Shown here: positions 1 to 64,000 of the stretch, piece by piece | Position numbering within the stretch: the first letter of the stretch is position 1 | Layout of the letters: every line of letters begins with the position of its first letter | NCBI GenBank assembly: GCA_045544055.1 | Contig: JAZPYF010000045.1 | Coordinates: 13,597-77,596 of the forward strand | DNA: 64,000 bases | From: Acutalibacteraceae bacterium | GTDB taxonomy: Bacteria > Bacillota > Clostridia > Oscillospirales > Acutalibacteraceae | Reading direction: 5' to 3' | Program-made: the position numbers and the translations under genes | Notes under the pieces: generated by a model | Seen by the model: only the letters and a program-made list of their open reading frames with translations | What the model was told of the DNA's origin: nothing | The model's database searches: none

Positions 1-392
1 AGGTTGAGGCATTCTTCAATGCAAGCACCTATATTGCCTGCATCGTGTACAAGTATAACGCTTGCACCGTAATGCTCAACGAGCTTTCTTCTTTCTTCAC
101 TTACGGAGTCGGGCATGATGATTACTGTTTTGTAGCCCTTAACTGCGCCGACAAGGGCAAGACCGATTCCCTGGTTGCCGCTTGTGGGCTCGACAATTGT
201 TGTGTTTTCGTTGATAAGACCCTTTGCCTCAGCATCGCAAATCATATTGTAGGCTGTACGGGTTTTGATTGAGCCTCCTACATTGAGACCCTCAAATTTT
301 ACAAGTATTTCGGCACTGTCAGGCTCTGCCATATGGGAGAGTCTGATAATCGGCGTGTTGCCGATTGCCTCGAGAATGTTGTTGCAAACCAT
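1..392 (-). CDS. cysK: cysteine synthase A / O-acetylserine sulfhydrylase, N-terminal ~130 codons (the rest lies beyond the window edge)
   Basis: Own minus-strand translation from ATG at 392: MVCNNILEAIGNTPIIRLSHMAEPDSAEILVKFEGLNVGGSIKTRTAYNMI...VEPTSGNQGIGLALVGAVKGYKTVIIMPDSVSEERRKLVEHYGASVILV. It has the PLP-lysine context GGSIKTR and the TSGNQG loop of CysK-type enzymes. GAGGAG RBS ~9 nt upstream. Absent from the ORF track because it runs off the window. Confidence 0.8.
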   Translation of the reverse strand, partial: MVCNNILEAIGNTPIIRLSHMAEPDSAEILVKFEGLNVGGSIKTRTAYNMICDAEAKGLINENTTIVEPTSGNQGIGLALVGAVKGYKTVIIMPDSVSEERRKLVEHYGASVILVHDAGNIGACIEECLN

Positions 393-647
393 AGCATTTA
401 TCTCCTCAAAAAAGCGTTTTGTTCTCAGCTTTATTCTATGCCCTTGCGGCGTATTTCGTGTTGTGCATAATATAACAGATAAAATTATAAACTAATTTTA
501 TCATAAAAACAATTCCTTATTGAGAAGAATCTGCGCTGATTTTTATACTGTTTTTTGTACAGAATGTATGCTGAATAACAAACACTTGAAAAATTGCGGT
601 TTATAATGTAAAATTATATCTCAGATAAAAACAGAGGAGGGAGCTAA

Positions 648-1910
648 ATGAGAAATCCGCTTGCGGACAGACTTCGGCCGCAGAGCATTGATGATATGGT
701 CGGTCAGCGTCACCTGCTCGGTGAGGGCAAGGCTCTGCGCAGAATTATTGATTCGGGTGAGGTGCCTAACCTCATTTTCTACGGTCCGTCAGGTGTCGGC
801 AAAACAACTCTTGCCGAGATACTTGCAAAGCGTACAAACAAATATTTTTGCAAGCTCAACGGCACAACTGCCTCTACCGCAGATATAAAGGATATTATCG
901 CTCAGTCACAGACCCTCAGCGCAATAAACGGCGTGCTGCTGTATCTGGATGAGATACAGTACTTCAACAAAAAACAGCAGCAGACATTGCTCGAGTATAT
1001 TGAAGACGGCTCGATTACGCTGATTGCCTCTACAACGGAAAACCCGTATTTCTATGTTTATAATGCGGTGCTCAGCCGTTCAACGGTATTTGAGTTTAAG
1101 AGCGTTACTCCGCAGGAGATTGAGCCTGCAATACTGCGTGCCTTCGATTTTCTTGCCAAAGAGGGCGGAATGGAGTTTGAGCTTGAGGAGGGCGTGCTTC
1201 ATCACATTGCCTGCGGCTGCGGCGGTGACGTGCGCAAGGCAATGAATTCTGCCGAGCTTTGTGCAATGGCGTCACAAACGGTTGACGGTAAACGGCTCGT
1301 CACGCTCGAAATTGCAAGCCAGCTCACCCAGAGAAGCGCCTTCAGATATGACAAAGAGGGCGACGAGCATTACGATATTGTTTCCGCCTATCAGAAATCA
1401 ATGCGAGGTTCAGACCCGGATGCGGCGATCCACTACCTTGCACGCCTGCTTGAAGCGGGTGACCTTCCCTCGGCTTGCCGCAGACTTCTCGTCTGTGCCA
1501 ATGAGGATGTCGGTCTTGCCTATCCGCAGTTGATTCCGATTGTCAAGGCGGCGGTTGATACCGCACTCCAGGTTGGTATGCCCGAGGCGAGGATACCGCT
1601 TGCCAATGCGGTAATTCTTGTTGCAACCGCTCCGAAATCGAACTCGGCCTACGAAGCCGTAGACGCTGCACTTGCCGATATCAGAGCAGGTAAAAGCGGA
1701 CCGATTCCGAGAACCTTGCAGAACAAGCATTTTGACGGTGAAGATAATGACCGCAAGGGTCAGTTCTACAAATATCCCCATGCGTTTGACAACCATTGGG
1801 TCAGCCAGCAGTATCTGCCCGATTCGCTCAAGGGCCGCAGATACTATAACTACGGCGATAACAAGACCGAGCAGGCGGCAAAGGCATACTGGGACAAAAT
1901 CAAAAAATAA
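648..1910 (+). CDS. rarA: replication-associated recombination protein A (AAA+ ATPase, MgsA/RarA family)
   Basis: 420-aa ORF. Walker A GPSGVGKTTLA, Walker B LLYLDEIQYF, C-terminal MgsA-type segment HYDIVSAYQKSMRGSDPDAAIHYLARLLEAGD. GGAGGGAG RBS just upstream. Confidence 0.9.
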   Translation: MRNPLADRLRPQSIDDMVGQRHLLGEGKALRRIIDSGEVPNLIFYGPSGVGKTTLAEILAKRTNKYFCKLNGTTASTADIKDIIAQSQTLSAINGVLLYLDEIQYFNKKQQQTLLEYIEDGSITLIASTTENPYFYVYNAVLSRSTVFEFKSVTPQEIEPAILRAFDFLAKEGGMEFELEEGVLHHIACGCGGDVRKAMNSAELCAMASQTVDGKRLVTLEIASQLTQRSAFRYDKEGDEHYDIVSAYQKSMRGSDPDAAIHYLARLLEAGDLPSACRRLLVCANEDVGLAYPQLIPIVKAAVDTALQVGMPEARIPLANAVILVATAPKSNSAYEAVDAALADIRAGKSGPIPRTLQNKHFDGEDNDRKGQFYKYPHAFDNHWVSQQYLPDSLKGRRYYNYGDNKTEQAAKAYWDKIKK

Positions 1911-1958
1911 ACAAAAAAATTACGGCGATGCAGTTTACTTTCTGCATCGCCGTATTTG

Positions 1959-3938
1959 TTATTTGATATAGGGCAGGGGATTTACCGTATTGCCGTTGAC
2001 GATAACCTCAAAATGAAGGTGAGCGCCCGAGCTGTTACCCGTGTTACCAACACGGCCGATTGCCTGTCCTCTTGAAACTCTCTGACCGACGGATACTGAA
2101 ATCGAGCCGTCGAGCATGTGAGCGTAACGTGTCTTGACACCGTTGCCGTGGTTGATGACAACCTGGTTGCCGTAGCTTCTGTTGCTGAACTTGACAAGCT
2201 CAACAGTACCGCTGTCGGCAGCGAGAACGAGCTTACCCGAGGCGTTGCCGCCCGAAATATCAAGACCTGTGTGAAAGCCGCTTCTGCGGTTGCCGTAGTA
2301 AGAGGTGATTGTATAAAGTCCCGAAACGGGCCATACAAATTTACCCTTTGAAACAACCTCGTAGCCTCCGCCGTAGACAGACGGTCTCTTTGTACCTATC
2401 TGTACTTTTTCCGCAACAGGCTCGATGAGTGTTACACGGCCAATTTCCTGCGACTCGGTGCGTACACCGTCGATATATGTTACAAGATATGTTACCTTGT
2501 CCGTACCCTTTACACCCTTGCGGATAACACGCTTGTCGCCGCGGAAAAGCTTGGAGGATTCGACTGTTTCGGTTTCGTAGGGTGTGGAAACATTCTGCTC
2601 AACAACCTTGATGATTTTAACACGTACGAAGTTTACCTCGGACGATATCATTAGCTCTGTACCGGTTTTGAAAACCTTGAAGTTAACTCCGGGGTTGAGA
2701 GCCATCAGCTCGGAGGTTGAAATATCAAACTTGTCGGCTACCTCGGAGGGAGTGTCGCCGTCCTGAACATAGTAGTAAACAGCCTCGCTCTTTTTCTCGT
2801 TTTCGAGAGTGTCGAGCAGACGGGATGCTTCCCACATGGAGCCTGCATCGTCAGGGTAAAGACCCTGCATGAATTTTACTTCTTCAACAAAGTCGGCAAA
2901 TGAATTTTCATCGTCTGCCTCAATTTTGTACTGCTGCTCAGCAGCTCTGAGCAGGTTGTTGAAAACGCTTCGTGCATCGGTTTCATTTTTGACCGAGCAG
3001 ATAAAGTCGCCGTTGATGTAAACACCGCAGGCGTTTGTCAGTTTTGAGTCGGAATTTTCAATGAGTCTGTCGCTGATTGCATCAGCATCGCTCAGCTCGT
3101 TGCGCTTGACTCGTGTGATTTTATACGTCGGGTTTGCGATAAGTGCCTCTTCATTGTCGCTGATACCCGAATCGATTCTGTCCTTGACAATTGTGCGTGC
3201 GTCAATAAAGACGGATTCGTTGCTTATGTAGCCGAGTGAGCATTGCTCACCGTTATTGTCAACAAGTACTTCAAGCGCATAGGTCGAGCTTGTCCACGAT
3301 GTGACGGTAATAACGAGAACAGCAAGTGCAGCCGCAGGGGCAAGCAGATTGAACGCTGTTCTGAAAACGTGCGGATGCTTTTTGAAAGCACCTTTTATGT
3401 ACTGACGGATTTTCTGCCGTCTTTCTTTGGGCAAGCCCTTGAAGCTTGTACGGATTCCTCGAATAGCCTTGCGGGATTCTTCTCTGAGCTTGCGGAATTC
3501 CTCTGCCGAGCCTTTGACGGAGCGCAGGAAAAGCGTGTCGAGAATTACGATGAAAATTCCTGCGAAAACCTTTAATGCGTGCAGCGGTCGGCGGAATACC
3601 GACTTGATTATATAGCCGACATGGCGTACATGACGGATTATCAGCAGACCGAACATATAAATCCAGTCATAAAGGCTGCCTGTGCCGCGATCTGTGGTTT
3701 CAATCTGTCTTGACGGTTCGGTTTTTGGGGCAGGAGGAGCTTCAGGCTCCTTCACAGTTTTCTCAACCGTGTAAACCGGTTTTTCTATATTGAAAATCGG
3801 CATATCGGCAAGGAAACCGAAAATTCCGTATTCGCTGAGAGCCTGCCCGCCGTCAGCGCTGTTATCTATATCTGAAACGGAAACGTATTCCGGGTTCTGA
3901 GCAGAGTCTTTATTACTGTTTCTGATTTCTTCTGACAC
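1959..3938 (-). CDS. membrane-anchored M23 family metallopeptidase with LysM-like and G5-like segments
   Basis: C-terminal M23 motifs HTGLDISG and GNTGNSSGAHLHFEV. LysM-like YYYVQDGDTPSEVADKFDISTSELMALNPG. G5-like STPYETETVESSKLFRGDKRVIRKGVKGTDKVTYLVTYIDGVRT. Hydrophobic helices in the N-terminal third. Start set to GTG 3938 (GGAGG 7 nt upstream) rather than the track's TTG 3944 (1 nt from the SD). Confidence 0.85.
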   Translation of the reverse strand: MSEEIRNSNKDSAQNPEYVSVSDIDNSADGGQALSEYGIFGFLADMPIFNIEKPVYTVEKTVKEPEAPPAPKTEPSRQIETTDRGTGSLYDWIYMFGLLIIRHVRHVGYIIKSVFRRPLHALKVFAGIFIVILDTLFLRSVKGSAEEFRKLREESRKAIRGIRTSFKGLPKERRQKIRQYIKGAFKKHPHVFRTAFNLLAPAAALAVLVITVTSWTSSTYALEVLVDNNGEQCSLGYISNESVFIDARTIVKDRIDSGISDNEEALIANPTYKITRVKRNELSDADAISDRLIENSDSKLTNACGVYINGDFICSVKNETDARSVFNNLLRAAEQQYKIEADDENSFADFVEEVKFMQGLYPDDAGSMWEASRLLDTLENEKKSEAVYYYVQDGDTPSEVADKFDISTSELMALNPGVNFKVFKTGTELMISSEVNFVRVKIIKVVEQNVSTPYETETVESSKLFRGDKRVIRKGVKGTDKVTYLVTYIDGVRTESQEIGRVTLIEPVAEKVQIGTKRPSVYGGGYEVVSKGKFVWPVSGLYTITSYYGNRRSGFHTGLDISGGNASGKLVLAADSGTVELVKFSNRSYGNQVVINHGNGVKTRYAHMLDGSISVSVGQRVSRGQAIGRVGNTGNSSGAHLHFEVIVNGNTVNPLPYIK

Positions 3939-4060
3939 GGACAAACCTCCAATCTTAAAAATGACAAAGTTGTAACAATTTGAGTCAAATAGTTACAACT
4001 TTGTAACTATTATACCATTAAAAACAGTATTTATAATTACAAAAAAGAATAATAACTATA

Positions 4061-4525
4061 TTATTCGGGATATTTGAGCGTTTTTACGCTTACGCTCTTC
4101 ATTATCTCAACCATTCTTGCAGCCTCAGCTTTTGCTCCGTTGAGGTCGTGGTCACGGTAGTTGCCACATTCCTTTGCGCTTACGCCGGGAATCTCACCCT
4201 CATAGGCGGCAATAAAATCAAAGGCCTGCTTTGTCAGGTCAATAGCCTGCTCGGGTGAAATATCCGTACCGCGCACAAGAAAGTAAAAGCCTGTGCGGCA
4301 GCCCATAGGGCCAAAGTAGATAACGCCGTCGCTCAGCGGTGAGTTGCGTACAAAGGTCGCAAAAAGATGTTCAACCGTGTGGATTGAAGCGTTGTCCATA
4401 ACCTCTTCAACATTAGGCTTGCGGCAGCGGATGTCGTAGGTTACGATGTCACCGTCAACGCGTGATGTGTACATTCCGCAGGGAAGAATTGTATGGTCGA
4501 TTGTAAAGCTTGCAATTTTTTTCAT
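4061..4525 (-). CDS. luxS: S-ribosylhomocysteine lyase
   Basis: 154 aa. Metal motif HTVEHLF and GPMGCRTGFY, colinear with LuxS throughout. Confidence 0.9.
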   Translation of the reverse strand: MKKIASFTIDHTILPCGMYTSRVDGDIVTYDIRCRKPNVEEVMDNASIHTVEHLFATFVRNSPLSDGVIYFGPMGCRTGFYFLVRGTDISPEQAIDLTKQAFDFIAAYEGEIPGVSAKECGNYRDHDLNGAKAEAARMVEIMKSVSVKTLKYPE

Positions 4526-4540
4526 TATTTCAATACTCCT

Positions 4541-5065
4541 TTATACCTTGAAAATTCTTTTTGCCGTTCCGCTTTTTTTGAGAAGTATTCTCAGCGGAAT
4601 ACCGAGCAGACAGCACACCGCAAGCTCACCTATTCCGACCTGAAGCGCAGAGATTGCAAAGCCTGCCCAGGTGATGCCCTCGGGCAGAAAAACGGCAATT
4701 TCAATTCCGATTATAACGGCGTTGAAAAGCGTTGAAAAAACAGGTGCGAGCAGATAACCGGCTTTGGATGAAACATTCCTTGTTGCATAGGTGAAATACG
4801 CGGCAAGAAAGGTTGCAAGTGTGCCGAGCACAATGTCAAGTATGCCGAAAGGGCTGCTGAGGTTGCCGATAAAACAGCCGATTGTGAGCCCCGGTATTGC
4901 CGCAGGAGTGAAGCAGGCAAGCACGGTCAGCGCCTCGGAAAAGCGGAACTGAATACTGCCGTATGCGAGGTTGAGAATGCTCGCGGCATAGGTAAGTGCG
5001 GCGTAAAGTGCCGCAATCAGCGCAGCGTGGGCAATATATACTGTTGCTTTCCTGTTTTTGTTCAC
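4541..5065 (-). CDS. queT: QueT-like queuosine-precursor transporter (ECF S-component-like membrane protein)
   Basis: 174 aa, about five hydrophobic helices. The N-terminal ALIAALYAALTY...IQFRFSEALTVL pattern is as I recognise it from QueT. GTG start with AGGAG 9 nt upstream. Confidence 0.6.
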   Translation of the reverse strand: MNKNRKATVYIAHAALIAALYAALTYAASILNLAYGSIQFRFSEALTVLACFTPAAIPGLTIGCFIGNLSSPFGILDIVLGTLATFLAAYFTYATRNVSSKAGYLLAPVFSTLFNAVIIGIEIAVFLPEGITWAGFAISALQVGIGELAVCCLLGIPLRILLKKSGTAKRIFKV

Positions 5066-5100
5066 GGAATTATACTCCTTTTGTTTTTACACTACCCTTT

Positions 5101-5130
5101 ATTATACATAAAAGCAAATGTATTTGTCAA
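5101..5130 (-). promoter_or_regulatory. sigma-A-type promoter for queT
   Basis: Minus strand reads TTGACA (5130-5125), an 18-nt spacer, then TATAAT (5106-5101), about 30 nt upstream of the queT RBS. Confidence 0.55.
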
Positions 5131-5282
5131 ATGTGTTTGGCAGATTCATCACTAAAAACAAATTTTCTTTAAGAGAAAAACAGCTGTATTGCATATTTAA
5201 CATAATTTCGTCTCGATTTTCGTCACTTTGACTAGGAGATAGCCTTCCGATATAAACAATTTGTTAAAATAATATAAATTTG

Positions 5283-5312
5283 TTGACAAGTATTATAATT
5301 ACTTGTTAAAAT
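5283..5312 (+). promoter_or_regulatory. sigma-A-type promoter overlapped by a perfect 7-bp inverted repeat (candidate operator) for the 5371-11350 cluster
   Basis: TTGACA 5283-5288, 18-nt spacer, TAAAAT 5307-5312. Inverted repeat ACAAGTA (5286-5292) / TACTTGT (5300-5306) fills the spacer. Confidence 0.5.
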
Positions 5313-5370
5313 AAAGTGATTTTAATATAGGCGGCGAATAAGCGCCGCCTGATATAAGGAGGAAAGTGCT

Positions 5371-6129
5371 TTGACAGATTCAAAGACAATGGCCTACATA
5401 AATATGTACGCTGTTCTCGGCACACTTGAAAATCTTTGTGAGATCGACCCTGTCGCATCCGCAATCATTTCCAATCAAAAACCTATCTCCATCGGTTTTG
5501 ATGTAGCAGGCGGCCCCAAGGCTACTATCTACTTCAAGAACGGCAGATGCCGTATGGAGCAGGGCTGCTCAGCTTGTGATGTAAAGCTTCCGTTCAGCTC
5601 CTGTGAGAAGTTCAACGGACTTATCGACGGCACAGTAACGCCCATCCCCTCAAAGGGCTTCCAGCACATCGGCTTCCTGCTCAAGGGCTTTACCGCTCTG
5701 ACAGACCGTCTCTCAGCTCTTATGCGTCCCACACCTGAGGACCTTGAGGACAGAGAGTTCTTCGAAACCAGCACAAGACTCATGTTCTACACAATCTCCG
5801 TTGCTCTTTCACAGATTGCCAACAACGACGAGATCGGTAAGTTCTCCGCTCACCTCATCCCCGACGGTGAGATCGCTTTCAGCATTAAGGATGATGTTGC
5901 AGCAACAATCCGTGTAAAGAATCACAGACTTGTCACAGTCAAGCAGCGCTGCGAAAATCCCCGTGCATTCATGGAATTTGCAGATATTGATCTTGCACGT
6001 GACCTGTTCGACGGTAAGGTCAATGCTGTTGCCTGCATAGGCGAGGGCAAGATCGAGATGAAGGGCATGATCAATATGATCGACAATCTCAACAGAATAC
6101 TCGACAGAGTAGCTCTGTACTTAGCATAA
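5371..6129 (+). CDS. hypothetical protein with SCP2-like (sterol-carrier-like) C-terminus; paralogue of 9387-10196
   Basis: 252 aa. TTG start 8 nt after AAGGAGG. C-terminal FDGKVNAVACIGEGKIEMKGMINMIDNL resembles the SCP2 GKLKIxGxM motif. Colinear weak similarity to the protein at 9387-10196. Confidence 0.45.
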   Translation: MTDSKTMAYINMYAVLGTLENLCEIDPVASAIISNQKPISIGFDVAGGPKATIYFKNGRCRMEQGCSACDVKLPFSSCEKFNGLIDGTVTPIPSKGFQHIGFLLKGFTALTDRLSALMRPTPEDLEDREFFETSTRLMFYTISVALSQIANNDEIGKFSAHLIPDGEIAFSIKDDVAATIRVKNHRLVTVKQRCENPRAFMEFADIDLARDLFDGKVNAVACIGEGKIEMKGMINMIDNLNRILDRVALYLA

Positions 6130-6146
6130 ACGGAGGTGCAGAAAGA

Positions 6147-7409
6147 ATGAGTTTCCCGATTTACGACCATACAAAAAGCCGTGAGCTTTTTGACAGAGCC
6201 ACAAAGGTAATTCCCTCCGGTGTTTACGGTCACCTCGGCCCGGCGGAAGGTAACTTTATTCCCGTTTGCGACTGGCCGCTCTTCGGCGAGAAAGCAAAGG
6301 GCACATACTTCTGGGATGTTGACGGCAACAAGTACATCGACTATATGTGTGCATACGGCCCCAACGTTCTCGGCTATAACGATAAGGATGTTGACGCTGC
6401 AGCTATGGCTCAGGCAAAGCTCGGCAACTGTATGACATCTCCCGGCAAGGTAATGCTTGAGTTTGCAGAGCTTATGGTTGACACAGTCAACTGTGCGGAC
6501 TGGGCTTTCTTTGCAAAGAACGGTAACGACGTTACTACCTGCGCTATCATGACAGCACGTGCTGCAACACACCGCAAGAAGATTATTTTCGTAAACGGCT
6601 TCTATCACGGTGTTTCTCCCTGGACACAGAAGGTTGACTATCCCGGCGTTATCCCCGAGGATGTTGCAAACAACCTCTATGTTGACTGGAATGATTATGA
6701 GGCACTTGAAAAGCTCGTTGATGAAAACGACGGTGAGATTGCCGCATTTATCTCCACTCCCTATATGCACGGCAACTATCGTGACAACGAGACACCTGCT
6801 GACGGCTACTGGCAGAAGGTCCGCGACCTTTGCACACGCAAGGGCATCGTTCTCATCGTTGATGATGTTCGCTGCGGTTTCAGACTTGATATAGCAGGCT
6901 CCGACCATTACTACGGCTTCGAGGCGGACCTCATCTGCTTCTGTAAGGCACTTGCAAACGGCTGGAACGTATCCTGCCTTTGCGGTAAGGAATCACTCAA
7001 GAGCTCCGTCAGTGCTCTGAGCTACACAGGCAGCTACTGGATGAGCGCAATTCCCTTTGCTGCAGGTATTGCCTGTATCAACAAGATGAAGAAGCTCGAC
7101 ACTCCCAAGCTGTTCCGCGAAAAGGGCCTCAAGCTCACAGACGGTCTTAAGGAAGCTGCTGCAAACAACGGTTTTGACCTTGTTGTTTCCGGTGAACCCT
7201 CACTGTTCTATCTGCGAATCGCAAATGATAATTCAATGATGCTCCACCAGGAGTGGGTTGCAGAATGTGTCAAGAGAGGTATATTCTTCTCCAGCCATCA
7301 CAACCACTTCATCAATGCAGCTCTTTCAGATAAGGATATTGCTCTCACTCTTGAAGTTGCCGATGAGGCATTCAAGGTTGTTGCTGCAAAGCATCCCGAG
7401 CTTTTCTGA
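6147..7409 (+). CDS. class-III (GSA-aminomutase-like) PLP-dependent aminotransferase
   Basis: 420 aa. N-terminal RATKVIPSGV, DVDGNKYIDYMCAYGPNVLGY, VDDVRCGFR, and the presumed PLP lysine in FCKALANGW. Starts 17 nt after the preceding gene. Confidence 0.8.
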   Translation: MSFPIYDHTKSRELFDRATKVIPSGVYGHLGPAEGNFIPVCDWPLFGEKAKGTYFWDVDGNKYIDYMCAYGPNVLGYNDKDVDAAAMAQAKLGNCMTSPGKVMLEFAELMVDTVNCADWAFFAKNGNDVTTCAIMTARAATHRKKIIFVNGFYHGVSPWTQKVDYPGVIPEDVANNLYVDWNDYEALEKLVDENDGEIAAFISTPYMHGNYRDNETPADGYWQKVRDLCTRKGIVLIVDDVRCGFRLDIAGSDHYYGFEADLICFCKALANGWNVSCLCGKESLKSSVSALSYTGSYWMSAIPFAAGIACINKMKKLDTPKLFREKGLKLTDGLKEAAANNGFDLVVSGEPSLFYLRIANDNSMMLHQEWVAECVKRGIFFSSHHNHFINAALSDKDIALTLEVADEAFKVVAAKHPELF

Positions 7410-7463
7410 GATAAATTATTTTGATTTTTTAATGAAAATAAATATAATAGGAGGAAAAAAGAA

Positions 7464-8333
7464 ATGCCATTAACCAAACAAGAGTGGCTTGCACTCGAAA
7501 AAAAGGCACACGAACTTCGTAAGCTCTGCCTTGATACAACCTTCTGGGCAGGCAGTGCTCACATCGGCGGTGGTATGAGCGTTATGGATATCATGACTGT
7601 TCTTTACCACAAGTATATGCACCTTGACAAGGAGAACCCCAACTGGGAGGACAGAGACAGATTCATCCTCAGTAAGGGTCACGCAGGTGTTGCTTACGCT
7701 GCTGTTCTTTGCGACTACGGCTACAACGATCCCGAGCAGCTCAAGACTTTCAACCTTTCAAATTCCAAGATGGGTATCCATCTTGACTCCAATAAGGTTG
7801 TCGGTGCAGACGCTTCAACAGGTTCTCTCGGCCACGGTCTTTCAATCGCAGCAGGTACAGGTCTTGCCGCAAGAATCAAGGGCAAGGATTACAAGACTTT
7901 CTGCGTACTCGGTGACGGCGAATGTGACGAAGGCTCTAACTGGGAGGCTGCAATGACAATCGCTCACTACAACATCACAAACGTTATCTCTTTTGTTGAC
8001 CGTAACCAGTGCATGATCGACGGTCCGACAGAAGAAGTTATGAAGCTCGAGCCCTTCTGCGATAAGTGGCGTGCATTCGGCTTCCACGTTATCGAAATTG
8101 ACGGTAACAACATCAAGGAGCTTTGCGAAGCTATCGACTACGCTTACGAGCACACAGACAAGCCGGTTATGATTGTTGCAAACACAATCAAGGGCTGCTG
8201 TATCGACTATATGGAGAACGATTACAAGTGGCACTACGGCGCTCTCAATGAAGAGAAGTACGAACTTGCAAAGAAGAGCCTTGAGGCAGCATACAAGAAG
8301 CGCTGCGAAAGAGCAGAAAAGGAGGGTGCATAA
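7464..8333 (+). CDS. transketolase, N-terminal (TPP-binding) subunit
   Basis: 289 aa. HIGGGMSVMDI, SKGHAG, and TPP motif GDGECDEGSNWEA...N. GGAGGA RBS. Confidence 0.9.
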   Translation: MPLTKQEWLALEKKAHELRKLCLDTTFWAGSAHIGGGMSVMDIMTVLYHKYMHLDKENPNWEDRDRFILSKGHAGVAYAAVLCDYGYNDPEQLKTFNLSNSKMGIHLDSNKVVGADASTGSLGHGLSIAAGTGLAARIKGKDYKTFCVLGDGECDEGSNWEAAMTIAHYNITNVISFVDRNQCMIDGPTEEVMKLEPFCDKWRAFGFHVIEIDGNNIKELCEAIDYAYEHTDKPVMIVANTIKGCCIDYMENDYKWHYGALNEEKYELAKKSLEAAYKKRCERAEKEGA

Positions 8334-8336
8334 GCT

Positions 8337-9347
8337 ATGGCAGGCGGACTTACATATACAGCTACCGAATCAACAGCTTTCTCAACAGCTGAATATTACG
8401 GTAAGACTCTCGTAGAACTCGGTCAGGAGCATGACGATGTTGTCGCTCTCACAGCTGACCTTGGTAAATCGACAAAAATCGGTATGTTCGGTGAGCATTT
8501 CCCGGACAGATTCTTCAACGTAGGTATTGCTGAGCAGAATATGTTCGGTGTTGCAGCAGGTATGGCTAAGGCAGGCCTTGTTCCTTTCCTTTCCACCTTC
8601 TCGGTTTTCGCTTCTCTCAGAAGTGCTGACCAGCTCCACACAGATATCTGCTACCAGAATGTCAATGCAAAGATTATTGCAACTCACGCCGGTACATCTT
8701 TCGGTCAGGCAGGCTCAACACACCACGCAATCTGCGATATGGCTGTTGTTCGCTCAATGCCCAACATCACTCTCATCTGCCCTGCAGACGGCCTTGAAAC
8801 AGTTAACGCTGTCCGTGCAGCTTATGAGAATCCCGGCCCCTACTACATCAGAATCAACCGCGGCTTTGACCGTGTTCTTTACGAAACAACAGACTACGGC
8901 TTCGAGGTCGGCAAGGCTGTTCAGCTCAAAGAGGGTACAGATATCACCGTTATTGCTTGCGGTTCCTGTGCTTTCCAGGCTCTCCAGGCGGCAAACTTCC
9001 TTGAGAATGCAGACGGTCTGAAGGTCAGAGTTATCAATATGCACACAATCAAGCCCCTTGATAAAGAGGCTGTTGTCAAGGCAATTATGGATACACGCCG
9101 TATCATCACAGTAGAGGATCACTCCGTTATCGGCGGTCTCGGTGCTGCTGTTGCAGAGGTTATTGCCGAAACAGGTAAGGGCTGTGCATTCAGGCGCCTC
9201 GGTATCCAGGATCAGTTCGCTCCCATCGGTCTGCACGAGGATATTATGTCCTCACTCGGTATCGATTCCAACGGTATCATCGCAGCAGTCCGTGAGGCAA
9301 TGAACGCTGACTTTGAGCTTGACGACGATTGGGACGACGAGGTTTAA
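8337..9347 (+). CDS. transketolase, C-terminal (pyrimidine-binding) subunit
   Basis: 336 aa. FNVGIAEQNMFGVAAGMA motif. Starts 3 nt after the N-terminal subunit stop, with GGAGG inside the upstream gene end. Confidence 0.9.
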   Translation: MAGGLTYTATESTAFSTAEYYGKTLVELGQEHDDVVALTADLGKSTKIGMFGEHFPDRFFNVGIAEQNMFGVAAGMAKAGLVPFLSTFSVFASLRSADQLHTDICYQNVNAKIIATHAGTSFGQAGSTHHAICDMAVVRSMPNITLICPADGLETVNAVRAAYENPGPYYIRINRGFDRVLYETTDYGFEVGKAVQLKEGTDITVIACGSCAFQALQAANFLENADGLKVRVINMHTIKPLDKEAVVKAIMDTRRIITVEDHSVIGGLGAAVAEVIAETGKGCAFRRLGIQDQFAPIGLHEDIMSSLGIDSNGIIAAVREAMNADFELDDDWDDEV

Positions 9348-9386
9348 TCTACGGATTGAATTTCAACGCAGAAAGGATTGATTTTT

Positions 9387-10196
9387 ATGTCTACAAGAGA
9401 CGAAGTTTTTACCAATAAAATTTTCCTCTGTGCTGCGATCCCGCTTATCAAGGTCATTGCCAACGATGTTCCTAACCTTGCAAAGAAGTTTGAGCACGCT
9501 CACTCTATCTACCAGATCAGTGCGCTTTGCCCCGATGTTCCCGAGGGTAAGGTCGGCACACACCTTGTTGTCAACAACGGTGAGTGGATAGTTCACACAG
9601 ATAAGCTCACAAACAACGCTCATGTAGAGCTTGAGTTCAAGAGCATTGAGGCTCTCAACGCTTTCTTCAAGGGTCAGATTAAGCCGCAGTACCTCCCCAA
9701 AATGAAGGGCCTTGCAAAGCACACAGGTGCATTTGCCTCCTTCATGATGGTTCTTCTTAAAATGTCCTCTCTCCTCACGGCTAAAGAGCCTCCGCAGGAT
9801 GAGGAAACAAAGAAGCTTCTTGTAAAGTGCTACTTCTACCTGCTCTCCAGCGGTATCAGCACACTTAACAAGAACGGTCACGAGGCAGTCCACGATTGGA
9901 CTTCAAAGAGTCCCGACCGTGTTTACTCCTGGGCTGTTGACGGCTACCCCGAGGTCAGCGCATATATCAGAATCAAGGCAGGTAAGTCAAGAGCAGGCAG
10001 AGGCGAGTACAAGCGTGCAATGCCGTTCTTCACAATGCGCTTTGATAACTTTGACAGCGCTCTCGGTATCCTTATGCAGACAGACGATATGCTCGAATCC
10101 GTTAAGTCAGGTAAGCTCATTATGGACGGTGCTCCCGAATTTGGTGCACAGCTTGGTGACTTCATGATTCAGGTCGGCGCATACGCACAGGGCTAA
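9387..10196 (+). CDS. hypothetical protein with SCP2-like C-terminus; paralogue of 5371-6129
   Basis: ATG 9387 preferred over the track's TTG 9378 (GAAAGGA upstream). C-terminal SVKSGKLIMDGAPEFGAQLGDFM aligns with GEGKIEMKGMINMIDNL of the first copy. The central acidic linker (KEPPQDEETKK versus RPTPEDLEDRE) is also shared. Confidence 0.45.
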   Translation: MSTRDEVFTNKIFLCAAIPLIKVIANDVPNLAKKFEHAHSIYQISALCPDVPEGKVGTHLVVNNGEWIVHTDKLTNNAHVELEFKSIEALNAFFKGQIKPQYLPKMKGLAKHTGAFASFMMVLLKMSSLLTAKEPPQDEETKKLLVKCYFYLLSSGISTLNKNGHEAVHDWTSKSPDRVYSWAVDGYPEVSAYIRIKAGKSRAGRGEYKRAMPFFTMRFDNFDSALGILMQTDDMLESVKSGKLIMDGAPEFGAQLGDFMIQVGAYAQG

Positions 10197-10330
10197 TAGA
10201 AAAAAGGTACAGGGCAGTATGTTTTACTGCTCTGTATATGCCTTAATTTATAACAGAAAGGAAAAGATACCGGGCACTAAGCGTTGCTTTTTTATCAGTC
10301 TTTAGTGTACACCGTGTATCGCACCGTGAT

Positions 10331-11350
10331 ATGAAAGTATTTATGATTGGCGGCACAGGTCTGCTCGGCAGCGAAGCCGCAAGAATTTTTATCGAGAGAG
10401 GCCACCAGGTCAAGAGCGTTGCTCTTCCTCCTCTTCCCGAAGGAGCTCCTATCCCTGAAGAGATGGAAATTGAGCTTTGCAACATCTATGAAAAGTCTGA
10501 CGAAGAAATCAAGGAAATGATGAAAGGCTGTGACTGCTTCGTATTTGCAGCAGGTATCGACGAGCGCGTTGAATTCCCTGCTCCCGTATATGATGCTTAC
10601 TACAAGTACAACATTGCTCCTCTCAAGAGATTTCTTCCCCTCTGTAAGGAAATCGGCATGAAGAATGCTGTTATCCTCGGCTCATACTTTGCATACCTTG
10701 CAAAAGAGCGTCCCGATATGAAGCTCACAGAGAAGCATCCCTACATCCGCAGCAGAATTGACCAGGAAGAGGTTGCTTTTTCCTATGCTGATGAGAACTT
10801 TGATGTTGCTGTTCTTGAGCTGCCCTATATCTTTGGCACTCAGCCCGGCAGAAAGCCCGTTTGGGTTATTCTCATTGAGCAGATCAAGATGATGGATAAG
10901 CTGCCCTGCACAATGTACCCGGGCGGCGGTACAGCAATGCTTACTGTTCGTCAGGTTGGCCAGGTTATTGTCGGCGCTGCAGAAAAGTCAAAGGGCGCTA
11001 AGGCATGGCCTATCAGTATGTACAACCAGACATGGAAGAAATTCCTCAAGATTGTATATGCAGCAAGAGGTATGGGTGAAAACCGCAAGATTATCAGCGT
11101 TCCCCCCTGGATGATGCGTATGGGTCTTGGCAAGGTCAAGAAGGAATATGCTGAAAAGGGCATTGAGAGCGGTATTGATGTTGACGGACTTGCAGATATC
11201 ATGGATATCAACCTCTTTATCGACCGTAAGTATTCTGTTGAGCTCGGCGCAACAGAGGACGATATCAAGGCAGCTATCACCGATTCAATCAAGGTCAGCC
11301 AGGCTTCCTATGACGGTACAGTCAAGCTCCTTGAAATGAAGGGCGAATAA
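10331..11350 (+). CDS. NAD(P)-dependent oxidoreductase, extended-SDR / epimerase-dehydratase family
   Basis: 339 aa. N-terminal Rossmann motif MKVFMIGGTGLLGSEAA. Separated from the upstream gene by 134 nt containing an imperfect hairpin (10210-10242). Confidence 0.75.
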   Translation: MKVFMIGGTGLLGSEAARIFIERGHQVKSVALPPLPEGAPIPEEMEIELCNIYEKSDEEIKEMMKGCDCFVFAAGIDERVEFPAPVYDAYYKYNIAPLKRFLPLCKEIGMKNAVILGSYFAYLAKERPDMKLTEKHPYIRSRIDQEEVAFSYADENFDVAVLELPYIFGTQPGRKPVWVILIEQIKMMDKLPCTMYPGGGTAMLTVRQVGQVIVGAAEKSKGAKAWPISMYNQTWKKFLKIVYAARGMGENRKIISVPPWMMRMGLGKVKKEYAEKGIESGIDVDGLADIMDINLFIDRKYSVELGATEDDIKAAITDSIKVSQASYDGTVKLLEMKGE

Positions 11351-11411
11351 GCAATGTTTCGGTAAGTGCAATGCACAGATCAAGCTGTGCGCACCGAAAT
11401 TAAGATAGTAT

Positions 11412-11449
11412 AAAAAAGAACTCCTGATATTTTTATCGGGAGTTCTTTT
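11412..11449. terminator. bidirectional rho-independent terminator between the SDR gene (+) and rpiB (-)
   Basis: Stem GAACTCCTGAT / ATCGGGAGTTC (one G-U pair), flanked by an A-run upstream and TTTT downstream. Confidence 0.75.
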
Positions 11450-11502
11450 GCTCTTTTGTTGTCAGTTGTCATTCTGAGCTATGCTCAGAATCTTAAAATA
11501 AT

Positions 11503-11931
11503 TTATTCCAGCATATCCACTCTGTTCTTGTGTCTGCCGCCCTCAAATTTGCCGCTGAGCCAGCTTTCAGTAATCATCAAAGCCAGGTCCCTGCCCACAA
11601 CTCTTGCGCCGATTGCAAGCACGTTTGTATCGTTATGCTGACGGGAGAGCAGGGCTGAATACGGCTCGCTGCACACAACCGCACGAATACCTTTCACCTT
11701 GTTTGCGGCAATTGAAATTCCGACGCCCGTGCCGCAAATCAGTATCCCTTTCTCACATTCGCCGCTTGCAACAGCCTGAGCTACTGCCTTGCCGAAAACA
11801 GGATAGTCCGTACGCTCGGTACCGTGTGTACCGAAATCCTTAATGCTGTATCCTTTTTCACGCAAAAAGTCGATTATATGGTTTTTCAGCTCAAATCCAA
11901 CGTGGTCACAGCCGATTGCAATCTGCATCAT
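11503..11931 (-). CDS. rpiB: ribose-5-phosphate isomerase B / allose-6-phosphate isomerase (RpiB/LacAB family)
   Basis: 142 aa. IAIGCDHVGFELK and GILICGTGVGISIAANK motifs. ATG overlaps the stop of the upstream gene (ATGA). Confidence 0.88.
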   Translation of the reverse strand: MMQIAIGCDHVGFELKNHIIDFLREKGYSIKDFGTHGTERTDYPVFGKAVAQAVASGECEKGILICGTGVGISIAANKVKGIRAVVCSEPYSALLSRQHNDTNVLAIGARVVGRDLALMITESWLSGKFEGGRHKNRVDMLE

Positions 11932-12941
11932 TTTACGTTTTCTTTTGTAACAACATAGGAATCAACGGGTATGGTCTGCGGCGTTGCGTTGGGGTCGAAT
12001 TTAGGTTTGCTCTTTGCCGCCTCAACCATTTTTCGCAGTGAGGTTGCACCGATTTCGGCAGGGTCCTGCGCAACTGTTGCACTGAGCTGACCTGCGCGTA
12101 TTGATTCGAGCGCCTCTGCTGAGCCGTCTGTACCTACAACAATAATTTTGCCGAGCTTGTCAGCGTTGATTACTGCCTGAAGAGCGCCGAGCGCCATTGT
12201 ATCGTTACAGCAGTAAATTGCCTTGAGGTCGGGGTACATCTGGATATATCCCGTTGCGGTATCAAGCGCCTTCTGTCTGTCCCAGTCAGCAGGCTGTGAA
12301 GCAACAAGTTTTATGCCTTCTGTTGCTTTGAATGTCTTTGTTGCGCCTGCTTTTCTGGATTCACCTGAGGCGTTGCCTGCCTTACCCTCGATAATTGCAA
12401 CGTCGCCGCCGCTTTTGCCGAGCTGATTTATAATGAACTTTGCGCCTCTCTCACCGACAGCCTCATTGTCTGTTGTAGCAAAGGCTATTACGCTTCCGCC
12501 TGCGTTACGCAGGGAATCAATGTCAATTTTTTCATCAATGTTCATCACATAGATTCCTTTTTCATTCGCCTGCACAATGCCGTTGATAAGGTTTGTGGGG
12601 GAGAGGGGAGCTACGCCGATTGCCTTATAGCTTTTGGTCAGACAGTTTTCGAGTATGGTGAGCTGACCTGCGGTGTCCTCTTCATTTTGTGCGGCGAAAA
12701 TATCAACCTTTACGCCGAGCTTCTTTGCTTCCTCTTCAATTCCCGATTTCATCTTTGCCCAGAAATCGTTGGAGAGTGTTTTGAGGATTATTGCATAATC
12801 CGAATTGCCGGATGCCATGTCGGAAACACCTGAAGAATTGGGGTTGGTTTTGTCAGCAGGGTCATTGCCGCCGCAGGCTGTGAGAGTTAAACAAATCAGA
12901 GCCAGAGTGAGCAGGACTGCCGATATTTTTCTTACCTTCAT
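11928..12941 (-). CDS. sugar ABC transporter substrate-binding lipoprotein (RbsB/AlsB-like)
   Basis: Lipobox LTLTACGG, periplasmic-binding-protein fold type I pattern. Start set to the second ATG (12941), which has AAGAGGT 7 nt upstream. The track start 12959 is also possible. Confidence 0.8.
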   Translation of the reverse strand: MKVRKISAVLLTLALICLTLTACGGNDPADKTNPNSSGVSDMASGNSDYAIILKTLSNDFWAKMKSGIEEEAKKLGVKVDIFAAQNEEDTAGQLTILENCLTKSYKAIGVAPLSPTNLINGIVQANEKGIYVMNIDEKIDIDSLRNAGGSVIAFATTDNEAVGERGAKFIINQLGKSGGDVAIIEGKAGNASGESRKAGATKTFKATEGIKLVASQPADWDRQKALDTATGYIQMYPDLKAIYCCNDTMALGALQAVINADKLGKIIVVGTDGSAEALESIRAGQLSATVAQDPAEIGATSLRKMVEAAKSKPKFDPNATPQTIPVDSYVVTKENVK

Positions 12942-12955
12942 ATTATTACCTCTTT

Positions 12956-13888
12956 TCATTTGTTTGTTATATTATTCCCGATTTGTCTGAGATATTCATT
13001 CAGCGCATAATCTCCGCTGCCGAAAACACCGCTTTGCTGGTCGTGTCGGGTGAAAATGATGTTAAGATTCTTTTCGGGATAGGGCTTGCGCACATAAAAC
13101 CGGATGGCGTCGCTGAGCACATCTTTCGGAAAGCCCTCCATATCAACAACTCCGCCGCCGATTATACTGCAGTCCGGGTCTAAAATGTTGATCTGCGTTG
13201 CAATCGGTACGGCAAGGTCACGAGCGAATTTTTTAATCTGAGGATCGTCAGCGTGCTTTGCAAATATTTTTTTGATATCTGTATGCGGGAAAAAACGCTT
13301 TGCCAATGCTTCAAGTGCCTTGCCCGAACAGCGTGTTTCAATGCAGCCTGTGTTGCCGCAGGTGCATTTTTCAGTGCTGTCCAGAATCGGTATATGTCCA
13401 AGCTCTCCTGCCGCTCCGTTGCTTCCTCCGTAAAATCTGCCGCCGATTGATATTGCGTTGCCAAAGCCCGTTCCTATATAAAAGCCGAGCACGGTTTTTT
13501 CGCCGGAAAGACCGAGCTTTGATATATCGTTCTGCAACAGGAAGTTGACATCTCTGTCCACATAAACTGGAAAGCCGAGCGCTTCTTCAAAATCCTGTGC
13601 GAAGCTTACACCGTCGAATCCCTTGAGGTTAGGAGAAGAGAGTACGGATTTTTTGTCCTTGCTTACAAGGGCAGGCAAGCCGATTCCGCAAGCCTTGATT
13701 CTGCCCTCAAAGCCGCTGTCCTTAAGATAGGTGACTATTGCACCCTTGAGAGCGTTTACGGTGTCACCCTCTTCAAAAATTAGGCTTGAAGAGCGCGTGA
13801 AAGCGTAAATCTGACCGTCTCCGCCAACAACGCCCATACGGAAGTTTGTGCCGCCGATATCAATTCCGAGTGCGAAAATATCGCTCAA
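12956..13888 (-). CDS. ROK-family sugar kinase (AlsK-like)
   Basis: 310 aa. N-terminal LGIDIGGTNFR ATP motif and ROK zinc motif GHIPILDSTEKCTCGNTGCIE. TTG start overlaps the upstream stop (TTGA), with GGGAGGG 6 nt upstream. Confidence 0.85.
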   Translation of the reverse strand: MSDIFALGIDIGGTNFRMGVVGGDGQIYAFTRSSSLIFEEGDTVNALKGAIVTYLKDSGFEGRIKACGIGLPALVSKDKKSVLSSPNLKGFDGVSFAQDFEEALGFPVYVDRDVNFLLQNDISKLGLSGEKTVLGFYIGTGFGNAISIGGRFYGGSNGAAGELGHIPILDSTEKCTCGNTGCIETRCSGKALEALAKRFFPHTDIKKIFAKHADDPQIKKFARDLAVPIATQINILDPDCSIIGGGVVDMEGFPKDVLSDAIRFYVRKPYPEKNLNIIFTRHDQQSGVFGSGDYALNEYLRQIGNNITNK

Positions 13889-14574
13889 TTTTTACCCTCC
13901 CTGTCGGTTGCGTTGATGAAATCCGCCTGCATTTTGTCCCACGCTTTTTCAAGGCTGCAGTCAAGCGAAAAAAGCCCCGAAGTGCCTACAACAAAGCATT
14001 CGGCACCTGCCGAATAAAGCTCACCGAATGTGCCGGCGTTGCACGAGCCGTCAACCTCGATGATATAGTTATATCCGTTTTTCTCTTTAAGTGTGCGTGC
14101 CTGCTCAATTTTAGTGAGCATTTCACGGATGAACGGCTGACCTGCAAAGCCGGGGTCAACTGTCATGATTGTGATTTTGTCGAGCAGGTGCAGATAATAC
14201 TGTGCTGTTGAGAGTGGAGTTGCAGGGTTGAGGACAATGCCTGCCTTGCATCCGCAGGATTTTATTGTGCCGATTGTACGGAATGCGTTTGCGGTAATCG
14301 TTTCCGCCTGAGGGCATATATACGAGGCACCTGCCGCCTTGAGCGGAGCAATGTAATCGGCAGGGTTTGTGACCATAAGGTGGCAGTCGAGCGGTCGCTT
14401 CGCCACGGTAGAAACCGCACGCACAAAGTCGGGCGAGAGAGTGAGATTCGGCACATAGTGACCGTCCATTATATCAATGTGGTAAAAATCACAGCGAGTA
14501 TTGAGTGTTTGGATTTGTTCTTTGATGTTGAGAAAGTCCATGCACATAAGTGACGGGCTGAAAAGAGCTGACAC
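13885..14574 (-). CDS. ribulose-phosphate 3-epimerase family protein (allulose-6-phosphate 3-epimerase-like)
   Basis: 229 aa. SLMCMDF...HIDIMDGHYVPN and MTVDPGFAGQ motifs. GTG start with AGGAGGT 7 nt upstream. Confidence 0.85.
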   Translation of the reverse strand: MSALFSPSLMCMDFLNIKEQIQTLNTRCDFYHIDIMDGHYVPNLTLSPDFVRAVSTVAKRPLDCHLMVTNPADYIAPLKAAGASYICPQAETITANAFRTIGTIKSCGCKAGIVLNPATPLSTAQYYLHLLDKITIMTVDPGFAGQPFIREMLTKIEQARTLKEKNGYNYIIEVDGSCNAGTFGELYSAGAECFVVGTSGLFSLDCSLEKAWDKMQADFINATDREGKN

Positions 14575-14586
14575 AGCTTATACCTC

Positions 14587-15555
14587 CTATTTCTTTCCCG
14601 CTACAAAGCGGTCGAGTGTTACCGAGCCGATAATAAGCGCACCCATTACAACCTGCTGAAGCGTGCTTGATACGGAGAGAAGATTCATGCCGAAGTTAAT
14701 TACGCCGATTATCAATCCACCCATTACAACTCCGAAAATTTTGCCCTTGCCGCCAAAAAAGCTTGTACCGCCGATTATTGCTGCGGCAATTGCGTAGGTC
14801 TCAAAGCCTGTTGCTGCCGCAGGCTCAGCCGAGCCTACACGGCCGAGCAGAACAACGCCTGCAATTCCTGCACATATTCCGGAAATCACAAACACAATCA
14901 GCGTGTGGAGCTTTACGTTGATACCCGAGTACCAGGCACTCTCCTTATTGCCGCCCAGTGCGTAGATGTTTCTGCCGAGCTTTGTCTTTTTGGTAAGAAA
15001 AGCCAGCAGCAGCGCAACCGCAAGCGCAATAATTGCCGAAACGGGTATATACACAAGCCTCTGCGCCATAAATTTTGTGAAGCTGCCGGGAAAGCCGAAA
15101 ACGGCGCTTGAGTTTGAAACAATCAGCGTGACACCGCGGAATATTGCCTGAGTGCCGAGCGTAATGATAAAGGGGTGAAGCCGTGTTGCATTGACGAGTA
15201 TTCCGTTGGTAAAACCGAGTATTGCACCGAGAAAAATTCCGAGCATTACGGCAATAAGCGGTGCAGTACCGCCGACCATGAGCTTTGCCGTAAACATTCC
15301 CGACAGCGCAACAACCGAGCCGACAGAAAGGTCAATGCCCGCAATCAGAATTGCAAAAAATTCTCCCAGCGCAATCAGAATGTTTACCGAACTTTGCGAA
15401 AGAATCTGTGTAACTGTTGACGGCTGGAAAAAGTAATTCGGTTTGAGTACGGCGAGTATTAAAAGCAGCAGCACCAGAATGCCGAGCGTGCCGTAGCGCT
15501 GCCATATCTGATTGAAAGACGGTCTTTCGCGTTGAATTTTGTTTTCGGCTGTCAA
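14587..15555 (-). CDS. sugar ABC transporter permease (RbsC/AlsC-like)
   Basis: Polytopic membrane protein. The track ORF (to 15672) carries an Arg-rich, non-membrane N-terminal extension that overlaps the ATPase gene. TTG at 15555 has AAAGGAG 10 nt upstream and overlaps the ATPase stop (TTGA). Confidence 0.85.
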   Translation of the reverse strand: MTAENKIQRERPSFNQIWQRYGTLGILVLLLLILAVLKPNYFFQPSTVTQILSQSSVNILIALGEFFAILIAGIDLSVGSVVALSGMFTAKLMVGGTAPLIAVMLGIFLGAILGFTNGILVNATRLHPFIITLGTQAIFRGVTLIVSNSSAVFGFPGSFTKFMAQRLVYIPVSAIIALAVALLLAFLTKKTKLGRNIYALGGNKESAWYSGINVKLHTLIVFVISGICAGIAGVVLLGRVGSAEPAAATGFETYAIAAAIIGGTSFFGGKGKIFGVVMGGLIIGVINFGMNLLSVSSTLQQVVMGALIIGSVTLDRFVAGKK

Positions 15556-17093
15556 GGTTTGGTTTCTCCTTTCGGCGCGGTTGATGCCGCAATAATTTTT
15601 TCTTCCGTTGCATTTTTGTGGTCGAACATTGCAACGATTTCGCCCTCTCTGAAAACGGCGATAGTGTCGCATACGGCGAGCAGCTCGGGCAGCTCTGAGC
15701 TGACAACAAGCACACCCTTGCCCTCATTTGCAAGCCGTCTCATAAGGGTGTATATTTCGCCCTTTGAGCCGACGTCAATTCCCTTTGTCGGCTCGTCAAA
15801 TATTATGATTTGCGAATTTGCGGCAAGCCATTTGCCGAGAATTACCTTCTGCTGGTTGCCGCCCGAAAGCTCTGTTATTCCCTGCGTTGTCGAGTAGCAT
15901 TTGATGTTGAGGCTTTTTCTTTGTTCCTCTGCCCATCTGTTTTCTTCATCTTTGTCGGTCAGCCCGATCGTGCCGCCGCCCAAAGACTGCTTGACAAACG
16001 GCAGAATGGAAATGTTTTTCTTTATGCTGAAATTGTGGAAAAATCCTGTTTCGCGTCGGTTTTCCGTTACCATTGCCATTGAGTTTTTGATTGCCTGATA
16101 TGGGTTGGATATTTTTACGGGCTTTGAATTTATCAGAATTTCGCCCGAGGTTCTCGGCTCTGCGCCGAATATGGAGTTCATCATCTCGCTGCGTCCCGAG
16201 CCGACAAGCCCCGAAAAACCGAGTATTTCACCGCGCCTTAGCCGAAAGGAAACGTTTTTAACCTTGCCGTCTGCCCTGGAGAGATTTTTCACCTCAAATA
16301 TGGTGTCAGCATCGGAAAAATCATCGGTTTCGCTTTGGTAGCTTTTGCTGATTTGTCTGCCGACCATCATTGTAACAAGGTCATCCTGCGTGACCTCACT
16401 TACCCTTTTTGTGCCGACATAGGTGCCGTCCTTAAGCACGGTCACACGGTCGCCGATTTCCATTATTTCACCGAGCTTGTGCGAAATAAAAACAATTCCC
16501 TTGCCCTCTTTTTTCAGCCGCCTTACAACCTCAAAAAGGTGGCTTACCTCACTTGAGGTGAGTGAGGTTGTCGGTTCATCCATGATAAGAATATTACTGT
16601 TTGCGGCAAGAGCCTTGGCAATTTCAACCTGCTGCTTTTCGGATATGCTCAGCTCCTCAACAAGGGTCTCGGGGCTTCTGTTTAGGCCCACTTTTTTTAT
16701 AAGCTCTGTTGCTTGTTGGTTTATCAGCTTATAGTCCACTACCTTGAGCGGGCCAAGCTTTTTCATCGGCAATCGCCCTATAAAAAGGTTTTCCTGAATT
16801 GAAAGCTCGTTGATAACGCTCAGCTCCTGGTAGATTACGCTGATTCCGTTATCCCTCGAATCTTTCGGCGATAAGCTTTTGAACTCCTGCTCACCGAGAA
16901 CTATACTTCCGCTTGTGGGCTTGTGAACTCCGCTGAGAATTTTCATCAGCGTGGATTTGCCGGCTCCGTTTTCACCCAGCAGCACATGCACTTCTCCTGC
17001 AAGAATTTCAAAGGTGATTCCGCTAAGTGCAGTTACGCCCGGAAATTTTTTTGTGACATCTTTCATTTTTGCCAGCGTTTTTATTGTTATCAC
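15552..17093 (-). CDS. sugar ABC transporter ATP-binding protein with two ABC cassettes (RbsA/AlsA-like)
   Basis: Two Walker A sites (GENGAGKST, GLVGSGRSE) and two signature motifs (LSISEKQ, LSGGNQQ). The start is uncertain: GTG 17093 or ATG 17066. The track's 17171 start adds a non-homologous leader. Confidence 0.85.
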   Translation of the reverse strand: MITIKTLAKMKDVTKKFPGVTALSGITFEILAGEVHVLLGENGAGKSTLMKILSGVHKPTSGSIVLGEQEFKSLSPKDSRDNGISVIYQELSVINELSIQENLFIGRLPMKKLGPLKVVDYKLINQQATELIKKVGLNRSPETLVEELSISEKQQVEIAKALAANSNILIMDEPTTSLTSSEVSHLFEVVRRLKKEGKGIVFISHKLGEIMEIGDRVTVLKDGTYVGTKRVSEVTQDDLVTMMVGRQISKSYQSETDDFSDADTIFEVKNLSRADGKVKNVSFRLRRGEILGFSGLVGSGRSEMMNSIFGAEPRTSGEILINSKPVKISNPYQAIKNSMAMVTENRRETGFFHNFSIKKNISILPFVKQSLGGGTIGLTDKDEENRWAEEQRKSLNIKCYSTTQGITELSGGNQQKVILGKWLAANSQIIIFDEPTKGIDVGSKGEIYTLMRRLANEGKGVLVVSSELPELLAVCDTIAVFREGEIVAMFDHKNATEEKIIAASTAPKGETKP

Positions 17094-17226
17094 ACCTTTT
17101 TGTTTTGGCTTTGCTTTAGTATGCACTTTATCAGCACTTTTTATGAATAATTGAAGAAAACATCTTGACAATACTATGCATATAAAATGTATAATAATAT
17201 AAAGAGAAACCAGAGGAGGTAATGCT

Positions 17227-17832
17227 ATGAATACAGTTATAACAATCAGCCGTGAATTCGGAAGCGGAGGACGTGAGTTTGCACGCCGCCTTGCAAATAA
17301 GCTCGGCTTTGCATATTACGACAGCGAGATAATAACGGAGCTTGCAAAGCGCACCAACCTTGCCGAGGAATATATCACTGCTCTCAACGAGCAAAGCCCT
17401 GCGCCTTTAATCCCGATTACGATCGGCCACACCTTTTCGCCGATGATGGCAGGCGCCTGGGAGCAGCAGACAAATCTTTTTGTTGAGCAGAGCAATCTTC
17501 TAAAGGAGCTTGCCGAAAAGTCAGACTGTGTAATCGTAGGCCGCTGTGCCGATTACAGCCTCAGGGAATTTAATCCCGTCAGAATTAGGCTCTATGCTCA
17601 GCTCGATTCGAGAATTGCACGCTGCAAGGCGAGAGCAGCAGAGGGTGAGAAATATACCGAGCGTGAAATCAAACAGAAAATCCGTGAGGTTGACAAGGCA
17701 AGGGCTAACTATTACAGGTTTTACACCGGCAAAAAATGGGATGACGCTATCAACTACGACTATATGATCAACACAACGGGCAAGGACATAAAGAAGCTCG
17801 CTGAGGATCTGAGTATAATGTTTACAAAATAA
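17227..17832 (+). CDS. cytidylate-kinase-like family protein
   Basis: 201 aa. N-terminal ITISREFGSGGREFARRLANKLGFAYYD is typical of this family. GGAGG RBS. Confidence 0.7.
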   Translation: MNTVITISREFGSGGREFARRLANKLGFAYYDSEIITELAKRTNLAEEYITALNEQSPAPLIPITIGHTFSPMMAGAWEQQTNLFVEQSNLLKELAEKSDCVIVGRCADYSLREFNPVRIRLYAQLDSRIARCKARAAEGEKYTEREIKQKIREVDKARANYYRFYTGKKWDDAINYDYMINTTGKDIKKLAEDLSIMFTK

Positions 17833-17944
17833 AAATAATGGGACGGTATCTGCACCTCAGCGTGTCGGATACCGTCTCTTATATTTGACAAAAATGACAT
17901 TTTATGGTATTTTTCATTTGTAAAAACCGAAAGGAGAATAACTG

Positions 17945-18202
17945 ATGAAGTCAACAGGTATTACAAGACAGATTGACAGCGCAGGCAGAATAGTTTTGCC
18001 CAAGGAGCTGAGAAAAATGCTCGACCTTAAAGAAAATTCCGACTATCTTGAAATTTTCACTCAGGGTGAGTATATAATGCTGCGCAAGTATTCTCCCTCC
18101 TGCATTTTCTGCGAGAGTATGGAGGATGTTGTCGATTTTTCGGGCAAAAAGGTTTGCAGAGCCTGTGCGGCAAAGCTGTTTGAGCGCTCACGCAATCTTT
18201 GA
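17945..18202 (+). CDS. abrB: AbrB-family transition-state regulator with Cys4 C-terminal segment
   Basis: 85 aa. MKSTGITRQIDSAGRIVLPKELRKMLDL matches the AbrB/SpoVT swapped-hairpin N-domain. The C-terminus has CIFC...CRAC. AAAGGAG RBS and a TTGACA-N17-TATTTT promoter upstream. Confidence 0.8.
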   Translation: MKSTGITRQIDSAGRIVLPKELRKMLDLKENSDYLEIFTQGEYIMLRKYSPSCIFCESMEDVVDFSGKKVCRACAAKLFERSRNL

Positions 18203-18229
18203 TTTTTTTCTAAAAGGCAGTGATGAAAT

Positions 18230-18976
18230 ATGCAGGATGAAACGGCTCTGCTCGTTAAGCGGTTTGAGGAGCTGAGCAGCCGCAGCTATAACAAGGGGAT
18301 ATGGGTTTATTCCGATTTTCTGTCTGCTGCACAGCAGGCTCTTCTTCTGACACAGCGGCTAGGTGCCGTTACTCTTTACGGCGGTTATGACGGTGCAGAG
18401 CGGCGGATTGCCTGCTTTGGCAGTGAGGAGCTTTGCGGTTATGAGGCGGCTGTGCCGTGTGTCTGGCTTCAGATAAGGCCCGTCGCCCGAAAGTTTGCCG
18501 ATGAGCTGACCCACCGTGACTTTTTCGGCTCGGTTATGGCGCTGGGTCTGAAAAGAGAAGTGCTGGGTGACATAATTGTTTTTGATAATTCGGCGTATCT
18601 TTTCTGTATGGAAAATGTGAGCGGATATATCGCAGAGAATCTGACTCAGGTAAAGCACACAACCGTAGAATGCGTTGAGGTGGAAAAACCGCCGGTTGAG
18701 AGTGTTGCTCTGCCGGATACAGAGGAATTTGTCATCGCTTCCGAGCGCTTGGATGCGGTAATTGCGGCGGTGTATAATATTTCACGCAGCGTGTGCAAGG
18801 AGCTTGTGGAAAAGGGTATGGTAAGCGTTAACAGCATACTTACACAGAATCCGTCCAAGATGCTTGAGGCACACGATACGGTTTCTGTCAGAGGTCGCGG
18901 CAGATTCATATACGAGGGTATTGCACGCGAAACAAAAAAGGGTAAGCTGCGTGCAAATGTAAGGGTGCATAAATAA
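18230..18976 (+). CDS. ylmH: YlmH-like RNA-binding S4-domain protein
   Basis: 248 aa. Size, N-terminal LVKRFEEL...WVYSDFL and the C-terminal S4-like RLDAVIAAVYNISRSVCKELVEKGMVSVN fit YlmH. Confidence 0.65.
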   Translation: MQDETALLVKRFEELSSRSYNKGIWVYSDFLSAAQQALLLTQRLGAVTLYGGYDGAERRIACFGSEELCGYEAAVPCVWLQIRPVARKFADELTHRDFFGSVMALGLKREVLGDIIVFDNSAYLFCMENVSGYIAENLTQVKHTTVECVEVEKPPVESVALPDTEEFVIASERLDAVIAAVYNISRSVCKELVEKGMVSVNSILTQNPSKMLEAHDTVSVRGRGRFIYEGIARETKKGKLRANVRVHK

Positions 18977-19020
18977 AAAAGCGGATTGCAAAGTTTTTTC
19001 TCTGCAATCCGTTTTATTTT
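18975..19020. terminator. bidirectional terminator between ylmH (+) and recG (-)
   Basis: Stem CGGATTGCA (18982-18990) / TGCAATCCG (19003-19011), flanked by an A-run and a T-run. Confidence 0.75.
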
Positions 19021-21063
19021 TCAATTCATTCCTTGCGGTCCTACCGCATCAAACAGATCAAGCACTGCTCTTTTGAGCGGTGCATTTTTTTCGCTTCTCA
19101 GCGCAGGGTCGGCGGTAAGAGTTTCGTTTGCGGCCCGCTGTGCCTGTCGAAGAAGCTCCATATCGCTTGAAAGGTCTGCAATCTTCATTTCCGGCAGACC
19201 GTGCTGGCGTGCGCCGAAGAAATCGCCGGGTCCTCTGAGCTTGAGGTCCTCGTCGGCAATCTCAAAGCCGTTTGTGGTGCGGCACATCGTTTTCAGGCGC
19301 TTCTGTGCGGTTTTACCCTTGGCATCGGAGATGAGAATACAGGTTGATTTGTACTGACCTCTGCCTACTCTGCCACGGAGCTGATGAAGCTGTGAAAGAC
19401 CGAAACGCTCGGCGTTTTCTATAACCATAATAACGCTGTTGGGTACGTCAACTCCGACCTCGATTACCGTTGTGGAAACGAGAAGCTGAATGTTACCTGC
19501 GGCAAATTCACGCATCACGCTGTCCTTTTCAGCAGCTTTCATCTTGCCGTGAAGAAGCCCCACCGTATAGCCCTTGAAATCTTCGTTCCGCAGCTTTTCG
19601 GCAACTTCTTCTGCGGCTTTCAGCTCGCTGACCTCGCTCTCTTCAACAAGCGGACAGACTATGTAGCCCTGCCTGCCCTCATCAAGGTGCTTTCTGACAT
19701 AGCCGTAGGCACGCTGTCTTATTGAGCCGTCAATGGCAAATGTTTCTATCTTCTGTCTGCCTGCAGGCAGCTCGTCAAGAATTGATATATCAAGGTCGCC
19801 GTAGATTATGAGGGCAAGTGTGCGCGGAATCGGTGTTGCGGACATAACAAAGGTGTGCGGATTAAGTCCCTTACTGCCGAGTGCAGAGCGTTGGGCAACA
19901 CCGAAACGATGCTGTTCATCTGTTACCACAAGACCGAGGCTGTGAAACTCAACATCTTTTTGAATAAGTGCGTGAGTGCCGATTACAAGGTCGGCTGTGC
20001 CGTCGGCAAGTGCCTGCTTGATACGCTTTTTCTCTTTTGCGGGTGTTGAGCCTACAAGAAGCTCGATTCTCAGCTGAGTGCTTTCAAGCAGCTTACAGAA
20101 CGTGCGGTAGTGCTGAGCGGCAAGTATTTCAGTAGGTGCCATAATTGCGCTCTGGAATCCGTTTTTGGCGCAGGTATAGGCAACTGCGGCGGCAACTGCC
20201 GTTTTGCCCGAGCCGACATCACCCTGGAGCAGACGGCTCATAGGCTGCGGCTTTTTCATATCCTCCACCGCTTCTCTGACAGCACGCTGCTGTGCGCCCG
20301 TAGGCGAGAAGGGGAGAATTGAGAAAAATTCGTCTGTGTAGTCCTTTTCAATCCGGCAACCGGCACTCTTGCGGTTTCTGCCGCGCAGGAGCATCATTCC
20401 CGTCTGCAGTACATAAAGCTCCTCAAAGCTGAGCCGCCTGCGTGCCGTAAGCATTGCCGCTTCGCTTTTTGGAAAATGTATGCTTTCAAGTGCGGTTTTG
20501 TAATCGCACAGGGCGTAGCGGTTTCGTATGTCTTCACTGAGCACATCCTCAGGCAGCTCACTCAGGCTGTCGAGCGCTCGGCGTACACAGCCCTCAATCA
20601 TTCGTGAGGTGAGCGATTGAGTCTGCGGATAAATCGGTCGGATTCTTTCGCCTGTCTGTGACTTTTCAATCTGAGGGTTGAGCATTTCACGGCTGTAGCC
20701 GCTTGCCTGAAGCCTGCCGAAGAAAAGATATTCCTCGCCCTGCTCAAGCTTTTCTGCGGCAAAGCGATTGTTGAAAATCGTAATTTTCATTATGTTTTCG
20801 CCGTCTGTTGCCTGGGTTTTATATACTGTCATACCCTTGCGCACGAGGGCGTGCTTTACGGGGGAGCAGACCATTGCTTTTATGCAGCACGGTTCACCCG
20901 GAACGGCATTGAGAATGGTTGTAAGCCTGCTCCAATCCTCATAAGCTCGCGGATAAAGGCGCACAAGGGAGCCGATGTCAGCCACACCAAGCCGCCTGAA
21001 CAGCTTGGCGCGGGATTCACCGACTCCCTTGAGGTATTTGATGTCGCTTGAAAAATTGAGCAT
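19021..21063 (-). CDS. recG: ATP-dependent DNA helicase RecG
   Basis: 680 aa. Walker A GDVGSGKT, DEQHRFG, and the C-terminal TRG-like QLHQLRGRVGRG. Confidence 0.93.
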   Translation of the reverse strand: MLNFSSDIKYLKGVGESRAKLFRRLGVADIGSLVRLYPRAYEDWSRLTTILNAVPGEPCCIKAMVCSPVKHALVRKGMTVYKTQATDGENIMKITIFNNRFAAEKLEQGEEYLFFGRLQASGYSREMLNPQIEKSQTGERIRPIYPQTQSLTSRMIEGCVRRALDSLSELPEDVLSEDIRNRYALCDYKTALESIHFPKSEAAMLTARRRLSFEELYVLQTGMMLLRGRNRKSAGCRIEKDYTDEFFSILPFSPTGAQQRAVREAVEDMKKPQPMSRLLQGDVGSGKTAVAAAVAYTCAKNGFQSAIMAPTEILAAQHYRTFCKLLESTQLRIELLVGSTPAKEKKRIKQALADGTADLVIGTHALIQKDVEFHSLGLVVTDEQHRFGVAQRSALGSKGLNPHTFVMSATPIPRTLALIIYGDLDISILDELPAGRQKIETFAIDGSIRQRAYGYVRKHLDEGRQGYIVCPLVEESEVSELKAAEEVAEKLRNEDFKGYTVGLLHGKMKAAEKDSVMREFAAGNIQLLVSTTVIEVGVDVPNSVIMVIENAERFGLSQLHQLRGRVGRGQYKSTCILISDAKGKTAQKRLKTMCRTTNGFEIADEDLKLRGPGDFFGARQHGLPEMKIADLSSDMELLRQAQRAANETLTADPALRSEKNAPLKRAVLDLFDAVGPQGMN

Positions 21064-21064
21064 T

Positions 21065-22714
21065 TTATTCTACCGCAATTGTAAAATAGTATATCGGCTG
21101 ACCGCCGGGAACAACGGCAATGTCAGCGCCCGAACAGCGTGATTCAAGCATTGAGCAAAGCTGCTGAGCCTGCTCCTCGCTTGATTCGCTTCCGTAATAA
21201 ACAGTAATCATTGAAGCATCGAGCTTCTTGAAAAGTCGGCGTGCAACCTTGTAGCCTGCCTTGATCGGGTCATGCTCGACTACGGTGATTTTTCCATCTT
21301 CCATACCGAGAATTTCACCCTTGCGTATACGCTGGTTGTTGACCTCACTGTCGCGTGCGGCAAAGGTGACAAGACCTGTGCCGACCTTGCCTGCTGCTTT
21401 CATCATTTCAAGGTGATTCTTTTCCGCAGGCTGAGTTTCGTCAAAGCTGAGCATTGCGGCAATTCCCTGCGGAACGGTTTTTGTGTGAAGCACGCTGATT
21501 CCCTTGTCGCACAGAGGAACAACCTGCTCTGCCGCCATAATGATATTTTTGTTGTTGGGAAGTATGAAAACATGCTCGGCAGGGGTTGCGAGAACTGCAC
21601 GCAGTATGTCATCCGTGCTGGGGTTCATTGTCTGACCGCCGCTGACGATTCTGTCTGCGCCGAGCTGACTGAACAGCTCCTCAAAGCCCTCACCTGCACA
21701 TACGGTAACAAAGCCGAACTGCTTTTCGATTTCGGCGGCTTTGGGCATCTCTTCGGCGGCATCGGGAATCTGTTCCTGATCAATTACGTTGTTACTGTGC
21801 TGGAAGCGCATATTGTCAATTTTAATGTTGACAAGCGCACCGTATTTGAGACCCTCCTGAATTGCGTTGCCGGGGTCATTTGAATGAACGTGTACCTTGA
21901 TGATTTCCTCATCATCAACAACTACAACACAGTCACCGATGCTCTCAAGATAAGCTCTGAGCTTGAGTGCGTCGCTGTGCTGAGGATTTACTCTGTTTAC
22001 TATAAATTCGGTACAGTAGCCGAACTTGATTTCTTCATTTGCCGTTGATGCGGCGGCAACCGTCTGTACGGGTGTAACGGGGTTATCGCCCGAAGCTATT
22101 ATTTCTTCACCCTTGAATACGCTGAGCATACCCTCCATAACGAGCAGCAGACCCTGACCGCCTGCGTCAACAACGCCTGCTTTTTTGAGCTGTGGCAGAA
22201 GCTCAGGTGTTTTGTCGAGCGATATTCTTGCCGCCTTGCAGGCCTTTTCCCACAGCTCAACTGCAGAAATTTCGCCCTGCACAAGTCTTGCCGCTTCTTC
22301 GCCGGATTCCCTTATAACTGTGAGAATTGTACCCTCGGTCGGCTTCATAACTGCGCCGTAGGCGGATTTTGCGCCCTCCTCAAGAGCTTTTGCAAGCATT
22401 GCGGCATCAGCGGATTCAGCACCCTTGAGTGCCTTTGAAAAGCCTCTGAAAATGAGTGAAAGGATAACGCCCGAGTTGCCTCTTGCACCTCTGAGAAGTG
22501 CCGAGGCTGCCTTTGCGGCAACGTCACCTGCTTTGGTGCCGTTGGGGATGATTGAAAGCTCTCTTGCGGCGGCACGCATTGTCATTGACATATTTGTGCC
22601 CGTATCTCCGTCGGGAACGGGGAAAACGTTGAGTGCGTCAACCGCTGTTTTACTGTTATCGATATTGTTTGCTGCGGATATTATAGCATCACGCAGAGTA
22701 TTGCCGTTTATCAC
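21065..22714 (-). CDS. yloV: DAK2-domain protein (YloV family)
   Basis: 549 aa. The N-terminal DAK2 motif PVPDGDTGTNM and its position between asp23 and recG match the conserved Firmicutes arrangement. Confidence 0.85.
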   Translation of the reverse strand: MINGNTLRDAIISAANNIDNSKTAVDALNVFPVPDGDTGTNMSMTMRAAARELSIIPNGTKAGDVAAKAASALLRGARGNSGVILSLIFRGFSKALKGAESADAAMLAKALEEGAKSAYGAVMKPTEGTILTVIRESGEEAARLVQGEISAVELWEKACKAARISLDKTPELLPQLKKAGVVDAGGQGLLLVMEGMLSVFKGEEIIASGDNPVTPVQTVAAASTANEEIKFGYCTEFIVNRVNPQHSDALKLRAYLESIGDCVVVVDDEEIIKVHVHSNDPGNAIQEGLKYGALVNIKIDNMRFQHSNNVIDQEQIPDAAEEMPKAAEIEKQFGFVTVCAGEGFEELFSQLGADRIVSGGQTMNPSTDDILRAVLATPAEHVFILPNNKNIIMAAEQVVPLCDKGISVLHTKTVPQGIAAMLSFDETQPAEKNHLEMMKAAGKVGTGLVTFAARDSEVNNQRIRKGEILGMEDGKITVVEHDPIKAGYKVARRLFKKLDASMITVYYGSESSEEQAQQLCSMLESRCSGADIAVVPGGQPIYYFTIAVE

Positions 22715-22725
22715 TTTGATTTACC

Positions 22726-23085
22726 TCAGCTTTCTGCTTTCATGCCGTCAACAAAAACTTTAATATCGTTTACCTTGAAGCCTGTGGCTTCCTCGACGGT
22801 GTATTTTACCTTGTTTACTATGCTCTGGCATATTGCGGATATGTTCAGACCGTATGTGACGATTATGTGAAGCTCGATGAACAGACCGCCGTCACGCTTC
22901 TGTATTGCAACGCCCTGGTCATTGAACATCTGTCCTTTTTTGAAGAATGAGCGGATCTGCTGGCGCTTGTTGGTGTTTGCCATTCCGACAACGCCGAAGC
23001 AGGATGAAGCGGCATTGCCTATGAGACTTGTGAAATAAGTTTCGCTGATTTCAACAGTGCCCATATGGTTTTCAAACTTAATCAT
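22726..23085 (-). CDS. Asp23/Gls24 family envelope-stress protein (YloU-like)
   Basis: 119 aa. ISETYFTSLIGNAASSCFGVVGM is typical of Asp23. Confidence 0.85.
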   Translation of the reverse strand: MIKFENHMGTVEISETYFTSLIGNAASSCFGVVGMANTNKRQQIRSFFKKGQMFNDQGVAIQKRDGGLFIELHIIVTYGLNISAICQSIVNKVKYTVEEATGFKVNDIKVFVDGMKAES

Positions 23086-24683
23086 TTGTTTCCCTCCGTT
23101 TTATTTTTTATCGACCATTTATCTATGTTGTAAAAATTATCGTAGCAAGTGCCTTTGATTTCGCTTGTAAAATCGCGCGAGTATATTTCAACCGAGCAAC
23201 GGTAGCAAATAGGGACAAAGGGCATCTCCGATTCGAAAAACTTGCAGAAATCGGACATTGAAAGCTCGCCCGAAAGCAGGGCTCTGTATTGATCGTATCC
23301 GAGCGTAAATTCGTTTTCGTTCTCGTCTGCAAGCACAACGGCACAGTTTGTCATACTGCCCGATGAGAAGAACGGAGTAATGTTCATGTTTGCAGGCACC
23401 TTGATTTCGCCCAGATACATTTCGTAGTTTCCTTCAGCGATGGCCTGTTTATACTCTTTGTACGGTAATTCGAGAATACGCACGTTGAAGTTCAGCTTTG
23501 CCAGCTGCTCTTTTATCTGCTGAGCGGCGGCTGTTTTGAAGCTGTTGTCCTGACATACGGTGAGCGTGCAGGTGAGGCTTTTGGTGTTGCTGCAGCGGTA
23601 GCCGTAGCGGTTGATTGAGGTGTAGCCTGCCTGTTCAAATAAATTCTGAGCGCCCGTAATATTTGCCTGGGTTTTTCCGCTGAGAGGAATGTTCTTCATT
23701 GCGCTCCATGTGGGGTTGAAAGGTACAACAGCACTGACAGCGTGTCCCTGAAAGCCCATTGAGCTTATTTGCTCTCTGTCAAGCAGCATTGATACTGCAC
23801 AGCGTACGGCGTTTTCTGCAAAAATAGCTTTTTCACTGTTGAATGCGAGGTAGACAAGGTTATTTGTCGGCACAACGGAGAGACCTGCGTTTACTCTTGT
23901 GTACTTGCCTGTTGAAAGGTCGTTGTACCAGTAATCGTAGTTGCCTATCTGCAGGCCGTATGCCATTCCGTCGGAATCGCTGACCTCAAAAAGATTTATC
24001 GTTGAAGCATTGAGTGTTTCCGCTCTGTTGCAGTTGGGATTGGCGGTCAGCACAGCGGCAGGAAGAGGACCGCTGATAACATATCTGCCCGCACCTGTCG
24101 GCGGTACTGTTTCAAAAACCTTACCGTCTGATTTTTCAGCCTGAACCGTGCCTTTTTTTACAATCGGAAAATCGAGCGAGGCGAGAGCATTTACGTCTGC
24201 ATATTTCAGCTCAAAGCTGACCGAGCTTCCCGAGCCGTCGGCAGATTTGATGTTTGAAAGGCGTGAGGAATAGTAGCTGCTTTCCTTGGCTTTTTCAAAT
24301 GAGTATATTACATCGCTTGCGGTTATGGGCGAGCCATCGGAAAAGCAGATACCGCTTTTTAACGTTACGGTAAGGAGCTTGCCCTCGTTTGAATGTGAGC
24401 TTATCAGCAAGGGCTGAGGGCAGAACTCGCTGTCAATATATATAAGTCCGTCATAAAGCAGAGTTACAAGTGAACGGTTGACGGCGCTGATATTCTTGAA
24501 CGGGTCAAGAGTGTCGTTATGAGCTACGGGAAGTGTGATGCTGTATGTTACGGCAGGCTTGAGCGGCCCCGTATCTGTACGGTCTTCCTCAGGCGGAGTA
24601 TCGCCCGAATCGGAACAGGCACACAGGGAAAACAGCAGTATTACCGCCGAAAGCAGAGAGATTATTCTTCTGTTCTTTTTCAT
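23082..24683 (-). CDS. family-5 (peptide/nickel type) ABC substrate-binding lipoprotein, orphan
   Basis: 533 aa. Lipobox LFSLCACS. Size and pattern match SBP family 5. No permease or ATPase genes are adjacent. Confidence 0.7.
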   Translation of the reverse strand: MKKNRRIISLLSAVILLFSLCACSDSGDTPPEEDRTDTGPLKPAVTYSITLPVAHNDTLDPFKNISAVNRSLVTLLYDGLIYIDSEFCPQPLLISSHSNEGKLLTVTLKSGICFSDGSPITASDVIYSFEKAKESSYYSSRLSNIKSADGSGSSVSFELKYADVNALASLDFPIVKKGTVQAEKSDGKVFETVPPTGAGRYVISGPLPAAVLTANPNCNRAETLNASTINLFEVSDSDGMAYGLQIGNYDYWYNDLSTGKYTRVNAGLSVVPTNNLVYLAFNSEKAIFAENAVRCAVSMLLDREQISSMGFQGHAVSAVVPFNPTWSAMKNIPLSGKTQANITGAQNLFEQAGYTSINRYGYRCSNTKSLTCTLTVCQDNSFKTAAAQQIKEQLAKLNFNVRILELPYKEYKQAIAEGNYEMYLGEIKVPANMNITPFFSSGSMTNCAVVLADENENEFTLGYDQYRALLSGELSMSDFCKFFESEMPFVPICYRCSVEIYSRDFTSEIKGTCYDNFYNIDKWSIKNKTEGNK

Positions 24684-24687
24684 GTTT

Positions 24688-25458
24688 TTATCCTCTGATG
24701 TTGATTCTTTTTACGTCAACTGTTTTTCCGCTTTGCTTATCAATTTCAAAAAGACAGCCGCAGAGCATAGCTTCACCGTCGTTATTCTCAAAGCGTACGG
24801 GCATTCCCGTTCTGAGCTTTGTAATTACGTTTTCGGGAGCGACACCAAGAACGGACTGCACCGTACCGACCATACCGAGGTCTGTGATATATCCCGTGCC
24901 GTTTGGCAGAATCTGCTCGTCTGCTGTCTGCACATGGGTGTGAGTGCCGAAAACCGCACTTACCTTGCCGTCAAGATAAAAGCCGAGGGCACGCTTTTCG
25001 CCTGTTGTCTCTGCGTGAAAATCCACAAGCTTAATGCGGCAATCGCTGATTTTTTCAAGGTATTCATCAGCACATACGAAGGGATTTTCTCCGTCCATAA
25101 ATGCCTGACCTGCAAGGTTGATAACTCCGATTTTAACGCTGCCCATATCGGCAACGGTCCAGCCCTTGCCGGGGTTGCCTGCATAGTAGTTGGCAGGGCG
25201 GATTATATCGGAGCGTGAATCGAGCATATCGTATACTTCACGGCGGCGGAAAACATGGTTTCCTGTTGTGATGAGGTCAACTCCGCTGTCAAACAGAAAT
25301 TCTGCTGAGGACGGAAGTATGCCGTTGCCCGCGGCTGAATTTTCACCGTTTGCAATGCAGAAATCAACGGCGTACTGCTTTTTGATTGTGGGCAGGCGAC
25401 GGCGCAGATATTCGCAGCCTGGCACGCCGACAACGTCGCCGATTACAAGAATATTCAT
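24688..25458 (-). CDS. ymdB: YmdB-family metallophosphoesterase (TIGR00282-like)
   Basis: NILVIGDVVG, NGENSAAGNG, TTGNHVF and GTHTHVQT motifs. ATG 25458 preferred over the track's GTG 25470, which directly abuts the SD. Confidence 0.85.
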   Translation of the reverse strand: MNILVIGDVVGVPGCEYLRRRLPTIKKQYAVDFCIANGENSAAGNGILPSSAEFLFDSGVDLITTGNHVFRRREVYDMLDSRSDIIRPANYYAGNPGKGWTVADMGSVKIGVINLAGQAFMDGENPFVCADEYLEKISDCRIKLVDFHAETTGEKRALGFYLDGKVSAVFGTHTHVQTADEQILPNGTGYITDLGMVGTVQSVLGVAPENVITKLRTGMPVRFENNDGEAMLCGCLFEIDKQSGKTVDVKRINIRG

Positions 25459-25466
25459 GTTGTGGC

Positions 25467-28400
25467 TCACTCTCCGGGGGTATAGTAGTTAAAAATAGTG
25501 TTTTGCAAAAGTGATGCTTCCTGAATCAGAAGAGCGTCGGATTCTGTTATCGCTCCGTCACAGTCGGCATCGGCGGCGATGAACATGGTTTTTGTATCTG
25601 CTTCAAGCATTCCGAGCGCATACATTTTTGCAAGAAATACGTCATTGGCATCGGTTTTGCCGTTTGCATTGATATCGCCTATAACGGCAACGGTATATAC
25701 AACATCGTCATAGCTTTCTCTTGTGAGTGTGAACGTTGAGCCTGTTGAATATGTGCCGCGTGAGTTGGGCGCATGGGTCAGCGTGTAACCGCCGCCTGCA
25801 CTTAAGCATTCTGCATAGCTGTCAACATAATCCTCTGTGATGACGATGAGCTTGTTTGTATTATCTGAAATTACGTTATAATCATCCGAATTTATACTCG
25901 GCAGGGGGACAAGAGCACTGATAGCTGCTCTGATATCTGCCGCCATTTGGTCAACTGCCGCCTGTTCATCAGAATACTTGCCGTAAACAACTGCGTTGAC
26001 TGCGGCGGTAACTGCGCTGAAATCAATGTAGTCAGCCTTATTGAGTGCCGCAGCCTCAGCCTTGGCTTTTTCAACCTCGCTGTAATCTGCAGGTGTTTTT
26101 TCTATGAGCTTATCCATTGCGTCGAGCAGCTCGATGTATTTAGCGTCCACCTTATCCTGCTGGAATTCGTAAAGATTATAGTCGATGCTGTCAAGAACAG
26201 CCTGCACGATTTCGTAGTTAGTGAAATCATTGGGATCAAGGCTTTGCGCGACGGCAATTATTCTGTTGAGCTGGGCATAGTTTGCCTTGCCGCATACGGT
26301 GCGCAGTGCCGCTTCGGCAGCCAGCTTCATGCTGACCATTCTGCCGTCACCCAGATCAGCCGGATGATAAAGCTCGGTTGTTCCGGTGATAACTTCCTTA
26401 TTGTCGATTACAGCATATTTTGTGTTTGCTTCGGCACAAATAATGGATTTGACTTGAGAGCCTGTGAAATCCGGATTGATGGCAAAGCAAAGACCTGCAA
26501 CAGCCGTAACGATAGGTGCGGCCTGAGAGGTGCCCGTCATTTGAAGATACTGTATCTTTGTGCCGTCAGTTGCTGTCTGCTGAGTAGCTGTGCTGTGTAT
26601 GGTGTAGCCGGGTGCGTATATATCAACACGTTCGCCGGAGTTGCTGAAATATGCCATCTGGAACTTTGCACCGTCGGTACTGCTGCTAAGGTTCTGAGCT
26701 GCACCTACTACGATTGTGTGATCGTAAACATTTTGCACCTGAGCTGTGGTGAGACTGCCGTATCTTATGTCGGGATCAATTGCGCAAATCAGACCCGTTT
26801 GTGATGCATCAACACTTCGCGGCTTGGATACGCTGTAGCGTGAGTCTATGGTACCGTTACCTGCCGCTTGAATAACAACAAATTCTTTTCCCTGCTTCAA
26901 AAGGCTGGATATGGTTGTAACACAAGGCAGTGCGGTAGAATAGAGGTCGTATTCACTGAACGGATCGAGATAAGGATTGTAGGTCGGATCGTTCGGGTCA
27001 TAACCTTTACTTAAGCCGATTGAGAGGTTGACTGCCTTTGCACCGTTGGCAATATGTGAGGCCATGGCATCAACTATATATGTTGTTGTGTATTGTGCCT
27101 CAAAGTTAGCGGCATAAATTTCCGTATCCCAGAGCAGACCGGTAATTCCGAGCCCGTTATTTGCCTTGGCGCCCATTATACCTGCAACGTGAGTACCGTG
27201 CGACTGAGCGGCTTTACCTTTTTCGGTGGTTGCAAAAACGTTGTCGGATTCGTAAGTGCCTGCAAACTTGATGAGGTTGTCAAAATCCTCATGGTCGGTC
27301 ATAACAGGGCCGTCAACCATTCCGAGTACGACGTGGTTGTAGTATTTATCATAATCCCATGCGCTTGCAGCCTGTACTGCTTCCATGTGCCAGTTAAAGC
27401 CGTCGGGAATATCTTCATTCCACGGCTCCTGATAAGAATCGGGGAAATAGTACCACGGATCATCGGGGATTGCGCTGACTTCGAGCGGAAGAATTTGCTC
27501 AATGCTTGCGGAAATTACCTCGTTATATTTTTCAATTTCCTTGCACTTTTTATTAAGACCATCAAGTCCGTCTGCTTTAATCCTTGCCTGTACCATAACA
27601 ACGGCATTGATTTCGCCGACTCGCTCTGCACCGATTTCGCTGAGTATTTCTTCAATTCTCTCGTCTGTTGTATCAACATCAAAGTATATATTGACAATCT
27701 CTTTTACATACTTTGTGCCGTTTTCTTCAGTCTCTTCCGATTTTGTATGCTTGTATATTTCTCCGCTGTCGAAATACAGACTGTGTACCTGTGTCTGAGT
27801 TTCACCGTTTGTGAGCGTTGCCGTGAAGGTGACTGTATTTTCACCGGGCTTGAGGTGAAGATTGTCGGCGCTCCACTCACAGCCGTTAAGTGTGGCTTCA
27901 CCGACTGTACCTGCTGCAAATCCGTCTGATTCGCTGCGGATTTCGTATGTTACCGATTTTACCGATTCGTTTGCCGTGGCCTTGCCGTTGAAATCAGCTG
28001 TAAATCTTGTGACGGTAAGACCTTCTTCGGGAGTTTCGCCGTCAGCTGTTTCAATCTCAAAGTAGCTGTTCTTTGCGGTGCTTGCCAGATAATTTACGGT
28101 AATGCTCAGCGGATATGTTTTGCCGCCAATGCTTATATTGTCCTCAAGTGTGAAGCTGCGCAGCTCATCTGTGCCGATTGCGTGCACGCCGAATATACCT
28201 GCACTCGGCAGCAGCATCGCAAGTGCAAGCATAAGGGCGGCAGCTCTTTTTTGCTTTCTTGCAAAAATCACGGCAGCCGCAATGATGACAACAGCGGCAA
28301 TAACAGCAGCAATGATTGCTTTTTCGTTTGTTTTTTTGATTGTGGGTGCTTCAACCGTTTCTGAAGCAGGGGAGGCAAGAACGCTGAAAACAAGCTGAGC

Positions 28401-28721
28401 TTCGTATGTATCTCCTGCGGCAAGTGTGTCTGTGCCGAGCAGGTAGCCGACGCTACTGTCATGCGCAGGGCTGATATCGCCGTTGTATCTAAGTGCAAGA
28501 CCGTCAGGGATATTGTGCGTGATTTTTATATCATTTACATCAAATTCATTTGAGTTTTTAAGCCTGAGTGTGATGGTTGCACCGCCGTCAGTTTCCTGTG
28601 AATCTGCGGACAGACCGAGGCCGTATTCGTTGGTGCTCAGAGCAGAGGAACCTATGCCGAATAAGCCGCATAATACCGTGCAAAGCACCGTGGCAATAAG
28701 TCTTGAATATGCCTTTTTCAT
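25467..28721 (-). CDS. secreted S8 (subtilisin-family) serine peptidase with C-terminal type-I dockerin
   Basis: Catalytic Asp (VLGMVDGPV), His (HGTHVAGIMG) and Ser (GTSQAAPIVTAVAGL). C-terminal dockerin repeats GDINANGKTDANDV and DADCDGAITESDAL. N-terminal signal peptide. Start ATG 28721 (GAGGTG 6 nt upstream). Confidence 0.88.
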   Translation of the reverse strand: MKKAYSRLIATVLCTVLCGLFGIGSSALSTNEYGLGLSADSQETDGGATITLRLKNSNEFDVNDIKITHNIPDGLALRYNGDISPAHDSSVGYLLGTDTLAAGDTYEAQLVFSVLASPASETVEAPTIKKTNEKAIIAAVIAAVVIIAAAVIFARKQKRAAALMLALAMLLPSAGIFGVHAIGTDELRSFTLEDNISIGGKTYPLSITVNYLASTAKNSYFEIETADGETPEEGLTVTRFTADFNGKATANESVKSVTYEIRSESDGFAAGTVGEATLNGCEWSADNLHLKPGENTVTFTATLTNGETQTQVHSLYFDSGEIYKHTKSEETEENGTKYVKEIVNIYFDVDTTDERIEEILSEIGAERVGEINAVVMVQARIKADGLDGLNKKCKEIEKYNEVISASIEQILPLEVSAIPDDPWYYFPDSYQEPWNEDIPDGFNWHMEAVQAASAWDYDKYYNHVVLGMVDGPVMTDHEDFDNLIKFAGTYESDNVFATTEKGKAAQSHGTHVAGIMGAKANNGLGITGLLWDTEIYAANFEAQYTTTYIVDAMASHIANGAKAVNLSIGLSKGYDPNDPTYNPYLDPFSEYDLYSTALPCVTTISSLLKQGKEFVVIQAAGNGTIDSRYSVSKPRSVDASQTGLICAIDPDIRYGSLTTAQVQNVYDHTIVVGAAQNLSSSTDGAKFQMAYFSNSGERVDIYAPGYTIHSTATQQTATDGTKIQYLQMTGTSQAAPIVTAVAGLCFAINPDFTGSQVKSIICAEANTKYAVIDNKEVITGTTELYHPADLGDGRMVSMKLAAEAALRTVCGKANYAQLNRIIAVAQSLDPNDFTNYEIVQAVLDSIDYNLYEFQQDKVDAKYIELLDAMDKLIEKTPADYSEVEKAKAEAAALNKADYIDFSAVTAAVNAVVYGKYSDEQAAVDQMAADIRAAISALVPLPSINSDDYNVISDNTNKLIVITEDYVDSYAECLSAGGGYTLTHAPNSRGTYSTGSTFTLTRESYDDVVYTVAVIGDINANGKTDANDVFLAKMYALGMLEADTKTMFIAADADCDGAITESDALLIQEASLLQNTIFNYYTPGE

Positions 28722-28861
28722 TATGCTCACCTCTATAATATAATAAAACTGAAATTAATATAAAATTTTCTCAGTATTTATTATACAAACAATGCTTGCT
28801 AATGTCAAGAACACAGGTTATGCAAAGCCCGAAACTAAATACAAAACGGCTGTTTTTAATC

Positions 28862-28890
28862 TTGACAGTAAACGTAATGTTTAATATAAT
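28862..28890 (+). promoter_or_regulatory. sigma-A-type promoter for the flavin oxidoreductase gene
   Basis: TTGACA 28862-28867, exactly 17 nt spacer, TATAAT 28885-28890. Confidence 0.6.
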
Positions 28891-28949
28891 AAAGGGTGAG
28901 AAACTGTCAACTGTTTCAATTTATTTGTAAGGATGTGTGTTAATCAGCT

Positions 28950-31016
28950 ATGGATCCTAAGTACGAAGCGTTATTTACGCCATGGAAGATTGGTAATGTC
29001 GAAATCAAGAACAGAATTGTTATGTGCCCCATGGGCGGTACCTCTCTGTTCGGTTGGTTCGAGCTTGGCGGCTGTCATTTTGACAAGGAAGCTGCAAAGC
29101 TCTTTATCGAAAGAGCAAACAACAATGTCGGTCTTATTATCCCCGGTATCGCTCCCCTTCGTGATACCTTCTGGGGCAAGTGGCTCTGGCAGAATCCGAA
29201 GATGTTTGAAGAGCTCAAGGATTTTATGGACGAAATTCACAAGACAGGTGCAAAGCTTTTCGTTCAGCTTACTGCAGGTATGGGTCGTTCATGGGCTATT
29301 ACCGAGCTTGTTGCTCCTCTCCACAAGAATAAGTTCACACGCGCACTCATCAAGCCGATTCTCGACACATCACACGAGCTGGCTTCTCCCAGCCCCCAGC
29401 CCTCACGTTGGGCACACGATATTATCTGCCCCGAAATGACCAAGGAGCAGATTCACGAAATCATCGAGGCTTTTGCAAAAACAGCAAAGCTCTGCCGCGA
29501 TGCAGGCGTTGACGGTGTTGAGGTTCACGCTGTTCACGAGGGTTATCTTCTTGACCAGTTTGCTATCGAGTTCTTCAACAAGCGTACCGACGAATACGGC
29601 GGCAGCTTCGAGAACAGATACCGCTTCGCAGCTGAGGTTGTAAAGGCAATAAAGGAATCCTGCGGTAACGATTATCCCGTATCTTTGCGTTACTCTGTTG
29701 AGTCCAAGATGAAGGGCTTCTGCGAGGGTGCAATGCCCGGCGAGGAATACACAGAGGTCGGCCGTAATATGACCGAGTCCGAAAGAGCTGCAAAGTACCT
29801 TCAGGATGCAGGCTACGATATGCTCAATGCTGACAACGGTACTTACGATTCATGGTACTGGGCACATCCGCCTATGTACATGCCCCAGAACTGTAACCTT
29901 GACGATGTAGCACATATCAAAGAATTTGTCGATATTCCCGTTGTCTGCGCAGGTCGTATGGAGCCCGATGTCGGTGCTCAGGCTGTTGCTGATGGTAAGA
30001 TCGACGGTGTCGGTGTTGCACGTCAGTTCCTTACAGACCCCGAGTGGATTACAAAGATTATTGAAGACAGACTTGAGGAAATCAAGCCCTGTATCTGCTG
30101 CCACAGCGGCTGCTTCAATTTCTCATCCTCCAAGGGTCACGCAAATACTCAGGACCTTTTCGATACAATGGGTCTTGCCCGCTGCGCTCTTAACCCCAAG
30201 ACAATGCAATCCAAGAAGTACAAGATCGTTCCTGCAAAGAAGAAAAAGAATATTGCTGTTATCGGCGGCGGTATCGGTGGTATGGAAGCAGCTATTGTCT
30301 GTGCACAGCGCGGTCACACAGTTACACTCTACGAGAAGTCAGGCGTTCTCGGCGGCGTATTTATTGCTGCTGCAGCTCCCTCCTTCAAAGAGAAGGACCG
30401 TGACCTTATCGCTTGGTACAACCGTGAAATTATGAAGTATCCCTCAATCACCGTTAAGCTCAACACAGAGGTTAAGGATATAAACTCTCTCGGCGCTGAT
30501 GAGGTTATCGTTGCAACAGGCTCTGTTGCTAACAAGATTCCTGTCAAGGGTGCTGCAGAGTACGGCATTGAGGCTGTTGAATATCTCCTTAAGGAGAAAG
30601 AGGTAGGCGATAACGTTGTTGTTGTCGGCGGCGGTCTCACAGGCTGTGAAATTGCTTATGACCTTTATCTCCAGGGTAAGAAGCCTGTTATTGTTGAGAT
30701 GCAGGATGACCTTATCACAACTCCCGGTGTTGCTCTTGCAAACACCAGCTTCCTGCGTGATTTCTTCAAGGCAAACAAGGTTCCCGTTTTCCTTGAATCC
30801 AGAACAACAGAAATCCGCGCAGACGGTGTAACGGTTGCCACAAAGGACGGCAAGACTGTTAACGTTCCTGCCGACAGCGTAATTCTTTCCGTTGGCTACA
30901 AGCCCGCTCCCGTTGCAGAAAAGAGCAAGCACGTTCACATTGTTGGCGATGCTTCCAAGGTCGGCAACCTGCGCACAGTTATCTGGCAGGCATGGGACGT
31001 AGCTATGAAGCTGTAA
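28950..31016 (+). CDS. 2-enoate reductase / 2,4-dienoyl-CoA reductase family flavoenzyme (OYE-like FMN domain + 4Fe-4S + FAD/NAD(P) domain)
   Basis: 688 aa. N-terminal OYE TIM-barrel pattern (NRIVMCPMGG, HAVHEGYLLDQF), cluster motif CICCHSGC, second-domain Rossmann IAVIGGGIGGMEAA. Confidence 0.85.
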   Translation: MDPKYEALFTPWKIGNVEIKNRIVMCPMGGTSLFGWFELGGCHFDKEAAKLFIERANNNVGLIIPGIAPLRDTFWGKWLWQNPKMFEELKDFMDEIHKTGAKLFVQLTAGMGRSWAITELVAPLHKNKFTRALIKPILDTSHELASPSPQPSRWAHDIICPEMTKEQIHEIIEAFAKTAKLCRDAGVDGVEVHAVHEGYLLDQFAIEFFNKRTDEYGGSFENRYRFAAEVVKAIKESCGNDYPVSLRYSVESKMKGFCEGAMPGEEYTEVGRNMTESERAAKYLQDAGYDMLNADNGTYDSWYWAHPPMYMPQNCNLDDVAHIKEFVDIPVVCAGRMEPDVGAQAVADGKIDGVGVARQFLTDPEWITKIIEDRLEEIKPCICCHSGCFNFSSSKGHANTQDLFDTMGLARCALNPKTMQSKKYKIVPAKKKKNIAVIGGGIGGMEAAIVCAQRGHTVTLYEKSGVLGGVFIAAAAPSFKEKDRDLIAWYNREIMKYPSITVKLNTEVKDINSLGADEVIVATGSVANKIPVKGAAEYGIEAVEYLLKEKEVGDNVVVVGGGLTGCEIAYDLYLQGKKPVIVEMQDDLITTPGVALANTSFLRDFFKANKVPVFLESRTTEIRADGVTVATKDGKTVNVPADSVILSVGYKPAPVAEKSKHVHIVGDASKVGNLRTVIWQAWDVAMKL

Positions 31017-31040
31017 TTTAACCGTAAAATTTTCCCTACG

Positions 31041-31073
31041 GCGGCTCTGTGTTAAGCAGAGCCGCTTATTTTG
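31041..31073 (+). terminator. rho-independent terminator after the flavin oxidoreductase gene
   Basis: Perfect 9-bp stem GCGGCTCTG / CAGAGCCGC, 7-nt loop, then TTATTTTG. Confidence 0.75.
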
Positions 31074-31086
31074 TTGCAATATGGTA

Positions 31087-31115
31087 TTGAAAAAAATAAA
31101 ATCTTGTGATAAAAT
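31087..31115 (+). promoter_or_regulatory. extended -10 promoter for the 38-aa peptide gene
   Basis: TTGAAA 31087-31092, 17-nt spacer containing TGA, TAAAAT 31110-31115. Followed by a perfect 7-bp hairpin GCAGATT-TGT-AATCTGC at 31123-31139. Confidence 0.55.
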
Positions 31116-31177
31116 CTAAAATGCAGATTTGTAATCTGCGGAAAAGAAACAAAATTTTATTAAAAGGAGGGAAACAA

Positions 31178-31294
31178 ATGTCAATCGATATTCAGGAAAT
31201 CGTCAGCGGCGTTCTCAACTTCCTTGAGGGCTTGAAGGACTTCCTCTTCAGCTTTGGCGATATCGCTCAGAAATTCTTTGATGCTCTTCCGTAA
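31178..31294 (+). CDS. 38-aa acidic, Phe-rich amphipathic peptide of unknown function
   Basis: ATG preceded by AAAAGGAGGG with a 7-nt spacer. Sequence MSIDIQEIVSGVLNFLEGLKDFLFSFGDIAQKFFDALP. The track's 62-aa version starts at an upstream GTG lacking an RBS. Confidence 0.6.
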   Translation: MSIDIQEIVSGVLNFLEGLKDFLFSFGDIAQKFFDALP

Positions 31295-31424
31295 GCTATA
31301 TTCTTCGGAATACCGGGCCATATCGCTGCGGCGGTGTGGCCTATTATAAAGATTTAATCCGCTTCAGGCGGTTTATATACAGGCTATGTTTAATCTGATC
31401 CTTATGAAAGGGGATATGAATAAA

Positions 31425-32711
31425 ATGAACTACAAAATGCAGCTCACACCCGATGAGATTGATATTCTCAACGGCTCAAAGGGCGAAACAATGGCAAAGG
31501 TTATGAAAACTCTTGTCATGTACGGCGATGCTTTCGGCGCAACAAAGATGGTGCCTGTCGAGAGCAAGATGGGTCACCTTGTTACCAGCTTCGGTCTTAA
31601 GGTTATGAGCCCTGTTTACGATCTTATGGATCAGCTTATCGCAGGCGGCGCTCTTTCTCAGCAGAAGTTCTCTGTTGACCCCAAGCCGCTCGATCCCAAG
31701 GTTCCCGCAAACTTCCTCCAGAAGCTTATCTTCAATAAGTTTATGTACTCCAAGCAGGACGAGTACGATGCACAGCTTGCAAAGCTCGGTCTTATTGACG
31801 ACAAGTCCTACACATGTACATGCTATATGGACGAGGTCGGCAACCTTCCCAAGAAGGGCGAGGTTCTTTCATGGGCAGAGTCATCCGCTGTTGTTTATGC
31901 AAACTCCGTTATCGGTGCAAGATGTAACCGTAACTCCGGTATTATTGAGCTGTTCGGTTCAATCGTCGGCAAGGTTCCCTATTTCGGTCTTGTCACAGAC
32001 GAGGGCAGAAAGGCTACATGGATTGTTGAGGTCAAGACAACCAAGAAGCCCGAAGCTCAGATTCTCGGCTCCGCAATCGGTATGAAGGTTATGGAGGATG
32101 TTCCCTACATCAAGGGCCTTGATAAGTGGATCGGCACAGAGCTTGACGGTGACACCAAGGCTTACCTTAAGGATTTCGGTGCTGCTACAGCTTCCAACGG
32201 TGCTGTCGGTCTTTACCACATCGAAAACCTCACTCCCGAAGCAGTTGAGCTTGGCGACAGCCTTGTTGCAGAGGGTGCACAGGTTTATGTTATTGACGAT
32301 GCTGAGCTTGCAAGAGTTCAGGCAAACTACCCCATTATGTGGAAGAACAAGGATGCTAAGCCGAAGCTCTGCTTCGTCGGCTGCCCCCACCTTTCTCACG
32401 CACAGCTCATCGAGTGGACTGACAATGTTGTTGCAGGTCTTAAGAAGAGCGGCCTCAAGAAGGTTTCCGTTCCCACGGTTTTCACAGCTGCTCCTGCAGT
32501 TGTTGAAGAGTTCAACAAAACTCCCAAGGCAAAAGAGCTTGCAGCAACAGGTGTTATTCTCAGCTACATCTGCCCGCTTATGTATATGAACAATCCTCTT
32601 TGCAAGAAGATGCCTGTTATCACAAACTCTAATAAGCTCAGAACCTACACAACTTCACGCTATTACAGAAGTGAAGAGATTCTCGATATCATCACAAAGG
32701 AGGTAAAGTAA
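31425..32711 (+). CDS. aconitase X (AcnX) catalytic/large subunit (former DUF521)
   Basis: N-terminal LTPDEIDILNGSKGETMAKVMKTLVMYGDAFGA is typical of AcnX large subunits. ATG 31425 has GAAAGGGGA about 10 nt upstream. Confidence 0.8.
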   Translation: MNYKMQLTPDEIDILNGSKGETMAKVMKTLVMYGDAFGATKMVPVESKMGHLVTSFGLKVMSPVYDLMDQLIAGGALSQQKFSVDPKPLDPKVPANFLQKLIFNKFMYSKQDEYDAQLAKLGLIDDKSYTCTCYMDEVGNLPKKGEVLSWAESSAVVYANSVIGARCNRNSGIIELFGSIVGKVPYFGLVTDEGRKATWIVEVKTTKKPEAQILGSAIGMKVMEDVPYIKGLDKWIGTELDGDTKAYLKDFGAATASNGAVGLYHIENLTPEAVELGDSLVAEGAQVYVIDDAELARVQANYPIMWKNKDAKPKLCFVGCPHLSHAQLIEWTDNVVAGLKKSGLKKVSVPTVFTAAPAVVEEFNKTPKAKELAATGVILSYICPLMYMNNPLCKKMPVITNSNKLRTYTTSRYYRSEEILDIITKEVK

Positions 32712-32712
32712 G

Positions 32713-33153
32713 ATGAAACAGTTTAAGGGCCGTTCCGTAGTACCGGGCACTTGCACAGCTCCCGCTCTTGTTTCCCACGGCGGTTTCAACACACTTGCTT
32801 CCTTCCAGAACGCTCTTCAGTTCGGTGACAAAGAAGCAAAGTGCGGTGACCAGAACAATACTGACCTTTATCAGAAGCCCATGGTAGGCACAGCTCTCTG
32901 CCTGCCACAGACAATCGGCTCCACAACAGGCGGTATGGTTCTTTACTGCGCAAAGGTTATGGAGAGAAATCCTGCCTGCATGCTCTTCTCTGAGCATATT
33001 GACTCACTTGCTTGTGCAGGTGCAGTTCTCGGTGCAGTCTGGACAGAGTCTCCGATGCCTGTTGTTGACTGTCTCGGTGATGAGTTCCTTAACTATGTTA
33101 AGGACGGTATGAAGATCACTGTCGCAGAAGACGGCACAGTAACAGTTGAATAA
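32713..33153 (+). CDS. aconitase X swivel-domain/small subunit (former DUF126)
   Basis: 146 aa. KGRSVVPGTCTAPALVSHGGFN and GSTTGGMVL motifs. Starts 1 nt after the large-subunit stop, with AAGGAGG upstream. Confidence 0.8.
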   Translation: MKQFKGRSVVPGTCTAPALVSHGGFNTLASFQNALQFGDKEAKCGDQNNTDLYQKPMVGTALCLPQTIGSTTGGMVLYCAKVMERNPACMLFSEHIDSLACAGAVLGAVWTESPMPVVDCLGDEFLNYVKDGMKITVAEDGTVTVE

Positions 33154-33178
33154 TAATTAATCTGTTATAAGTGAAACA

Positions 33179-33224
33179 ACAGCGTCAATCCGCTTGAAAA
33201 AGCGTGTTGGCGCTGTCTTTTTTT
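33179..33224 (+). terminator. rho-independent terminator after the AcnX genes
   Basis: Stem ACAGCGTCAA / TTGGCGCTGT (one G-U pair) followed by CTTTTTTT. Confidence 0.7.
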
Positions 33225-33437
33225 CTGTATGTGAAAATGACGAAAAACCTTACAAATTTTCAAAAAGCCGAATTTTGACTTTGATGTCAAAAAAGAACAA
33301 AAACGAAATTTCGTTGTGCAATATAAACAAAAACTATAAGCGATGATAGTATAATGTGTCGAGAGAGTTGATCGGGACTTGCCAAAATCGTTGTGCAAAC
33401 TGCACAAATAAGTGATACAGCTTTTGTGCATTTAGTC

Positions 33438-33466
33438 TTGACAAAACGCACAAAAAATATTAGAAT
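33438..33466 (+). promoter_or_regulatory. sigma-A-type promoter for the 45-aa ORF
   Basis: TTGACA 33438-33443, 17-nt spacer, TAGAAT 33461-33466, about 20 nt upstream of the AAAGGAG RBS. Confidence 0.55.
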
Positions 33467-33498
33467 GCAAGTGTAAACAAACGAAAGGAGAAATAAAA

Positions 33499-33636
33499 AT
33501 GTTTGCAAGATTTGTATTCAAGAAGAAAGAAGAGCTTATGAAGGAAATTTCAAAAGAGAAGAATTTTTTCCGTATGCTCGCAAAATCAGCAGAGCTTGAG
33601 GGCCTTCTCAACTACATGAACACCAACGTTCAGTAA
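33499..33636 (+). CDS. 45-aa basic helical small protein of unknown function
   Basis: ATG 8 nt after AAAGGAG. Sequence MFARFVFKKKEELMKEISKEKNFFRMLAKSAELEGLLNYMNTNVQ. Below the 60-aa cut-off of the ORF track. Has its own promoter and shares the terminator at 33741-33783. Confidence 0.5.
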   Translation: MFARFVFKKKEELMKEISKEKNFFRMLAKSAELEGLLNYMNTNVQ

Positions 33637-33740
33637 TCAGAGCCTGAAGCTCACCCCTATGGGAGTATCAAATCAGGGCGTTGCCCGTTTATATAGATAG
33701 CAAATTCCCCCGGGCGTTTTCCGTATCACTCAGATACGTC

Positions 33741-33783
33741 AAACTCCTCCGAGATACGTGAGTATCGTCGGAGGAGTTTTTTT
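33741..33783. terminator. strong bidirectional terminator
   Basis: 12-bp stem AAACTCCTCCGA / TCGGAGGAGTTT, with an inner GATAC-GTGA-GTATC extension, followed by a T-run. It abuts the stop of the minus-strand hydrolase gene. Confidence 0.85.
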
Positions 33784-34762
33784 ATTCGGTAATATATTTG
33801 CCTGTAAAATCCCAGACCTTGTTGAAATATGTTTCGGGGTCTGTTGTGACTGAAACGGCGTGGTCGGCTTCGGGAATAGTGAGCAGCTCTTTTTCGCCGT
33901 TGAACGCTTCAAAGTTACGGTGTACCATTTCAAACGGAACAAAGTTATCAATCTCACCGTGTATAAACAGCATAGGCGTTTTTGAGCGCTTGAGTCCCTC
34001 AATGCTTGAAGCGGCTTTGAAATCGAGATCAACGTGGCGTTTTATGCAAATCTGTGCCGCGTGCAGAAACGGAAAGACAGGCAGGTGGAACATGTCGACT
34101 ATCTGGTGAGAAAATTCGTCCCATACGCTTGTATAGCCGCAATCCTCAACAGCACATTTTACATTGTCGGGCAAAGGCTCGCCTACGGTCATCATTACCG
34201 TTGCCGCACCCATTGATTCACCGTGAAGCACAATCTGTGCATCGGGGTCAGCGGTAACGGCATAGTCAATCCATGCAAGCAGATCGTATTTATCAAGATA
34301 GCCCATTGTGTATGTGACTATGTTCTTGGCTTTTACTCCCTTTTCATTACCTCTCATATATGGCAGAATAACATTGTAGCCTTTATTGAAATACTCTCTG
34401 GCGTAGTGAGCCATTCCGCCGGGACCCGATGTGTAGCCGTGGCAGATAATTGCCCATTTGTGGCTGTCGCCGTTTTCAATAAGTACGGCACAAGGCTCGT
34501 CACCGATTGAGTTGCGTGTGACGATTTCGCTTTTGGGAACAGAGTCAAACCATTCTGCAACACCCTCAAGTATATTGTAAGACGGCTTTTTTGACGGAGG
34601 AACGGGTGGGTCGCCGAAAATTTTGCTTGTGATGTCGCTGCCTTTTTTGGTAAGCACACCGAGCCACATTATTTCGCCTGCAATAAACGGTACGGCTGCG
34701 GCAACGGCTGTGACAGCACCTGCGCCGATAAATATTTTCTTTGAAAGCTTCATATCGGTCAT
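33782..34762 (-). CDS. membrane-anchored alpha/beta hydrolase
   Basis: 326 aa. N-terminal hydrophobic helix IFIGAGAVTAVAAAVPFIAG, nucleophile elbow HGESMGAA, C-terminal FIHGEIDNFVP and ADH. Confidence 0.8.
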   Translation of the reverse strand: MTDMKLSKKIFIGAGAVTAVAAAVPFIAGEIMWLGVLTKKGSDITSKIFGDPPVPPSKKPSYNILEGVAEWFDSVPKSEIVTRNSIGDEPCAVLIENGDSHKWAIICHGYTSGPGGMAHYAREYFNKGYNVILPYMRGNEKGVKAKNIVTYTMGYLDKYDLLAWIDYAVTADPDAQIVLHGESMGAATVMMTVGEPLPDNVKCAVEDCGYTSVWDEFSHQIVDMFHLPVFPFLHAAQICIKRHVDLDFKAASSIEGLKRSKTPMLFIHGEIDNFVPFEMVHRNFEAFNGEKELLTIPEADHAVSVTTDPETYFNKVWDFTGKYITE

Positions 34763-34898
34763 CTCCTTTGAGGGATTTCTGTGTATATTTTATCTCAATT
34801 ATATTTATCCGTCAACGTATTTGTAACGCAAAAAATGTTGAAAAAGGAAAAATGATGTGTTAATATATTATTCATAAACCAATGGAGGACATTCAACA

Positions 34899-36719
34899 AT
34901 GAAAAAGAATAAGCTTTTGATGAGGATTATTTCATTTGCGGTTGTTGCAGCGATGCTTTCCGGAATATTCTCGGCATCGGCAGTTATGCCGACCCCCGAA
35001 AAAGAGTACGATATGCTTCCGGTTATATACGTTACGGGCTTTGGCGCAACAACTCTTGCCGAGCATAATGCTGACGGCAGTGTAGAAGCTGTATTTCCGC
35101 CGAGCATAGATTCAATTCTCGATTATCTCGGCGACAATATTTTCAAAATATTTATCGGACTGTTTGAAACCATTTTTATGAATAAAACAGAAAAGCTGGC
35201 GGCTTCGCTTGCTCCTCTTATTCTTGATATCGTCGATGCTATGGCACTGAACCCTGACGGAACTTCAAAGCACCCGAACGTCGGACCGATCGTATCCGGT
35301 GCAAAGAATACGTCGCTTGAAGCCTTTACAAAAAAAGGAATGCTTGCCTATGTACCCTATACAGGCTCCGAATTTCTCGATATGGAATGTGTCGGCGATA
35401 TAATCGGTGACGATAAGGTGTTTAATTTTACATATGATTGGCGTTTCAGCCATATTGACAATGCTGAGCTTTTCCGTGAATACGTTATGGAAGTGCTTGA
35501 GCTTACGGGTGCCGAAAAGGTTAACGTTTATTCAATCAGCCAGGGCGCGCTTATTGTAGGAGCTTACCTTTACAGCCACGCTGAGGATGGATTTATAAAT
35601 AGCATTTTCTTCGATACACCGGCGCTTGAAGGTACTGACCTCGTATCTGCAGTTTTCGGAATTGAGGATATTACAATCAATACCGCACCTCTTGGTCCGC
35701 TGCTTTCGCAGATTCTTCACATGGAGTTTGACCTCAGCCCGATTCTTTCGGTTCTTCCTGTTGATTTCATTAATCTTGCCTTTGACTACGGTAGGAGAGA
35801 CCTCATTCTTCCCGATGTTATTTACGGAATTGCTTTCTGGGATATGCTGCCCACGAGCGAGCTTACAAAGCTTCAGGAGCATTGGCTTGACCCTGCTGAG
35901 AGCGCAAGAGTAATTGAAAAGACAAATGAGCTTCACTACGGATTTATGTCTCACATTAAAGAAACCTTTGATAAGGCAGAGGCAAACGGCGCGAAAATAA
36001 CTATTAAGAGCGGCTACGGTATACCGATGATTATCGGAAATGACGATAATTCCGATGCTATTGTTAATCTTAAGTATTCCTGCGGTGCGACCTGTGCACC
36101 TCTGGGCAGTAAATTTGATGACAGCTATACTCAGGTAAAGAACGGTGTCTATGCTGTATCGCCCGATAGGACAATCGACCTTTCGACCGCCTACTATCCG
36201 GAAAGAACGTGGATAATCCGTAACAATGTTCACGGTCAGGCAGAATGGGATTCACGCTCATTCAAGTTTATTGTAACTCAGCTTATGACCGAGGGCGTCA
36301 AGGATGCGTATTCATCATATGAATTTCCGCAGTTTATGGAGAGCATGGCACCCAATGATAAGGTGACAATGTCATTCACCTCAACCAACAGCAGCTTCCT
36401 TGCCTATGATGAGAGCGGCGAATATATGGGCAAGGTAAAAATTACAAACCTCTCTCTTGAGGATACGATGTATGTAAGCTCAATTGCTTCGGATTACAAT
36501 GCTCTCAAATTTGCGTTTGACAAAACGCTCAGGCTCAAGCCCGGTGAAAGTGTCGAGATTACAATTCTCAACGCACCCGGCGGCAGTGACGTAACCAAAA
36601 TGACCTTTGCAAATGTTACTCTTACATATAGAACGGGTCTGCTTTCAAAGGCTCAGTCTGCCGGCTTCGGCGTTACGATGATTTCTGCCGATGATTATGC
36701 AGGCGTTATCCAAAAATAA
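34899..36719 (+). CDS. secreted LCAT-family (lecithin:cholesterol acyltransferase-like) lipase/acyltransferase, paralogue 1
   Basis: 606 aa. Signal peptide MKKNKLLMRIISFAVVAAMLSGIFSASA, LCAT-type motif FTYDWRF, nucleophile region VYSISQGALIV. GGAGGA RBS. Confidence 0.6.
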   Translation: MKKNKLLMRIISFAVVAAMLSGIFSASAVMPTPEKEYDMLPVIYVTGFGATTLAEHNADGSVEAVFPPSIDSILDYLGDNIFKIFIGLFETIFMNKTEKLAASLAPLILDIVDAMALNPDGTSKHPNVGPIVSGAKNTSLEAFTKKGMLAYVPYTGSEFLDMECVGDIIGDDKVFNFTYDWRFSHIDNAELFREYVMEVLELTGAEKVNVYSISQGALIVGAYLYSHAEDGFINSIFFDTPALEGTDLVSAVFGIEDITINTAPLGPLLSQILHMEFDLSPILSVLPVDFINLAFDYGRRDLILPDVIYGIAFWDMLPTSELTKLQEHWLDPAESARVIEKTNELHYGFMSHIKETFDKAEANGAKITIKSGYGIPMIIGNDDNSDAIVNLKYSCGATCAPLGSKFDDSYTQVKNGVYAVSPDRTIDLSTAYYPERTWIIRNNVHGQAEWDSRSFKFIVTQLMTEGVKDAYSSYEFPQFMESMAPNDKVTMSFTSTNSSFLAYDESGEYMGKVKITNLSLEDTMYVSSIASDYNALKFAFDKTLRLKPGESVEITILNAPGGSDVTKMTFANVTLTYRTGLLSKAQSAGFGVTMISADDYAGVIQK

Positions 36720-36736
36720 AATTCTGATATGTTGAT

Positions 36737-36772
36737 AAAGAGCAGCGGTGTTCCGTTGCTCTTTATTTTTTT
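36737..36772 (+). terminator. rho-independent terminator after the 606-aa lipase-like gene
   Basis: Stem AAAGAGCAGCGG / CCGTTGCTCTTT (one G-U pair) followed by ATTTTTTT. Confidence 0.75.
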
Positions 36773-36929
36773 GACAAATCGCACAAAAAAACGCACGAAA
36801 TTTCGTCAGCGTCAGCGGCATTTGGCGGCGGTTTTATATTTGAAATATAATTCTTTTTATGGTAATATATAATTTATAGTGAAAGTGTATTCTTTCGCAT
36901 ATATTTTAATCGGAAAGGACTAACCCAAA

Positions 36930-38075
36930 ATGAAAAAATTCTTATCAGTTCTTCTGGCAGCCATTATGGTTGTTGTTTGCTGCGTACCTGCTTTCGCAGC
37001 AGAGTCACTCTATCCTCTTCAGTTTAATAAGGATGGCGATTTCAAAATCCTCCACATCACAGACTGTCAGGATGAGTATCCCGCAAGCGAAACAATGCTT
37101 CAGTTCATCGAGCATTGCCTTAAAAAGTACGACCCTGACCTTGTTGTTCTCGGCGGTGACAATACCGTTGACGGTAGAGGCAAGCAGGAACAGGCCGTTG
37201 CTCAGATTGTAGAGCTTTTTGTTAAGTACGAAACATATTTCACACTTGTTTTCGGTAACCACGACCGTGAGTACGGCCCTGTTGAGGAGCAGATTAAGCA
37301 CAATGCAGAGCTTCTTGGCTACTATCAGAAGCACGGCGGAAAGTATTGCCTTGCTAATGATATTTTCCCCGAGCTTACAGGTGTAGGTACACACTGCCTT
37401 CCCGTTCTTTCAAAGGACGGAAAAAATGTTGCTTACAACCTCTTTATGTTCGATTCCGGTACAAGCGGTTATAAAGACCCAGCAATCTCAGAAGAAGTAG
37501 GTTATGATTGCGTACATCCCGACCAGATCGAATGGTACAAGACTATAAGCAAGGCAGCTAACGTTCCCTCAATGGCATTCCAGCACATCATTGTCGGTGA
37601 GATTATGGATGTCTTCTACAAAGAAAAGAAGGACGTTGCAATCAGCTTTGACAGCAAGTTCTGCAACGGCAAGGAATATGACCTTACAGTAGCAGATTTC
37701 TCCGCTATCAAAGACGGTATGCTCCTTGAGCCTCCCTGCCCCGGTGTTGTAAACTACGGTCAGTTCGATGCACTTGTTGAGTGCGGCACAGTTGCTGTTT
37801 TCTCAGGTCACGATCATGTTAACACATTTACAGTTGAGTATAAGGGCGTTGATATCGTCAACACTCCCGGTTGCACATTTAACTCCTACGGTCAGGATTA
37901 TAACAGAGGCGCACGTCTCATCACTATCCACGATGATACAAAAGCATATGATTCCGAGGTTATCCTCCTTGCAGAAGAAGCAATGGACAGCGAATTTATC
38001 GAGCTTAATTTCTTCAGCAAGATCTTCGGCATTATGATCAACAAGATCATCCTTGCTTTCTTTGACCTTTTCTGA
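36930..38075 (+). CDS. secreted calcineurin-like metallophosphoesterase
   Basis: 381 aa. Signal peptide ending PAFAAES. Motifs ILHITDCQD, GGDNTVDG, FGNHDRE, FSGHDHVN. Confidence 0.8.
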   Translation: MKKFLSVLLAAIMVVVCCVPAFAAESLYPLQFNKDGDFKILHITDCQDEYPASETMLQFIEHCLKKYDPDLVVLGGDNTVDGRGKQEQAVAQIVELFVKYETYFTLVFGNHDREYGPVEEQIKHNAELLGYYQKHGGKYCLANDIFPELTGVGTHCLPVLSKDGKNVAYNLFMFDSGTSGYKDPAISEEVGYDCVHPDQIEWYKTISKAANVPSMAFQHIIVGEIMDVFYKEKKDVAISFDSKFCNGKEYDLTVADFSAIKDGMLLEPPCPGVVNYGQFDALVECGTVAVFSGHDHVNTFTVEYKGVDIVNTPGCTFNSYGQDYNRGARLITIHDDTKAYDSEVILLAEEAMDSEFIELNFFSKIFGIMINKIILAFFDLF

Positions 38076-38107
38076 TTTTCTGTTTATAAGATAGGATTTG
38101 ATGTTTG

Positions 38108-39058
38108 ATGAAATCAAAGATTAAACACAAAATTCTTGCGGTTGTCTGTGTGGTTTGTCTTGTGTTTGCGGCGGCTGTTGTTGCCGTTCGCGCTGCACAG
38201 CCCAATCCTGTTTTCACTGTAAACGGTGCAAGTCAGCTTCACCCGGGTGAAGAAGTGAATGTTGCCGTAACGGTCAACAATAATAAGGGCTACTGCGCGG
38301 CAGAGTTTGTGCTTAGCTACGATTCCGATGTTCTCACGCCTGTCGGCGTTGAGGCAGGTGATGCCGCAAGCGAGTATTTTTCTGCAAACCCGAACTATGC
38401 TGACGGCAAGGTTTACTTTACCGTTATTGACGATTCGCTGATGACTGCGGGCGGCACAGTTGCCAATATCCGCTTCAAGGTTGACGAAAACGTTGTTCTT
38501 TACAGCGGTGACCTTAATCTCAAGGTTTCCTCAATCGTCGGCAACGTTGTTTTCGGCTATTCGTTCCTGCCTGTTAAGGCTACTGTTGCTCCGGGTGAAA
38601 TCCACGCCGCAAAGCAGATTTTTGTTCCCGATGCAGCAGACCCGACTAAGGATGAGCAGCTCTCCGTCAAGGCGGATAGCGGCAGATATGTTATTGGTGC
38701 TACAACCTATGCAAACCTTACACAGGCTGAGCTTGCTGATAATTTCGGCTCGCTCAAGGTTGAGTTCTTCTCTGCAAATGGTGCGGCTCTCAGCACATCT
38801 GCTCTGCTTTCTACCGGTTGCAGAATCAAGGTTGTTGACGGCGACACAAGCAACACGCTTGTAATGAGCGTCAAGGGCGATGTTGACGGTAACCTTTCTA
38901 AGGATGCCAACGATGCTTTCCTCGTCGGTATGTTTGAAAGCGGAATGCTCAGCGCTGACAATGCAGATACCGCATACGCAGATGCGGCAGATATCAACGG
39001 CGACGGAGTTGTTGACAGCAGCGACTTCAATGCCGCTATGACCGAATCACTTAAGTAA
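38108..39058 (+). CDS. small scaffoldin-like adaptor: N-terminal anchor/signal, one cohesin module, C-terminal dockerin
   Basis: Cohesin-like FTVNGASQLHPGEEVNVAVTVNNNKGYCAAEFVLSYDSDVLTPVGVEAGD...GTVANIRFKV. Dockerin repeats GDVDGNLSKDANDA and ADINGDGVVDSSDF. Starts 30 nt after the phosphoesterase gene. Confidence 0.75.
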   Translation: MKSKIKHKILAVVCVVCLVFAAAVVAVRAAQPNPVFTVNGASQLHPGEEVNVAVTVNNNKGYCAAEFVLSYDSDVLTPVGVEAGDAASEYFSANPNYADGKVYFTVIDDSLMTAGGTVANIRFKVDENVVLYSGDLNLKVSSIVGNVVFGYSFLPVKATVAPGEIHAAKQIFVPDAADPTKDEQLSVKADSGRYVIGATTYANLTQAELADNFGSLKVEFFSANGAALSTSALLSTGCRIKVVDGDTSNTLVMSVKGDVDGNLSKDANDAFLVGMFESGMLSADNADTAYADAADINGDGVVDSSDFNAAMTESLK

Positions 39059-39071
39059 AAAGCTATAAAAA

Positions 39072-39116
39072 TAAAAATCAGCGATTATTCTTTGATGAAT
39101 TTTCGCTGATTTTTTG
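39072..39116. terminator. bidirectional terminator between the adaptor gene (+) and the WG-repeat gene (-)
   Basis: 10-bp stem AAATCAGCGA / TCGCTGATTT, with an A-run before and a T-run after. Confidence 0.75.
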
Positions 39117-39123
39117 TTTGAAT

Positions 39124-40524
39124 TTAGGCGGCTTTTTCTGTTTTGATTATAAGGTTCAGTTCGCTGTCATATACCTCTGTCCTGTCATCATAAACAACCG
39201 TGAGGTATATTCTGCCGTTGTGGTTCTTTATTTCGCAGTAGTTGCAGTTCGTGAAAACAAATTCCTGCTTGTTGTAATCGTAAACTCTGTATTTGCCTGT
39301 GTAAACGTTGTCGCCTATGTACTCAAGGTCGGCTACGGTGAGCAGGCCGCAGTCTTCTGCTGTGGTGACGGTTTTCCATTCGTCTTTCTTGCAGGGCAGA
39401 GTTAAAAGCTGCTTGTGCGTCTGAGCATTGTAATACGTGCGTGTGCCGTCATCGTCAATGTAGCAGTATGCGCCGTCAAAATCCTCGGTGTAAGCGGTGT
39501 CGCTTCGCTCACTTAACAGCTTACCGTTTTCATCGCAGAAAAGTATTCTGCCGCTCAACTCGTCTGTTGCGGTAAAGCAGCCGAGGTTTTCCGAATATGC
39601 TGTGGCATTCAAACCTTTGCAGGATATGATTTCGTCTGTAAAGGCATCACGGAAAAATTCATCGGGTGCACTCATATGCGAATAGAATTTTATGAGCTTA
39701 CCGTTAATCTCAAAAAAGTAATTCATAGCAGACAGCGATAAGGTGTCACATTCTCTTTCACGCAGCAGCTTCAGCTCGGAATCATAAATATATTCTTTAG
39801 TATTATCTGTTGCAATAAAATATTTGCCGCCAACTGTCTGTATATCGTTATAAACGGGCTCGAGCAGCCATTTTCCGTCAGCAGAAATTATGCCGTAGCC
39901 CTCTTCTCTGTTGTATGCGGCAACTGCTTTGTTTGTCACAAACGGACCGCAGTAGTCAAACCTTTCAAATACCGTCTGACCGTTTTCGTCGCACACGGTC
40001 ATATAGTTATCCTCGCTTAAAAAGTCATATATTACGAGCAGTCCGTTGTAAAAGCATTTGCCGTCTGTATCAACTGTCTGGTATTCGTTGCCCGAAAAGA
40101 GCAGGTTTCCGCCGTAATCGTAAACATTAAACGGCTGTTCAAACTGCTGGCAGATTATTCTGTTTTCGGAAAGTGACATTATGTTGTCTTTCAGCTCAAG
40201 TCTGAAACTTCCGTCAGAGGATACCAGCAGAGAGTTGTGGCAAATCGGCTCCCAGTCTCCCTCCAGAATTTTCAGGCAGTAATATGTTTTATCTTCTACC
40301 TGAAAGGTCTGGTATGAGTTATAGATAGGCTGAGCAACCTGCTTTCCGTCGGTTGTCATAAGTCCGTAGGCTCTGCGCGGTATATAGCCGTTCTCTTCTT
40401 CACACGTGTAATCTGCCATATACGGTACAAGCTCGGTTGTGCTGCTTTCGGGCTTTTCGGTGCAGCCTGCAAAGCTGAATAAAACCAAAATCACAAGCAG
40501 AGCGGATGTAAGTTTTCTTAACAT
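39124..40524 (-). CDS. WG-repeat-containing lipoprotein
   Basis: Lipobox LFSFAGCT after MLRKLTSALLVILV. Repeated DGK(W/Q)..P.Y motifs such as DGKWLLEPVYNDIQ and DGKQVAQPIYNSYQ. Start ATG 40524 (AGGGGG 8 nt upstream), with a TTGACT-N18-TATAAT promoter upstream. Confidence 0.6.
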   Translation of the reverse strand: MLRKLTSALLVILVLFSFAGCTEKPESSTTELVPYMADYTCEEENGYIPRRAYGLMTTDGKQVAQPIYNSYQTFQVEDKTYYCLKILEGDWEPICHNSLLVSSDGSFRLELKDNIMSLSENRIICQQFEQPFNVYDYGGNLLFSGNEYQTVDTDGKCFYNGLLVIYDFLSEDNYMTVCDENGQTVFERFDYCGPFVTNKAVAAYNREEGYGIISADGKWLLEPVYNDIQTVGGKYFIATDNTKEYIYDSELKLLRERECDTLSLSAMNYFFEINGKLIKFYSHMSAPDEFFRDAFTDEIISCKGLNATAYSENLGCFTATDELSGRILFCDENGKLLSERSDTAYTEDFDGAYCYIDDDGTRTYYNAQTHKQLLTLPCKKDEWKTVTTAEDCGLLTVADLEYIGDNVYTGKYRVYDYNKQEFVFTNCNYCEIKNHNGRIYLTVVYDDRTEVYDSELNLIIKTEKAA

Positions 40525-40616
40525 AAAAAATCCCCCTTTCATCTGCATTATAAGCAAAATGAAAAGGGGAAGTCAATAATACTTACAGCATTGTAACGCT
40601 GATTACGGTTTTGTAA

Positions 40617-42053
40617 TCAGAAGTGGGAGAGATTCTGCTCGCCGTCAGCAAACAGGAACTGGGGATAGAGAATGTTTGAGCTTACCGTGGGTTGACCCTC
40701 AAAGCTGAGCAGGTAGAAGAGCATATCTGCTACGTCAGAGCCGCAGCGGCAGGGAACGTGAGGTGCGCCCTCTATGAACCATGTGTTGTCGGGCAGCAGA
40801 CAGGTAGAAGCGTCAATAACTCTGTCGGGTGAGAGCTTTGCAGGGTCAGCAGCAACATAGTCATCGCCGAGAGTTTTGCCGAAGGGAGCGATTGTTGCGC
40901 CTGCGGACATAAGCTCCGATTCGAGGATTGCATCGCCGTTGACATAGGCTCTTTCATAAACAGGAATAACGGGTGAGCCGTAGGCGGTAATGATTGTAAC
41001 GCTTACGCCGTCAGCCATCATCTTCTTGATAAACTCATCTCTGCCGAGTCTGAACTTCTGGAATTTGTCAATGCGCTTGATAAGACCTGAGTAGTTCTCA
41101 ATATCGTCACCGAATACAAACTTCTTTGCATCCTCGTATTCATCAGCCTGAGTCATAGCCCAGAGGCCGGGCATTGTGCCGAAGGAATCACGCATTGTTT
41201 CTTCGTAAATCTGTTCCTTATAGTTTTCTGTGAGGTTGTTTGCAAAGCCGAGCAGAGAATCTGTAATGCCTGTTTTGTCGAGGATTGTCCAGAGTACATT
41301 CATATCGGGCAGAGTGTGGTAAAGGAAGTTGTTGAGAAGCTCCTTATCAAAGCCGACCTTGCCGCTGAGTGCATCGGATGCGACGTATGAGCCGTATATT
41401 GTAGAGGAAAGGAACATACAGCTGTCAACCTTGGAGTAGCCGTATTCATCGAGATATGCAAGCGTCATAACTCCGCCGAGGCTGCAGCAGATGATGTCAA
41501 CCTTTTTGCAGCCGTGGTCCTTGAGTGCAAGGTTTACAGCGGCATCAATTTTCTTTGCAACTGTGTACGGGTCAAGACGCCAGTCGTATGTAACGTAGTA
41601 AACGTTCTCTGCACCGAGTCGCTCGGATGCTTCAACAACAATGCCGAGCTCGCTGTCGCCGTATGCCTTGAAGCCCTCAAGGTCTTCGGGGTAGTTGCTC
41701 ATTGCAAGCGGATATTCTTTTACGGAAACGTTTGCAACCGTGTCACCGTTTTTATTGCACGCCATATCGGCAAAAAGGTCGTTGACAAAATCGCACACCT
41801 CGTTGACAAGACCGTCTGTGCCGGTGAAGACTGTGGCAAATAAAGCCTTGAAAACAGCTGCGACAATCGGACCTGCTTCAACAGAAAGTGCAGGGCGCTC
41901 GTTTTCTGTGCCGAGGTCAACGGTAAGAGCGGTAAAATCAAGACCTCTTACTATAACGAGAGGAGTAGCCGGCTTTTTTTCGGCGGCAAATGCCGTACCC
42001 GTGCAGGTGAGCACGAGAATAACGGACAGGATAATGCAGATAAAGCGTTTCAT
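40617..42053 (-). CDS. secreted LCAT-family lipase/acyltransferase, paralogue 2
   Basis: 478 aa. Signal peptide ending GTAFAAEK, LCAT-type motif VTYDWRLDP, nucleophile region IICCSLGGVMT. Colinear with the 606-aa protein at 34899-36719. Confidence 0.6.
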   Translation of the reverse strand: MKRFICIILSVILVLTCTGTAFAAEKKPATPLVIVRGLDFTALTVDLGTENERPALSVEAGPIVAAVFKALFATVFTGTDGLVNEVCDFVNDLFADMACNKNGDTVANVSVKEYPLAMSNYPEDLEGFKAYGDSELGIVVEASERLGAENVYYVTYDWRLDPYTVAKKIDAAVNLALKDHGCKKVDIICCSLGGVMTLAYLDEYGYSKVDSCMFLSSTIYGSYVASDALSGKVGFDKELLNNFLYHTLPDMNVLWTILDKTGITDSLLGFANNLTENYKEQIYEETMRDSFGTMPGLWAMTQADEYEDAKKFVFGDDIENYSGLIKRIDKFQKFRLGRDEFIKKMMADGVSVTIITAYGSPVIPVYERAYVNGDAILESELMSAGATIAPFGKTLGDDYVAADPAKLSPDRVIDASTCLLPDNTWFIEGAPHVPCRCGSDVADMLFYLLSFEGQPTVSSNILYPQFLFADGEQNLSHF

Positions 42054-42167
42054 AAGAATTCCTCCGAATCGTGGTTGGTTTATGATGTGTATTATATTAT
42101 ATTTGAAGAATTAAATCAACAAGTAAGATAAGTACAAGTAATAAAATAAATTTTTTTGAATAAATGC

Positions 42168-42196
42168 TTGACAAATCAAAGGGAGTTGTGTATAAT
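42168..42196 (+). promoter_or_regulatory. sigma-A-type promoter for tRNA-Gly
   Basis: TTGACA 42168-42173, 17-nt spacer, TATAAT 42191-42196, 12 nt before the tRNA 5' end. Confidence 0.65.
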
Positions 42197-42208
42197 AACT
42201 AACGTTGT

Positions 42209-42284
42209 GCGGATGTAGCTCATCTGGTAGAGCGCCACCTTGCCAAGGTGGAGGTAGCGAGTTCGAGCCTCGTCATCCGCTCCA
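42209..42284 (+). tRNA. tRNA-Gly (anticodon GCC), CCA encoded
   Basis: Folded by hand. 7-bp acceptor stem GCGGATG/CATCCGC, D-arm GCTC/GAGC, anticodon stem CCACC/GGTGG with loop TTGCCAA, T-arm GCGAG-TTCGAGC-CTCGT, 3' TCCA. Confidence 0.93.
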
Positions 42285-42285
42285 G

Positions 42286-42324
42286 AAAAAACCTCTTTTG
42301 TCCCTTGACAAGAGAGGTTTTTTG
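42286..42324 (+). terminator. rho-independent terminator after tRNA-Gly
   Basis: 13-bp stem AACCTCTTTTGTC / GACAAGAGAGGTT (one G-U pair) followed by TTTTT. Confidence 0.8.
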
Positions 42325-42349
42325 CTATATAATCACACCAACAACTGAA

Positions 42350-42495
42350 AATGCCAAATGGGGTGCTGATGTTATCGGCTGAGAGTCGGGCTTGGAGTCC
42401 GTAACCCTTGAACCTGATCCGGGTAATGCCGGCGTAGGAATTTTAAGTGTTGCAGCTTATTCGCCAACAGGAGAAATTCCTTTTGGCGTTTTTTT
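42350..42495 (+). promoter_or_regulatory. TPP (THI-box) riboswitch with terminator-type expression platform
   Basis: Conserved core GGGGTGC...GCTGAGA...ACCCTTGAACCTGATCCGGGTAATGCCGGCGTAGGAA (42360-42440). Terminator CGCCAA..AGGA-loop-TCCT..TTGGCG plus T7 at 42462-42495. Upstream promoter TTGACA 42305-42310 / TATAAT 42328-42333. Confidence 0.9.
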
Positions 42496-42529
42496 GTTGC
42501 AACTTTAAGAAAAGAAAGGTGTTTTCAAA

Positions 42530-43195
42530 ATGTCAAACAGTCTCAACCGAACAGAAACCACAAAACGTCTCGCACTCAGCGGAATTATGCTTGCCATGAG
42601 TACGGTGCTCTCATTTGTCAAGGTCTTTGAATGGCCTTTCGGTGGCAGTATTACAGCCTGCTCTATGCTGCCGATTGCTATGCTGGGCTACACCTACGGC
42701 ACAAAATGGGGTCTCGTCTGCGGTCTTGTTCACGGTGTGCTCCAGGCAATAACCGGTGCAACTATGAGCTCTGCCTTTGCAGGTCAGGATGCAGGCAGCG
42801 TTGCCGCAATAGTTGCGATTGATTATCTTGTTGCGTTTGCCGTAGTCGGTGTTGCAGGTATGTTCAAGGGCAGAACAAAAAGCCACACTCTCTCCTTTGC
42901 TGCCGGTACGGCAATTGCTGTTTTCCTGCGCTATGTCGCTCACGTAATTTCAGGCTATATTTTTTACAGGTCATATGCCGATTGGTTTTTCGGTGAGGTT
43001 ATGGTCAACGAATTTTCGGCTGAGCTTATGGAAAAATGCTCTCCAAATCAGTTGGGCTTTATATATTCTGTAATTTATAATGCCGCTTATATGATTCCTG
43101 AGCTGATACTTACTACCGTTGTGGCGGCGCTTGTGATAGCGCTTATTGCCCCCGTAAGGAAAGAAATGATTAAAAACGTAGTATCACAAAAATAA
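42530..43195 (+). CDS. thiT: thiamine transporter ThiT (ECF S component)
   Basis: 221 aa, six hydrophobic helices. Lies directly downstream of the TPP riboswitch. The N-terminal TKRLALSGIMLAMSTVLSFV pattern is ThiT-like. Confidence 0.8.
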   Translation: MSNSLNRTETTKRLALSGIMLAMSTVLSFVKVFEWPFGGSITACSMLPIAMLGYTYGTKWGLVCGLVHGVLQAITGATMSSAFAGQDAGSVAAIVAIDYLVAFAVVGVAGMFKGRTKSHTLSFAAGTAIAVFLRYVAHVISGYIFYRSYADWFFGEVMVNEFSAELMEKCSPNQLGFIYSVIYNAAYMIPELILTTVVAALVIALIAPVRKEMIKNVVSQK

Positions 43196-43291
43196 TAATA
43201 GACAAATAAAGGCAAGTGTGATATACTAATAATGTTTATTTATAGCTAACGGAAGGAGTTTGCGGCAGCACGGTTGCCGCAAAACAGTAAT

Positions 43292-44203
43292 ATGGATATT
43301 AAAATTGCACTTGCTCAGATTTTTTCCGCAGTTGAGCCTACAATGGCTGAGGCCGGTATGTCTGCTGTACGCCCTGAGGGTATCGAAAAGGGCGAAGCAC
43401 CTGTTGCCAAGGGTGACAACGGTGTCGGTTTCCGTATTGACTTCAAGGGCGAGGATAAGGCTGTTGCCCTCAAGCATTTTGACAATAAGCTCACTTTTGA
43501 GCTTTCTCAGACAGTAGATGAAGAGGGTAACTTCACAGACTATAAGCAGGTATCCCTCTATCTTCTCGATACTGAAACTGCTGACGATAAGGATATCCGT
43601 TCAATCAGCGGCGATGTTTCCGATACGATTATGTCCAAATTCTGCAAGTCGGCTTCTGCTCCCCAGAGAGTAAAGGCTCCCAAAACCGTTTCCAAGGCTG
43701 CTGCCAGAAGCGGTCAGGTTTATTACGATGCCAATACTCTTGCAAGCCGCCTTACAAATTCACTCTATCCTCAGTTTCGTGCGGAATACAATGCCAATAT
43801 AAACAAATACGGCACCTTCCTGCCTGAGGATTTCTTCGCTCAGGGTTGCACACAGGCGATTATGGATACAATCCGCCGCAACAATCCTGCTGAGATGAAA
43901 AAGCTGTTTGATCTGCTTAACGAGATATATCTTGATGCAACAAACGAAACACAGAGCATTATTGTTGTAACTATTCTCGGTGAGCTTGGCAGCGACCAGA
44001 CTCTGCTTGCAAACTGTGTTGACTATATGAATGATGATCTTATGGGTCCCGTTATCAAGGTCAACAAGTATCTCCACTCAGCAAGCGGCAAGTCTGCAAG
44101 AGAAAAGCTCAAGAATCCGCCTGCTTATAAGCCCAAAAAGGTTAAGAAGCCCGGTCTGTTTGAAAGAATGATGAACAGCCAGCAGAATACCCCCGGCAGA
44201 TAA
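43292..44203 (+). CDS. hypothetical protein, no recognisable domain
   Basis: Long ORF with coding-like composition and a Lys-rich tail (NPPAYKPKKVKKPGLF). The start is ambiguous: first ATG at 43292, track TTG at 43274. The SD-like GGAAGGAG at 43251-43258 is separated from the ATG by a 9-bp hairpin. Confidence 0.5.
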   Translation: MDIKIALAQIFSAVEPTMAEAGMSAVRPEGIEKGEAPVAKGDNGVGFRIDFKGEDKAVALKHFDNKLTFELSQTVDEEGNFTDYKQVSLYLLDTETADDKDIRSISGDVSDTIMSKFCKSASAPQRVKAPKTVSKAAARSGQVYYDANTLASRLTNSLYPQFRAEYNANINKYGTFLPEDFFAQGCTQAIMDTIRRNNPAEMKKLFDLLNEIYLDATNETQSIIVVTILGELGSDQTLLANCVDYMNDDLMGPVIKVNKYLHSASGKSAREKLKNPPAYKPKKVKKPGLFERMMNSQQNTPGR

Positions 44204-44216
44204 TTGCAAAAGTTTT

Positions 44217-44255
44217 GTGCCGCAGTCGATAATGGCTGCGGCACTTTGCATTTTT
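44217..44255 (+). terminator. rho-independent terminator
   Basis: 9-bp stem GTGCCGCAG / CTGCGGCAC followed by TTTGCATTTTT. Confidence 0.7.
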
Positions 44256-44316
44256 GTGTTGAAAAATCGCAGTAATTATAATACAATATATTTATCAATT
44301 TTTAAGGACTGACAAA

Positions 44317-45921
44317 ATGATCAGAATTAATCAGATAAAACTGCCGCTTGAGGCAGGCAATAATGAGCTGATAGCTGCCGCCGCCAAGGTGTTGCGTTGT
44401 CCTGTGCGTAAGATTCTTACGCTTGAGGTCGCACGCAGGGCTGTTGATTCGCGCAAAAAAGAAGAGGTTTGCTTTGTTTATAATGTGAATGTTACGGTTG
44501 ACGGCGATGAGGACAGCTTTATCGCAAGAGCAAAAGAGGGAAAAGCGGAAAAATATACGCCTTTCCGTTATGATTTGCCCGAGAACAAGCGCAGGTCTTC
44601 ACTGCGCCCTGTCGTTGTAGGCTTTGGTCCGGCAGGTGTTTTTGCCGCACAGACGCTTGCGAAGTCGGGACTCAAGCCGATTGTGCTTGAGCGTGGCGAC
44701 TGTGTTGAACAGCGTACAAAAAAGGTAAAGACCTTTTGGGAAACAAAAGAGCTTGATGAAAACAGCAACGTTCAGTTCGGTGAGGGCGGTGCAGGCACTT
44801 TTTCCGACGGCAAACTGACAACGGGTATCAAGGATACGCTGTGCAGGCAGGTTTTCCTTGAATTTGTCCGCCACGGCGCACCGCAGGAGATTCTTTTTTC
44901 AGCAACGCCTCACATCGGCACAGATAAGCTCGGCTCGGTTGTAAAATCAATGCGTGAGGAGATTATTGCCCTTGGCGGAGAGGTGAATTTCCGTTGCCGT
45001 CTGACGGGTTTAATTGTTGCGAACGGCTTTATTCACGGTGTTGTCTATGAAAACGAGCAGGGTAAAACCGTCGAGATTGAAACAGATACTCTTATTCTTG
45101 CAATCGGTCATTCGGCAAGAGATACGGTGGAAATGCTGTTTGAAAGCGGAGTGAAAATGGTGCAGAAGCCGTTTTCCGTCGGCACACGAATTGAGCATCC
45201 CCGTGAAATGATAGATCGCTCACAGTACGGCGATTTTGCAGGTCATCCGAAGCTCGGTGCTGCAAACTACAAGCTCTCCTGCCATCCGCAGGGCGGCAGA
45301 GGCGCATACACTTTCTGTATGTGTCCGGGCGGTACTGTTGTTGCCGCCTCGAGCGAAAAGGGACGTATGGTCGTTAACGGAATGAGCGAATATGCGCGTG
45401 ACGGTGAAAACTCGAACTCTGCAATTCTTGTCGGAATAGAACCGCAGGATTTCGGCAGCGAGCATCCGCTTGCAGGAATAAAGCTCCAGCGTGAAATCGA
45501 ATCAGCGGCTTTTGAGGCAGCAGGCTCTGATTACAAAGCACCGGCTCAGCTTGTAGGAGATTTCCTCAATAATGTTCCGTCAGAAAAGCTCGGCAGTGTG
45601 CGCCCCTCCTGTCCGACGGGTGTAACGCCGGGTGATATCCGCAAGGTTTTACCGCAAAAGGTTACCGATACCATTGCCGATGCGCTCGTTAAAATGGATA
45701 AGCAGCTCAAGGGCTTTGCCATGCACGATGCTGTGCTGACCGCACCTGAAAGCCGCTCCTCGTCACCTGTAAGAATTACGAGGGACGAGTATTTCCAGTG
45801 CAACATCGGGGGAGTGTATCCCTGCGGTGAGGGTGCAGGTTATGCAGGCGGTATAGTTTCCGCAGGCGTTGACGGAATCCGCTGTGCTCACGCAGTACTC
45901 AGCGATGAGAATAATTTTTGA
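44317..45921 (+). CDS. FAD-dependent oxidoreductase (uncharacterised COG2509-type dehydrogenase)
   Basis: 534 aa. Rossmann VVVGFGPAGVFAAQTLA. GEGGAGTFSDGKL and CPGG motifs as I recognise them from this family. Confidence 0.7.
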   Translation: MIRINQIKLPLEAGNNELIAAAAKVLRCPVRKILTLEVARRAVDSRKKEEVCFVYNVNVTVDGDEDSFIARAKEGKAEKYTPFRYDLPENKRRSSLRPVVVGFGPAGVFAAQTLAKSGLKPIVLERGDCVEQRTKKVKTFWETKELDENSNVQFGEGGAGTFSDGKLTTGIKDTLCRQVFLEFVRHGAPQEILFSATPHIGTDKLGSVVKSMREEIIALGGEVNFRCRLTGLIVANGFIHGVVYENEQGKTVEIETDTLILAIGHSARDTVEMLFESGVKMVQKPFSVGTRIEHPREMIDRSQYGDFAGHPKLGAANYKLSCHPQGGRGAYTFCMCPGGTVVAASSEKGRMVVNGMSEYARDGENSNSAILVGIEPQDFGSEHPLAGIKLQREIESAAFEAAGSDYKAPAQLVGDFLNNVPSEKLGSVRPSCPTGVTPGDIRKVLPQKVTDTIADALVKMDKQLKGFAMHDAVLTAPESRSSSPVRITRDEYFQCNIGGVYPCGEGAGYAGGIVSAGVDGIRCAHAVLSDENNF

Positions 45922-45942
45922 AATATTGACTGGTTGAAAAAG

Positions 45943-45982
45943 CCCTGAACCGTGCTCGCGTACAGTTCAGGGTAAACTTTTT
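45943..45982 (+). terminator. rho-independent terminator
   Basis: 8-bp stem CCCTGAAC / GTTCAGGG followed by TAAACTTTTTT. Confidence 0.6.
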
Positions 45983-46082
45983 TACATAATTTGTTTCGTT
46001 CGGCAATATTTTGTGACGGATTATTCCGAAAATCTGTCTATAAGGGTGAAAGGCCTTTTGAAACCGAAAAGGGGTGAATAAA

Positions 46083-46643
46083 ATGCACGATGCGGAAATA
46101 GTAGCGTTGTACCTTGAAAGGAACGAAATCGCAATAAAGGAAACAGAGCGAAAATACGGCGGTTACTGTATGACTATTGCCCATAATATTTTAGGCAGTT
46201 TTCAGGATTCTCAAGAGTGTGTAAATGATACGTATATGCGCGTATGGGGCTCTATACCGCCGAACAGACCGACAAGTCTGCGTGCTTTTGTAGGTAAAAT
46301 CACACGCTTTCTTGCCCTTAATATGTACGAAAAGTTATCTGCAAAAAAGCGTGGCAACGGTACGGTGGCTTTGGTGCTTGATGAGCTCAGCGAATGCATA
46401 CCCGATACCGATGCAAATACTGATATCACGCAGGAGTATATAATAACCGATGCCGTTAACGCTTTCCTTGAGAGCTTGCCCGAACAAAACAGAAATATTT
46501 TTGTAAGAAGATATTGGTATATGAGCTCCGTTAAGGATATTGCGGCAGAATACGGCTTGGGTGAAAGCAAGGTTAAAATGTGTCTTATGAGAATGAGAAA
46601 TGAGCTGAAAGGTCAGCTTGAAAAGGAGGGAATTATTATATGA
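46083..46643 (+). CDS. ECF-type RNA polymerase sigma-70 family factor
   Basis: Region 2 (QECVNDTYMRVW) and region 4 HTH (SVKDIAAEYGLGESKVKMCLMRMRNEL). ATG 46083 has AGGGGTG 7 nt upstream. Confidence 0.85.
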   Translation: MHDAEIVALYLERNEIAIKETERKYGGYCMTIAHNILGSFQDSQECVNDTYMRVWGSIPPNRPTSLRAFVGKITRFLALNMYEKLSAKKRGNGTVALVLDELSECIPDTDANTDITQEYIITDAVNAFLESLPEQNRNIFVRRYWYMSSVKDIAAEYGLGESKVKMCLMRMRNELKGQLEKEGIII

Positions 46644-47785
46644 AAAGTAAAAGACTGTTGTTTGCAATGGAGGATATTAATCACGAGTTTATTGAAGCTG
46701 CCGCACCGAAAGAAAAAAAGAAATCAACAGTGCCTTGGGTTAAGATCTGTGCGGTTGCCGCTTGCATTGCTTTAATTGTAGCGGTCGGTGCAGGTATGTT
46801 TTACGAAAAGCCACAGGCTTTACCGATGCTAGAGCTTGATAATATTTTCGACGGCGGAATGAGTATGGAAGCTCACTTCGCATACAGCGCAGATGAGCTG
46901 ATAAACAGCAACCCGTGGACTAAAGAGAACACACCTGACGAACTGCCTGTTTATAAAAATACCGTTTATAACGCGTACGATGAGAAAGTGTCAGCAGCGG
47001 ACATAAATGCAATGAGAAAGGCTTTACTTGATGCGGCAGATAAGCTCGGAATTGCCGCGAACAGTTCTGATATAAAAAAGCAATACTATGAGCCAGACAG
47101 ACTGTACAGCCTTTACATCGAAAAAGATAATATAAAAATTGAAGTAAATGTTTGGTTCAGGCTGAATGTTGAAATCAGCGGCGAAAACATTCTGCCCAAA
47201 GGATATAAGCTTGATAATTACGCTTCGTATGACGAGATAAGAAAAACGGCGGAATATCTGAAAACAGAGTATTCAGCGTTTCTTGATATGGAAAAGCCTG
47301 TGGCAAACATAGCTCTCGGGGCTTACGATATTTACGGCAGACGCAGTTTTTCGCTTGAGATTTATGACGGAGCAGGCAGTATCGACGGGCAAATAAGAAG
47401 CTATAATTTTGAAGGGGTAAGCTTTTGGCTTGACGACACCTTCGGCACTCTGCGTATATCTCAAAGCTGCCGTGAGAATGAAACGGTAGGTGTATACCCG
47501 ATAATCACTGCAGATGAGGCTTTTGAGCTGCTTGAACAGGGTGAATATTATACAAGCGTTTATGTCGATTTTCCCGGTGTGCAGGCAGTTAAAAAGGTCG
47601 AATTGGTTTATCACACATCGACGCTTGCCAAAACCTTTGTTCCTTATTACAGGTTTTATATTGAAATTGAGCCTGACGGAACAATTACCGAGGATTTCCC
47701 GGAAATGAAAAGCTACGGCACATACTATGTGCCTGCGGTTGAAAGAAAATATATACAGGAGCAGGAAACAGAGCTGTTTCAGTGA
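46640..47785 (+). CDS. single-pass membrane protein, probable cognate anti-sigma factor / sigma regulator
   Basis: Overlaps the sigma gene stop by 4 nt (ATGA). Short cytoplasmic N-terminus, one TM helix (WVKICAVAACIALIVAVGAGMF), and a ~310-aa extracytoplasmic domain with no recognisable motif. Confidence 0.55.
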   Translation: MKSKRLLFAMEDINHEFIEAAAPKEKKKSTVPWVKICAVAACIALIVAVGAGMFYEKPQALPMLELDNIFDGGMSMEAHFAYSADELINSNPWTKENTPDELPVYKNTVYNAYDEKVSAADINAMRKALLDAADKLGIAANSSDIKKQYYEPDRLYSLYIEKDNIKIEVNVWFRLNVEISGENILPKGYKLDNYASYDEIRKTAEYLKTEYSAFLDMEKPVANIALGAYDIYGRRSFSLEIYDGAGSIDGQIRSYNFEGVSFWLDDTFGTLRISQSCRENETVGVYPIITADEAFELLEQGEYYTSVYVDFPGVQAVKKVELVYHTSTLAKTFVPYYRFYIEIEPDGTITEDFPEMKSYGTYYVPAVERKYIQEQETELFQ

Positions 47786-47815
47786 AATGAAAACCTGCTG
47801 AAATAGAATGATATT

Positions 47816-47857
47816 AAAAAAGACCTGAGCAGGTATGATTCCTGTTCAGGTCTTTTG
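47816..47857. terminator. bidirectional terminator between the anti-sigma-like gene (+) and pnp (-)
   Basis: 13-bp stem AGACCTGAGCAGG / CCTGTTCAGGTCT (one G-U pair), with A-run and T-run flanks. Confidence 0.8.
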
Positions 47858-47871
47858 TCATTGTTTATTAG

Positions 47872-50070
47872 TTAGTTTCTGGGCTTTCTGTCACCGCGGC
47901 GGAAATCCTTACGGGGCGCGGGGCGACGGGGAGCATCGGAAATTGTGTTTTCGGGAACCATGCCCTCAATCTCGATGAGTGCGTCTCTTCTGGAGAGGTT
48001 GAGTCTGCCCTGATCATCAATTTCGAGAACCTTGACAATAACCTCATCGCCGACAGCGACAACATCCTCTACCTTTTCTGTGCGCTTTACATCAAGGCGG
48101 CTGATGTGAACAAGTCCCTCTTTACCGGGAGCGATTTCAACAAATGCGCCGAAGTCCATAATGCGTGTAACAACGCCGTTGTAGAATGAGCCGGGCTCAG
48201 GATCGTTTGCGATTGTGTTGACCATGAGGAGTGCACGCTCTGCATCTTCAATATCAAGAGCGCAGATGAAGATTGAACCATCCTCTTCAACGTCAACCTT
48301 ACAGTTGCACTCAGCGCAGATCTTCTGGATAACCTTACCCTGCTTACCGATAACTTCGCTGATTTTGTCAACGGGAATCTTTGTTGTAAGCATCTTGGGT
48401 GCATACTTGGAAAGCTGCTTGCGCGGCTCGGGGATGCACTTGAGCATTACGTCATCAAGAATTTCACATCTTGCTGTGTATGTCTTATCAAGAGCCTCAC
48501 GGATGATTGCGGGAGTAAGACCGTGAACCTTGAGGTCCATCTGGATTGCTGTGATACCCTTCTTGGAGCCGGCAACCTTAAAGTCCATATCGCCGAAGAA
48601 GTCCTCAAGACCCTGGATATCAACCATTGTCATGAAGCGGTCACCCTCGGTAACAAGACCGCAGGAAATGCCTGCAACGGGAGCCTTGATCGGAACGCCT
48701 GCTGCCATAAGTGAAAGTGTTGAGCCGCAGACGGAAGCCTGTGATGTTGAACCGTTGGATGAGAGAACCTCGGAAACAAGGCGGATGCAGTAGGGGAATT
48801 CCTCAACGCTGGGAATTACGGGAACAAGAGCCTTTTCTGCAAGTGCGCCGTGACCGATTTCACGTCTGCCGGGACCTCTGGAGGGCTTTGTTTCGCCAAC
48901 AGAGTATGAGGGGAAGTTATAGTGGTGCATATATCTCTTGGTGGTCTCGTTGTCGATACCGTCAAGAAGCTGAACATCGCTCATGGGGCCGAGTGTTGTT
49001 ACTGTGAGAACCTGAGTCTGGCCTCTTGTGAACATACCTGTGCCGTGAGCTCTGTCGAGAAGGTCAACCTCTGCTGCGAGGGGACGGATCTCGTTGATGC
49101 CTCTGCCGTCAACACGCTTGCCATCGTCAAGAAGCCAGCGGCGGACAACGTACTTCTGTGTCTTGTAAAGGCAGTCATCAATCTTTGCGATTTCTTCGGG
49201 ATAAATTTCGTCGAACTTAGCGTGAACAGCATCGTAGATGGGCTTGAGTCTCTCGTCGCGGATACGCTTGTCGTCTGTGTCGAGAGCAATGCGGATATCT
49301 TCAATTGCGAAGTCCTTGATTGCCTCATACATTTCGGGAGCGGGATCGTTTGAGGGGAACTCAACCTTTTCTTTGCCGCACTCAGCCTTGATTGTGTTGA
49401 TGAACTCAACAATTCTCTGGTTTTCAGCGTGAGCGAACATGATACCGTCGTACATTTCGTCGTTGGTAACTTCGTTTGCCGCAGCCTCAATCATTGCAAC
49501 AAGGTCAGATGTGGAAGCGACAGTAACGTACATATCGCTCTTTTCCTTCTGCTCTGCTGTGGGGTTGATGATATATTCACCGTCAATCATACCGACAACA
49601 ACGCCGGAAACAGGGCCTTCCCACGGAATCTCGGAAATGGAGATTGCGATTGAAACGCCGAGCATAGCTGTGATTTCGGGTGAGCAATCGGGGTCAACGG
49701 ACATAACCGTTGCAACAACGCCGACATCGTTTCTCATATCCTTGGGGAAGAGAGGACGGATGGGTCTGTCGATAACGCGGGAAGCGAGAGTAGCCTTTTC
49801 GCTTGCTCTGCCTTCACGGCGCTGGAATGAACCGGGGATTCTGCCTACTGCGTAGAGCTTTTCTTCAAAGTCAACGGAGAGGGGGAAGAAGTCAACTCCC
49901 TCACGGGGCTTTGCAGCCATTGTAGCGGTACAAAGTACGTTTGTTTCGCCGTAGCGAACAAGGCAGGCACCGCCTGCAAGCTCAGCCATCTTGCCGATTT
50001 CAACAACAAAGGGACGGCCTGCAATTTCTGTCTTGAAGGTTTTGAATGTGTCAAAAGATCTCAATGTCAT
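47872..50070 (-). CDS. pnp: polyribonucleotide nucleotidyltransferase (PNPase)
   Basis: Two RNase PH-like domains followed by KH (ISEVIGKQGKVIQKI) and S1 (GSFYNGVVTRIMDFGAFVEI) domains. Start ATG 50070 (AAAGAGG RBS) rather than the track's 50115. Confidence 0.95.
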   Translation of the reverse strand: MTLRSFDTFKTFKTEIAGRPFVVEIGKMAELAGGACLVRYGETNVLCTATMAAKPREGVDFFPLSVDFEEKLYAVGRIPGSFQRREGRASEKATLASRVIDRPIRPLFPKDMRNDVGVVATVMSVDPDCSPEITAMLGVSIAISISEIPWEGPVSGVVVGMIDGEYIINPTAEQKEKSDMYVTVASTSDLVAMIEAAANEVTNDEMYDGIMFAHAENQRIVEFINTIKAECGKEKVEFPSNDPAPEMYEAIKDFAIEDIRIALDTDDKRIRDERLKPIYDAVHAKFDEIYPEEIAKIDDCLYKTQKYVVRRWLLDDGKRVDGRGINEIRPLAAEVDLLDRAHGTGMFTRGQTQVLTVTTLGPMSDVQLLDGIDNETTKRYMHHYNFPSYSVGETKPSRGPGRREIGHGALAEKALVPVIPSVEEFPYCIRLVSEVLSSNGSTSQASVCGSTLSLMAAGVPIKAPVAGISCGLVTEGDRFMTMVDIQGLEDFFGDMDFKVAGSKKGITAIQMDLKVHGLTPAIIREALDKTYTARCEILDDVMLKCIPEPRKQLSKYAPKMLTTKIPVDKISEVIGKQGKVIQKICAECNCKVDVEEDGSIFICALDIEDAERALLMVNTIANDPEPGSFYNGVVTRIMDFGAFVEIAPGKEGLVHISRLDVKRTEKVEDVVAVGDEVIVKVLEIDDQGRLNLSRRDALIEIEGMVPENTISDAPRRPAPRKDFRRGDRKPRN

Positions 50071-50264
50071 TTTGCTTACCTCTTTCTTTTTTATTGGGCG
50101 GCTTATAAAACTCAAAGTGCAAAGACAGTATAGGTTTTTGGTCAGCGAAATTTCAAAAACGCAGGTGATACTTTGTGTATTACCGAGTATTTTGGAACAA
50201 GATGACGGAAAAAGGACAACTGTATTTCGTGCTGTGAGTTTTTTTAAGGTGCCCGGTATTGTTT

Positions 50265-50362
50265 CCGGAAAGCGGCTCTGACTTTTAGCAATAAATAAAA
50301 CGCTTGAATTTTTTTACTCAAAAGCTTTATTTACCGCTAAAGCCTGTCGGCGGCTTTCCGGT
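50265..50362 (-). promoter_or_regulatory. long imperfect hairpin in the rpsO-pnp intergenic leader (candidate processing/autoregulation site)
   Basis: Outer arms CCGGAAAGC (50265-50273) / GCTTTCCGG (50354-50362) enclose a further AT-rich imperfect stem (TAAATAAA / TTTATTTA). Confidence 0.4.
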
Positions 50363-50378
50363 GCTTTTCAAAATTGCA

Positions 50379-50405
50379 GGGCGGCAACCGCGTGGGAAGC
50401 CGCCC
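50379..50405 (-). terminator. hairpin after rpsO (attenuating terminator)
   Basis: Minus strand reads GGGCGGC-ttcccacgcggtt-GCCGCCC followed by TGCAATTTTG. The T-tract is interrupted, so read-through into pnp is plausible. Confidence 0.55.
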
Positions 50406-50419
50406 TATTTGTGCCTGGA

Positions 50420-50683
50420 TTATTTACGAAGACCGAGTCTTGCAACGATTGAACGGTAACGCTCAATGTCAACCTTCTGAAGGTATGCAAGAAGGTTACG
50501 TCTGTGACCAACCATCTTGAGAAGGCCACGGCGGGAGTGATGATCCTTATGATGCTCCTTAAGGTGAGCTGTAAGGTCATTGATGCGCTTTGTGAGAACA
50601 GCGATCTGTACCTCGGGTGAACCTGTGTCGCCCTCGTGGATAGCGTACTCAGCGATGATTGCACTCTTTTCTGCGTTTGTCAT
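50420..50683 (-). CDS. rpsO: 30S ribosomal protein S15
   Basis: 87 aa. [45 protein letters not shown] is unmistakably S15. Confidence 0.97.
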
Positions 50684-50799
50684 TTGTTTTCACCTCATTA
50701 AAATTTATTTATTCGCAACCCCAGAACAGGGCAGGTGACAACCTCGTTGAGGTTTACTCCCTGTACCGAGAGGAGGAACATACAGCAGGAATTATAACA
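50684..50799 (-). promoter_or_regulatory. rpsO promoter (extended -10) and ~100-nt structured leader with anti-SD element
   Basis: Minus strand has TGTTATAAT at 50799-50791. The leader contains CCTCCTC (complement of the GAGGTG SD) and nested stems ACAGGG...CCCTGT and AACCTC-AAC-GAGGTT. Confidence 0.4.
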
Positions 50800-50879
50800 C
50801 AGTCGGGCAAAAAAGTAAAGCCTTTTTTACTGTATTATCTGCACAAAATATAACGTAAATTCATCCGATATACTGTTTT

Positions 50880-52148
50880 TTATGCGTGATAACTGTCTTT
50901 GAGACCCTGCTCGTCGTAAAGGAAGATAGATTCAAGCATAATGTTGATGCCTGTTTCGATTGACTTGAGGTCGAGGTTGTCGCCTGTATCAAGCCTTGTG
51001 TGGTAGTATCTTGCCGGAGCGGGGTCCATAGCTGCGAGCGTTGCACCTGCAAAGCCTGCCTTGCAGACGGCGGCTGCGTCGGATGCACCGAGGAAGATTG
51101 ACTTGTAGGGAAGGTCAAGACCTGCATTGAGCGATGCCTGCTTGAGCAGAGCGCATACTCTCGGGTCAGACTTTACTGTGAATGTCATGTCACGGCTGTA
51201 GATTGCGTAGAATTCGTAATCGCGGAGTGTGTCAACACCGATGAATACTGTTTCCATATCCTCAAGCTCTTTTTTGTGAGCCTTTGCAAATGCTTTTGCA
51301 CCGCGCAGACCTGCTTCCTCAGCGCCTGTGAGGAGAGCCCATACCTCAACATCCTCAAATCTGAGGTTGTTGTCCTTGAGGTATTTGAGAACTGCGATTG
51401 AAGCGATTGAGCCTGTGAGGTCGTCGTTTGCGCCCTCAACGGGGAGCTTGTAATTGAGGAAGAATATTGCGGCGACAAAGAGAATACACCATGCGAGCAT
51501 AACCCATCTGAGAATGCTGACGAGTGTGCTGTCAAAACCGCCTGTTACGGTGCCGTAAATCTCAGCTACAAGAGCTATAACAATGCCGACAACTGCGCCG
51601 CCGATAACTGTTGTGATGAGGGGCGGACCGCCGAGGTATGTGTAGCGCCATTCGTAAGAGGAATCAACATGACCTGAAACAATGATGCGCTTTTTGGCGG
51701 TGGAGCTTGCGTTGTATTTTGCCACAACGTTGTGCGATGTGCGCTTTGGGAAGAACGGGTCAAGCGTTTCGCCGTAGAAAAGGAACTCTGTTACGATGAA
51801 GAAAAGGCAGATAAGGCTCATTGCCAGAGGGATAATAGGGAGCCATGAGGGAGCACCGTCAATAAACGATGCGCCGAAGAAGATGAGGTTTGCAACAATC
51901 ATAATGATTGCACAGAGCCTTACCCAGCCGAGGAATGCCTTGGGATGAAGGTCAAAAGGCTCGATTTTAACTTCGTTGGCATATTTTTCAAGCTCGGCGG
52001 CAAATCTTTCCTGTGCCTTTTTTTCGTTCTCCTCGCCCGAGGGACGGGGGCCGATTGTTTTACAGACATCTTTTATCTGTCTGGCGGTATAGTTTGCGTA
52101 TTCACGCAGCTTCGGAGCATAATTGGGGATGCTCTCAGATGCTTTCAT
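50880..52148 (-). CDS. membrane-embedded M28-family metallopeptidase
   Basis: Motifs SGHVDSSYEW and LLTGAEEAGLRGAKAF, with several TM helices in the middle. Start ATG 52148 (AGGGGA 8 nt upstream). Confidence 0.7.
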   Translation of the reverse strand: MKASESIPNYAPKLREYANYTARQIKDVCKTIGPRPSGEENEKKAQERFAAELEKYANEVKIEPFDLHPKAFLGWVRLCAIIMIVANLIFFGASFIDGAPSWLPIIPLAMSLICLFFIVTEFLFYGETLDPFFPKRTSHNVVAKYNASSTAKKRIIVSGHVDSSYEWRYTYLGGPPLITTVIGGAVVGIVIALVAEIYGTVTGGFDSTLVSILRWVMLAWCILFVAAIFFLNYKLPVEGANDDLTGSIASIAVLKYLKDNNLRFEDVEVWALLTGAEEAGLRGAKAFAKAHKKELEDMETVFIGVDTLRDYEFYAIYSRDMTFTVKSDPRVCALLKQASLNAGLDLPYKSIFLGASDAAAVCKAGFAGATLAAMDPAPARYYHTRLDTGDNLDLKSIETGINIMLESIFLYDEQGLKDSYHA

Positions 52149-52344
52149 TGGTGATTTCCCCTTTCTGTGCATTTTTTTAGATAAACTAAATTATAACAAA
52201 ACAAAAGAATATTTCAAGACAAATTTCATAAAAAGAATGTTATAATTTATAAATTTTTATGAACTTCAATAGTCGCTTGAAAATTGCTGTGTGATATGAT
52301 ATAGTAATTGTAATTATATAAATTTAAGTCCAGGGTGATAAACT

Positions 52345-53169
52345 ATGAAAAAAATCGTTTCTCTTGTTCTGGTTGCCGTAATGCTTGCACTTGTGCTCAG
52401 CGCCTGCGGCGAAAATCAGAAATATAAGGATCTCAAGGAAATTGTTGTCGGTGTGTCTGTAGGCAAGTCTCCGCAGGATGAGGTTATGTACGGTCTCGAC
52501 CTGCATTTCCCCGATTACGGCTATAAGCTGGTTTACAAGGAGTATGAAACCTCTGTTCAGGCACTCGATGCTCTTGAAAACGGTGAGATAGATTTCAGCC
52601 TCATTTCCCGCAAGAACGAGTTTGAGGAGTATGGCTCAGAAAATCTTTTCAACCTCGGATCCGTATATTTCTACCCCTATGCAATCTACCTTATGAACTT
52701 TGATACAAAGGCTGAGATTGTTGAAGGTGCAAGCATAGCTATACCCGACGATGCAGAGGGTATGGCACGTGCGCTCCTGCTTCTTGCCGAAAACGGCTTT
52801 ATCACTCTCAAAGAGGGTGCAGGGCTTGATGCAAAGCTTGAAGACATAACAGCAAACGAAAAGCTTTACAAAATCACACCTGTTGCACACGATAAGGTTG
52901 CAGCTTCCGGTGCGGATATAGTTGTAATGGGCTCACTCGAAGCTGCTGAAGCAGGCTATGAGCGCCGTTTCGACGGTCTTGTCAGCGAAAAAGCCGAATC
53001 AGCCGCTGCGGTAGAATACGCAACGGTGTGCCTTGCAAGAGCGGCAGATGTGCGCTCTGAAAAAATTGAGCTTGTCAATAAGTATTTCTTCACCCGCCGT
53101 ATGTTCAATGCAATCGACGGCAGTAAAGCAAATATAATCGAATCTATGTTTGAAATTAAGGTTAAATGA
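52345..53169 (+). CDS. MetQ/NlpA-family substrate-binding lipoprotein, orphan
   Basis: 274 aa. Lipobox LVLSACG and the NlpA-type segment DDAEGMARALLLLAENGFITLKEG. No metN or metI is adjacent. Overlaps mnmA by 4 nt. Confidence 0.7.
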   Translation: MKKIVSLVLVAVMLALVLSACGENQKYKDLKEIVVGVSVGKSPQDEVMYGLDLHFPDYGYKLVYKEYETSVQALDALENGEIDFSLISRKNEFEEYGSENLFNLGSVYFYPYAIYLMNFDTKAEIVEGASIAIPDDAEGMARALLLLAENGFITLKEGAGLDAKLEDITANEKLYKITPVAHDKVAASGADIVVMGSLEAAEAGYERRFDGLVSEKAESAAAVEYATVCLARAADVRSEKIELVNKYFFTRRMFNAIDGSKANIIESMFEIKVK

Positions 53170-54203
53170 TGAAAACGGCAATTGCGATGAGCGGCGGAGT
53201 TGACAGCTCCGTTGCGGCTCTGCTTGTACAGCAGAGCGGATGTGATATGCTGGGTGTTACCATGCGTGCCTTTGAGGGTGCAGACAAAAGGGACGAGACC
53301 GATGCGGCAGCTGTTGCGGCAAGGCTCGGCTTTGAGCATATAACGGTTGACCTTTGTGAAAAATTTCGCAATACGGTAATGGATTATTTTGTCCGCAGCT
53401 ATATTGCGGGAGAAACACCGAATCCCTGCATATACTGTAATAAGGTGATTAAATTCGGTGCGCTTTTTGACAGCGTCAGAGCTCTGGGCTGTGAGTCGAT
53501 TGCAACGGGTCACTACGCAAGGATTAATAAAAACGGCGCTTCGGGCAGAGTGCTGCTTGAGCGTGCGGTTTATACTGAAAAAGACCAGAGCTATGTGCTG
53601 TGGCAGCTTTCTCAGGAGCAGCTCGCGGCGGCTCAGTTCCCTCTCGGGGATTATACCAAGCCGCAGGTCAGAGAGATTGCCGCCGAAAACGGCTTTGTTT
53701 CCTCTGACAGACCTGACAGCCAGGACATATGCTTTGTGTCTGACGGCTGCTACCGGGAATTTATTGAGCAGTTTACGGGCAAAACCTTTGCGCCGGGCGA
53801 TTTTGTCGGCACAGACGGCAAGCTCTGGGGCAGACACAAGGGTGTTATCGGTTACACAATAGGTCAGCGCAAGGGACTTGGAATCAGCGCACCTGCGCCG
53901 CTTTATGTTATAAAAAAAAGCGTTGAAGAAAACAGAGTTTACCTCGGCTCTCACGATGAGCTTTTTTCAAAGCGAGTTGAAGCGAGGGATATAAACCTTA
54001 TTGCCGTTGACAGGATTGATTCGTCAATGCGTGTTACGGCAAAAACAAGATACAGTCAGAAAGAGTCTGCGGCTACGGTTTACCAGACCGATTCCGACAG
54101 ACTTACCGTCGAGTTTGACGAGGCTCAGCGTGCAGTTACTCCCGGTCAGTCGGTGGTGCTGTACAGCGCAGATACCGTTGTCGGCGGCGGCATAATTTGT
54201 TGA
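53166..54203 (+). CDS. mnmA: tRNA 2-thiouridine(34) synthase
   Basis: 345 aa. PP-loop AIAMSGGVDSSVAA, NPCIYCN, and KDQSYVLW motifs. Confidence 0.93.
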   Translation: MMKTAIAMSGGVDSSVAALLVQQSGCDMLGVTMRAFEGADKRDETDAAAVAARLGFEHITVDLCEKFRNTVMDYFVRSYIAGETPNPCIYCNKVIKFGALFDSVRALGCESIATGHYARINKNGASGRVLLERAVYTEKDQSYVLWQLSQEQLAAAQFPLGDYTKPQVREIAAENGFVSSDRPDSQDICFVSDGCYREFIEQFTGKTFAPGDFVGTDGKLWGRHKGVIGYTIGQRKGLGISAPAPLYVIKKSVEENRVYLGSHDELFSKRVEARDINLIAVDRIDSSMRVTAKTRYSQKESAATVYQTDSDRLTVEFDEAQRAVTPGQSVVLYSADTVVGGGIIC

Positions 54204-54219
54204 GAAGGGTTGCAGATAA

Positions 54220-55593
54220 ATGGGCAGAAACTGTGCAGTTATCCTTGCCGCAGGCGAGGGCACAAGAATGAAATCCTCAAAACCCAAGGTGCTGGCAGAG
54301 GTGCTGTTTGTACCTATGCTCGATTGGGTGATACGTGCTGTTGAGTCGGCAGGGATTGAGGATATATGCGTTGTTACGGGTTACCGCAGTGAGGCCGTGT
54401 GTGAGCACCTCGGCGGCAGATACGAAACCGTACTTCAGACTCAGCGCCTGGGTACGGGTCACGCCGTAGCACAGGCAAAGGCTTTTATTGAGGCTCATTC
54501 GGGCGGAAACGTACTTGTCCTCAACGGCGACGCTCCGCTGATTGATAAAGACACAATAACGGGTGCGCTTGAATTTCACACATCACGCTCTGATTCAGCA
54601 ACGGTTGTTTCGGCAGAGATTGAAAATCCCACGGGCTATGGCCGTATGGTCAGAGGGGCTGACGGCTTGCTTGAAAGAATTGTCGAGCAGCGTGATGCGA
54701 GCGAGGAGGAAAAGAGAATCCGCGAGGTCAATTCAGGTGTTTACTGGTTTGAGTGTGATGCTCTTCTCGGTGCGCTTGATGATATTGCCTCAATGGGTAG
54801 AGAGAAAAAAGAAATCTATCTTACCGATGCCATTGAGATTCTTCTCAATCAGTGCAAACAGGCTGATGCTTATATAGCGGAAAATTCCGATGTTATTCTC
54901 GGCGCAAATGACCGCTTTCAGCTTATGGAGCTAAATGAGCTTGCGCGCAGGCGTATTCTGAAATCTCATATGATAAACGGTGTAAGTATTCCTTGTACGG
55001 ACGGAGTTATAATCGGTCCTGAGGTTACAATCGGAGCAGATACCGAAATCCTGCCCGGTACAATAATTACGGGCAAAACCGCAATCGGTAAAGGTTGCTC
55101 GGTTGGCCCTCAGAGCAGAATTGACAGCTGCACGGTGGGCGATGAATGTGTGCTGGATGCCGTACGCTGTGAAAACAGCAGAATTGGCAGTTCGGTAAAG
55201 CTCGGCCCCTTTACACACCTGCGCCCCGGAACCGTTCTTGAGGACGGAGTTCACGCAGGCAATTTTGTTGAAATAAAAAATTCCACCGTTGGCTCTGATA
55301 CGAAAATCAGCCATCTTACCTATGTGGGTGACAGCGATGTGGGCAACGGTGTGAATATAGGCTGCGGCTGTGCTACCGCCAACTATGACGGCACGCAGAA
55401 ATTCCGCACAACCGTAGGAGATAAGGCGTTTCTGGGCTGTCACACCTGTCTCGTCGCTCCGGTAAAAGTTGGTAATCACGCCTATACTGCGGCAGGCTCG
55501 GTTGTTACCGAGGATGTGCCTGACGGTACAATGGCGATTGCACGTTCAAGACAAACAATAAAAAGAAAAGTGAGGAAGTACAATGAAGATTAA
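54220..55593 (+). CDS. glmU: bifunctional UDP-N-acetylglucosamine pyrophosphorylase / glucosamine-1-phosphate N-acetyltransferase
   Basis: 457 aa. N-terminal ILAAGEGTRMKS and C-terminal left-handed beta-helix hexapeptide repeats. Confidence 0.93.
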   Translation: MGRNCAVILAAGEGTRMKSSKPKVLAEVLFVPMLDWVIRAVESAGIEDICVVTGYRSEAVCEHLGGRYETVLQTQRLGTGHAVAQAKAFIEAHSGGNVLVLNGDAPLIDKDTITGALEFHTSRSDSATVVSAEIENPTGYGRMVRGADGLLERIVEQRDASEEEKRIREVNSGVYWFECDALLGALDDIASMGREKKEIYLTDAIEILLNQCKQADAYIAENSDVILGANDRFQLMELNELARRRILKSHMINGVSIPCTDGVIIGPEVTIGADTEILPGTIITGKTAIGKGCSVGPQSRIDSCTVGDECVLDAVRCENSRIGSSVKLGPFTHLRPGTVLEDGVHAGNFVEIKNSTVGSDTKISHLTYVGDSDVGNGVNIGCGCATANYDGTQKFRTTVGDKAFLGCHTCLVAPVKVGNHAYTAAGSVVTEDVPDGTMAIARSRQTIKRKVRKYNED

Positions 55594-56665
55594 AAGAACA
55601 GCAGCTCTCCTGCTTGCGCTTGTAATGCTTTTTGCCTTTACAGCATGCAAGGGCGGCGACAAACCCAACAAACCCTCCAAGTCAGGTTCACTTTATGCAG
55701 GCTTTGAAGAGATTTTTGAGGACGGCGGACTGAAAGCTTATTACCTCAAGAACCCCGATACATTCACCGCAGCAGCCGTTGAAGAAATGGGTATGACCAA
55801 GGAAGATGCTCAGGCTTTCCTTTCGGACAGCGACAGCTGGAATTTCTACAACCTTAACATAGCTATAAGCAACGGAACAGAAAAGAACTATACCTTCGTT
55901 TCCTTTGAGGGCAGTGAAACACCCGAGGGAATGTGGTTCAGCACAAGCCCGATAAACGGCGAGCTTTCAATTCCGCCCTCGGTGCTTGATCAGCTCTATC
56001 CCGCAACAGTACTTATCAATACCGAAAAAATCAGCACAACCGGAATGTACTCTGCCGTAGCAAATATGACAATCAAGGTGAATTACTTTGAAACTCCTGC
56101 AGATGACAATGAGGAAGTTCCCCAGTCAGCATACAAACAGCTCAAGGTTGATAACAAAATTGTTGCTCCCGAAGACGACAAGGTTGAGCCTGAGGAACAG
56201 ATTTCCGCAAAGCGTACAACCATTGAAGATGCTTCTGCTTTCCTTGAGGCATTCAAGTCCAACGCAATCGCTTTCAGCAACGAATCCAAGCTCTACGGTA
56301 TGGACAGCGAAACTGCTGCAAAGGCAATCTCTGAGGACGGCGGCTGGCAGTGCTACACTCTCAATATCGAAATCAATAATAAGACCGATGATGAGCTGAC
56401 CGTCAACAAGATTATTGCGGCCGATAACGGCAAGAACGGTGTCTGGGTCTGCAGCGTTTCTCAGTACGGCGAATACGGTATGCCTGCAAACGATACACAG
56501 GTTCTGCCTGTAACAGTGCTTATCGATGCAAATGCTCTGGGTGGCAATTCCGCCCAGGATGCAATCTCCAAGGTTGCTCTTCAGCTTGAGTACATCGCAG
56601 GCGCAACAATAGACGACCTCGGCAACGAGAGCGTTCTTCCCTCAAAGACAGTTGATGTAAAATAA
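55583..56665 (+). CDS. lipoprotein of unknown function with an internal tandem domain duplication
   Basis: Lipobox LFAFTACKG. Two related halves: SWNFYNLNIAISNGTEKNYTF...GMWFSTSP...ATVLINTE versus GWQCYTLNIEINNKTDDELTV...GVWVCSVS...VTVLIDAN. Overlaps the glmU 3' end by 11 nt. Confidence 0.6.
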   Translation: MKIKRTAALLLALVMLFAFTACKGGDKPNKPSKSGSLYAGFEEIFEDGGLKAYYLKNPDTFTAAAVEEMGMTKEDAQAFLSDSDSWNFYNLNIAISNGTEKNYTFVSFEGSETPEGMWFSTSPINGELSIPPSVLDQLYPATVLINTEKISTTGMYSAVANMTIKVNYFETPADDNEEVPQSAYKQLKVDNKIVAPEDDKVEPEEQISAKRTTIEDASAFLEAFKSNAIAFSNESKLYGMDSETAAKAISEDGGWQCYTLNIEINNKTDDELTVNKIIAADNGKNGVWVCSVSQYGEYGMPANDTQVLPVTVLIDANALGGNSAQDAISKVALQLEYIAGATIDDLGNESVLPSKTVDVK

Positions 56666-56679
56666 AATTCATTTAACAC

Positions 56680-56727
56680 AAAAAAAGTTGCAAACCGATT
56701 AAATGTCGGTTTGCAACTTTTATTTTT
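56680..56727. terminator. bidirectional terminator
   Basis: Perfect 13-bp stem AGTTGCAAACCGA / TCGGTTTGCAACT, 7-nt loop, with A-run and T-run flanks. Confidence 0.85.
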
Positions 56728-56735
56728 TCGTTTGT

Positions 56736-57356
56736 TCACTTTGTTTTATCTTTGCTAAGCACTTTTTTGCACCAAGTACGTTTGTTGCATTTGGGACACT
56801 TTAAGTAACGGGTAGTTCCCATGTGCATCGCATTAAGTGCCTGCGTATAGGTAGGCACAATCTCGTGGCCGCAATTTTTGCACTTGTAAGCACCTACGCT
56901 CACTTCAAGTTTTAATGCATAGAAACACGGTATCAAAAACACAACACAAACGCCAAGAATTGTGACAAGCTGCCACACTCCTTCCGGTATCAAAAATGCG
57001 GCAATAAAGATACCTGCAAGCAGGGCTAACATACTTACACCCATAATTACCCACATAGAAGTCCAGATGGTTTTGTTTTTTTGTTCTGCTTCTTTCGCCA
57101 TTTCAAGCAAAAGCTGCTCGTTTTTCTTGTTGCTGTTTTCCATGCTGATTCTCTCCCCACATAATAATTCGTTCACGCTGATACCAAGAACATCGCACAG
57201 CTTAAGCATAATTGATGCATCCGGCAGTGACCTGCCGTTTTCCCACTTTGAAACTGCGCGGTCTGTGATGTTCAGCTTTTCGGCAAGCTGCAACTGAGTG
57301 AGATTGTTTTTCTTTCTGCACTCAGCAATGAATCTTCCGATTTTGAGCTGGTCCAT
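56736..57356 (-). CDS. membrane-tethered XRE-family HTH regulator with C-terminal Cys4 zinc-ribbon
   Basis: N-terminal HTH (LTQLQLAEKLNITDRAVSKWENGRSLP), two TM helices (IWTSMWVIMGVSMLALLAGIFIAAFLI and VTILGVCVVFLIPCFYAL), C-terminal CKNCGH...CPKCNK. Confidence 0.8.
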   Translation of the reverse strand: MDQLKIGRFIAECRKKNNLTQLQLAEKLNITDRAVSKWENGRSLPDASIMLKLCDVLGISVNELLCGERISMENSNKKNEQLLLEMAKEAEQKNKTIWTSMWVIMGVSMLALLAGIFIAAFLIPEGVWQLVTILGVCVVFLIPCFYALKLEVSVGAYKCKNCGHEIVPTYTQALNAMHMGTTRYLKCPKCNKRTWCKKVLSKDKTK

Positions 57357-57453
57357 ACATCAGCCTCCTTTCAGTATTAAGTATAGGCTGTTTTGCGGCT
57401 CGTTTCAACAAACCAAAGGTTGAGTGGGGGTAGGGGGAGATGAATTTTTGGGT

Positions 57454-57921
57454 TTAATGTACTTTGCAGGACCATGTTTTTACAGTCAGCTTAAACACGG
57501 TTGTTTCTTTTAACAGGCTTTCGTCAAATTCCCATTCTGCCTTGTTTGTGTAATGGAACATTATTCTTTTCAGACCGTGGATTTTTTCACTCTCGTCCGA
57601 AATAAAGTCCGCTGAGCCTGTGCCCATAATGCATTGATACAGATAAGTGAAATTACATCCAAGCTCGCCGCCTGTCAGTTGATGCTTTGTGTCCATTTCA
57701 AAAGCGACGGTAGCTCTCTTTGACAAAAGGTCAATTTTTCTGCCCTCGTTCGCACAGTGAAAATACAGGGTGATCTGCCTGTTATCAATATCATAACCGA
57801 AATTCATAGGCACGATGTATGCTTCTTCACCGTCTGAAAAACCAAGCCTGCAGCAATCGCAGGCTTTCATTATTTCTGTCATTTCAGAAAAGTCCGTAAC
57901 TTCTCTGTCTTTTCTTCTCAT
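57454..57921 (-). CDS. pyridoxamine 5'-phosphate oxidase-family (Nim-like) flavoprotein
   Basis: 155 aa. MRRKDREVTD...CRLGF..GEEAYIVPMNFGY is typical of this family. Confidence 0.75.
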   Translation of the reverse strand: MRRKDREVTDFSEMTEIMKACDCCRLGFSDGEEAYIVPMNFGYDIDNRQITLYFHCANEGRKIDLLSKRATVAFEMDTKHQLTGGELGCNFTYLYQCIMGTGSADFISDESEKIHGLKRIMFHYTNKAEWEFDESLLKETTVFKLTVKTWSCKVH

Positions 57922-57950
57922 TGAAAATTCACTCCATAAATCATTGATTT

Positions 57951-59318
57951 TCAGTCGGTGCCTTTAATCAACAGCGCGACAGTCTCAACATGTGCGGTGC
58001 GGGGGAACATATCTACGGGGGTGACGAGGTTGGTGCCGTTTTCTTCGGCAACACGGTATCCGAGTGTGTCGAAAATCGCACAGTCGCGTGCGAGGGTTGC
58101 AGGGTCGCACGAAACGTATACGATTCTTTCGGGCAACATCTGCACAACGGTACGGATAAGCTCCTCGTCGCAGCCCTTTCTCGGCGGGTCAAGTATTATT
58201 ACATTGGGCTTGATTCCCTCGTCTTTGAGCTTTTCTGCGGCTGCTGCGGCATCTGCGCAGATGAAGCGTGCGTTGGTTATTGAGTTGCGCTTTGCGTTTT
58301 CCTTTGCATTTTCAATCGCAGGCGCTACTATTTCAACTCCGATTAGTGACTTTACTTTTTTTGCCATTGTGAGTCCGATTGTGCCAACTCCGCAGTACAT
58401 ATCAAGCAGTACTGTGTCGGGTGTGAGGTTGGCATATTCTGCGGCAATTGAATAGAGCTTTTCGGTTTGCAGGCGGTTGACCTGATAAAACGACAGAGGT
58501 GAAATTTCAAACTGAGTGCCGAGGAGTGAATCTGTTATTGAGCTTTTCCCGAACAGATTCTTTATTTTGTTGCCGAGAATTACATTCGTTTTTTCTGTGT
58601 TGATGTTAAGGCTCAGCCCTGTTACGCCAAGTGCTGAGAGCTTCTCCCAAAGTGAGTCTGCGTGGGGGAGGGCGCTGCCGTTGATTACAATGCATACGGC
58701 AACCTCTTTGCAGCTTTCCGAGCAACGAAGGTAGAGGTGACGCACAAGCCCCTTGTGAGTGCTTTCGTCATATATGCTGATGCGGTTTTCTTCAATCCAG
58801 CTTCTGAATTCTTCCGCAATTTTTGAAAACAGCTCAGGCTGAAGCTTACACGAGCTGCAGTCGGTTATATTATGGCTGTGGAATGAATAAAAGCCGATTT
58901 TTGCTTTGCCCTTTTCTTCTCCGAGCGGAAGCTGAGCCTTGTTGCGGTAGCCGTCAGTTGTTTCACAGCCGACTATCGGTTGCAAAGTCAGCGGCAGACC
59001 GCCTATACGCCTGAATGCGTCTTCTACGCGCTGTTGCTTGATTTTAAGCTCGGCGGCATAGCTGATATGCCTGTAAACACAGCCGCCGCAACGGCTGAAT
59101 ACAGGGCAGTCAACTTCAATTCTGTCCGGCGAGGGAGAGAGGATTTCTTTAACCTTTGCAATTGCGTAGTTTTTCTTTACCTTTATGGCGTGTGCAAGCA
59201 CTCTGTCGCCTACGGCTGTGCCTGCAACGAAAACGGCTAACGAATCCTTATGACCTACTCCGTTGCCCTCAACGGTCATACCTGTTATTTCAATTTCAAA
59301 TTCATCATTCTTTTTCAC
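57951..59318 (-). CDS. rlmD: 23S rRNA (uracil-C5)-methyltransferase, RlmD/RumA family
   Basis: 455 aa. N-terminal TRAM domain, Fe-S cysteines CPVFSRCGGCVYRH, SAM motif LDMYCGVGTIGL, catalytic YVSCDPATLARD. Confidence 0.88.
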   Translation of the reverse strand: MKKNDEFEIEITGMTVEGNGVGHKDSLAVFVAGTAVGDRVLAHAIKVKKNYAIAKVKEILSPSPDRIEVDCPVFSRCGGCVYRHISYAAELKIKQQRVEDAFRRIGGLPLTLQPIVGCETTDGYRNKAQLPLGEEKGKAKIGFYSFHSHNITDCSSCKLQPELFSKIAEEFRSWIEENRISIYDESTHKGLVRHLYLRCSESCKEVAVCIVINGSALPHADSLWEKLSALGVTGLSLNINTEKTNVILGNKIKNLFGKSSITDSLLGTQFEISPLSFYQVNRLQTEKLYSIAAEYANLTPDTVLLDMYCGVGTIGLTMAKKVKSLIGVEIVAPAIENAKENAKRNSITNARFICADAAAAAEKLKDEGIKPNVIILDPPRKGCDEELIRTVVQMLPERIVYVSCDPATLARDCAIFDTLGYRVAEENGTNLVTPVDMFPRTAHVETVALLIKGTD

Positions 59319-59776
59319 GCTTTTTTACCTCTGCGTTTTTGTATAAAGATAATTGCTTTGTAAATCACAAAGCCTGCGGCAACTCCGACAAGGCTGCCTA
59401 CAGCATCAACCGCTATGTCTGTCAGCTGAAAGGCTCTGCCCTCAACAAAAATCTGGTGGATTTCATCTGATACGGCATAGAGTACGGAAACCGCAAAGCT
59501 GAGCAGCGCTCTCGGTCGGGTGAAGGTGTGATAAAAGGCGTTGAAAAGCAACAGAGCAAGTCCGCAATATTCAAGGCCGTGAGCTATTGAGCGGAAAGCA
59601 TCGTGACCGATAAGCTCTGTCAATCCGGTGAAGATTTTTTCGAGAAATGACATCATGCCAAGACTTGTCTGAGCTGATTCGGAGGCTACCTGAGCTGAAA
59701 GATAAAATATAATTGTCATACATACCGCAACAAGCAACCAGCTTATTGCGAGCGTGATTTTTCGTTTGAGAGTCAT
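59315..59776 (-). CDS. VanZ-family membrane protein
   Basis: 153 aa, four hydrophobic helices, SDEIHQIFVEGRAFQLTDI motif. 4-nt overlap with rlmD. Confidence 0.75.
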   Translation of the reverse strand: MTLKRKITLAISWLLVAVCMTIIFYLSAQVASESAQTSLGMMSFLEKIFTGLTELIGHDAFRSIAHGLEYCGLALLLFNAFYHTFTRPRALLSFAVSVLYAVSDEIHQIFVEGRAFQLTDIAVDAVGSLVGVAAGFVIYKAIIFIQKRRGKKA

Positions 59777-59780
59777 TGTA

Positions 59781-61412
59781 TCAATCCTTAAGAAGCTGAG
59801 TTTCGTTCATCACAAGCATATCGCCCGAGTGAAGAATATTCACCGTTGTGATGCTTGGATTAGCCGCTATGTATCTGCTCCTGAAGAAAATCGGGCAGAT
59901 TACCGCGTTCTGAAGCAGATATTTCTGAGCGGCAGAGCAGCCCTGTGCAACGCTTTCGGGTGAGCCTGCCGAGAGAAGCTGTGAAAGAAGAGTGTTGAAG
60001 TTTTCGGAGGAGTAGCGGCATACGTTTGAACCGTTACGGAAAGAATAGAGGAATTCAACCGCCGTTTGTGCCGATGTGGTTATCGGAGCGAGAGCACACT
60101 GATACTTGCCTTGCGAAACTCGCTTTACAAGCTCATCCTCGCTGACAACTTCAACTCTTGCCGAGAGTGTTATTCCGAAAAGCTGCTGCCAACTCTGTAT
60201 ATTGCGGCGTACTGCTGTTTCAAATTCTTCCGTGCAGAGTATGCTGAAAGAACATTCATTGCCTTGAGCATATTCGTCATAATATTTTTTCGCTGTTGCC
60301 GCATTTTGTTCAAGACTGCCGAGCGCAGGTACAATATCGTATAAAGATCTGCCTTCAATTTTGCAGGAGGGCGGAATTATACCCTTGGCAGGTACGGTCA
60401 TATCCTTGGCGGCTGAGCGGATTTCGTTAAAATCCGCCGAAGCAACAAGTGCGAGCCTGAGCTTTGTGCTGCTCATAACAGCGTCGGAGCAGTTAAAAAT
60501 CATACCCCAGACCGTGTTCTGTATTTCGGTTACATTACAGCCTTCGTCCTGTGCGGTTTTCACCTGAGAGGCTGTCAGTGGTGCAACTGCATAATTTTTT
60601 TCCAAAAGGTTGCCGATAATTATTTCGGGGTCGTTTGTGAAAGCATATGTGACCGAATAGACAGCCGCCTGCGATTGCGGATTGTCTGTATTGCGGCGCA
60701 GTACAATGTTGCTCTCCTTGTACCAGCGTGAAAGATAAAAGGGTCCGTTGCAAAGCACACTTTCAGCGTTGAGACCGTAGCGACCCTTTGTCGCTTCAAA
60801 GAAAGCTCTGTTGCAGGGTGCGGTGATCGGCTCGGTAAGCATCTGCATAAATTCGGAGCTTGCGTATTCAAGCTCAATCTGCAGGGTGTAATCGTCAAGC
60901 GCTTTTACTCCGAGCTGACTTACGGGCAGTTCACCCTTGTTTACCTTTTCGGCGTTTTTAATCATAAAAAGGCGGTATGCCTGAGGTGCTTTTGTTGCAG
61001 GATCAAGTGCACGCTGAAAGCCGAAAACAAAATCGTGCGCAGTTACCCTGAGGTCAATTGCCGTTTCGTATCCTTCGCCGAAAATTTCCTCGTGGTTGGA
61101 ATTGATGTGCCATTTTACATTGTTGTGCAGGCGGAAAGCATAGGTCAATCCGTCGGAGGTAGCAACAGCTGCAGCTGCCGCAGGCACGATTTTGCCCTCG
61201 GCATCAATCCGCATAAGCCCCTCGTAGCAGTTTGCGGCAATCGTAATACTTTCGGCTGTGTTTGCCGTCTGTGGGTCAACTGAGAGCGGTTCGACAGCCA
61301 TAGGGCAGCGCAGCTCGGCGTCTTTTACCGTTTTTGAGCAGGCAGAGAGCGTGCAGAAAACTGTTATCAGCGAAAAAACTGCGGAAAGAATCCGCAAGGT
61401 GCGTTTTGTCAT
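59781..61412 (-). CDS. family-5 (peptide/oligosaccharide type) ABC substrate-binding lipoprotein, orphan
   Basis: Lipobox CTLSACS, with size and pattern of SBP family 5. Start ATG 61412 preferred over the track's TTG 61424, but this is uncertain. No transporter genes are adjacent. Confidence 0.7.
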   Translation of the reverse strand: MTKRTLRILSAVFSLITVFCTLSACSKTVKDAELRCPMAVEPLSVDPQTANTAESITIAANCYEGLMRIDAEGKIVPAAAAAVATSDGLTYAFRLHNNVKWHINSNHEEIFGEGYETAIDLRVTAHDFVFGFQRALDPATKAPQAYRLFMIKNAEKVNKGELPVSQLGVKALDDYTLQIELEYASSEFMQMLTEPITAPCNRAFFEATKGRYGLNAESVLCNGPFYLSRWYKESNIVLRRNTDNPQSQAAVYSVTYAFTNDPEIIIGNLLEKNYAVAPLTASQVKTAQDEGCNVTEIQNTVWGMIFNCSDAVMSSTKLRLALVASADFNEIRSAAKDMTVPAKGIIPPSCKIEGRSLYDIVPALGSLEQNAATAKKYYDEYAQGNECSFSILCTEEFETAVRRNIQSWQQLFGITLSARVEVVSEDELVKRVSQGKYQCALAPITTSAQTAVEFLYSFRNGSNVCRYSSENFNTLLSQLLSAGSPESVAQGCSAAQKYLLQNAVICPIFFRSRYIAANPSITTVNILHSGDMLVMNETQLLKD

Positions 61413-61586
61413 TTTTATTAACAACTCACTTTATATAGTGTAATGTAATTATATAATCAACAATATATTTATTATATAACATTATTTGGTGTAAGTAAAT
61501 GTTTTCCGAATATGTTTGACAAAAAAGATTTTGATAAAACAATATTGCAAAACAGTTAAAAATTTGTGCAATTTCTAAAAAAATTA

Positions 61587-61615
61587 TTGAAATAGTTAAA
61601 AGGTTATGTTATAAT
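61587..61615 (+). promoter_or_regulatory. sigma-A-type promoter with extended -10 for the EF-G paralogue
   Basis: TTGAAA 61587-61592, 17-nt spacer ending in TGT, TATAAT 61610-61615. Followed by the hairpin TATTCGC-TTTTT-GCGAATA. Confidence 0.6.
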
Positions 61616-61709
61616 TCACCATAGTATTCGCTTTTTGCGAATATAATCAGCTAACTCAGTATTATTTTCGGTCGGAAAAATATATTCCGGTCGCAAGGAG
61701 GAAACCACA

Positions 61710-63761
61710 TTGAAAGCGTACAACGCAAAAGACATCCGTAACATTGCTCTTGCAGGTCATGGTGACAGAGGTAAGACAACTCTTGCTGAAGCCATGCTTT
61801 ATATTGCTAAGGCAACAGACCGTCTCGGTCGTGTTGCAGACGGAAACACAGTTCTCGACTTTGACCCCGAGGAGAAGCGCCGCACAGCGTCTGTCTCCAC
61901 AGCTGTTGCTCCTCTCGAGTGGAACGGCAAAAAGGTCAACCTGATTGACACTCCCGGTATGTTCGACTTCGCAGGCGGTATCTCCGAAGGTATGCGCGCT
62001 GCAGAATGTGCACTTATCGTTGTCGGCGGCAGCATGGAAAAGTTTGACGTCGGTGCAGAAAAGGCTATGAAGGCTGCCGACAAGCGCGGCATCGCAAAGA
62101 TGTTTGCAGTTACAAGACTCGATACCGAGCATAACGATTTCTACCGCACATTCAATACAATCGTTGCACAGGTCGGTGCTTCTGCCTGCCCGATGGTTGT
62201 TCCTCAGATTGTCGACGGTAAGATTGTCAGCTACGTAAACCTTGTAACAAACAAGGCTTATTCATACACATATGGCAACGCAAACGAAATCGCAATGCCC
62301 GACGATGACAGAGTCAACGCTATGAGAGATATCTTCAACGAGGCTGTTGCTTCTGCTGATGAAGCTCTTATGGAGAAGTTCTTTGAGGGTGAGGAGTTTA
62401 CTCACGAAGAAATCGTTAACGGTCTTAAAGAGGGTATTGCTACAGGCGCAGTTGTTCCCGTATTCGCTTGTGCAGGCTACACAATGGATGCTGTTGATAT
62501 GCTCCTTGACGGTATTGCCAGCTTTGCTCCCGATGCAACACTTGCAAAAGAAGGCGACGTTGAATGTGACGAAAACGGTCCTCTTGCTGCAATCTGCTTC
62601 AAGACAGTTGCTGACCCGTTTGTAGGCAAGATGTCATATTTCAAGGTTGTTTCCGGTAAGCTCGCTTCCGATACAGCTGCTGTCAACTCACGCACAGGTG
62701 AGCCTGAGAGAATGGGTAAGATCGTTACCGTACGCGGCGGCAAGCAGGAAGACGCTGCTTGTATCCCTGCAGGTGATATCGGCGCAGTTACAAAGCTTGC
62801 AAACACAGTTACAGGCGACACACTCTACGCTCCGAAGAATGAGGTTGAGCTTGAACCTGTCGTATTCCCCGCACCCTGCTTCTCAATGGCAGTTAATGTC
62901 CGCAAGAAGGGTGAGGAGGAAAAGGTTGCTTCAGGTCTGCTTCGTCTTGCTGAGGAAGACCCGACAATTAAGTTTGAAATCAATAAGGAAACACGTGAGC
63001 AGGTCGTCAGCGGTCTTGGCGAGCAGCACCTTGACGTTGTTAAGTCAAAGCTCAAGGCTAAGTTCGGTGTTGAGGTGGACCTTACTGTTCCCCATGTTGC
63101 ATACAGAGAGACTATCCGCAAGATCGTTGATAAGCAGGGCCGCCATAAGAAGCAGTCCGGCGGTCACGGTCAGTTCGGTGATGTATGGATTCGCTTTGAG
63201 CCCTACATGGGTGAGGAAGACTTTGTATTCACATCCGACGAAGTTGTCGGCGGTGCTGTTCCGAAGAATTTCTTCCCTGCAGTTGAAAAGGGTCTGAGAG
63301 AGTGTATCGCAAAGGGTCTTATTGCGGGCTACCCGATGGTCGGCATCAAGGCTGCTCTTCACGATGGTTCATACCACCCTGTTGACTCTTCCGAAATGGC
63401 TTTCAAGACAGCAGCAGCTCTTGCTTTCAAGGCAGCTATTCCCGAAGCACAGCCCACAATTCTTGAGCCTGTCGGTCTTCTTAAGGTCTATATGCCCGAG
63501 TCAAAGTTCGGCGATATCATGGGCGATATCACAAAGCGTCGCGGCCGTGTTATCGGTATGGGCCCGTCAGATGAGCCTTCACTCCAGGAGTTTGTAGCAG
63601 AGGTTCCCATGGCAGAAATGGGCGATTTCGCAACTGTTCTCCGCCAGGTAACTCAGGGCAGAGGTCACTTCAGCTTCGAGTTTGTACGTTATGAGGATGC
63701 TCCGATGAACGTTCAGCAGAAGGTTATTGAAGAAGCCAAGGCAAGAATGGAAGAAGAATAA
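61710..63761 (+). CDS. elongation factor G paralogue with degenerate GTPase motifs
   Basis: 683 aa with the five-domain EF-G layout, including SGGHGQFGDV and domain IV ALHDGSYHPVDSSEMAFKTAA. The G domain reads GHGDRGKTT (G1), DTPGMFDF (G3) and VTRLD (G4). TTG start 8 nt after AAGGAGG. Confidence 0.85.
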   Translation: MKAYNAKDIRNIALAGHGDRGKTTLAEAMLYIAKATDRLGRVADGNTVLDFDPEEKRRTASVSTAVAPLEWNGKKVNLIDTPGMFDFAGGISEGMRAAECALIVVGGSMEKFDVGAEKAMKAADKRGIAKMFAVTRLDTEHNDFYRTFNTIVAQVGASACPMVVPQIVDGKIVSYVNLVTNKAYSYTYGNANEIAMPDDDRVNAMRDIFNEAVASADEALMEKFFEGEEFTHEEIVNGLKEGIATGAVVPVFACAGYTMDAVDMLLDGIASFAPDATLAKEGDVECDENGPLAAICFKTVADPFVGKMSYFKVVSGKLASDTAAVNSRTGEPERMGKIVTVRGGKQEDAACIPAGDIGAVTKLANTVTGDTLYAPKNEVELEPVVFPAPCFSMAVNVRKKGEEEKVASGLLRLAEEDPTIKFEINKETREQVVSGLGEQHLDVVKSKLKAKFGVEVDLTVPHVAYRETIRKIVDKQGRHKKQSGGHGQFGDVWIRFEPYMGEEDFVFTSDEVVGGAVPKNFFPAVEKGLRECIAKGLIAGYPMVGIKAALHDGSYHPVDSSEMAFKTAAALAFKAAIPEAQPTILEPVGLLKVYMPESKFGDIMGDITKRRGRVIGMGPSDEPSLQEFVAEVPMAEMGDFATVLRQVTQGRGHFSFEFVRYEDAPMNVQQKVIEEAKARMEEE

Positions 63762-63786
63762 TTCCGTTTTTTCTCATAAAAGTATA

Positions 63787-63828
63787 TTCCCCAACCGCAC
63801 CCGCTCGGATGTGGTTGGGGAATTTTTT
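63787..63828. terminator. bidirectional terminator
   Basis: Stem TTCCCCAACC(G)CAC / GTGGTTGGGGAA followed by TTTTTT. Confidence 0.75.
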
Positions 63829-63853
63829 AGTGCTTTTATTAAAGTGAAAATAT

Positions 63854-64000
63854 TACTTAGCGTATTTATTTGCTCGTTTGAAAACAGCTATCAACGGGCA
63901 TATAAGCAGACCGCAAATGAAGTTGCTGATGCCGTGTGTTACGTCAAAAGGCAGACCTGCAGCAATCCATGTGAGCATACCCTCAAAGCTCAGCCCGAAC
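63854..64000 (-). CDS. C-terminal 48 codons of a membrane protein (possibly an ECF S component); the 5' part lies beyond the window
   Basis: Own minus-strand translation ...FGLSFEGMLTWIAAGLPFDVTHGISNFICGLLICPLIAVFKRANKYAK* ends at stop 63854-63856. Hydrophobic. The family assignment is a guess. Confidence 0.35.

Follow-up and report, generated by a model that had tools for sequence, protein, structure and literature searches.

The window, by which we mean the whole 64-kb stretch of DNA analysed, carries six co-directional genes on the + strand between positions 5371 and 11350, separated by gaps of 17, 54, 3, 39 and 134 nt; re-checking the coordinates recovered every open reading frame and gap described in an earlier note on this DNA. 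The 39-nt gap is counted from an ATG at 9387, which we assumed to be the start of gene 5 and which agrees with homologue lengths of 267–270 aa (from the alternative TTG at 9378 the gap is 30 nt). In front of the genes, where the earlier note had placed a promoter, lies a promoter-like site (5283–5312, +; TTGACA, 18-nt spacer, TG-n-TAAAAT) that matches at 11 of 12 positions and has the extended −10 TG, followed by a 5′ leader hairpin (5331–5350, +; GGCGGCG-AATAA-GCGCCGCC) and, downstream of it, the ribosome-binding site AAGGAGG (5356–5362, +). In many related loci the same leader position is taken by a GC-rich hairpin of unrelated sequence, and an Rfam search with the hairpin matched no family; it is probably a 5′ stabilising stem-loop. 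Behind the genes, an A-run, a 16-bp stem and a T-run (11414–11449, +) form the strongest terminator-like site of the region, usable from either strand, as had been proposed. The convergent operon next door is indeed a sugar operon, encoding RpiB, a sugar-binding protein, a ROK kinase, a ribulose-phosphate 3-epimerase-family protein, a permease and an ABC ATPase. Apparently, the operon of the window is autonomous, constitutive and strongly expressed.

All six genes had been taken as one operon; the six reading frames exist, but the conserved unit is only the first five: a tandem SCP2-like protein (gene 1), a class-III aminotransferase (gene 2), transketolase N and C subunits (genes 3 and 4) and a second tandem SCP2-like protein (gene 5). 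Among 80 Oscillospirales loci fetched out of 532 species hits, every sufficiently long one has the order 1-2-3-4-5, with differing flanks. The same order recurs in Actinomycetaceae (Arcanobacterium and a Mobiluncus-type actinomycete), in Spirochaetota (a spirochaete), in Vallitalea and on one unassigned contig, while in Myxococcota it is permuted (transketolase N, transketolase C, gene 5, gene 1, aminotransferase). Because the order holds in all long-enough fetched loci and in other phyla, the arrangement is far beyond chance; the neighbourhood is conserved in relatives within Oscillospirales and across phyla. The five-gene cassette is thus real, strongly conserved, so far uncharacterised and spread over several bacterial phyla.

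Gene 6 (10331–11350, +) encodes a 339-aa Rossmann-fold protein like the extended SDRs (Epimerase/NAD_binding_10; Epimerase 33.9 bits). The earlier assignment to the Rossmann SDRs stands as regards the fold and the GGTGLLGS motif, but the canonical SDR YxxxK motif is missing; its HpnA-type score is 35.9 bits against a cut-off of 367, and a search of the PDB found no relative. The gene occurs only where gene 1 and that of the window share at least 83% identity, and is a lineage-specific accessory of this subclade. Other lineages have in its place a glyoxalase-fold gene (the protein has a hydrophobic tail at its C-terminus), sometimes with a TetR (loci L089 and L090) or MFS (locus L086) gene.

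Both flanking proteins of about 250 aa had been called SCP2-like, and both are, the case for gene 1 being strong and that for gene 5 weaker. Gene 1 (5371–6129, +; 252 aa) has two homologous lobes (N half against C half, E 3e-6); Pfam SCP2 scores 24.6 bits (cut-off 21.3), covers only the C-terminal half and is matched in 16 of 16 members of the family. Its AlphaFold model has a pLDDT of 87, and the top 46 PDB matches in Foldseek are all of the SCP2 fold, the best being UbiJ-SCP2 (E 1.7e-5). Gene 5 (9387–10196, +; 269 aa), a homologue of gene 1, matched nothing in Pfam or NCBIfam; its model has a pLDDT of 84.8, and its top Foldseek matches are mostly SCP2-fold and weak (best E 4e-3). Judged by BLASTP (24% identity, E 2e-7) and profile–profile comparison (E 5e-6), the two are true but distant paralogues. 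Their database relatives, 2271 for gene 1 and 1133 for gene 5, are all unnamed. Each cassette has four SCP2-like lobes, with UbiJ, alkylsulfatase C-domains and sterol carrier proteins among their structural neighbours. SCP2 domains bind sterols; lipid binding by genes 1 and 5, though, does not follow from the fold alone. Within Oscillospirales the two proteins are 70–98% conserved with many invariant polar residues, and this unusually high conservation would fit a scaffold or enzymatic role as well as a carrier.

Gene 2 (6147–7409, +) encodes a 420-aa class-III PLP aminotransferase (Aminotran_3, 126.9 bits) whose closest solved relative is the aminopentol aminotransferase FumI (6hbs; 300.9 bits, E 1e-88), with a score twice that against any other solved protein; glutamate-1-semialdehyde aminomutases reach about 150 bits, and all NCBIfam equivalogs are below cut-off. 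The PLP lysine, K267, lies in FCKALANG, aligned with WGKCFANG of FumI. Of the substrates that the earlier note had considered, a sphingoid-like amino-diol gains support from this likeness.

The transketolase is split, as is normal in many Clostridia. Gene 3 (7464–8333, +; 289 aa) is the N subunit with the PP domain (Transketolase_N, 158 bits; top PDB match the N chain of the split transketolase of Carboxydothermus hydrogenoformans, 6yak, 240.8 bits) and has H33, H73, H106, G150-D151-G152, N181 and H257, of which H33, H73, H106 and GDG were checked in orthologues and are conserved. Gene 4 (8337–9347, +; 336 aa) is the C subunit with the Pyr and C domains (Transket_pyr and Transketolase_C; top PDB match 6yaj, 278.6 bits). 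The pair keeps the ThDP/Mg motif, the catalytic histidines and the activating Glu. In the E. coli enzyme, R358, S385, H461 and R520 hold the substrate phosphate, D469 binds a hydroxyl of the sugar and determines which stereoisomer is used (PMC11387542), and removal of D469 makes room for non-polar acceptors (PMC5073344). Gene 4 retains S45, E66, H117, H129 and R175, including three of the four phosphate-site residues, and has A18 at the place of E. coli R358 (human R318) and Q124-A125 at the place of Glu-Asp, the Asp being D469. A125 is found in 66 of 66 close orthologues and A18 in 64 of 66; in the distant clade, the D469 position is Ala in all 121 of 121. Over close and distant members together, the R358 position mostly has Ala, Ser or Thr. 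Among the best 150 representatives (50% clustering), the nearest carry the Ala/Ala signature, and none of the 73 that bear the canonical Arg/Asp signature exceeds 48% identity. Genes 3 and 4 fall in a clade distinct from the canonical split transketolases and, from these residues, appear to be catalytically equipped yet not of the sugar-phosphate type. Retention of H106 and H129, which contact the donor hydroxyls, favours a 1-hydroxy-2-ketone as the donor, and S45, H117 and R175 would fit a sugar phosphate as second substrate.

From gene content, folds, active-site substitutions and conservation we infer a substrate class, a carrier role and a direction. The SCP2-like proteins would bind a poorly soluble substrate and pass it to the enzymes; the aminotransferase would interconvert a hydrophobic, sphingoid-type 2-amino-1,3-diol and a 1,3-dihydroxy-2-ketone, using a keto acid/amino acid pair; and the ThDP enzyme would break or form the C2–C3 bond of this ketone, cleavage giving an aliphatic aldehyde with no 2-hydroxyl and a two-carbon ketol unit, which would go to, or come from, a sugar phosphate. 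A cassette that makes or breaks a sphingosine-like lipid in this way, and most plausibly breaks it in catabolism or detoxification (amino-diol to ketone to fatty aldehyde, with the C2 unit salvaged into sugar-phosphate metabolism), is the reading we tentatively prefer. The claim that the operon acts on a hydrophobic ketol rather than on pentose phosphates is strengthened by the SCP2-type folds, the loss of Asp and Arg, the separate clade and the conserved neighbourhood; as to direction, the TetR, MFS and glyoxalase-fold partners seen in other lineages point to a module for detoxification or catabolism that can be induced. The amino-diol chemistry has a laboratory precedent: transketolase and then transaminase is an established way to prepare 2-amino-1,3-diols (PMC5813273). 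The stereochemistry is no simple fit. The ketols that canonical transketolases form and cleave are 3S, and natural D-erythro sphingoid bases would yield a 3R ketone, a mismatch that calls for a substrate of threo configuration, a change in facial selectivity or the help of an epimerase. Speculatively, the sixth gene could modify the ketol, perhaps epimerising or reducing it, or handle the aldehyde.

A small polar substrate, with the SCP2-like proteins as scaffolds or regulatory subunits of a transketolase–aminotransferase complex, is unlikely. Candidates would be amino-deoxy sugars or polyols, or by-products of S-adenosylmethionine metabolism such as 5-deoxyribose and methylthioribose: cyanobacterial transketolase acts on 5-deoxyribose, turning it into 7-deoxysedoheptulose, and the cassette adjoins luxS in 17 loci, including the window, and follows immediately after a Pfs/MtnN-type nucleosidase gene in 25, one locus having the arrangement luxS-pfs-cassette. 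Genes 1 and 5, conserved beyond typical lipid carriers and with plentiful invariant polar residues, and the three phosphate-site residues would also suit it. These adjacencies, however, belong to two large Oscillospirales clades, are absent from the other Oscillospirales clades and from all cassettes of other phyla, and look like lineage synteny; a near-consensus promoter of the cassette's own stands at the equivalent position before gene 1 in all clades examined, even with pfs directly upstream. Loss of the Asp that reads the acceptor 2-hydroxyl argues against aldose acceptors (PMC11387542), and a polar substrate would hardly explain the four SCP2-like lobes or the hydrophobic tail of the glyoxalase-fold partner.

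The reverse of the preferred amino-diol cleavage, in which a fatty aldehyde and a C2 ketol donor would give a 1,3-dihydroxy-2-ketone that is aminated to a sphingoid-type base, is quite unlikely, and if true would make such bases without serine palmitoyltransferase. In its economical version serine would be the amino donor and the resulting hydroxypyruvate the transketolase donor (net: aldehyde + serine to amino-diol + CO2), a self-contained two-enzyme cycle that would explain why only two cassette enzymes are universally conserved. The Oscillospirales operons, with no regulator, no transporter and a near-consensus promoter, look more housekeeping or biosynthetic than inducible and catabolic, and these strong constitutive-type promoters, with high conservation across 532 species hits, would suit a core function. 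Cascades of transketolase and transaminase that yield amino-diols run in vitro (PMC5813273), transaminases can supply hydroxypyruvate from serine (PMC8719814), and, weakly and indirectly, Flavonifractor plautii (Oscillospirales) is a reported phytosphingosine producer, the genes being unnamed (PMC11914097). On the other side, the cassette is in no lineage linked to a fatty aldehyde source, an N-acyltransferase or any other gene for building lipids, the partners in other phyla resemble catabolism or detoxification, and S45, H117 and R175 suggest a phosphorylated co-substrate, not hydroxypyruvate. The 3S product of transketolase would also be unlike natural sphingoid bases.

Steroid side-chain cleavage, the other substrate option of the earlier note, found no specific support and is very improbable. 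Here the split transketolase would remove the C20–C21 ketol of cortisol-like steroids, with the SCP2-like proteins carrying the steroid and gene 6 as hydroxysteroid dehydrogenase. The precedent is DesAB, a split transketolase acting on a lipophilic 1-hydroxy-2-ketone with a 3-hydroxyl (PMC3735941, PMC12876203); the sterol binding of SCP2 domains, the Rossmann-fold gene adjoining the cassette in the clade of the window, and the loss of Arg and Asp, which also suits a bulky non-polar partner, would fit. The SDR, however, is missing from most cassettes, lacks YxxxK and has no relative detected among solved structures, and the invariably linked aminotransferase is useless for side-chain cleavage. 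Cassettes are found in organisms not expected to meet glucocorticoids (environmental spirochaetes, Vallitalea, Myxococcota) and in hundreds of species, whereas desmolase-carrying species are relatively low in abundance according to the SSTDhunter paper (PMC12876203). A housekeeping pentose-phosphate transketolase with chance, unrelated operon partners is scarcely credible: although the split form is usual in many Clostridia, C. hydrogenoformans has a split enzyme alone (PMC7661550), gene 4 is very strongly conserved and neither the 64-kb window nor the fetched loci, within flanks of ±10 kb, show a second transketolase, the positions for sugar-phosphate binding and stereoselection show an invariant Asp-to-Ala and a frequent Arg-to-Ala replacement (PMC11387542), split transketolases with the canonical signature fall in other clusters at ≤48% identity, and linkage to the aminotransferase and SCP2-like genes outlasts inter-phylum transfer and gene-order permutation.

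Gene 2 is about 40–45% identical to FumI, as estimated by eye from the alignment, a likeness that does not by itself fix the substrate. FumI deaminates hydrolysed fumonisin B1, a sphinganine analogue, to its 2-ketone (PMC3136697). Sphingoid bases inhibit bacterial growth, and bacteria have dedicated operons against them (PMC11398299).

Five of the six genes that lie co-directionally at 5371–11350 on the plus strand of the window form a conserved unit, here called the cassette: gene 1 (SCP2-like), gene 2 (class-III aminotransferase), gene 3 (transketolase N subunit, TK-N), gene 4 (transketolase C subunit, TK-C) and gene 5 (a second SCP2-like protein). With gene 1 as query, a scan of a collection with a single genome for each species gave relatives in 532 stretches, of which the 80 best are from Acutalibacteraceae, Oscillospiraceae or Ruminococcaceae genomes of the ruminant and human gut; the closest relative of the window gene 1 (98%) is in an Acutalibacteraceae MAG. 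Whether the gene order is conserved in relatives, a check proposed in the earlier note, is settled for the core: among these 80, every sufficiently long locus has gene 1, aminotransferase, TK-N, TK-C and gene 5 in this order, within at least five distinct flanking arrangements. The sixth gene, counted in that note as a member of the operon, is found only in loci in which the identity of gene 1 to the window copy is 83% or more, and the unit is therefore a five-gene core with a lineage-specific sixth. Before gene 1, each clade carries a TTGACA-N17/18-TAAAAT-type promoter of its own, followed by a strong ribosome-binding site; between the two there is usually a hairpin, the position of which is conserved. 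No regulator adjoins the cassette in the Oscillospirales loci, and a plasmid collection searched with gene 1 gave no match.

Within the Oscillospirales, the gap between genes 2 and 3 (loci L001, L050 and L070) or between genes 4 and 5 (L055 and L056) is sometimes enlarged to 190–700 nt. The enlarged gaps contain REP- or MITE-like palindromic repeats of GTGAATAG/CTATTCAC-like units around a GC hairpin, and those of L050, L055 and L056 also one or two small ORFs for short hydrophobic peptides. In one clade two genes come after the cassette on the same strand (10604–13083 in L035, and the same place in L037, L039–L042 and L082): one for an amidohydrolase of the prolidase/ochratoxin-amidase type (best PDB match 2p9b, 288 bits) and one for a 389-aa membrane protein without family match. 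The amidohydrolase, specific to this clade, could release a free amine substrate.

The linkage also extends to other phyla. We searched 1.84 billion cluster representatives with gene 4, the closest being 57% identical; relatives of that representative were searched in turn and their contigs looked up. Genes 1–5 stand in the window order in an Arcanobacterium (L085), a spirochaete (L086), a Mobiluncus-type actinomycete (L087), Vallitalea (L089) and a 986-kb metagenomic contig (L090), and in a permuted order (TK-N, TK-C, gene 5, gene 1, aminotransferase) on a Myxococcota contig (L088). Identities to the window proteins in these six loci are 32–38% for gene 1, 54–64% for gene 2, 46–64% for gene 3, 55–66% for gene 4 and 33–53% for gene 5. 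Because the linkage outlasts both inter-phylum transfer and permutation of the gene order, we take it, as a comparison of gene neighbourhoods, to be strong evidence that the five proteins work together. In five of the six loci, the sixth gene, located after gene 5, encodes a glyoxalase-fold (VOC) protein (L085, 10829–11383; L086, 10828–11346; L087, 10987–11673; L089, 10847–11356; L090, 10816–11337), weakly glyoxalase-I-like at 48–53 bits against a cut-off of 120 and, in the three inspected (L085–L087), with a C-terminal tail that is hydrophobic and closes with aromatic and basic residues. A TetR regulator gene follows it in L089 and L090, and one of the six loci has an MFS gene directly upstream. 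Arcanobacterium pluranimalium, from a named genome record, and the isolate Acutalibacteraceae bacterium SVS042 carry the cassette or a close relative, as, presumably, do cultivable Mobiluncus species.

In the window itself, all six open reading frames were found exactly at the coordinates of the earlier note, and its gaps of 17, 54, 3, 39 and 134 nt agree, given that gene 5 starts at the ATG at 9387, the start preferred because the homologues measure 267–270 aa. The promoter and terminator it had placed around the operon are also recovered, the former as a near-consensus promoter-like sequence match with an extended −10 (5283–5312, plus strand) and the latter as the best terminator-like hairpin of the region (11414–11449, bidirectional). 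The GC-rich leader hairpin between promoter and ribosome-binding site (5331–5350) has counterparts at matching positions in L005, L010, L021, L030, L035 and L084, its place kept and its sequence free; probably it is a 5′ stem-loop that stabilises the mRNA, and not a riboswitch, and the leader and the enlarged intergenic gaps both gave no Rfam family. At 48.4% G+C, the operon is like the window as a whole (47.1%) in composition. Between the aminotransferase and TK-N genes, the 54-nt gap contains a further promoter-like site (7421–7448, plus strand; 10/12 matches), perhaps an internal promoter, perhaps a match by chance.

Divergently upstream, on the minus strand, lie luxS and a QueT transporter gene (4061–4525 and 4541–5065). 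The sugar operon with rpiB and a 3-epimerase gene reported next door is indeed present on the minus strand (11503–17171), convergent to the cassette and sharing the terminator at 11414–11449 with it; judged by gene composition, its six genes (RpiB, a periplasmic-type sugar-binding protein, a ROK kinase, a ribulose-phosphate 3-epimerase-family protein, a permease and a double ABC ATPase) match an allose (als)-type utilisation operon. Farther along the plus strand, a tRNA gene (42209–42281) precedes a TPP riboswitch (42349–42457; 66 bits), which is directly upstream of a ThiT/YuaJ-type thiamine transporter gene (42530–43195); the source organism apparently takes up thiamine, from which the transketolase cofactor is made.

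Pfam confirms the split transketolase, with the three domains distributed over the two genes, all above curated thresholds: Transketolase_N (PF00456, 158.4 bits) in gene 3, and Transket_pyr (PF02779, 139.8 bits) and Transketolase_C (PF02780, 99.7 bits) in gene 4. The solved relative nearest to both subunits is the split transketolase of Carboxydothermus hydrogenoformans (240.8 bits for gene 3, 278.6 for gene 4). The NCBIfam model NF004559 does not discriminate, since the scores of the two halves (246.6 and 261.8 bits) sum to about its cut-off of 488, which fits a fused 627-aa protein. With the catalytic histidines of the E. coli enzyme (H26, H66, H100, H261 and H473) as reference, gene 3 has the ThDP/Mg motif (G150-D151-G152 and N181) and H33, H73, H106 and H257, and gene 4 has the activating glutamate (E66) and H129; H33, H73, H106, the GDG and H129 are conserved in the orthologues where inspected.

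More unusual are the residues facing the substrate. Gene 4 has alanine both at the position of human R318/E. coli R358 (A18) and at that of human D424/E. coli D469 (A125), so that its motif is GQAGSTHH against the canonical GEDGxxHQ. A125 is present in 66/66 cassette orthologues and A18 in 64/66, with Ala, Ser or Thr at the Arg position in all 66; in a distant clade of 121 sequences the Asp position is always Ala, 113 have Ala, Ser or Thr in place of the Arg, and S45, H117, H129 and R175 are invariant. In canonical enzymes, R358, S385, H461 and R520 hold the substrate phosphate, and D469 and the histidines hydrogen-bond the sugar hydroxyls and select the stereoisomer (PMC11387542), while replacement of D469 makes space for non-polar acceptors (PMC5073344). 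The phosphate-binding set is thus incomplete in gene 4, with S45, H117 and R175 kept. We infer that the acceptor or leaving aldehyde would have neither a 2-hydroxyl nor a phosphate, that is, would be an aliphatic aldehyde, and the retained Ser, His and Arg may bind a sugar phosphate as the other substrate. Retention of the donor-hydroxyl histidines argues for a 1-hydroxy-2-ketone rather than a methyl ketone.

In place of a tree, signature residues were surveyed in the best 150 cluster representatives of gene 4. The Arg/Asp pair is kept in 73, all of them at most 48% identical to gene 4, and the representatives nearest to gene 4 carry the Ala/Ala pair; judged by these residues, the TK pair therefore branches outside the enzymes with the canonical signature. 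The 64-kb window contains no canonical transketolase, nor do the ±10-kb flanks of the loci fetched. As a separate observation, about half of the 150 nearest C-subunit clusters are without the Arg/Asp pair and have varied combinations in its place (for example R..L, R..A and R..T), and numerous uncharacterised specialised transketolase-like families may exist.

The class-III assignment of gene 2 is upheld by its match to Aminotran_3 (PF00202, 126.9 bits) and by the PLP lysine, K267. Its top solved structure is FumI of Sphingopyxis (PDB 6hbs; 300.9 bits, E 1e-88, residues 8–413), to whose PLP lysine K267 aligns, against at most 150.7 bits for the GSA aminomutases among solved structures. Gene 2 is under all NCBIfam cut-offs, and a glutamate-1-semialdehyde 2,1-aminomutase (HemL) was rejected on scores far below those required (NF000818, 223.2 bits against 398; TIGR00713, 200.3 against 527.3). 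FumI catalyses the pyruvate-dependent removal of the 2-amino group of hydrolysed fumonisin B1, a 2-amino-3-hydroxy sphinganine analogue, and its authors likened the C1–C5 part of the product to a simplified ketose (PMC3136697). The likeness points to a long-chain 2-amino-3-hydroxy substrate class for gene 2, as a lead and not as proof.

The description of genes 1 and 5 as SCP2-like paralogues holds for gene 1 by profile and fold, and for gene 5 follows mainly from homology to gene 1. Gene 1 matches Pfam SCP2 (PF02036) at 24.6 bits (gathering threshold 21.3) in the C-terminal half only; the profile matches 16/16 aligned family members and reaches 30.8 bits in the Vallitalea homologue. Its AlphaFold model (pLDDT 87) has two α/β lobes, and a Foldseek search of the PDB gives SCP2-fold proteins for all of the top 46 matches (UbiJ-SCP2, alkylsulfatase C-domains, sterol carrier proteins), with TM-scores of about 0.65 when normalised to the target. 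The halves of gene 1 are homologous to one another (E 3e-6), and it is by this internal repeat only that the N-terminal lobe is called SCP2. Gene 5 has no Pfam match in 16 members, nor an NCBIfam match for the window protein; its model (pLDDT 84.8) has the two-lobe layout of gene 1, its Foldseek SCP2 matches are weak (E 4e-3 to 0.1), and it is a distant paralogue of gene 1 by sequence (E 2e-7) and by profile–profile comparison (E 5e-6). With two lobes in each modelled protein, the cassette is predicted to encode four SCP2-like lobes.

The database relatives (2271 for gene 1, 1133 for gene 5) are all unnamed and mostly from uncultured gut Clostridia; the two families, of ~250–270 aa, can now be defined as tandem SCP2-fold proteins, that of gene 5 putatively. 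Both are more conserved than expected of simple carriers. Among the most conserved stretches of the gene 5 family (9387–10196 in the window) is an invariant basic loop, KAGKSRAGRGEYKRAMP, at residues ~196–213 of 269, predicted to be disordered (pLDDT <50 for 199–213), which we speculate contacts a membrane or an anionic group. A four-cysteine metal site in gene 1 (C60, C66, C69, C78) was considered and rejected, as C66 varies in 4/16 members and C78 in 1/16.

Gene 6 (10331–11350) matches Pfam Epimerase/NAD_binding_10 and has the Rossmann motif GGTGLLGS, in keeping with its earlier description as a Rossmann SDR, but the catalytic YxxxK is absent from the whole protein, where only HPYIRSR (Y-x3-R) occurs. 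Solved structures include no relative of gene 6, which may be an atypical, possibly non-redox, SDR-fold protein. Its best NCBIfam match, HpnA, was the reason for considering a hopanoid side chain pathway (HpnG nucleosidase, HpnO aminotransferase, HpnA); with a score of 35.9 bits, where the cut-off is 367, and with gene 6 not being conserved, the idea was rejected. The published work on dirAB deals with dehydrogenases and not with transketolases.

Taken together, the type of aminotransferase, the ThDP site and the carrier-like proteins make an amino-diol scheme the simplest. We tentatively propose, as plausible though short of probable, that a hydrophobic 2-amino-1,3-diol is interconverted with a 1,3-dihydroxy-2-ketone, and this in turn with an aliphatic aldehyde and a C2 ketol unit passed to or from a sugar phosphate. 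Transketolase followed by transaminase is a laboratory route to 2-amino-1,3-diols (PMC5813273). The amino-diol option was already raised in the earlier note; it fits the FumI likeness, the transketolase site and the SCP2-like lobes, and the substrate class is one that we infer. The aminotransferase would interconvert amine and ketone beside a hydroxyl on a long chain, the ThDP enzyme would be tuned to an aliphatic, non-phosphorylated partner while still built for a 1-hydroxy-2-ketone, and the SCP2-like proteins would present the hydrophobic substrate to the enzymes. Stereochemistry adds a complication: the ketols on which canonical transketolases act are 3S, those expected from natural D-erythro sphingoid bases 3R, and hydrolysed fumonisin has the 2S,3S configuration. 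A threo amino-diol as substrate, a changed facial selectivity or epimerisation of the ketol by the sixth gene may therefore resolve the conflict.

We lean towards a catabolic or detoxifying direction, because the TetR, MFS and glyoxalase-fold partners in other phyla typify inducible detoxification modules, and because sphingoid bases inhibit bacteria, which carry operons against them; the fate of these bases in bacteria is still open even for Pseudomonas (PMC11398299). The same chemistry in the biosynthetic direction is unlikely, though it would suit the constitutive-looking, regulator-free and very conserved operons of the Oscillospirales, one species of which produces phytosphingosine according to a report that names no genes (PMC11914097). 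Biosynthesis would be especially economical with serine as amino donor and hydroxypyruvate as transketolase donor. In such a two-enzyme cycle, the amino group of serine would pass to the 1,3-dihydroxy-2-ketone, and the hydroxypyruvate so freed would serve as donor for addition to a fatty aldehyde carried on the SCP2-like proteins; overall, this would give aldehyde + serine → amino-diol + CO2. We consider it quite unlikely that sphingoid-type long-chain bases are built by this cycle, without serine palmitoyltransferase; if they are, a pathway not known from any organism would supply sphingoid-like lipids in many gut Oscillospirales and also in Actinomycetaceae and spirochaetes.

A small polar substrate tied to by-products of S-adenosylmethionine is suggested by the luxS or Pfs-type nucleosidase gene that flanks the cassette in two Oscillospirales clades: a Pfs/MtnN-type gene is directly upstream on the same strand in 25 loci of a clade other than that of the window (for example L045, 9126–9818), and the order luxS-pfs-cassette occurs in one locus (L057). 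This adjacency is absent from the other Oscillospirales clades and from all other phyla, and is probably inherited synteny; since the cassette also retains its own promoter, we down-weighted this explanation and consider it unlikely. A DesAB-like steroid function, the other option of the earlier note, found no specific support and is very improbable, given that the Rossmann-fold gene 6 is limited to one subclade and without YxxxK, that the aminotransferase is the constant partner, and that the cassette is found in environmental lineages. A housekeeping transketolase is scarcely credible and, at the level of sequence, conflicts with the invariant loss of the aspartate, the clade evidence and the cross-phylum linkage.

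Should the hydrophobic amino-diol proposed here be of sphingoid type, the cassette would provide for oxygen-independent destruction or synthesis, in anaerobes, of molecules that serve both as host antimicrobials and as signalling lipids. By the gene 1 scan it occurs in more than 500 species-level gut Oscillospirales genomes, and it is found as well in urogenital and animal Actinomycetaceae. To our knowledge, few transketolases outside the pentose phosphate pathway are known (the steroid desmolase, sulfo-sugar and apulose enzymes), and the cassette would add a specialised one with unprecedented partners. Its natural Asp-to-Ala and Arg-to-Ala changes may already give it the range selected by protein engineers (PMC5073344). 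In the literature searched, the gene combination is not described, and nothing relevant was found on transketolase in sphingoid-base or fumonisin catabolism. The parts of the cassette are known enzyme families, and specialised transketolases are already known (DesAB; AniP with AniQ and AniN, PMC11387542); that the pathway as such is new is a realistic possibility.

For genes 1 and 5, the known counterparts are SCP2 proteins of the UbiJ/UbiT type, UbiJ-SCP2 being the top structural neighbour of gene 1 (E 1.7e-5). In ubiquinone synthesis an SCP2 protein offers hydrophobic intermediates to soluble enzymes, and we propose, by analogy, that genes 1 and 5 do the same; they differ as duplicated, two-lobe proteins of ~250–270 aa with only 12–14% identity to UbiJ in the structural alignment. 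The C. hydrogenoformans enzyme (ChTK, 6yaj/6yak) has the two-gene N/C layout, ThDP/Mg motif, catalytic histidines and activating glutamate in common with the cassette, but retains the arginine and aspartate equivalent to R358 and D469 (GEDGASHQ) where the window gene 4 has alanines (GQAGSTHH), and no linkage to an aminotransferase or SCP2-like gene is reported for it (PMC7661550).

Closest to the proposed physiological role is sphBCD of Pseudomonas aeruginosa, which removes antimicrobial sphingoid bases by a chemistry not yet worked out; the system is periplasmic and oxygen- or respiration-linked, and its proteins (a periplasmic cytochrome c, an FMN oxidoreductase and a PLP aldolase) are entirely unlike those of the cassette (PMC11398299). 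FumI of Sphingopyxis sp. MTA144 has the class-III fold of gene 2, a long-chain 2-amino-3-hydroxy substrate and pyruvate as acceptor; its substrate is without the C1 hydroxyl of the amino-diol proposed for gene 2, and its cluster, described for fumonisin catabolism with the carboxylesterase FumD and tricarballylate-related genes, is presented without mention of transketolase or SCP2 (PMC3136697). Engineered cascades take an aldehyde and a ketol donor through a 1,3-dihydroxy-2-ketone to a 2-amino-1,3-diol with the enzyme types of the cassette (PMC5813273), and E. coli transketolase accepts non-polar aldehydes after mutation of D469 and the phosphate site (PMC5073344); the cascades are laboratory constructs with unrelated omega-transaminases and short polar aldehydes, and a natural transketolase–transaminase pathway to amino-diols is not described in the literature searched. 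AniP, AniQ and AniN of anisomycin biosynthesis form a conserved natural triad of transketolase-like ThDP enzyme, aminotransferase and short-chain dehydrogenase, and AniP, similar to our reading of the cassette, has lost phosphate-binding residues and acts on non-phosphorylated substrates (PMC11387542). It is nevertheless a single polypeptide without the histidine motif and with an aromatic keto acid as donor, whereas in the cassette the enzyme is split and has every one of the histidines; the ani clusters have no SCP2-like genes, and the role described for their aminotransferase differs.

Finally, DesAB of Clostridium scindens is a split transketolase from a gut anaerobe, with a lipophilic 1-hydroxy-2-ketone as substrate in place of a sugar phosphate (PMC3735941, PMC12876203). 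The des operons contain hydroxysteroid dehydrogenases and a transporter, and neither an aminotransferase nor SCP2-like genes; the cassette, conversely, is without the des partners (the 20-hydroxysteroid dehydrogenase, desC/desE, and the transporter), its universal partners being the aminotransferase and two SCP2-like genes, and, unlike the cassette, the desmolase species are described as of relatively low abundance (PMC12876203). By description of function, DesAB is the nearest analogue for the possible activity of genes 3 and 4.

What the first reader, a model, noticed from the sequence alone, without database searches (positions are those of the whole stretch)
33782..42053. Island of exclusively exported lipase-like / phosphoesterase proteins with a cohesin-dockerin adaptor next to tRNA-Gly: possible cell-surface lipid-scavenging system
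Seen: between the AcnX terminator and tRNA-Gly lie six genes in about five transcription units, separated by long AT-rich spacers. All encode exported or membrane-anchored proteins:
- an anchored alpha/beta hydrolase (GESMG);
- two distant paralogues with the LCAT-family YDWR motif (FTYDWRF, VTYDWRL) and nucleophile elbows (SISQG, CSLGG);
- a secreted calcineurin-like phosphoesterase (GDNTVDG, GNHD, GHDHV);
- a one-cohesin/one-dockerin adaptor;
- a WG-repeat lipoprotein.

Established: LCAT-family enzymes are phospholipase A / acyltransferases. Calcineurin-like phosphoesterases include sphingomyelinase- and phosphodiesterase-type enzymes. Cohesin-dockerin adaptors recruit enzymes into cellulosome-type assemblies.

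Inference: the set could deacylate and dephosphorylate host, plant or microbial membrane lipids at the cell surface. None of the hydrolases carries a dockerin, so the link to the adaptor is positional only. The tRNA flank and patchy organisation suggest an accessory region, but no integrase or direct repeat was found.
Basis: partly seen in the sequence, partly recalled or inferred. Interest (0 to 1): 0.7.

Follow-up and report, generated by a model that had tools for sequence, protein, structure and literature searches.

The report
Mosaic of secreted lipase-like and phosphoesterase genes
The six exported-protein genes are real, and the two lipase-like enzymes have intact catalytic triads, but the block is a patchwork of at least three independently inherited gene modules in an uncultured herbivore-gut Clostridia bacterium, not a single lipid-scavenging system or a mobile island.

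Summary
Six consecutive genes (33782-42053) all start with a signal peptide or membrane anchor, all quoted motifs are present, and tRNA-Gly(GCC) flanks them.

The two lipase-like proteins are full-length paralogues (hhalign E 1.8e-57). They belong to an unannotated family seen in uncultured Clostridia/Oscillospiraceae (850 50%-identity clusters at E<=1e-30). Ser-Asp-His and the YDWR motif are invariant. The fold is lipase-like; the best PDB match is Tle4, then bacterial lipases. The Pfam LCAT match is below threshold.

The "system/island" reading is not supported.
- tRNA-Gly, the TPP-riboswitch/ThiT gene and g6 are syntenic in all 20 relatives scanned for tRNAs.
- GC and codon usage are native, and there is no integrase or att-like repeat.
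- Only one of about 15 close relatives carries all six genes.
- The units that travel together are g6 with the WG lipoprotein, and the phosphoesterase with the cohesin-dockerin adaptor. The second pair recurs in two unrelated loci.
- g2 and g1 move alone.
- The phosphoesterase resembles Lmo2642, purple acid phosphatases and Rv0805. No sphingomyelinase appears in the top 50 fold matches.

Some support for a lipid/phosphoester theme remains: lipase-family genes lie near phosphoesterases in several other gene arrangements. Interest is modest.

The parts
33782..34762 (-). g1: alpha/beta hydrolase (GESMG nucleophile elbow) with one N-terminal hydrophobic anchor. It is a singleton module.
   Evidence: ORF. 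Pfam Peptidase_S9 7e-12, Hydrolase_4 1.5e-10, Abhydrolase_1 1.8e-10. Only weak PDB relatives. In relatives it sits next to g2 only in L011; in L015, L017 and L020 it sits next to DUF7674.
34899..36719 (+). g2: secreted lipase-like serine hydrolase. It is a paralogue of g6 with an extra C-terminal region of about 120 aa and predicted triad S214-D386-H445.
   Evidence: BLASTP against g6: 26% identity, E 5e-20. hhalign of the two families: probability 100%, E 1.8e-57, 464 columns. Invariant D180, R182, S214, Q215, G216, D386 and H445 in 47 homologues. No Pfam family above cut-off. The 78% orthologue is in an unrelated housekeeping context.
36734..36767 (+). Intrinsic-terminator-like hairpin after g2.
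   Evidence: 15-pair stem followed by a T-run. It separates g2 from the g3-g4 unit.
36930..38075 (+). g3: exported calcineurin-like metallophosphoesterase with a signal peptide and a conserved C-terminal amphipathic hydrophobic helix (residues 361-379).
   Evidence: Pfam Metallophos 2.4e-13. AF2 model pLDDT 89.6. Foldseek top hits are Lmo2642 (3e-11), purple acid phosphatases, Rv0805 and Mre11. Invariant D45, Q47, D77, N78, H111, D112, H219, H294 and H296. C-terminal tail conserved across the family.
38105..39058 (+). g4: secreted adaptor of the form cohesin - unknown middle module - dockerin. It starts 29 bp after g3 and is probably co-transcribed with it.
   Evidence: Pfam Cohesin 1.1e-16 and Dockerin_1 8.8e-4. 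PDB cohesins match at 1.7e-5 and a dockerin (5lxv_B) at 2e-3. The MPE-adaptor pair is conserved in L087 (59% and 40% identity) and in L090.
39068..39119 (.). Inverted repeat between the convergent genes g4 and g5, probably a bidirectional terminator.
   Evidence: 23-nt arms, 83% complementary, 6-nt loop.
39124..40557 (-). g5: WG-repeat lipoprotein, the conserved downstream partner of g6.
   Evidence: Pfam WG_beta_rep 1.1e-11. Lipobox FAGC. Orthologues with lipoboxes lie 7-137 bp downstream of the g6 orthologue in 20 loci, sometimes duplicated. No PDB relative.
40617..42053 (-). g6: secreted lipase-like serine hydrolase with a large helical cap and predicted triad S191-D374-H432.
   Evidence: AF2 model pLDDT 92.4. 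Foldseek top hits are Tle4 (1.2e-4) followed by bacterial lipases. Profile against PDB: Lip_vut1 1.3e-6 and B. subtilis LipA 1e-5 at the nucleophile elbow. Invariant Y156, D157, W158, R159, S191, G193, G194, D374 and H432. Pfam LCAT 17.3 bits, below the cut-off of 21.
42209..42284 (+). tRNA-Gly(GCC), a syntenic core neighbour of g6 and not an island boundary.
   Evidence: It is present between ThiT and the g6 orthologue in all 20 relatives scanned. There is no second copy of its 3' end in the window.
42349..43195 (+). TPP riboswitch (42349-42457) and the thiamine ECF S-component ThiT (42530-43195). This is the conserved right-hand anchor of the locus.
   Evidence: Rfam TPP 66 bits. Pfam Thia_YuaJ 1e-28. 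Synteny.
25467..28730 (-). Dockerin-bearing subtilisin-like protease. It is the only dockerin-carrying enzyme in the window and a candidate ligand for a cohesin such as g4's.
   Evidence: Pfam Peptidase_S8 1.5e-34 and Dockerin_1 6.3e-6 (26.7 bits, above cut-off). The motif scan of all window ORFs found dockerin-like loops only here and in g4.

Best explanation
The 8.3-kb stretch is a rearrangement-prone, natively composed piece of chromosome in an uncultured herbivore-gut Acutalibacteraceae (Oscillospirales). Several independent genes for exported hydrolases happen to lie side by side there. It is not one machine and not a mobile island.

Module 1, vertically inherited: TPP-riboswitch/ThiT, tRNA-Gly, g6 and g5.
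- g6 is a Sec-secreted serine hydrolase of about 480 aa. It has a minimal lipase-type alpha/beta core (oxyanion loop after strand 1, YDWR after strand 4, CxSxG elbow, Asp374, His432) and a large helical cap.
- It most likely cleaves carboxyl-ester bonds of lipid-like substrates outside the cell.
- g5 is a membrane-tethered WG-repeat lipoprotein. I infer that it acts with g6, for example by holding it or its substrate at the surface.

Module 2, accessory and moving as a pair: g3 and g4.
- g3 is an exported binuclear metallophosphoesterase. It is probably held at the membrane by its C-terminal amphipathic helix and releases phosphate or alcohol from phosphoesters.
- g4 is a ScaC-like adaptor with one cohesin and one dockerin, co-transcribed with g3. 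Its dockerin would plug into a surface scaffoldin. Its cohesin would recruit dockerin-bearing enzymes, which in this lineage include a subtilase and other phosphoesterases.

Module 3, singletons that move alone: g2 (a g6 paralogue with an extra C-terminal domain) and g1 (an anchored alpha/beta hydrolase).

Shown: gene content, homology, fold, catalytic residues, synteny and its variation, native composition. Inferred: export, substrates, surface tethering, and any cooperation between the modules.
For: Organism:
- The related loci are Acutalibacteraceae, Clostridia or Oscillospiraceae MAGs, mostly from goat, sheep, deer, buffalo, cattle or horse gut.

Lipase family:
- g2 and g6 are homologous over the whole catalytic unit.
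- The triad and YDWR motif are invariant in 49 and 47 homologues.
- The g6 model is confident. Ser lies at a strand-helix elbow, and Asp and His follow the last two core strands.
- Structural and profile neighbours are lipases.
- The family holds 850 clusters at E<=1e-30. Where sources give a name it is almost always 'hypothetical protein', with one automatic 'lysophospholipase'.

Modularity:
- The ThiT, tRNA-Gly, g6 order is present in every relative scanned for tRNAs.
- The WG lipoprotein lies directly downstream of g6 in 20 loci.
- The g3-g4 pair lies next to WG in only 5 relatives. The same pair occurs in the unrelated loci L087 and L090.
- g2 is at this locus only in L011 and L017, and elsewhere in L086.
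- g1 is attached to DUF7674 in L015, L017 and L020.
- At least four different arrangements, including an inversion of the segment from FAD534 to the WG gene, exist among genomes whose flanking housekeeping proteins are 91-97% identical.

Not an island:
- GC, GC3 and codon-usage z-scores of the six genes lie within -1.5 to +1.7 of the window genes.
- There is no att-like repeat and no PADLOC hit.

Cohesin-dockerin use in this lineage:
- A dockerin-bearing subtilase lies in the window.
- A dockerin-bearing metallophosphoesterase lies in L089.
Against: - Six exported proteins in a row is somewhat more than chance (p about 0.025 for five).
- One relative (L011) keeps all six genes in the same order.
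- Lipase-family genes lie close to phosphoesterases in several other synteny classes: a PAP-type metallophosphoesterase, a PI-PLC-X protein, and the L090 cluster of two metallophosphoesterases, an adaptor and two lipase paralogues. The modules may therefore cooperate more than 'independent' implies.
- No expression data, substrate data or signal-peptide predictor was available.
- The triad geometry could not be measured because model coordinates are not exposed.
Confidence: 0.6

Rival explanations
1. The lipases, the phosphoesterase, the adaptor and the lipoprotein cooperate as one cell-surface system. It deacylates and dephosphorylates plant, host or microbial membrane lipids and feeds the products to the cell.
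For: - All six products carry export or anchor signals.
- L011 has the full set in the same order.
- A lipase-family gene lies within about three genes of a phosphoesterase in other synteny classes. These are c13 (purple-acid-phosphatase-type) in about 11 loci, c35 (PI-PLC-X) in 6 loci, and L090 with MPE-MPE-adaptor followed by two lipase paralogues.
- An alpha-galactosidase (GH27) lies beside the lipase in another class. That would fit galactolipid use.
Against: - The genes are not co-inherited. g2 and g1 occur elsewhere, and g3-g4 are absent from at least 8 close relatives that keep g6-g5.
- No hydrolase in the block has a dockerin.
- The g3-g4 pair occurs without any lipase gene within 6 kb in L087.
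- g3's nearest folds are a cyclic-nucleotide phosphodiesterase and acid phosphatases. None of the top 50 is described as a lipid phosphodiesterase.
- There are four or five separate transcription units on both strands.
- The neighbourhood enrichment is post hoc and has no control.
Confidence: 0.2
2. g6 and g5 form a secreted phospholipase toxin with a cognate membrane-tethered immunity protein or chaperone. The analogies are the T6SS pair Tle4-Tli4 and the lipase-foldase operons of Pseudomonas and Burkholderia.
For: - The best structural match of g6 is Tle4 in the Tle4-Tli4 complex (4r1d, E 1.2e-4, 461 columns).
- Family I.1/I.2 lipases, which need a foldase encoded downstream (from my own knowledge), are also among the matches.
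- g5 is a lipoprotein encoded 59 bp downstream on the same strand. This pairing is conserved in 20 loci and g5 is sometimes duplicated.
Against: - TM-scores are low (0.32).
- g6 has an ordinary Sec signal peptide, and no secretion-system genes are nearby.
- g6 is a syntenic, vertically inherited gene rather than a variable toxin.
- Lipase-family members of the other genera, and L003, L021, L028 and L016 within the same clade, lack a WG neighbour.
- g5 has no detectable similarity to Tli4 or to Lif foldases; the PDB sequence search found nothing.
Confidence: 0.07
3. The block is a horizontally acquired genomic island integrated at tRNA-Gly.
For: - It is adjacent to a tRNA.
- g1-g4 are variably present among close relatives.
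- The spacers are AT-rich.
Against: - The tRNA-Gly and g6 adjacency is conserved in all 20 relatives scanned for tRNAs, whose g6 orthologues are 60-76% identical.
- There is no integrase or recombinase ORF.
- There is no repeat of the tRNA 3' end and no flanking direct repeats.
- GC, GC3 and codon usage are indistinguishable from the rest of the window.
- The variable genes lie at the end of the block away from the tRNA.
Confidence: 0.03
4. The enzymes act on the cell's own envelope rather than on external nutrients. Possible roles are lipoteichoic acid or membrane-lipid turnover, or phosphate recycling.
For: - g6 is widespread and syntenically stable within the clade, as housekeeping genes are.
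- g1, g3 and g5 are predicted to be membrane-tethered.
- In many relatives a multi-pass membrane protein (c17) is inserted between tRNA-Gly and g6.
Against: - There is no homology to known envelope-remodelling enzymes.
- The exported proteins evolve much faster (52-76% identity) than the flanking housekeeping genes (91-97%). This fits environment-facing proteins better.
- g1-g4 are dispensable in close relatives.
Confidence: 0.1

Closest known systems
Minimal bacterial lipases of family I.4 / Pfam Lipase_2 type (Bacillus subtilis LipA, rumen metagenome Lip_vut1, PDB 1i6w and 6nkc)
   Same: They share the small alpha/beta core and an oxyanion loop of the form P-V-x-x-V-x-G after strand 1. The nucleophile elbow has a small residue in place of the first Gly: AHSMG in LipA (from my own knowledge), CCSLG in g6 and SISQG in g2. 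The family profile matches them at 1e-5 to 1e-6, and local structural superpositions are 1.9-2.5 A over about 86 residues.
   Different: g2 and g6 are 2.5 to 3 times larger. They carry a helical cap of about 125 residues and an N-terminal helical insertion. The similarity covers only about 55 residues around the elbow. They have the LCAT-like YDWR motif.
LCAT / LPLA2 / PDAT family (Pfam PF02450)
   Same: The YDWR(L) motif lies one strand before the nucleophile, and the Ser-Asp-His triad is in the same order. Of 49 family members, 31 hit the LCAT model at E<=0.01, with a best value of 7e-6.
   Different: The window proteins are below the Pfam cut-off (17.3 bits against 21 for g6; no hit for g2). 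No LCAT or LPLA2 structure is among the 50 best fold matches. These are bacterial secreted proteins, and no acyltransferase evidence exists.
Tle4 (PA1510), a type VI secretion phospholipase effector (PDB 4r1d)
   Same: It is the best global structural match for g6, with 461 aligned columns at E 1.2e-4. Both combine an alpha/beta-hydrolase core with a large helical cap. Both have a partner protein encoded alongside; for Tle4 this comes from my own knowledge.
   Different: Sequence identity is 10% and TM-score 0.32. g6 has a Sec signal peptide, the host is Gram-positive-type, there is no T6SS context, and the partner g5 is an unrelated WG-repeat lipoprotein.
ScaC-type adaptor scaffoldins of Ruminococcus flavefaciens, and non-cellulosomal cohesin-dockerin systems
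   Same: g4 is a small secreted protein with one cohesin and one C-terminal dockerin. ScaC is described the same way, as a small adaptor whose divergent cohesin recruits a separate set of proteins (PMC2930009). R. flavefaciens also attaches peptidases through dockerins (PMC2930009), which parallels the dockerin-bearing subtilase in this window.
   Different: g4 is not part of a sca cluster. It is co-transcribed with a metallophosphoesterase, and that pairing is conserved. It has an unassigned middle module of about 110 aa. No carbohydrate-active dockerin proteins were seen in the window.
Lmo2642 (Listeria monocytogenes cyclic-nucleotide phosphodiesterase), purple acid phosphatases and Rv0805, all in the calcineurin-like metallophosphoesterase superfamily
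   Same: These are the best structural matches of g3 (E 3e-11 to 5e-9, TM about 0.5). The GD, GNHD, H and GHDH metal-binding motifs are invariant.
   Different: Identity is only 13-16%. The first motif reads D-C-Q, with an invariant Gln47 where the canonical motif has D-x-H. g3 has a signal peptide plus a conserved C-terminal amphipathic helix. Its substrate is unknown.

Membership tests
LCAT family (PF02450) | Score above the Pfam gathering threshold | tested here: not met
   g6 scores 17.3 bits against a cut-off of 21, and g2 has no hit. Of 49 g6-family members, 31 match at E<=0.01, best 7e-6. This indicates a distant relationship only.
LCAT family (PF02450) | YDWR-type motif preceding the nucleophile, and a Ser-Asp-His triad | tested here: met
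   Y156, D157, W158, R159, S191, D374 and H432 are invariant in the g6 family. D180, R182, S214, D386 and H445 are invariant in the g2 family.
LCAT family (PF02450) | Overall fold closest to LCAT or LPLA2 (cap and membrane-binding subdomains) | tested here: not met
   No LCAT or LPLA2 entry appears among the 50 best PDB matches. The top matches are Tle4 and bacterial lipases.
LCAT family (PF02450) | Phospholipase A or acyltransferase activity | not testable with these tools
   This needs a biochemical assay.
Lipase-type alpha/beta hydrolases | Alpha/beta core with the nucleophile at a strand-turn-helix elbow, and Asp and His after the last two core strands | tested here: met
   In the AF2 model (pLDDT 92.4), S191 lies between strand 185-190 and helix 193-204, D374 ends strand 371-374, and H432 follows strand 424-428. 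Distances between the residues were not measurable.
Lipase-type alpha/beta hydrolases | Significant profile or structure similarity to characterised lipases | tested here: met
   The profile matches Lip_vut1 at 1.3e-6 and LipA at 1e-5. Foldseek probability is 0.99-1.00 for Streptomyces, Burkholderia, Pseudomonas, Proteus and Bacillus lipases, PhaZ7 and PlaB, although TM-scores are low.
T6SS Tle4-type effectors | Association with a type VI secretion locus and a cognate Tli immunity gene | tested here: not met
   No T6SS genes are present in the window or the related loci. g6 has a Sec-type signal peptide. The downstream gene is a WG-repeat lipoprotein.
Calcineurin-like metallophosphoesterases (PF00149) | Pfam score above threshold and the metal-binding motifs GD, GNH(D/E), H and GHxH | tested here: met
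   Metallophos scores 51.4 bits against a cut-off of 21.5. D77, N78, H111, D112, H219, H294 and H296 are invariant. The first motif is D45-C-Q47 rather than D-x-H.
Acid-sphingomyelinase-like or lipid phosphodiesterase subfamily of metallophosphoesterases | Closest sequence or structure relatives are ASM/SMPDL3-type or lipid-specific enzymes | tested here: not met
   The top 50 fold matches are Lmo2642, purple acid phosphatases, Rv0805, Mre11/SbcD and 5'-nucleotidases. NCBIfam gives only weak generic hits.
Cohesin-dockerin adaptor scaffoldin (ScaC-like) | One cohesin module | tested here: met
   Pfam Cohesin scores 61.7 bits against a cut-off of 24.1. C. cellulolyticum-type cohesins in the PDB match at 1.7e-5.
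Cohesin-dockerin adaptor scaffoldin (ScaC-like) | One dockerin with two Ca-binding repeats | tested here: inconclusive
   Dockerin_1 scores 19.9 bits, below the cut-off of 22.9. Two loops are visible (DVDGNLSKDAND and DINGDGVVDSSD), and a PDB dockerin (5lxv_B) matches at 2e-3. The same C-terminal module is kept in the 40%-identical orthologue in L087.
Cohesin-dockerin adaptor scaffoldin (ScaC-like) | Demonstrated binding to a scaffoldin cohesin and to dockerin-bearing cargo | not testable with these tools
   No complex prediction or binding assay was available. The candidate cargo in the window is the subtilase with a dockerin.
tRNA-associated genomic island | Integrase or recombinase gene, and a direct repeat of the tRNA 3' end | tested here: not met
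   No such ORF exists. The tRNA 3' 24-mer occurs once, allowing up to 3 mismatches. There are no meaningful flanking repeats.
tRNA-associated genomic island | Atypical composition | tested here: not met
   Gene-wise GC, GC3 and codon-usage z-scores lie between -1.5 and +1.7.
tRNA-associated genomic island | Presence/absence polymorphism of the whole block next to the tRNA | tested here: not met
   The tRNA-proximal genes g6 and g5 are conserved. Only the distal genes g1-g4 vary, and they vary piecemeal.
WG-repeat lipoproteins (PF14903) | WG_beta_rep repeats and a lipobox | tested here: met
   WG_beta_rep scores 45 bits against a cut-off of 25.6. An FAGC or LCGC lipobox is present in all 24 orthologues.

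The most novel reading that the evidence does not exclude
Acutalibacteraceae may use a non-cellulosomal cohesin-dockerin scaffold to build a surface assembly for scavenging esters and phosphoesters. In this reading the conserved operon of metallophosphoesterase and ScaC-like adaptor is its core. The unannotated YDWR lipase family would supply the acyl-hydrolase arm, held near the surface by WG-repeat lipoproteins instead of dockerins. The recurrent nearness of lipase-family genes to three different phosphoesterase types would then reflect real cooperation in breaking down phospholipids or galactolipids in the herbivore gut.
Probability: 0.12. Interest if true: 0.6.

Novelty: new member of a known kind. 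Interest (0 to 1): 0.3.

Why it matters
Lipolysis in ruminant and hindgut ecosystems governs which fatty acids are available for biohydrogenation. From my own knowledge, it is attributed to only a few cultured bacteria.

This locus points to a sizeable family of secreted lipase-like enzymes (850 50%-identity clusters at E<=1e-30). Where the sources give a taxon, it is uncultured Clostridia or Oscillospiraceae. The family has no Pfam model of its own and carries essentially no functional annotation. That makes it a concrete target for expression and substrate profiling.

The conserved pairing of an ecto-phosphoesterase with a cohesin-dockerin adaptor adds to the evidence that cohesin-dockerin display is used for more than carbohydrate degradation.

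For genome scanning there is a practical lesson. A run of exported hydrolases next to a tRNA can look like an island or a system while actually being a mosaic at a rearrangement hot spot.

Tried and rejected
- Exact look-up of the window's own g2 and g3 products (P0121, P0241) found no contig on record, so the source assembly could not be read directly.
- PDB sequence searches for g2, g3 and g5 gave nothing useful. NCBIfam gave no family above cut-off for any of the six proteins.
- PADLOC gave no defence-system match, so a defence-island reading was dropped.
- An att-site search found nothing. My first attempt used a generic tRNA 3' end and was uninformative. The tRNA's real 3' 24-mer occurs only once. 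Repeat finding showed only short, chance-level pairs apart from the two noted in passing.
- An HMM built from g3's C-terminal tail found no similar tail in the other secreted phosphoesterases near lipase genes. The idea of a shared C-terminal sorting signal was dropped.
- The tail persists in g3 relatives that have no cohesin neighbour (L088, L089). It is therefore unlikely to be a ligand for the cohesin.
- I considered a link between the lipase and thiamine salvage, because ThiT lies next to g6 here and a thiamine pyrophosphokinase lies two genes from the lipase in another clade. No mechanistic basis was found, and I treat it as probably historical synteny.
- Literature searches for PF02450 in bacteria, for Acutalibacteraceae lipases and for WG-repeat function returned nothing relevant.
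- The cluster c2 (a secreted 507-aa neighbour of the lipase in the 40-44% clade) looked PHP-like by eye but has no Pfam match. It is not counted as a phosphoesterase.

Full report
**1. What is in the sequence**

Pfam confirms four assignments:
- an alpha/beta hydrolase (g1; Peptidase_S9, Hydrolase_4 and Abhydrolase_1, E 1e-10 to 1e-12);
- a calcineurin-like metallophosphoesterase (g3; 2.4e-13);
- a cohesin (g4; 1.1e-16) with a sub-threshold dockerin (8.8e-4) that nevertheless shows two calcium-loop repeats;
- a WG-repeat protein (g5; 1.1e-11).

The two "lipase-like" proteins have no family of their own. g6 reaches only 17.3 bits on LCAT (cut-off 21), and g2 matches nothing above cut-off.

All six products begin with a hydrophobic export or anchor segment, and g5 has a lipobox. 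A crude classifier plus permutation gives p of about 0.025 for the run of exported proteins.

The spacers inside the block are mostly short (29-210 bp, 23-34% GC). The single long one (628 bp) contains a conserved 45-aa gene. The layout suggests four or five transcription units: g1 | g2 with a strong terminator | g3-g4 (29-bp gap) | g6-g5 (59-bp gap).

**2. The lipase-like proteins**

g2 and g6 are paralogues. BLASTP gives E 5e-20. The profile-profile comparison gives probability 100% and E 1.8e-57 over 464 columns. g2 carries an additional C-terminal region of about 120 aa.

Homologues are plentiful, with 341 and 202 hits respectively. Where a source names a taxon, it is uncultured Clostridia, Oscillospiraceae or Ruminococcaceae. 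Nearly all named hits are called "hypothetical protein". An exhaustive profile search finds 850 50%-identity clusters at E<=1e-30 and 4044 at E<=1e-3.

In 49 g6 homologues, Y156-D157-W158-R159, S191, G193, G194, D374 and H432 are invariant. In 47 g2 homologues the equivalent D180, R182, S214, Q215, G216, D386 and H445 are invariant.

The AlphaFold model of g6 is confident (pLDDT 92.4). It places Ser191 at a strand-helix elbow, and Asp374 and His432 after the last two core strands. This is the canonical alpha/beta-hydrolase arrangement. A helical cap of about 125 residues covers the core.

The best PDB fold match is the T6SS phospholipase Tle4. Then come Streptomyces, Burkholderia/Pseudomonas, Proteus and Bacillus lipases, PhaZ7 and PlaB, all with low TM-scores. 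The family profile matches the minimal lipases Lip_vut1 and LipA at 1e-6 to 1e-5 around the elbow. Of 49 members, 31 touch the LCAT model at E<=0.01, but no LCAT or LPLA2 structure is in the top 50.

Conclusion: these are genuine secreted lipase-type serine hydrolases with intact triads. They form an uncharacterised family distantly related to both the LipA-type and the LCAT-type enzymes. They cannot be filed as LCAT members.

**3. The other proteins**

g3's model (pLDDT 89.6) is closest to the Listeria cyclic-nucleotide phosphodiesterase Lmo2642, mammalian purple acid phosphatases, Rv0805 and Mre11. No sphingomyelinase-like enzyme appears. The metal ligands are invariant, except that the first motif is D-C-Q. 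The family carries a conserved C-terminal amphipathic hydrophobic helix.

g4 is a ScaC-like adaptor: signal peptide, cohesin, unknown middle module, dockerin (PMC2930009 for ScaC). g5 has no structural or literature precedent beyond the repeat name. g1 is a generic anchored alpha/beta hydrolase.

None of the hydrolases has a dockerin. The only dockerin-bearing enzyme in the window is a 1087-aa subtilase at 25467-28730.

**4. Is it an island or a system?**

I fetched 80 loci from species-representative genomes. The titles that name a family say Acutalibacteraceae or Oscillospiraceae, and most that name a host are from goat, sheep, deer, buffalo, cattle or horse gut. I mapped the window's genes onto these loci.

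In close relatives the flanking housekeeping proteins are 91-97% identical, while the exported proteins are only 52-76% identical. The findings are:

- **Conserved core.** The order ThiT, tRNA-Gly, g6 is kept in all 20 relatives scanned for tRNAs. In the window, ThiT is preceded by a TPP riboswitch. The WG lipoprotein follows g6 in 20 loci.
- **The g3-g4 pair** is next to the WG gene in only five relatives (L002, L006, L010, L011, L017). It is absent in at least eight others.
- **g2** is at this locus only in L011 and L017. Its closest orthologue (78%) lies among release-factor and ilv/leu genes.
- **g1** is attached to the other side of the locus in L015, L017 and L020.
- **All six genes together** occur only in L011.
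- **Rearrangements.** At least four arrangements exist, including an inversion of the whole segment from FAD534 to the WG gene.
- **The g3-g4 pair travels as a unit.** In L087 it recurs at 59% and 40% identity between unrelated genes. In L090 it recurs as MPE-MPE-adaptor.
- **No island signature.** Composition and codon usage of the six genes are unremarkable. No integrase, att-like repeat or defence signature is present.

The block is therefore a mosaic at a rearrangement hot spot. It is not an integrated island, and it is not a co-inherited system.

**5. What remains in favour of a functional theme**

In L090 the MPE-adaptor module is followed, about 2.3 kb downstream, by two further lipase-family paralogues.

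In the 40-44% identity clade the lipase gene sits three genes from a secreted purple-acid-phosphatase-type metallophosphoesterase. In another clade it is directly followed by a PI-PLC-X protein. In a further clade it sits beside a GH27 alpha-galactosidase. Other classes have housekeeping neighbours such as homoserine O-succinyltransferase or an AraC-like regulator.

This recurrent nearness to phosphoesterases is suggestive, but it is post hoc and has no control. I give the cooperative lipid-scavenging model about 0.2.

**6. Most likely mechanism**

Each module works by itself as part of the organism's extracellular hydrolase repertoire.
- g6 and g2 are Sec-secreted. They hydrolyse carboxyl esters of lipid-like substrates through the Ser-His-Asp triad under a helical lid.
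- g5 is tethered by its lipid anchor and probably keeps g6 or its substrate at the surface. This is inferred only from the conserved adjacency.
- g3 is exported, held by its C-terminal helix, and hydrolyses phosphoesters with a binuclear metal centre.
- g4 docks onto a surface scaffoldin and recruits dockerin-bearing enzymes. In this lineage these include a subtilase and, in L089, a metallophosphoesterase.

Homology, fold, catalytic residues, synteny and composition are shown. Export, substrates, tethering and any cooperation are inferred.

**7. Verdict**

In terms of novelty these are new, unannotated members of known kinds: lipase-type alpha/beta hydrolases, metallophosphoesterases and ScaC-like adaptors. 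Interest is about 0.3. The most useful outcomes are a defined, sizeable uncharacterised lipase family in herbivore-gut Clostridia, and a conserved metallophosphoesterase-adaptor operon.

Noticed in passing
window 33438-33790: The 628-bp 'spacer' before g1 holds a small gene at 33500-33637(+), encoding 45 aa (MFARFVFKKKEELMKEISKEKNFFRMLAKSAELEGLLNYMNTNVQ). It has a near-consensus promoter-like site (33438-33466), an AAAGGAG ribosome-binding site and a hairpin terminator (about 33744-33790) that g1 may share. It is 60-69% identical in 11 related loci, and wherever AcnX was mapped it lies downstream of the AcnX genes. Its function is unknown.
   Followed up: partly
window 33438-33457 and 36771-36790; also 33311-33331 and 33388-33408: A 20-nt element, TTGACAAA[A/T]CGCACAAAAAA, occurs at the -35 region before the small ORF and again just after the g2 terminator upstream of g3. 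Nearby TTGTGCA...TGCACAA palindromes look like an operator. This may be a shared regulatory site.
   Followed up: no
window 42349-42457 and 42530-43195; loci L038-L064: A TPP riboswitch and ThiT sit next to tRNA-Gly and g6 in this clade. In the 40-44% clade the lipase gene lies two genes from a thiamine pyrophosphokinase and next to a histidine phosphatase. This is a recurring thiamine-gene neighbourhood with no obvious reason.
   Followed up: partly
window 25467-28730 (-): This is a 1087-aa secreted subtilisin-like protease with a C-terminal type-I dockerin (26.7 bits). Cohesin-dockerin display in this organism therefore serves proteolysis, not only carbohydrate degradation.
   Followed up: partly
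window 38010-38075 (g3 residues 361-381); alignment A2: g3 has a conserved C-terminal amphipathic hydrophobic helix (FSKIFGxLINxIILAFFxLF) that ends exactly at the C-terminus. More distant homologues that lack a cohesin neighbour keep it in diverged form. It is borderline as a transmembrane segment and may be an in-plane membrane anchor.
   Followed up: partly
window 37050-37070 (g3 residues 42-48): The first metallophosphoesterase motif reads H-I-T-D-C-Q-D. His42, Asp45, Gln47 and Asp48 are invariant across 51 homologues. The canonical D-x-H histidine is replaced by Gln.
   Followed up: no
L001, L002, L006, L008, L009, L012, L013, L016, L022, L024 (between tRNA-Gly and the g6 orthologue): About half of the relatives carry an extra multi-pass membrane protein of 417-476 aa (cluster c17, no Pfam match) inserted between tRNA-Gly and g6. 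Some also carry a gene for a 23S-rRNA-intervening-sequence protein. The window lacks both.
   Followed up: no
L089 11343-12518 (-): This is a 391-aa secreted metallophosphoesterase with a clear C-terminal dockerin, in a related Acutalibacteraceae MAG. It shows that phosphoesterases are cohesin-dockerin cargo in this lineage.
   Followed up: partly
L090 8001-17203: This locus holds a cluster of two g3-type metallophosphoesterases, a g4-type adaptor, a 440-aa metallophosphoesterase-like ORF (the collection's own gene call is 423 aa) and two further lipase-family paralogues (625 aa and more than 609 aa). In the 625-aa one the YDWR motif is replaced by FFTFNLVGDP. It lies next to pyruvate-formate-lyase genes.
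   Followed up: partly
window versus L001, L009, L012, L014, L018, L019: Exported proteins of the locus are only 52-76% identical between genomes whose flanking AcnX, OYE-type reductase and FAD-protein genes are 91-97% identical. The surface-exposed proteins are evolving fast.
   Followed up: no
L060, L063, L073, L075, L083: In another genus-level group, a GH27 alpha-galactosidase with an N-terminal hydrophobic segment and a 3D-domain protein lie immediately upstream of the lipase-family gene.
   Followed up: no
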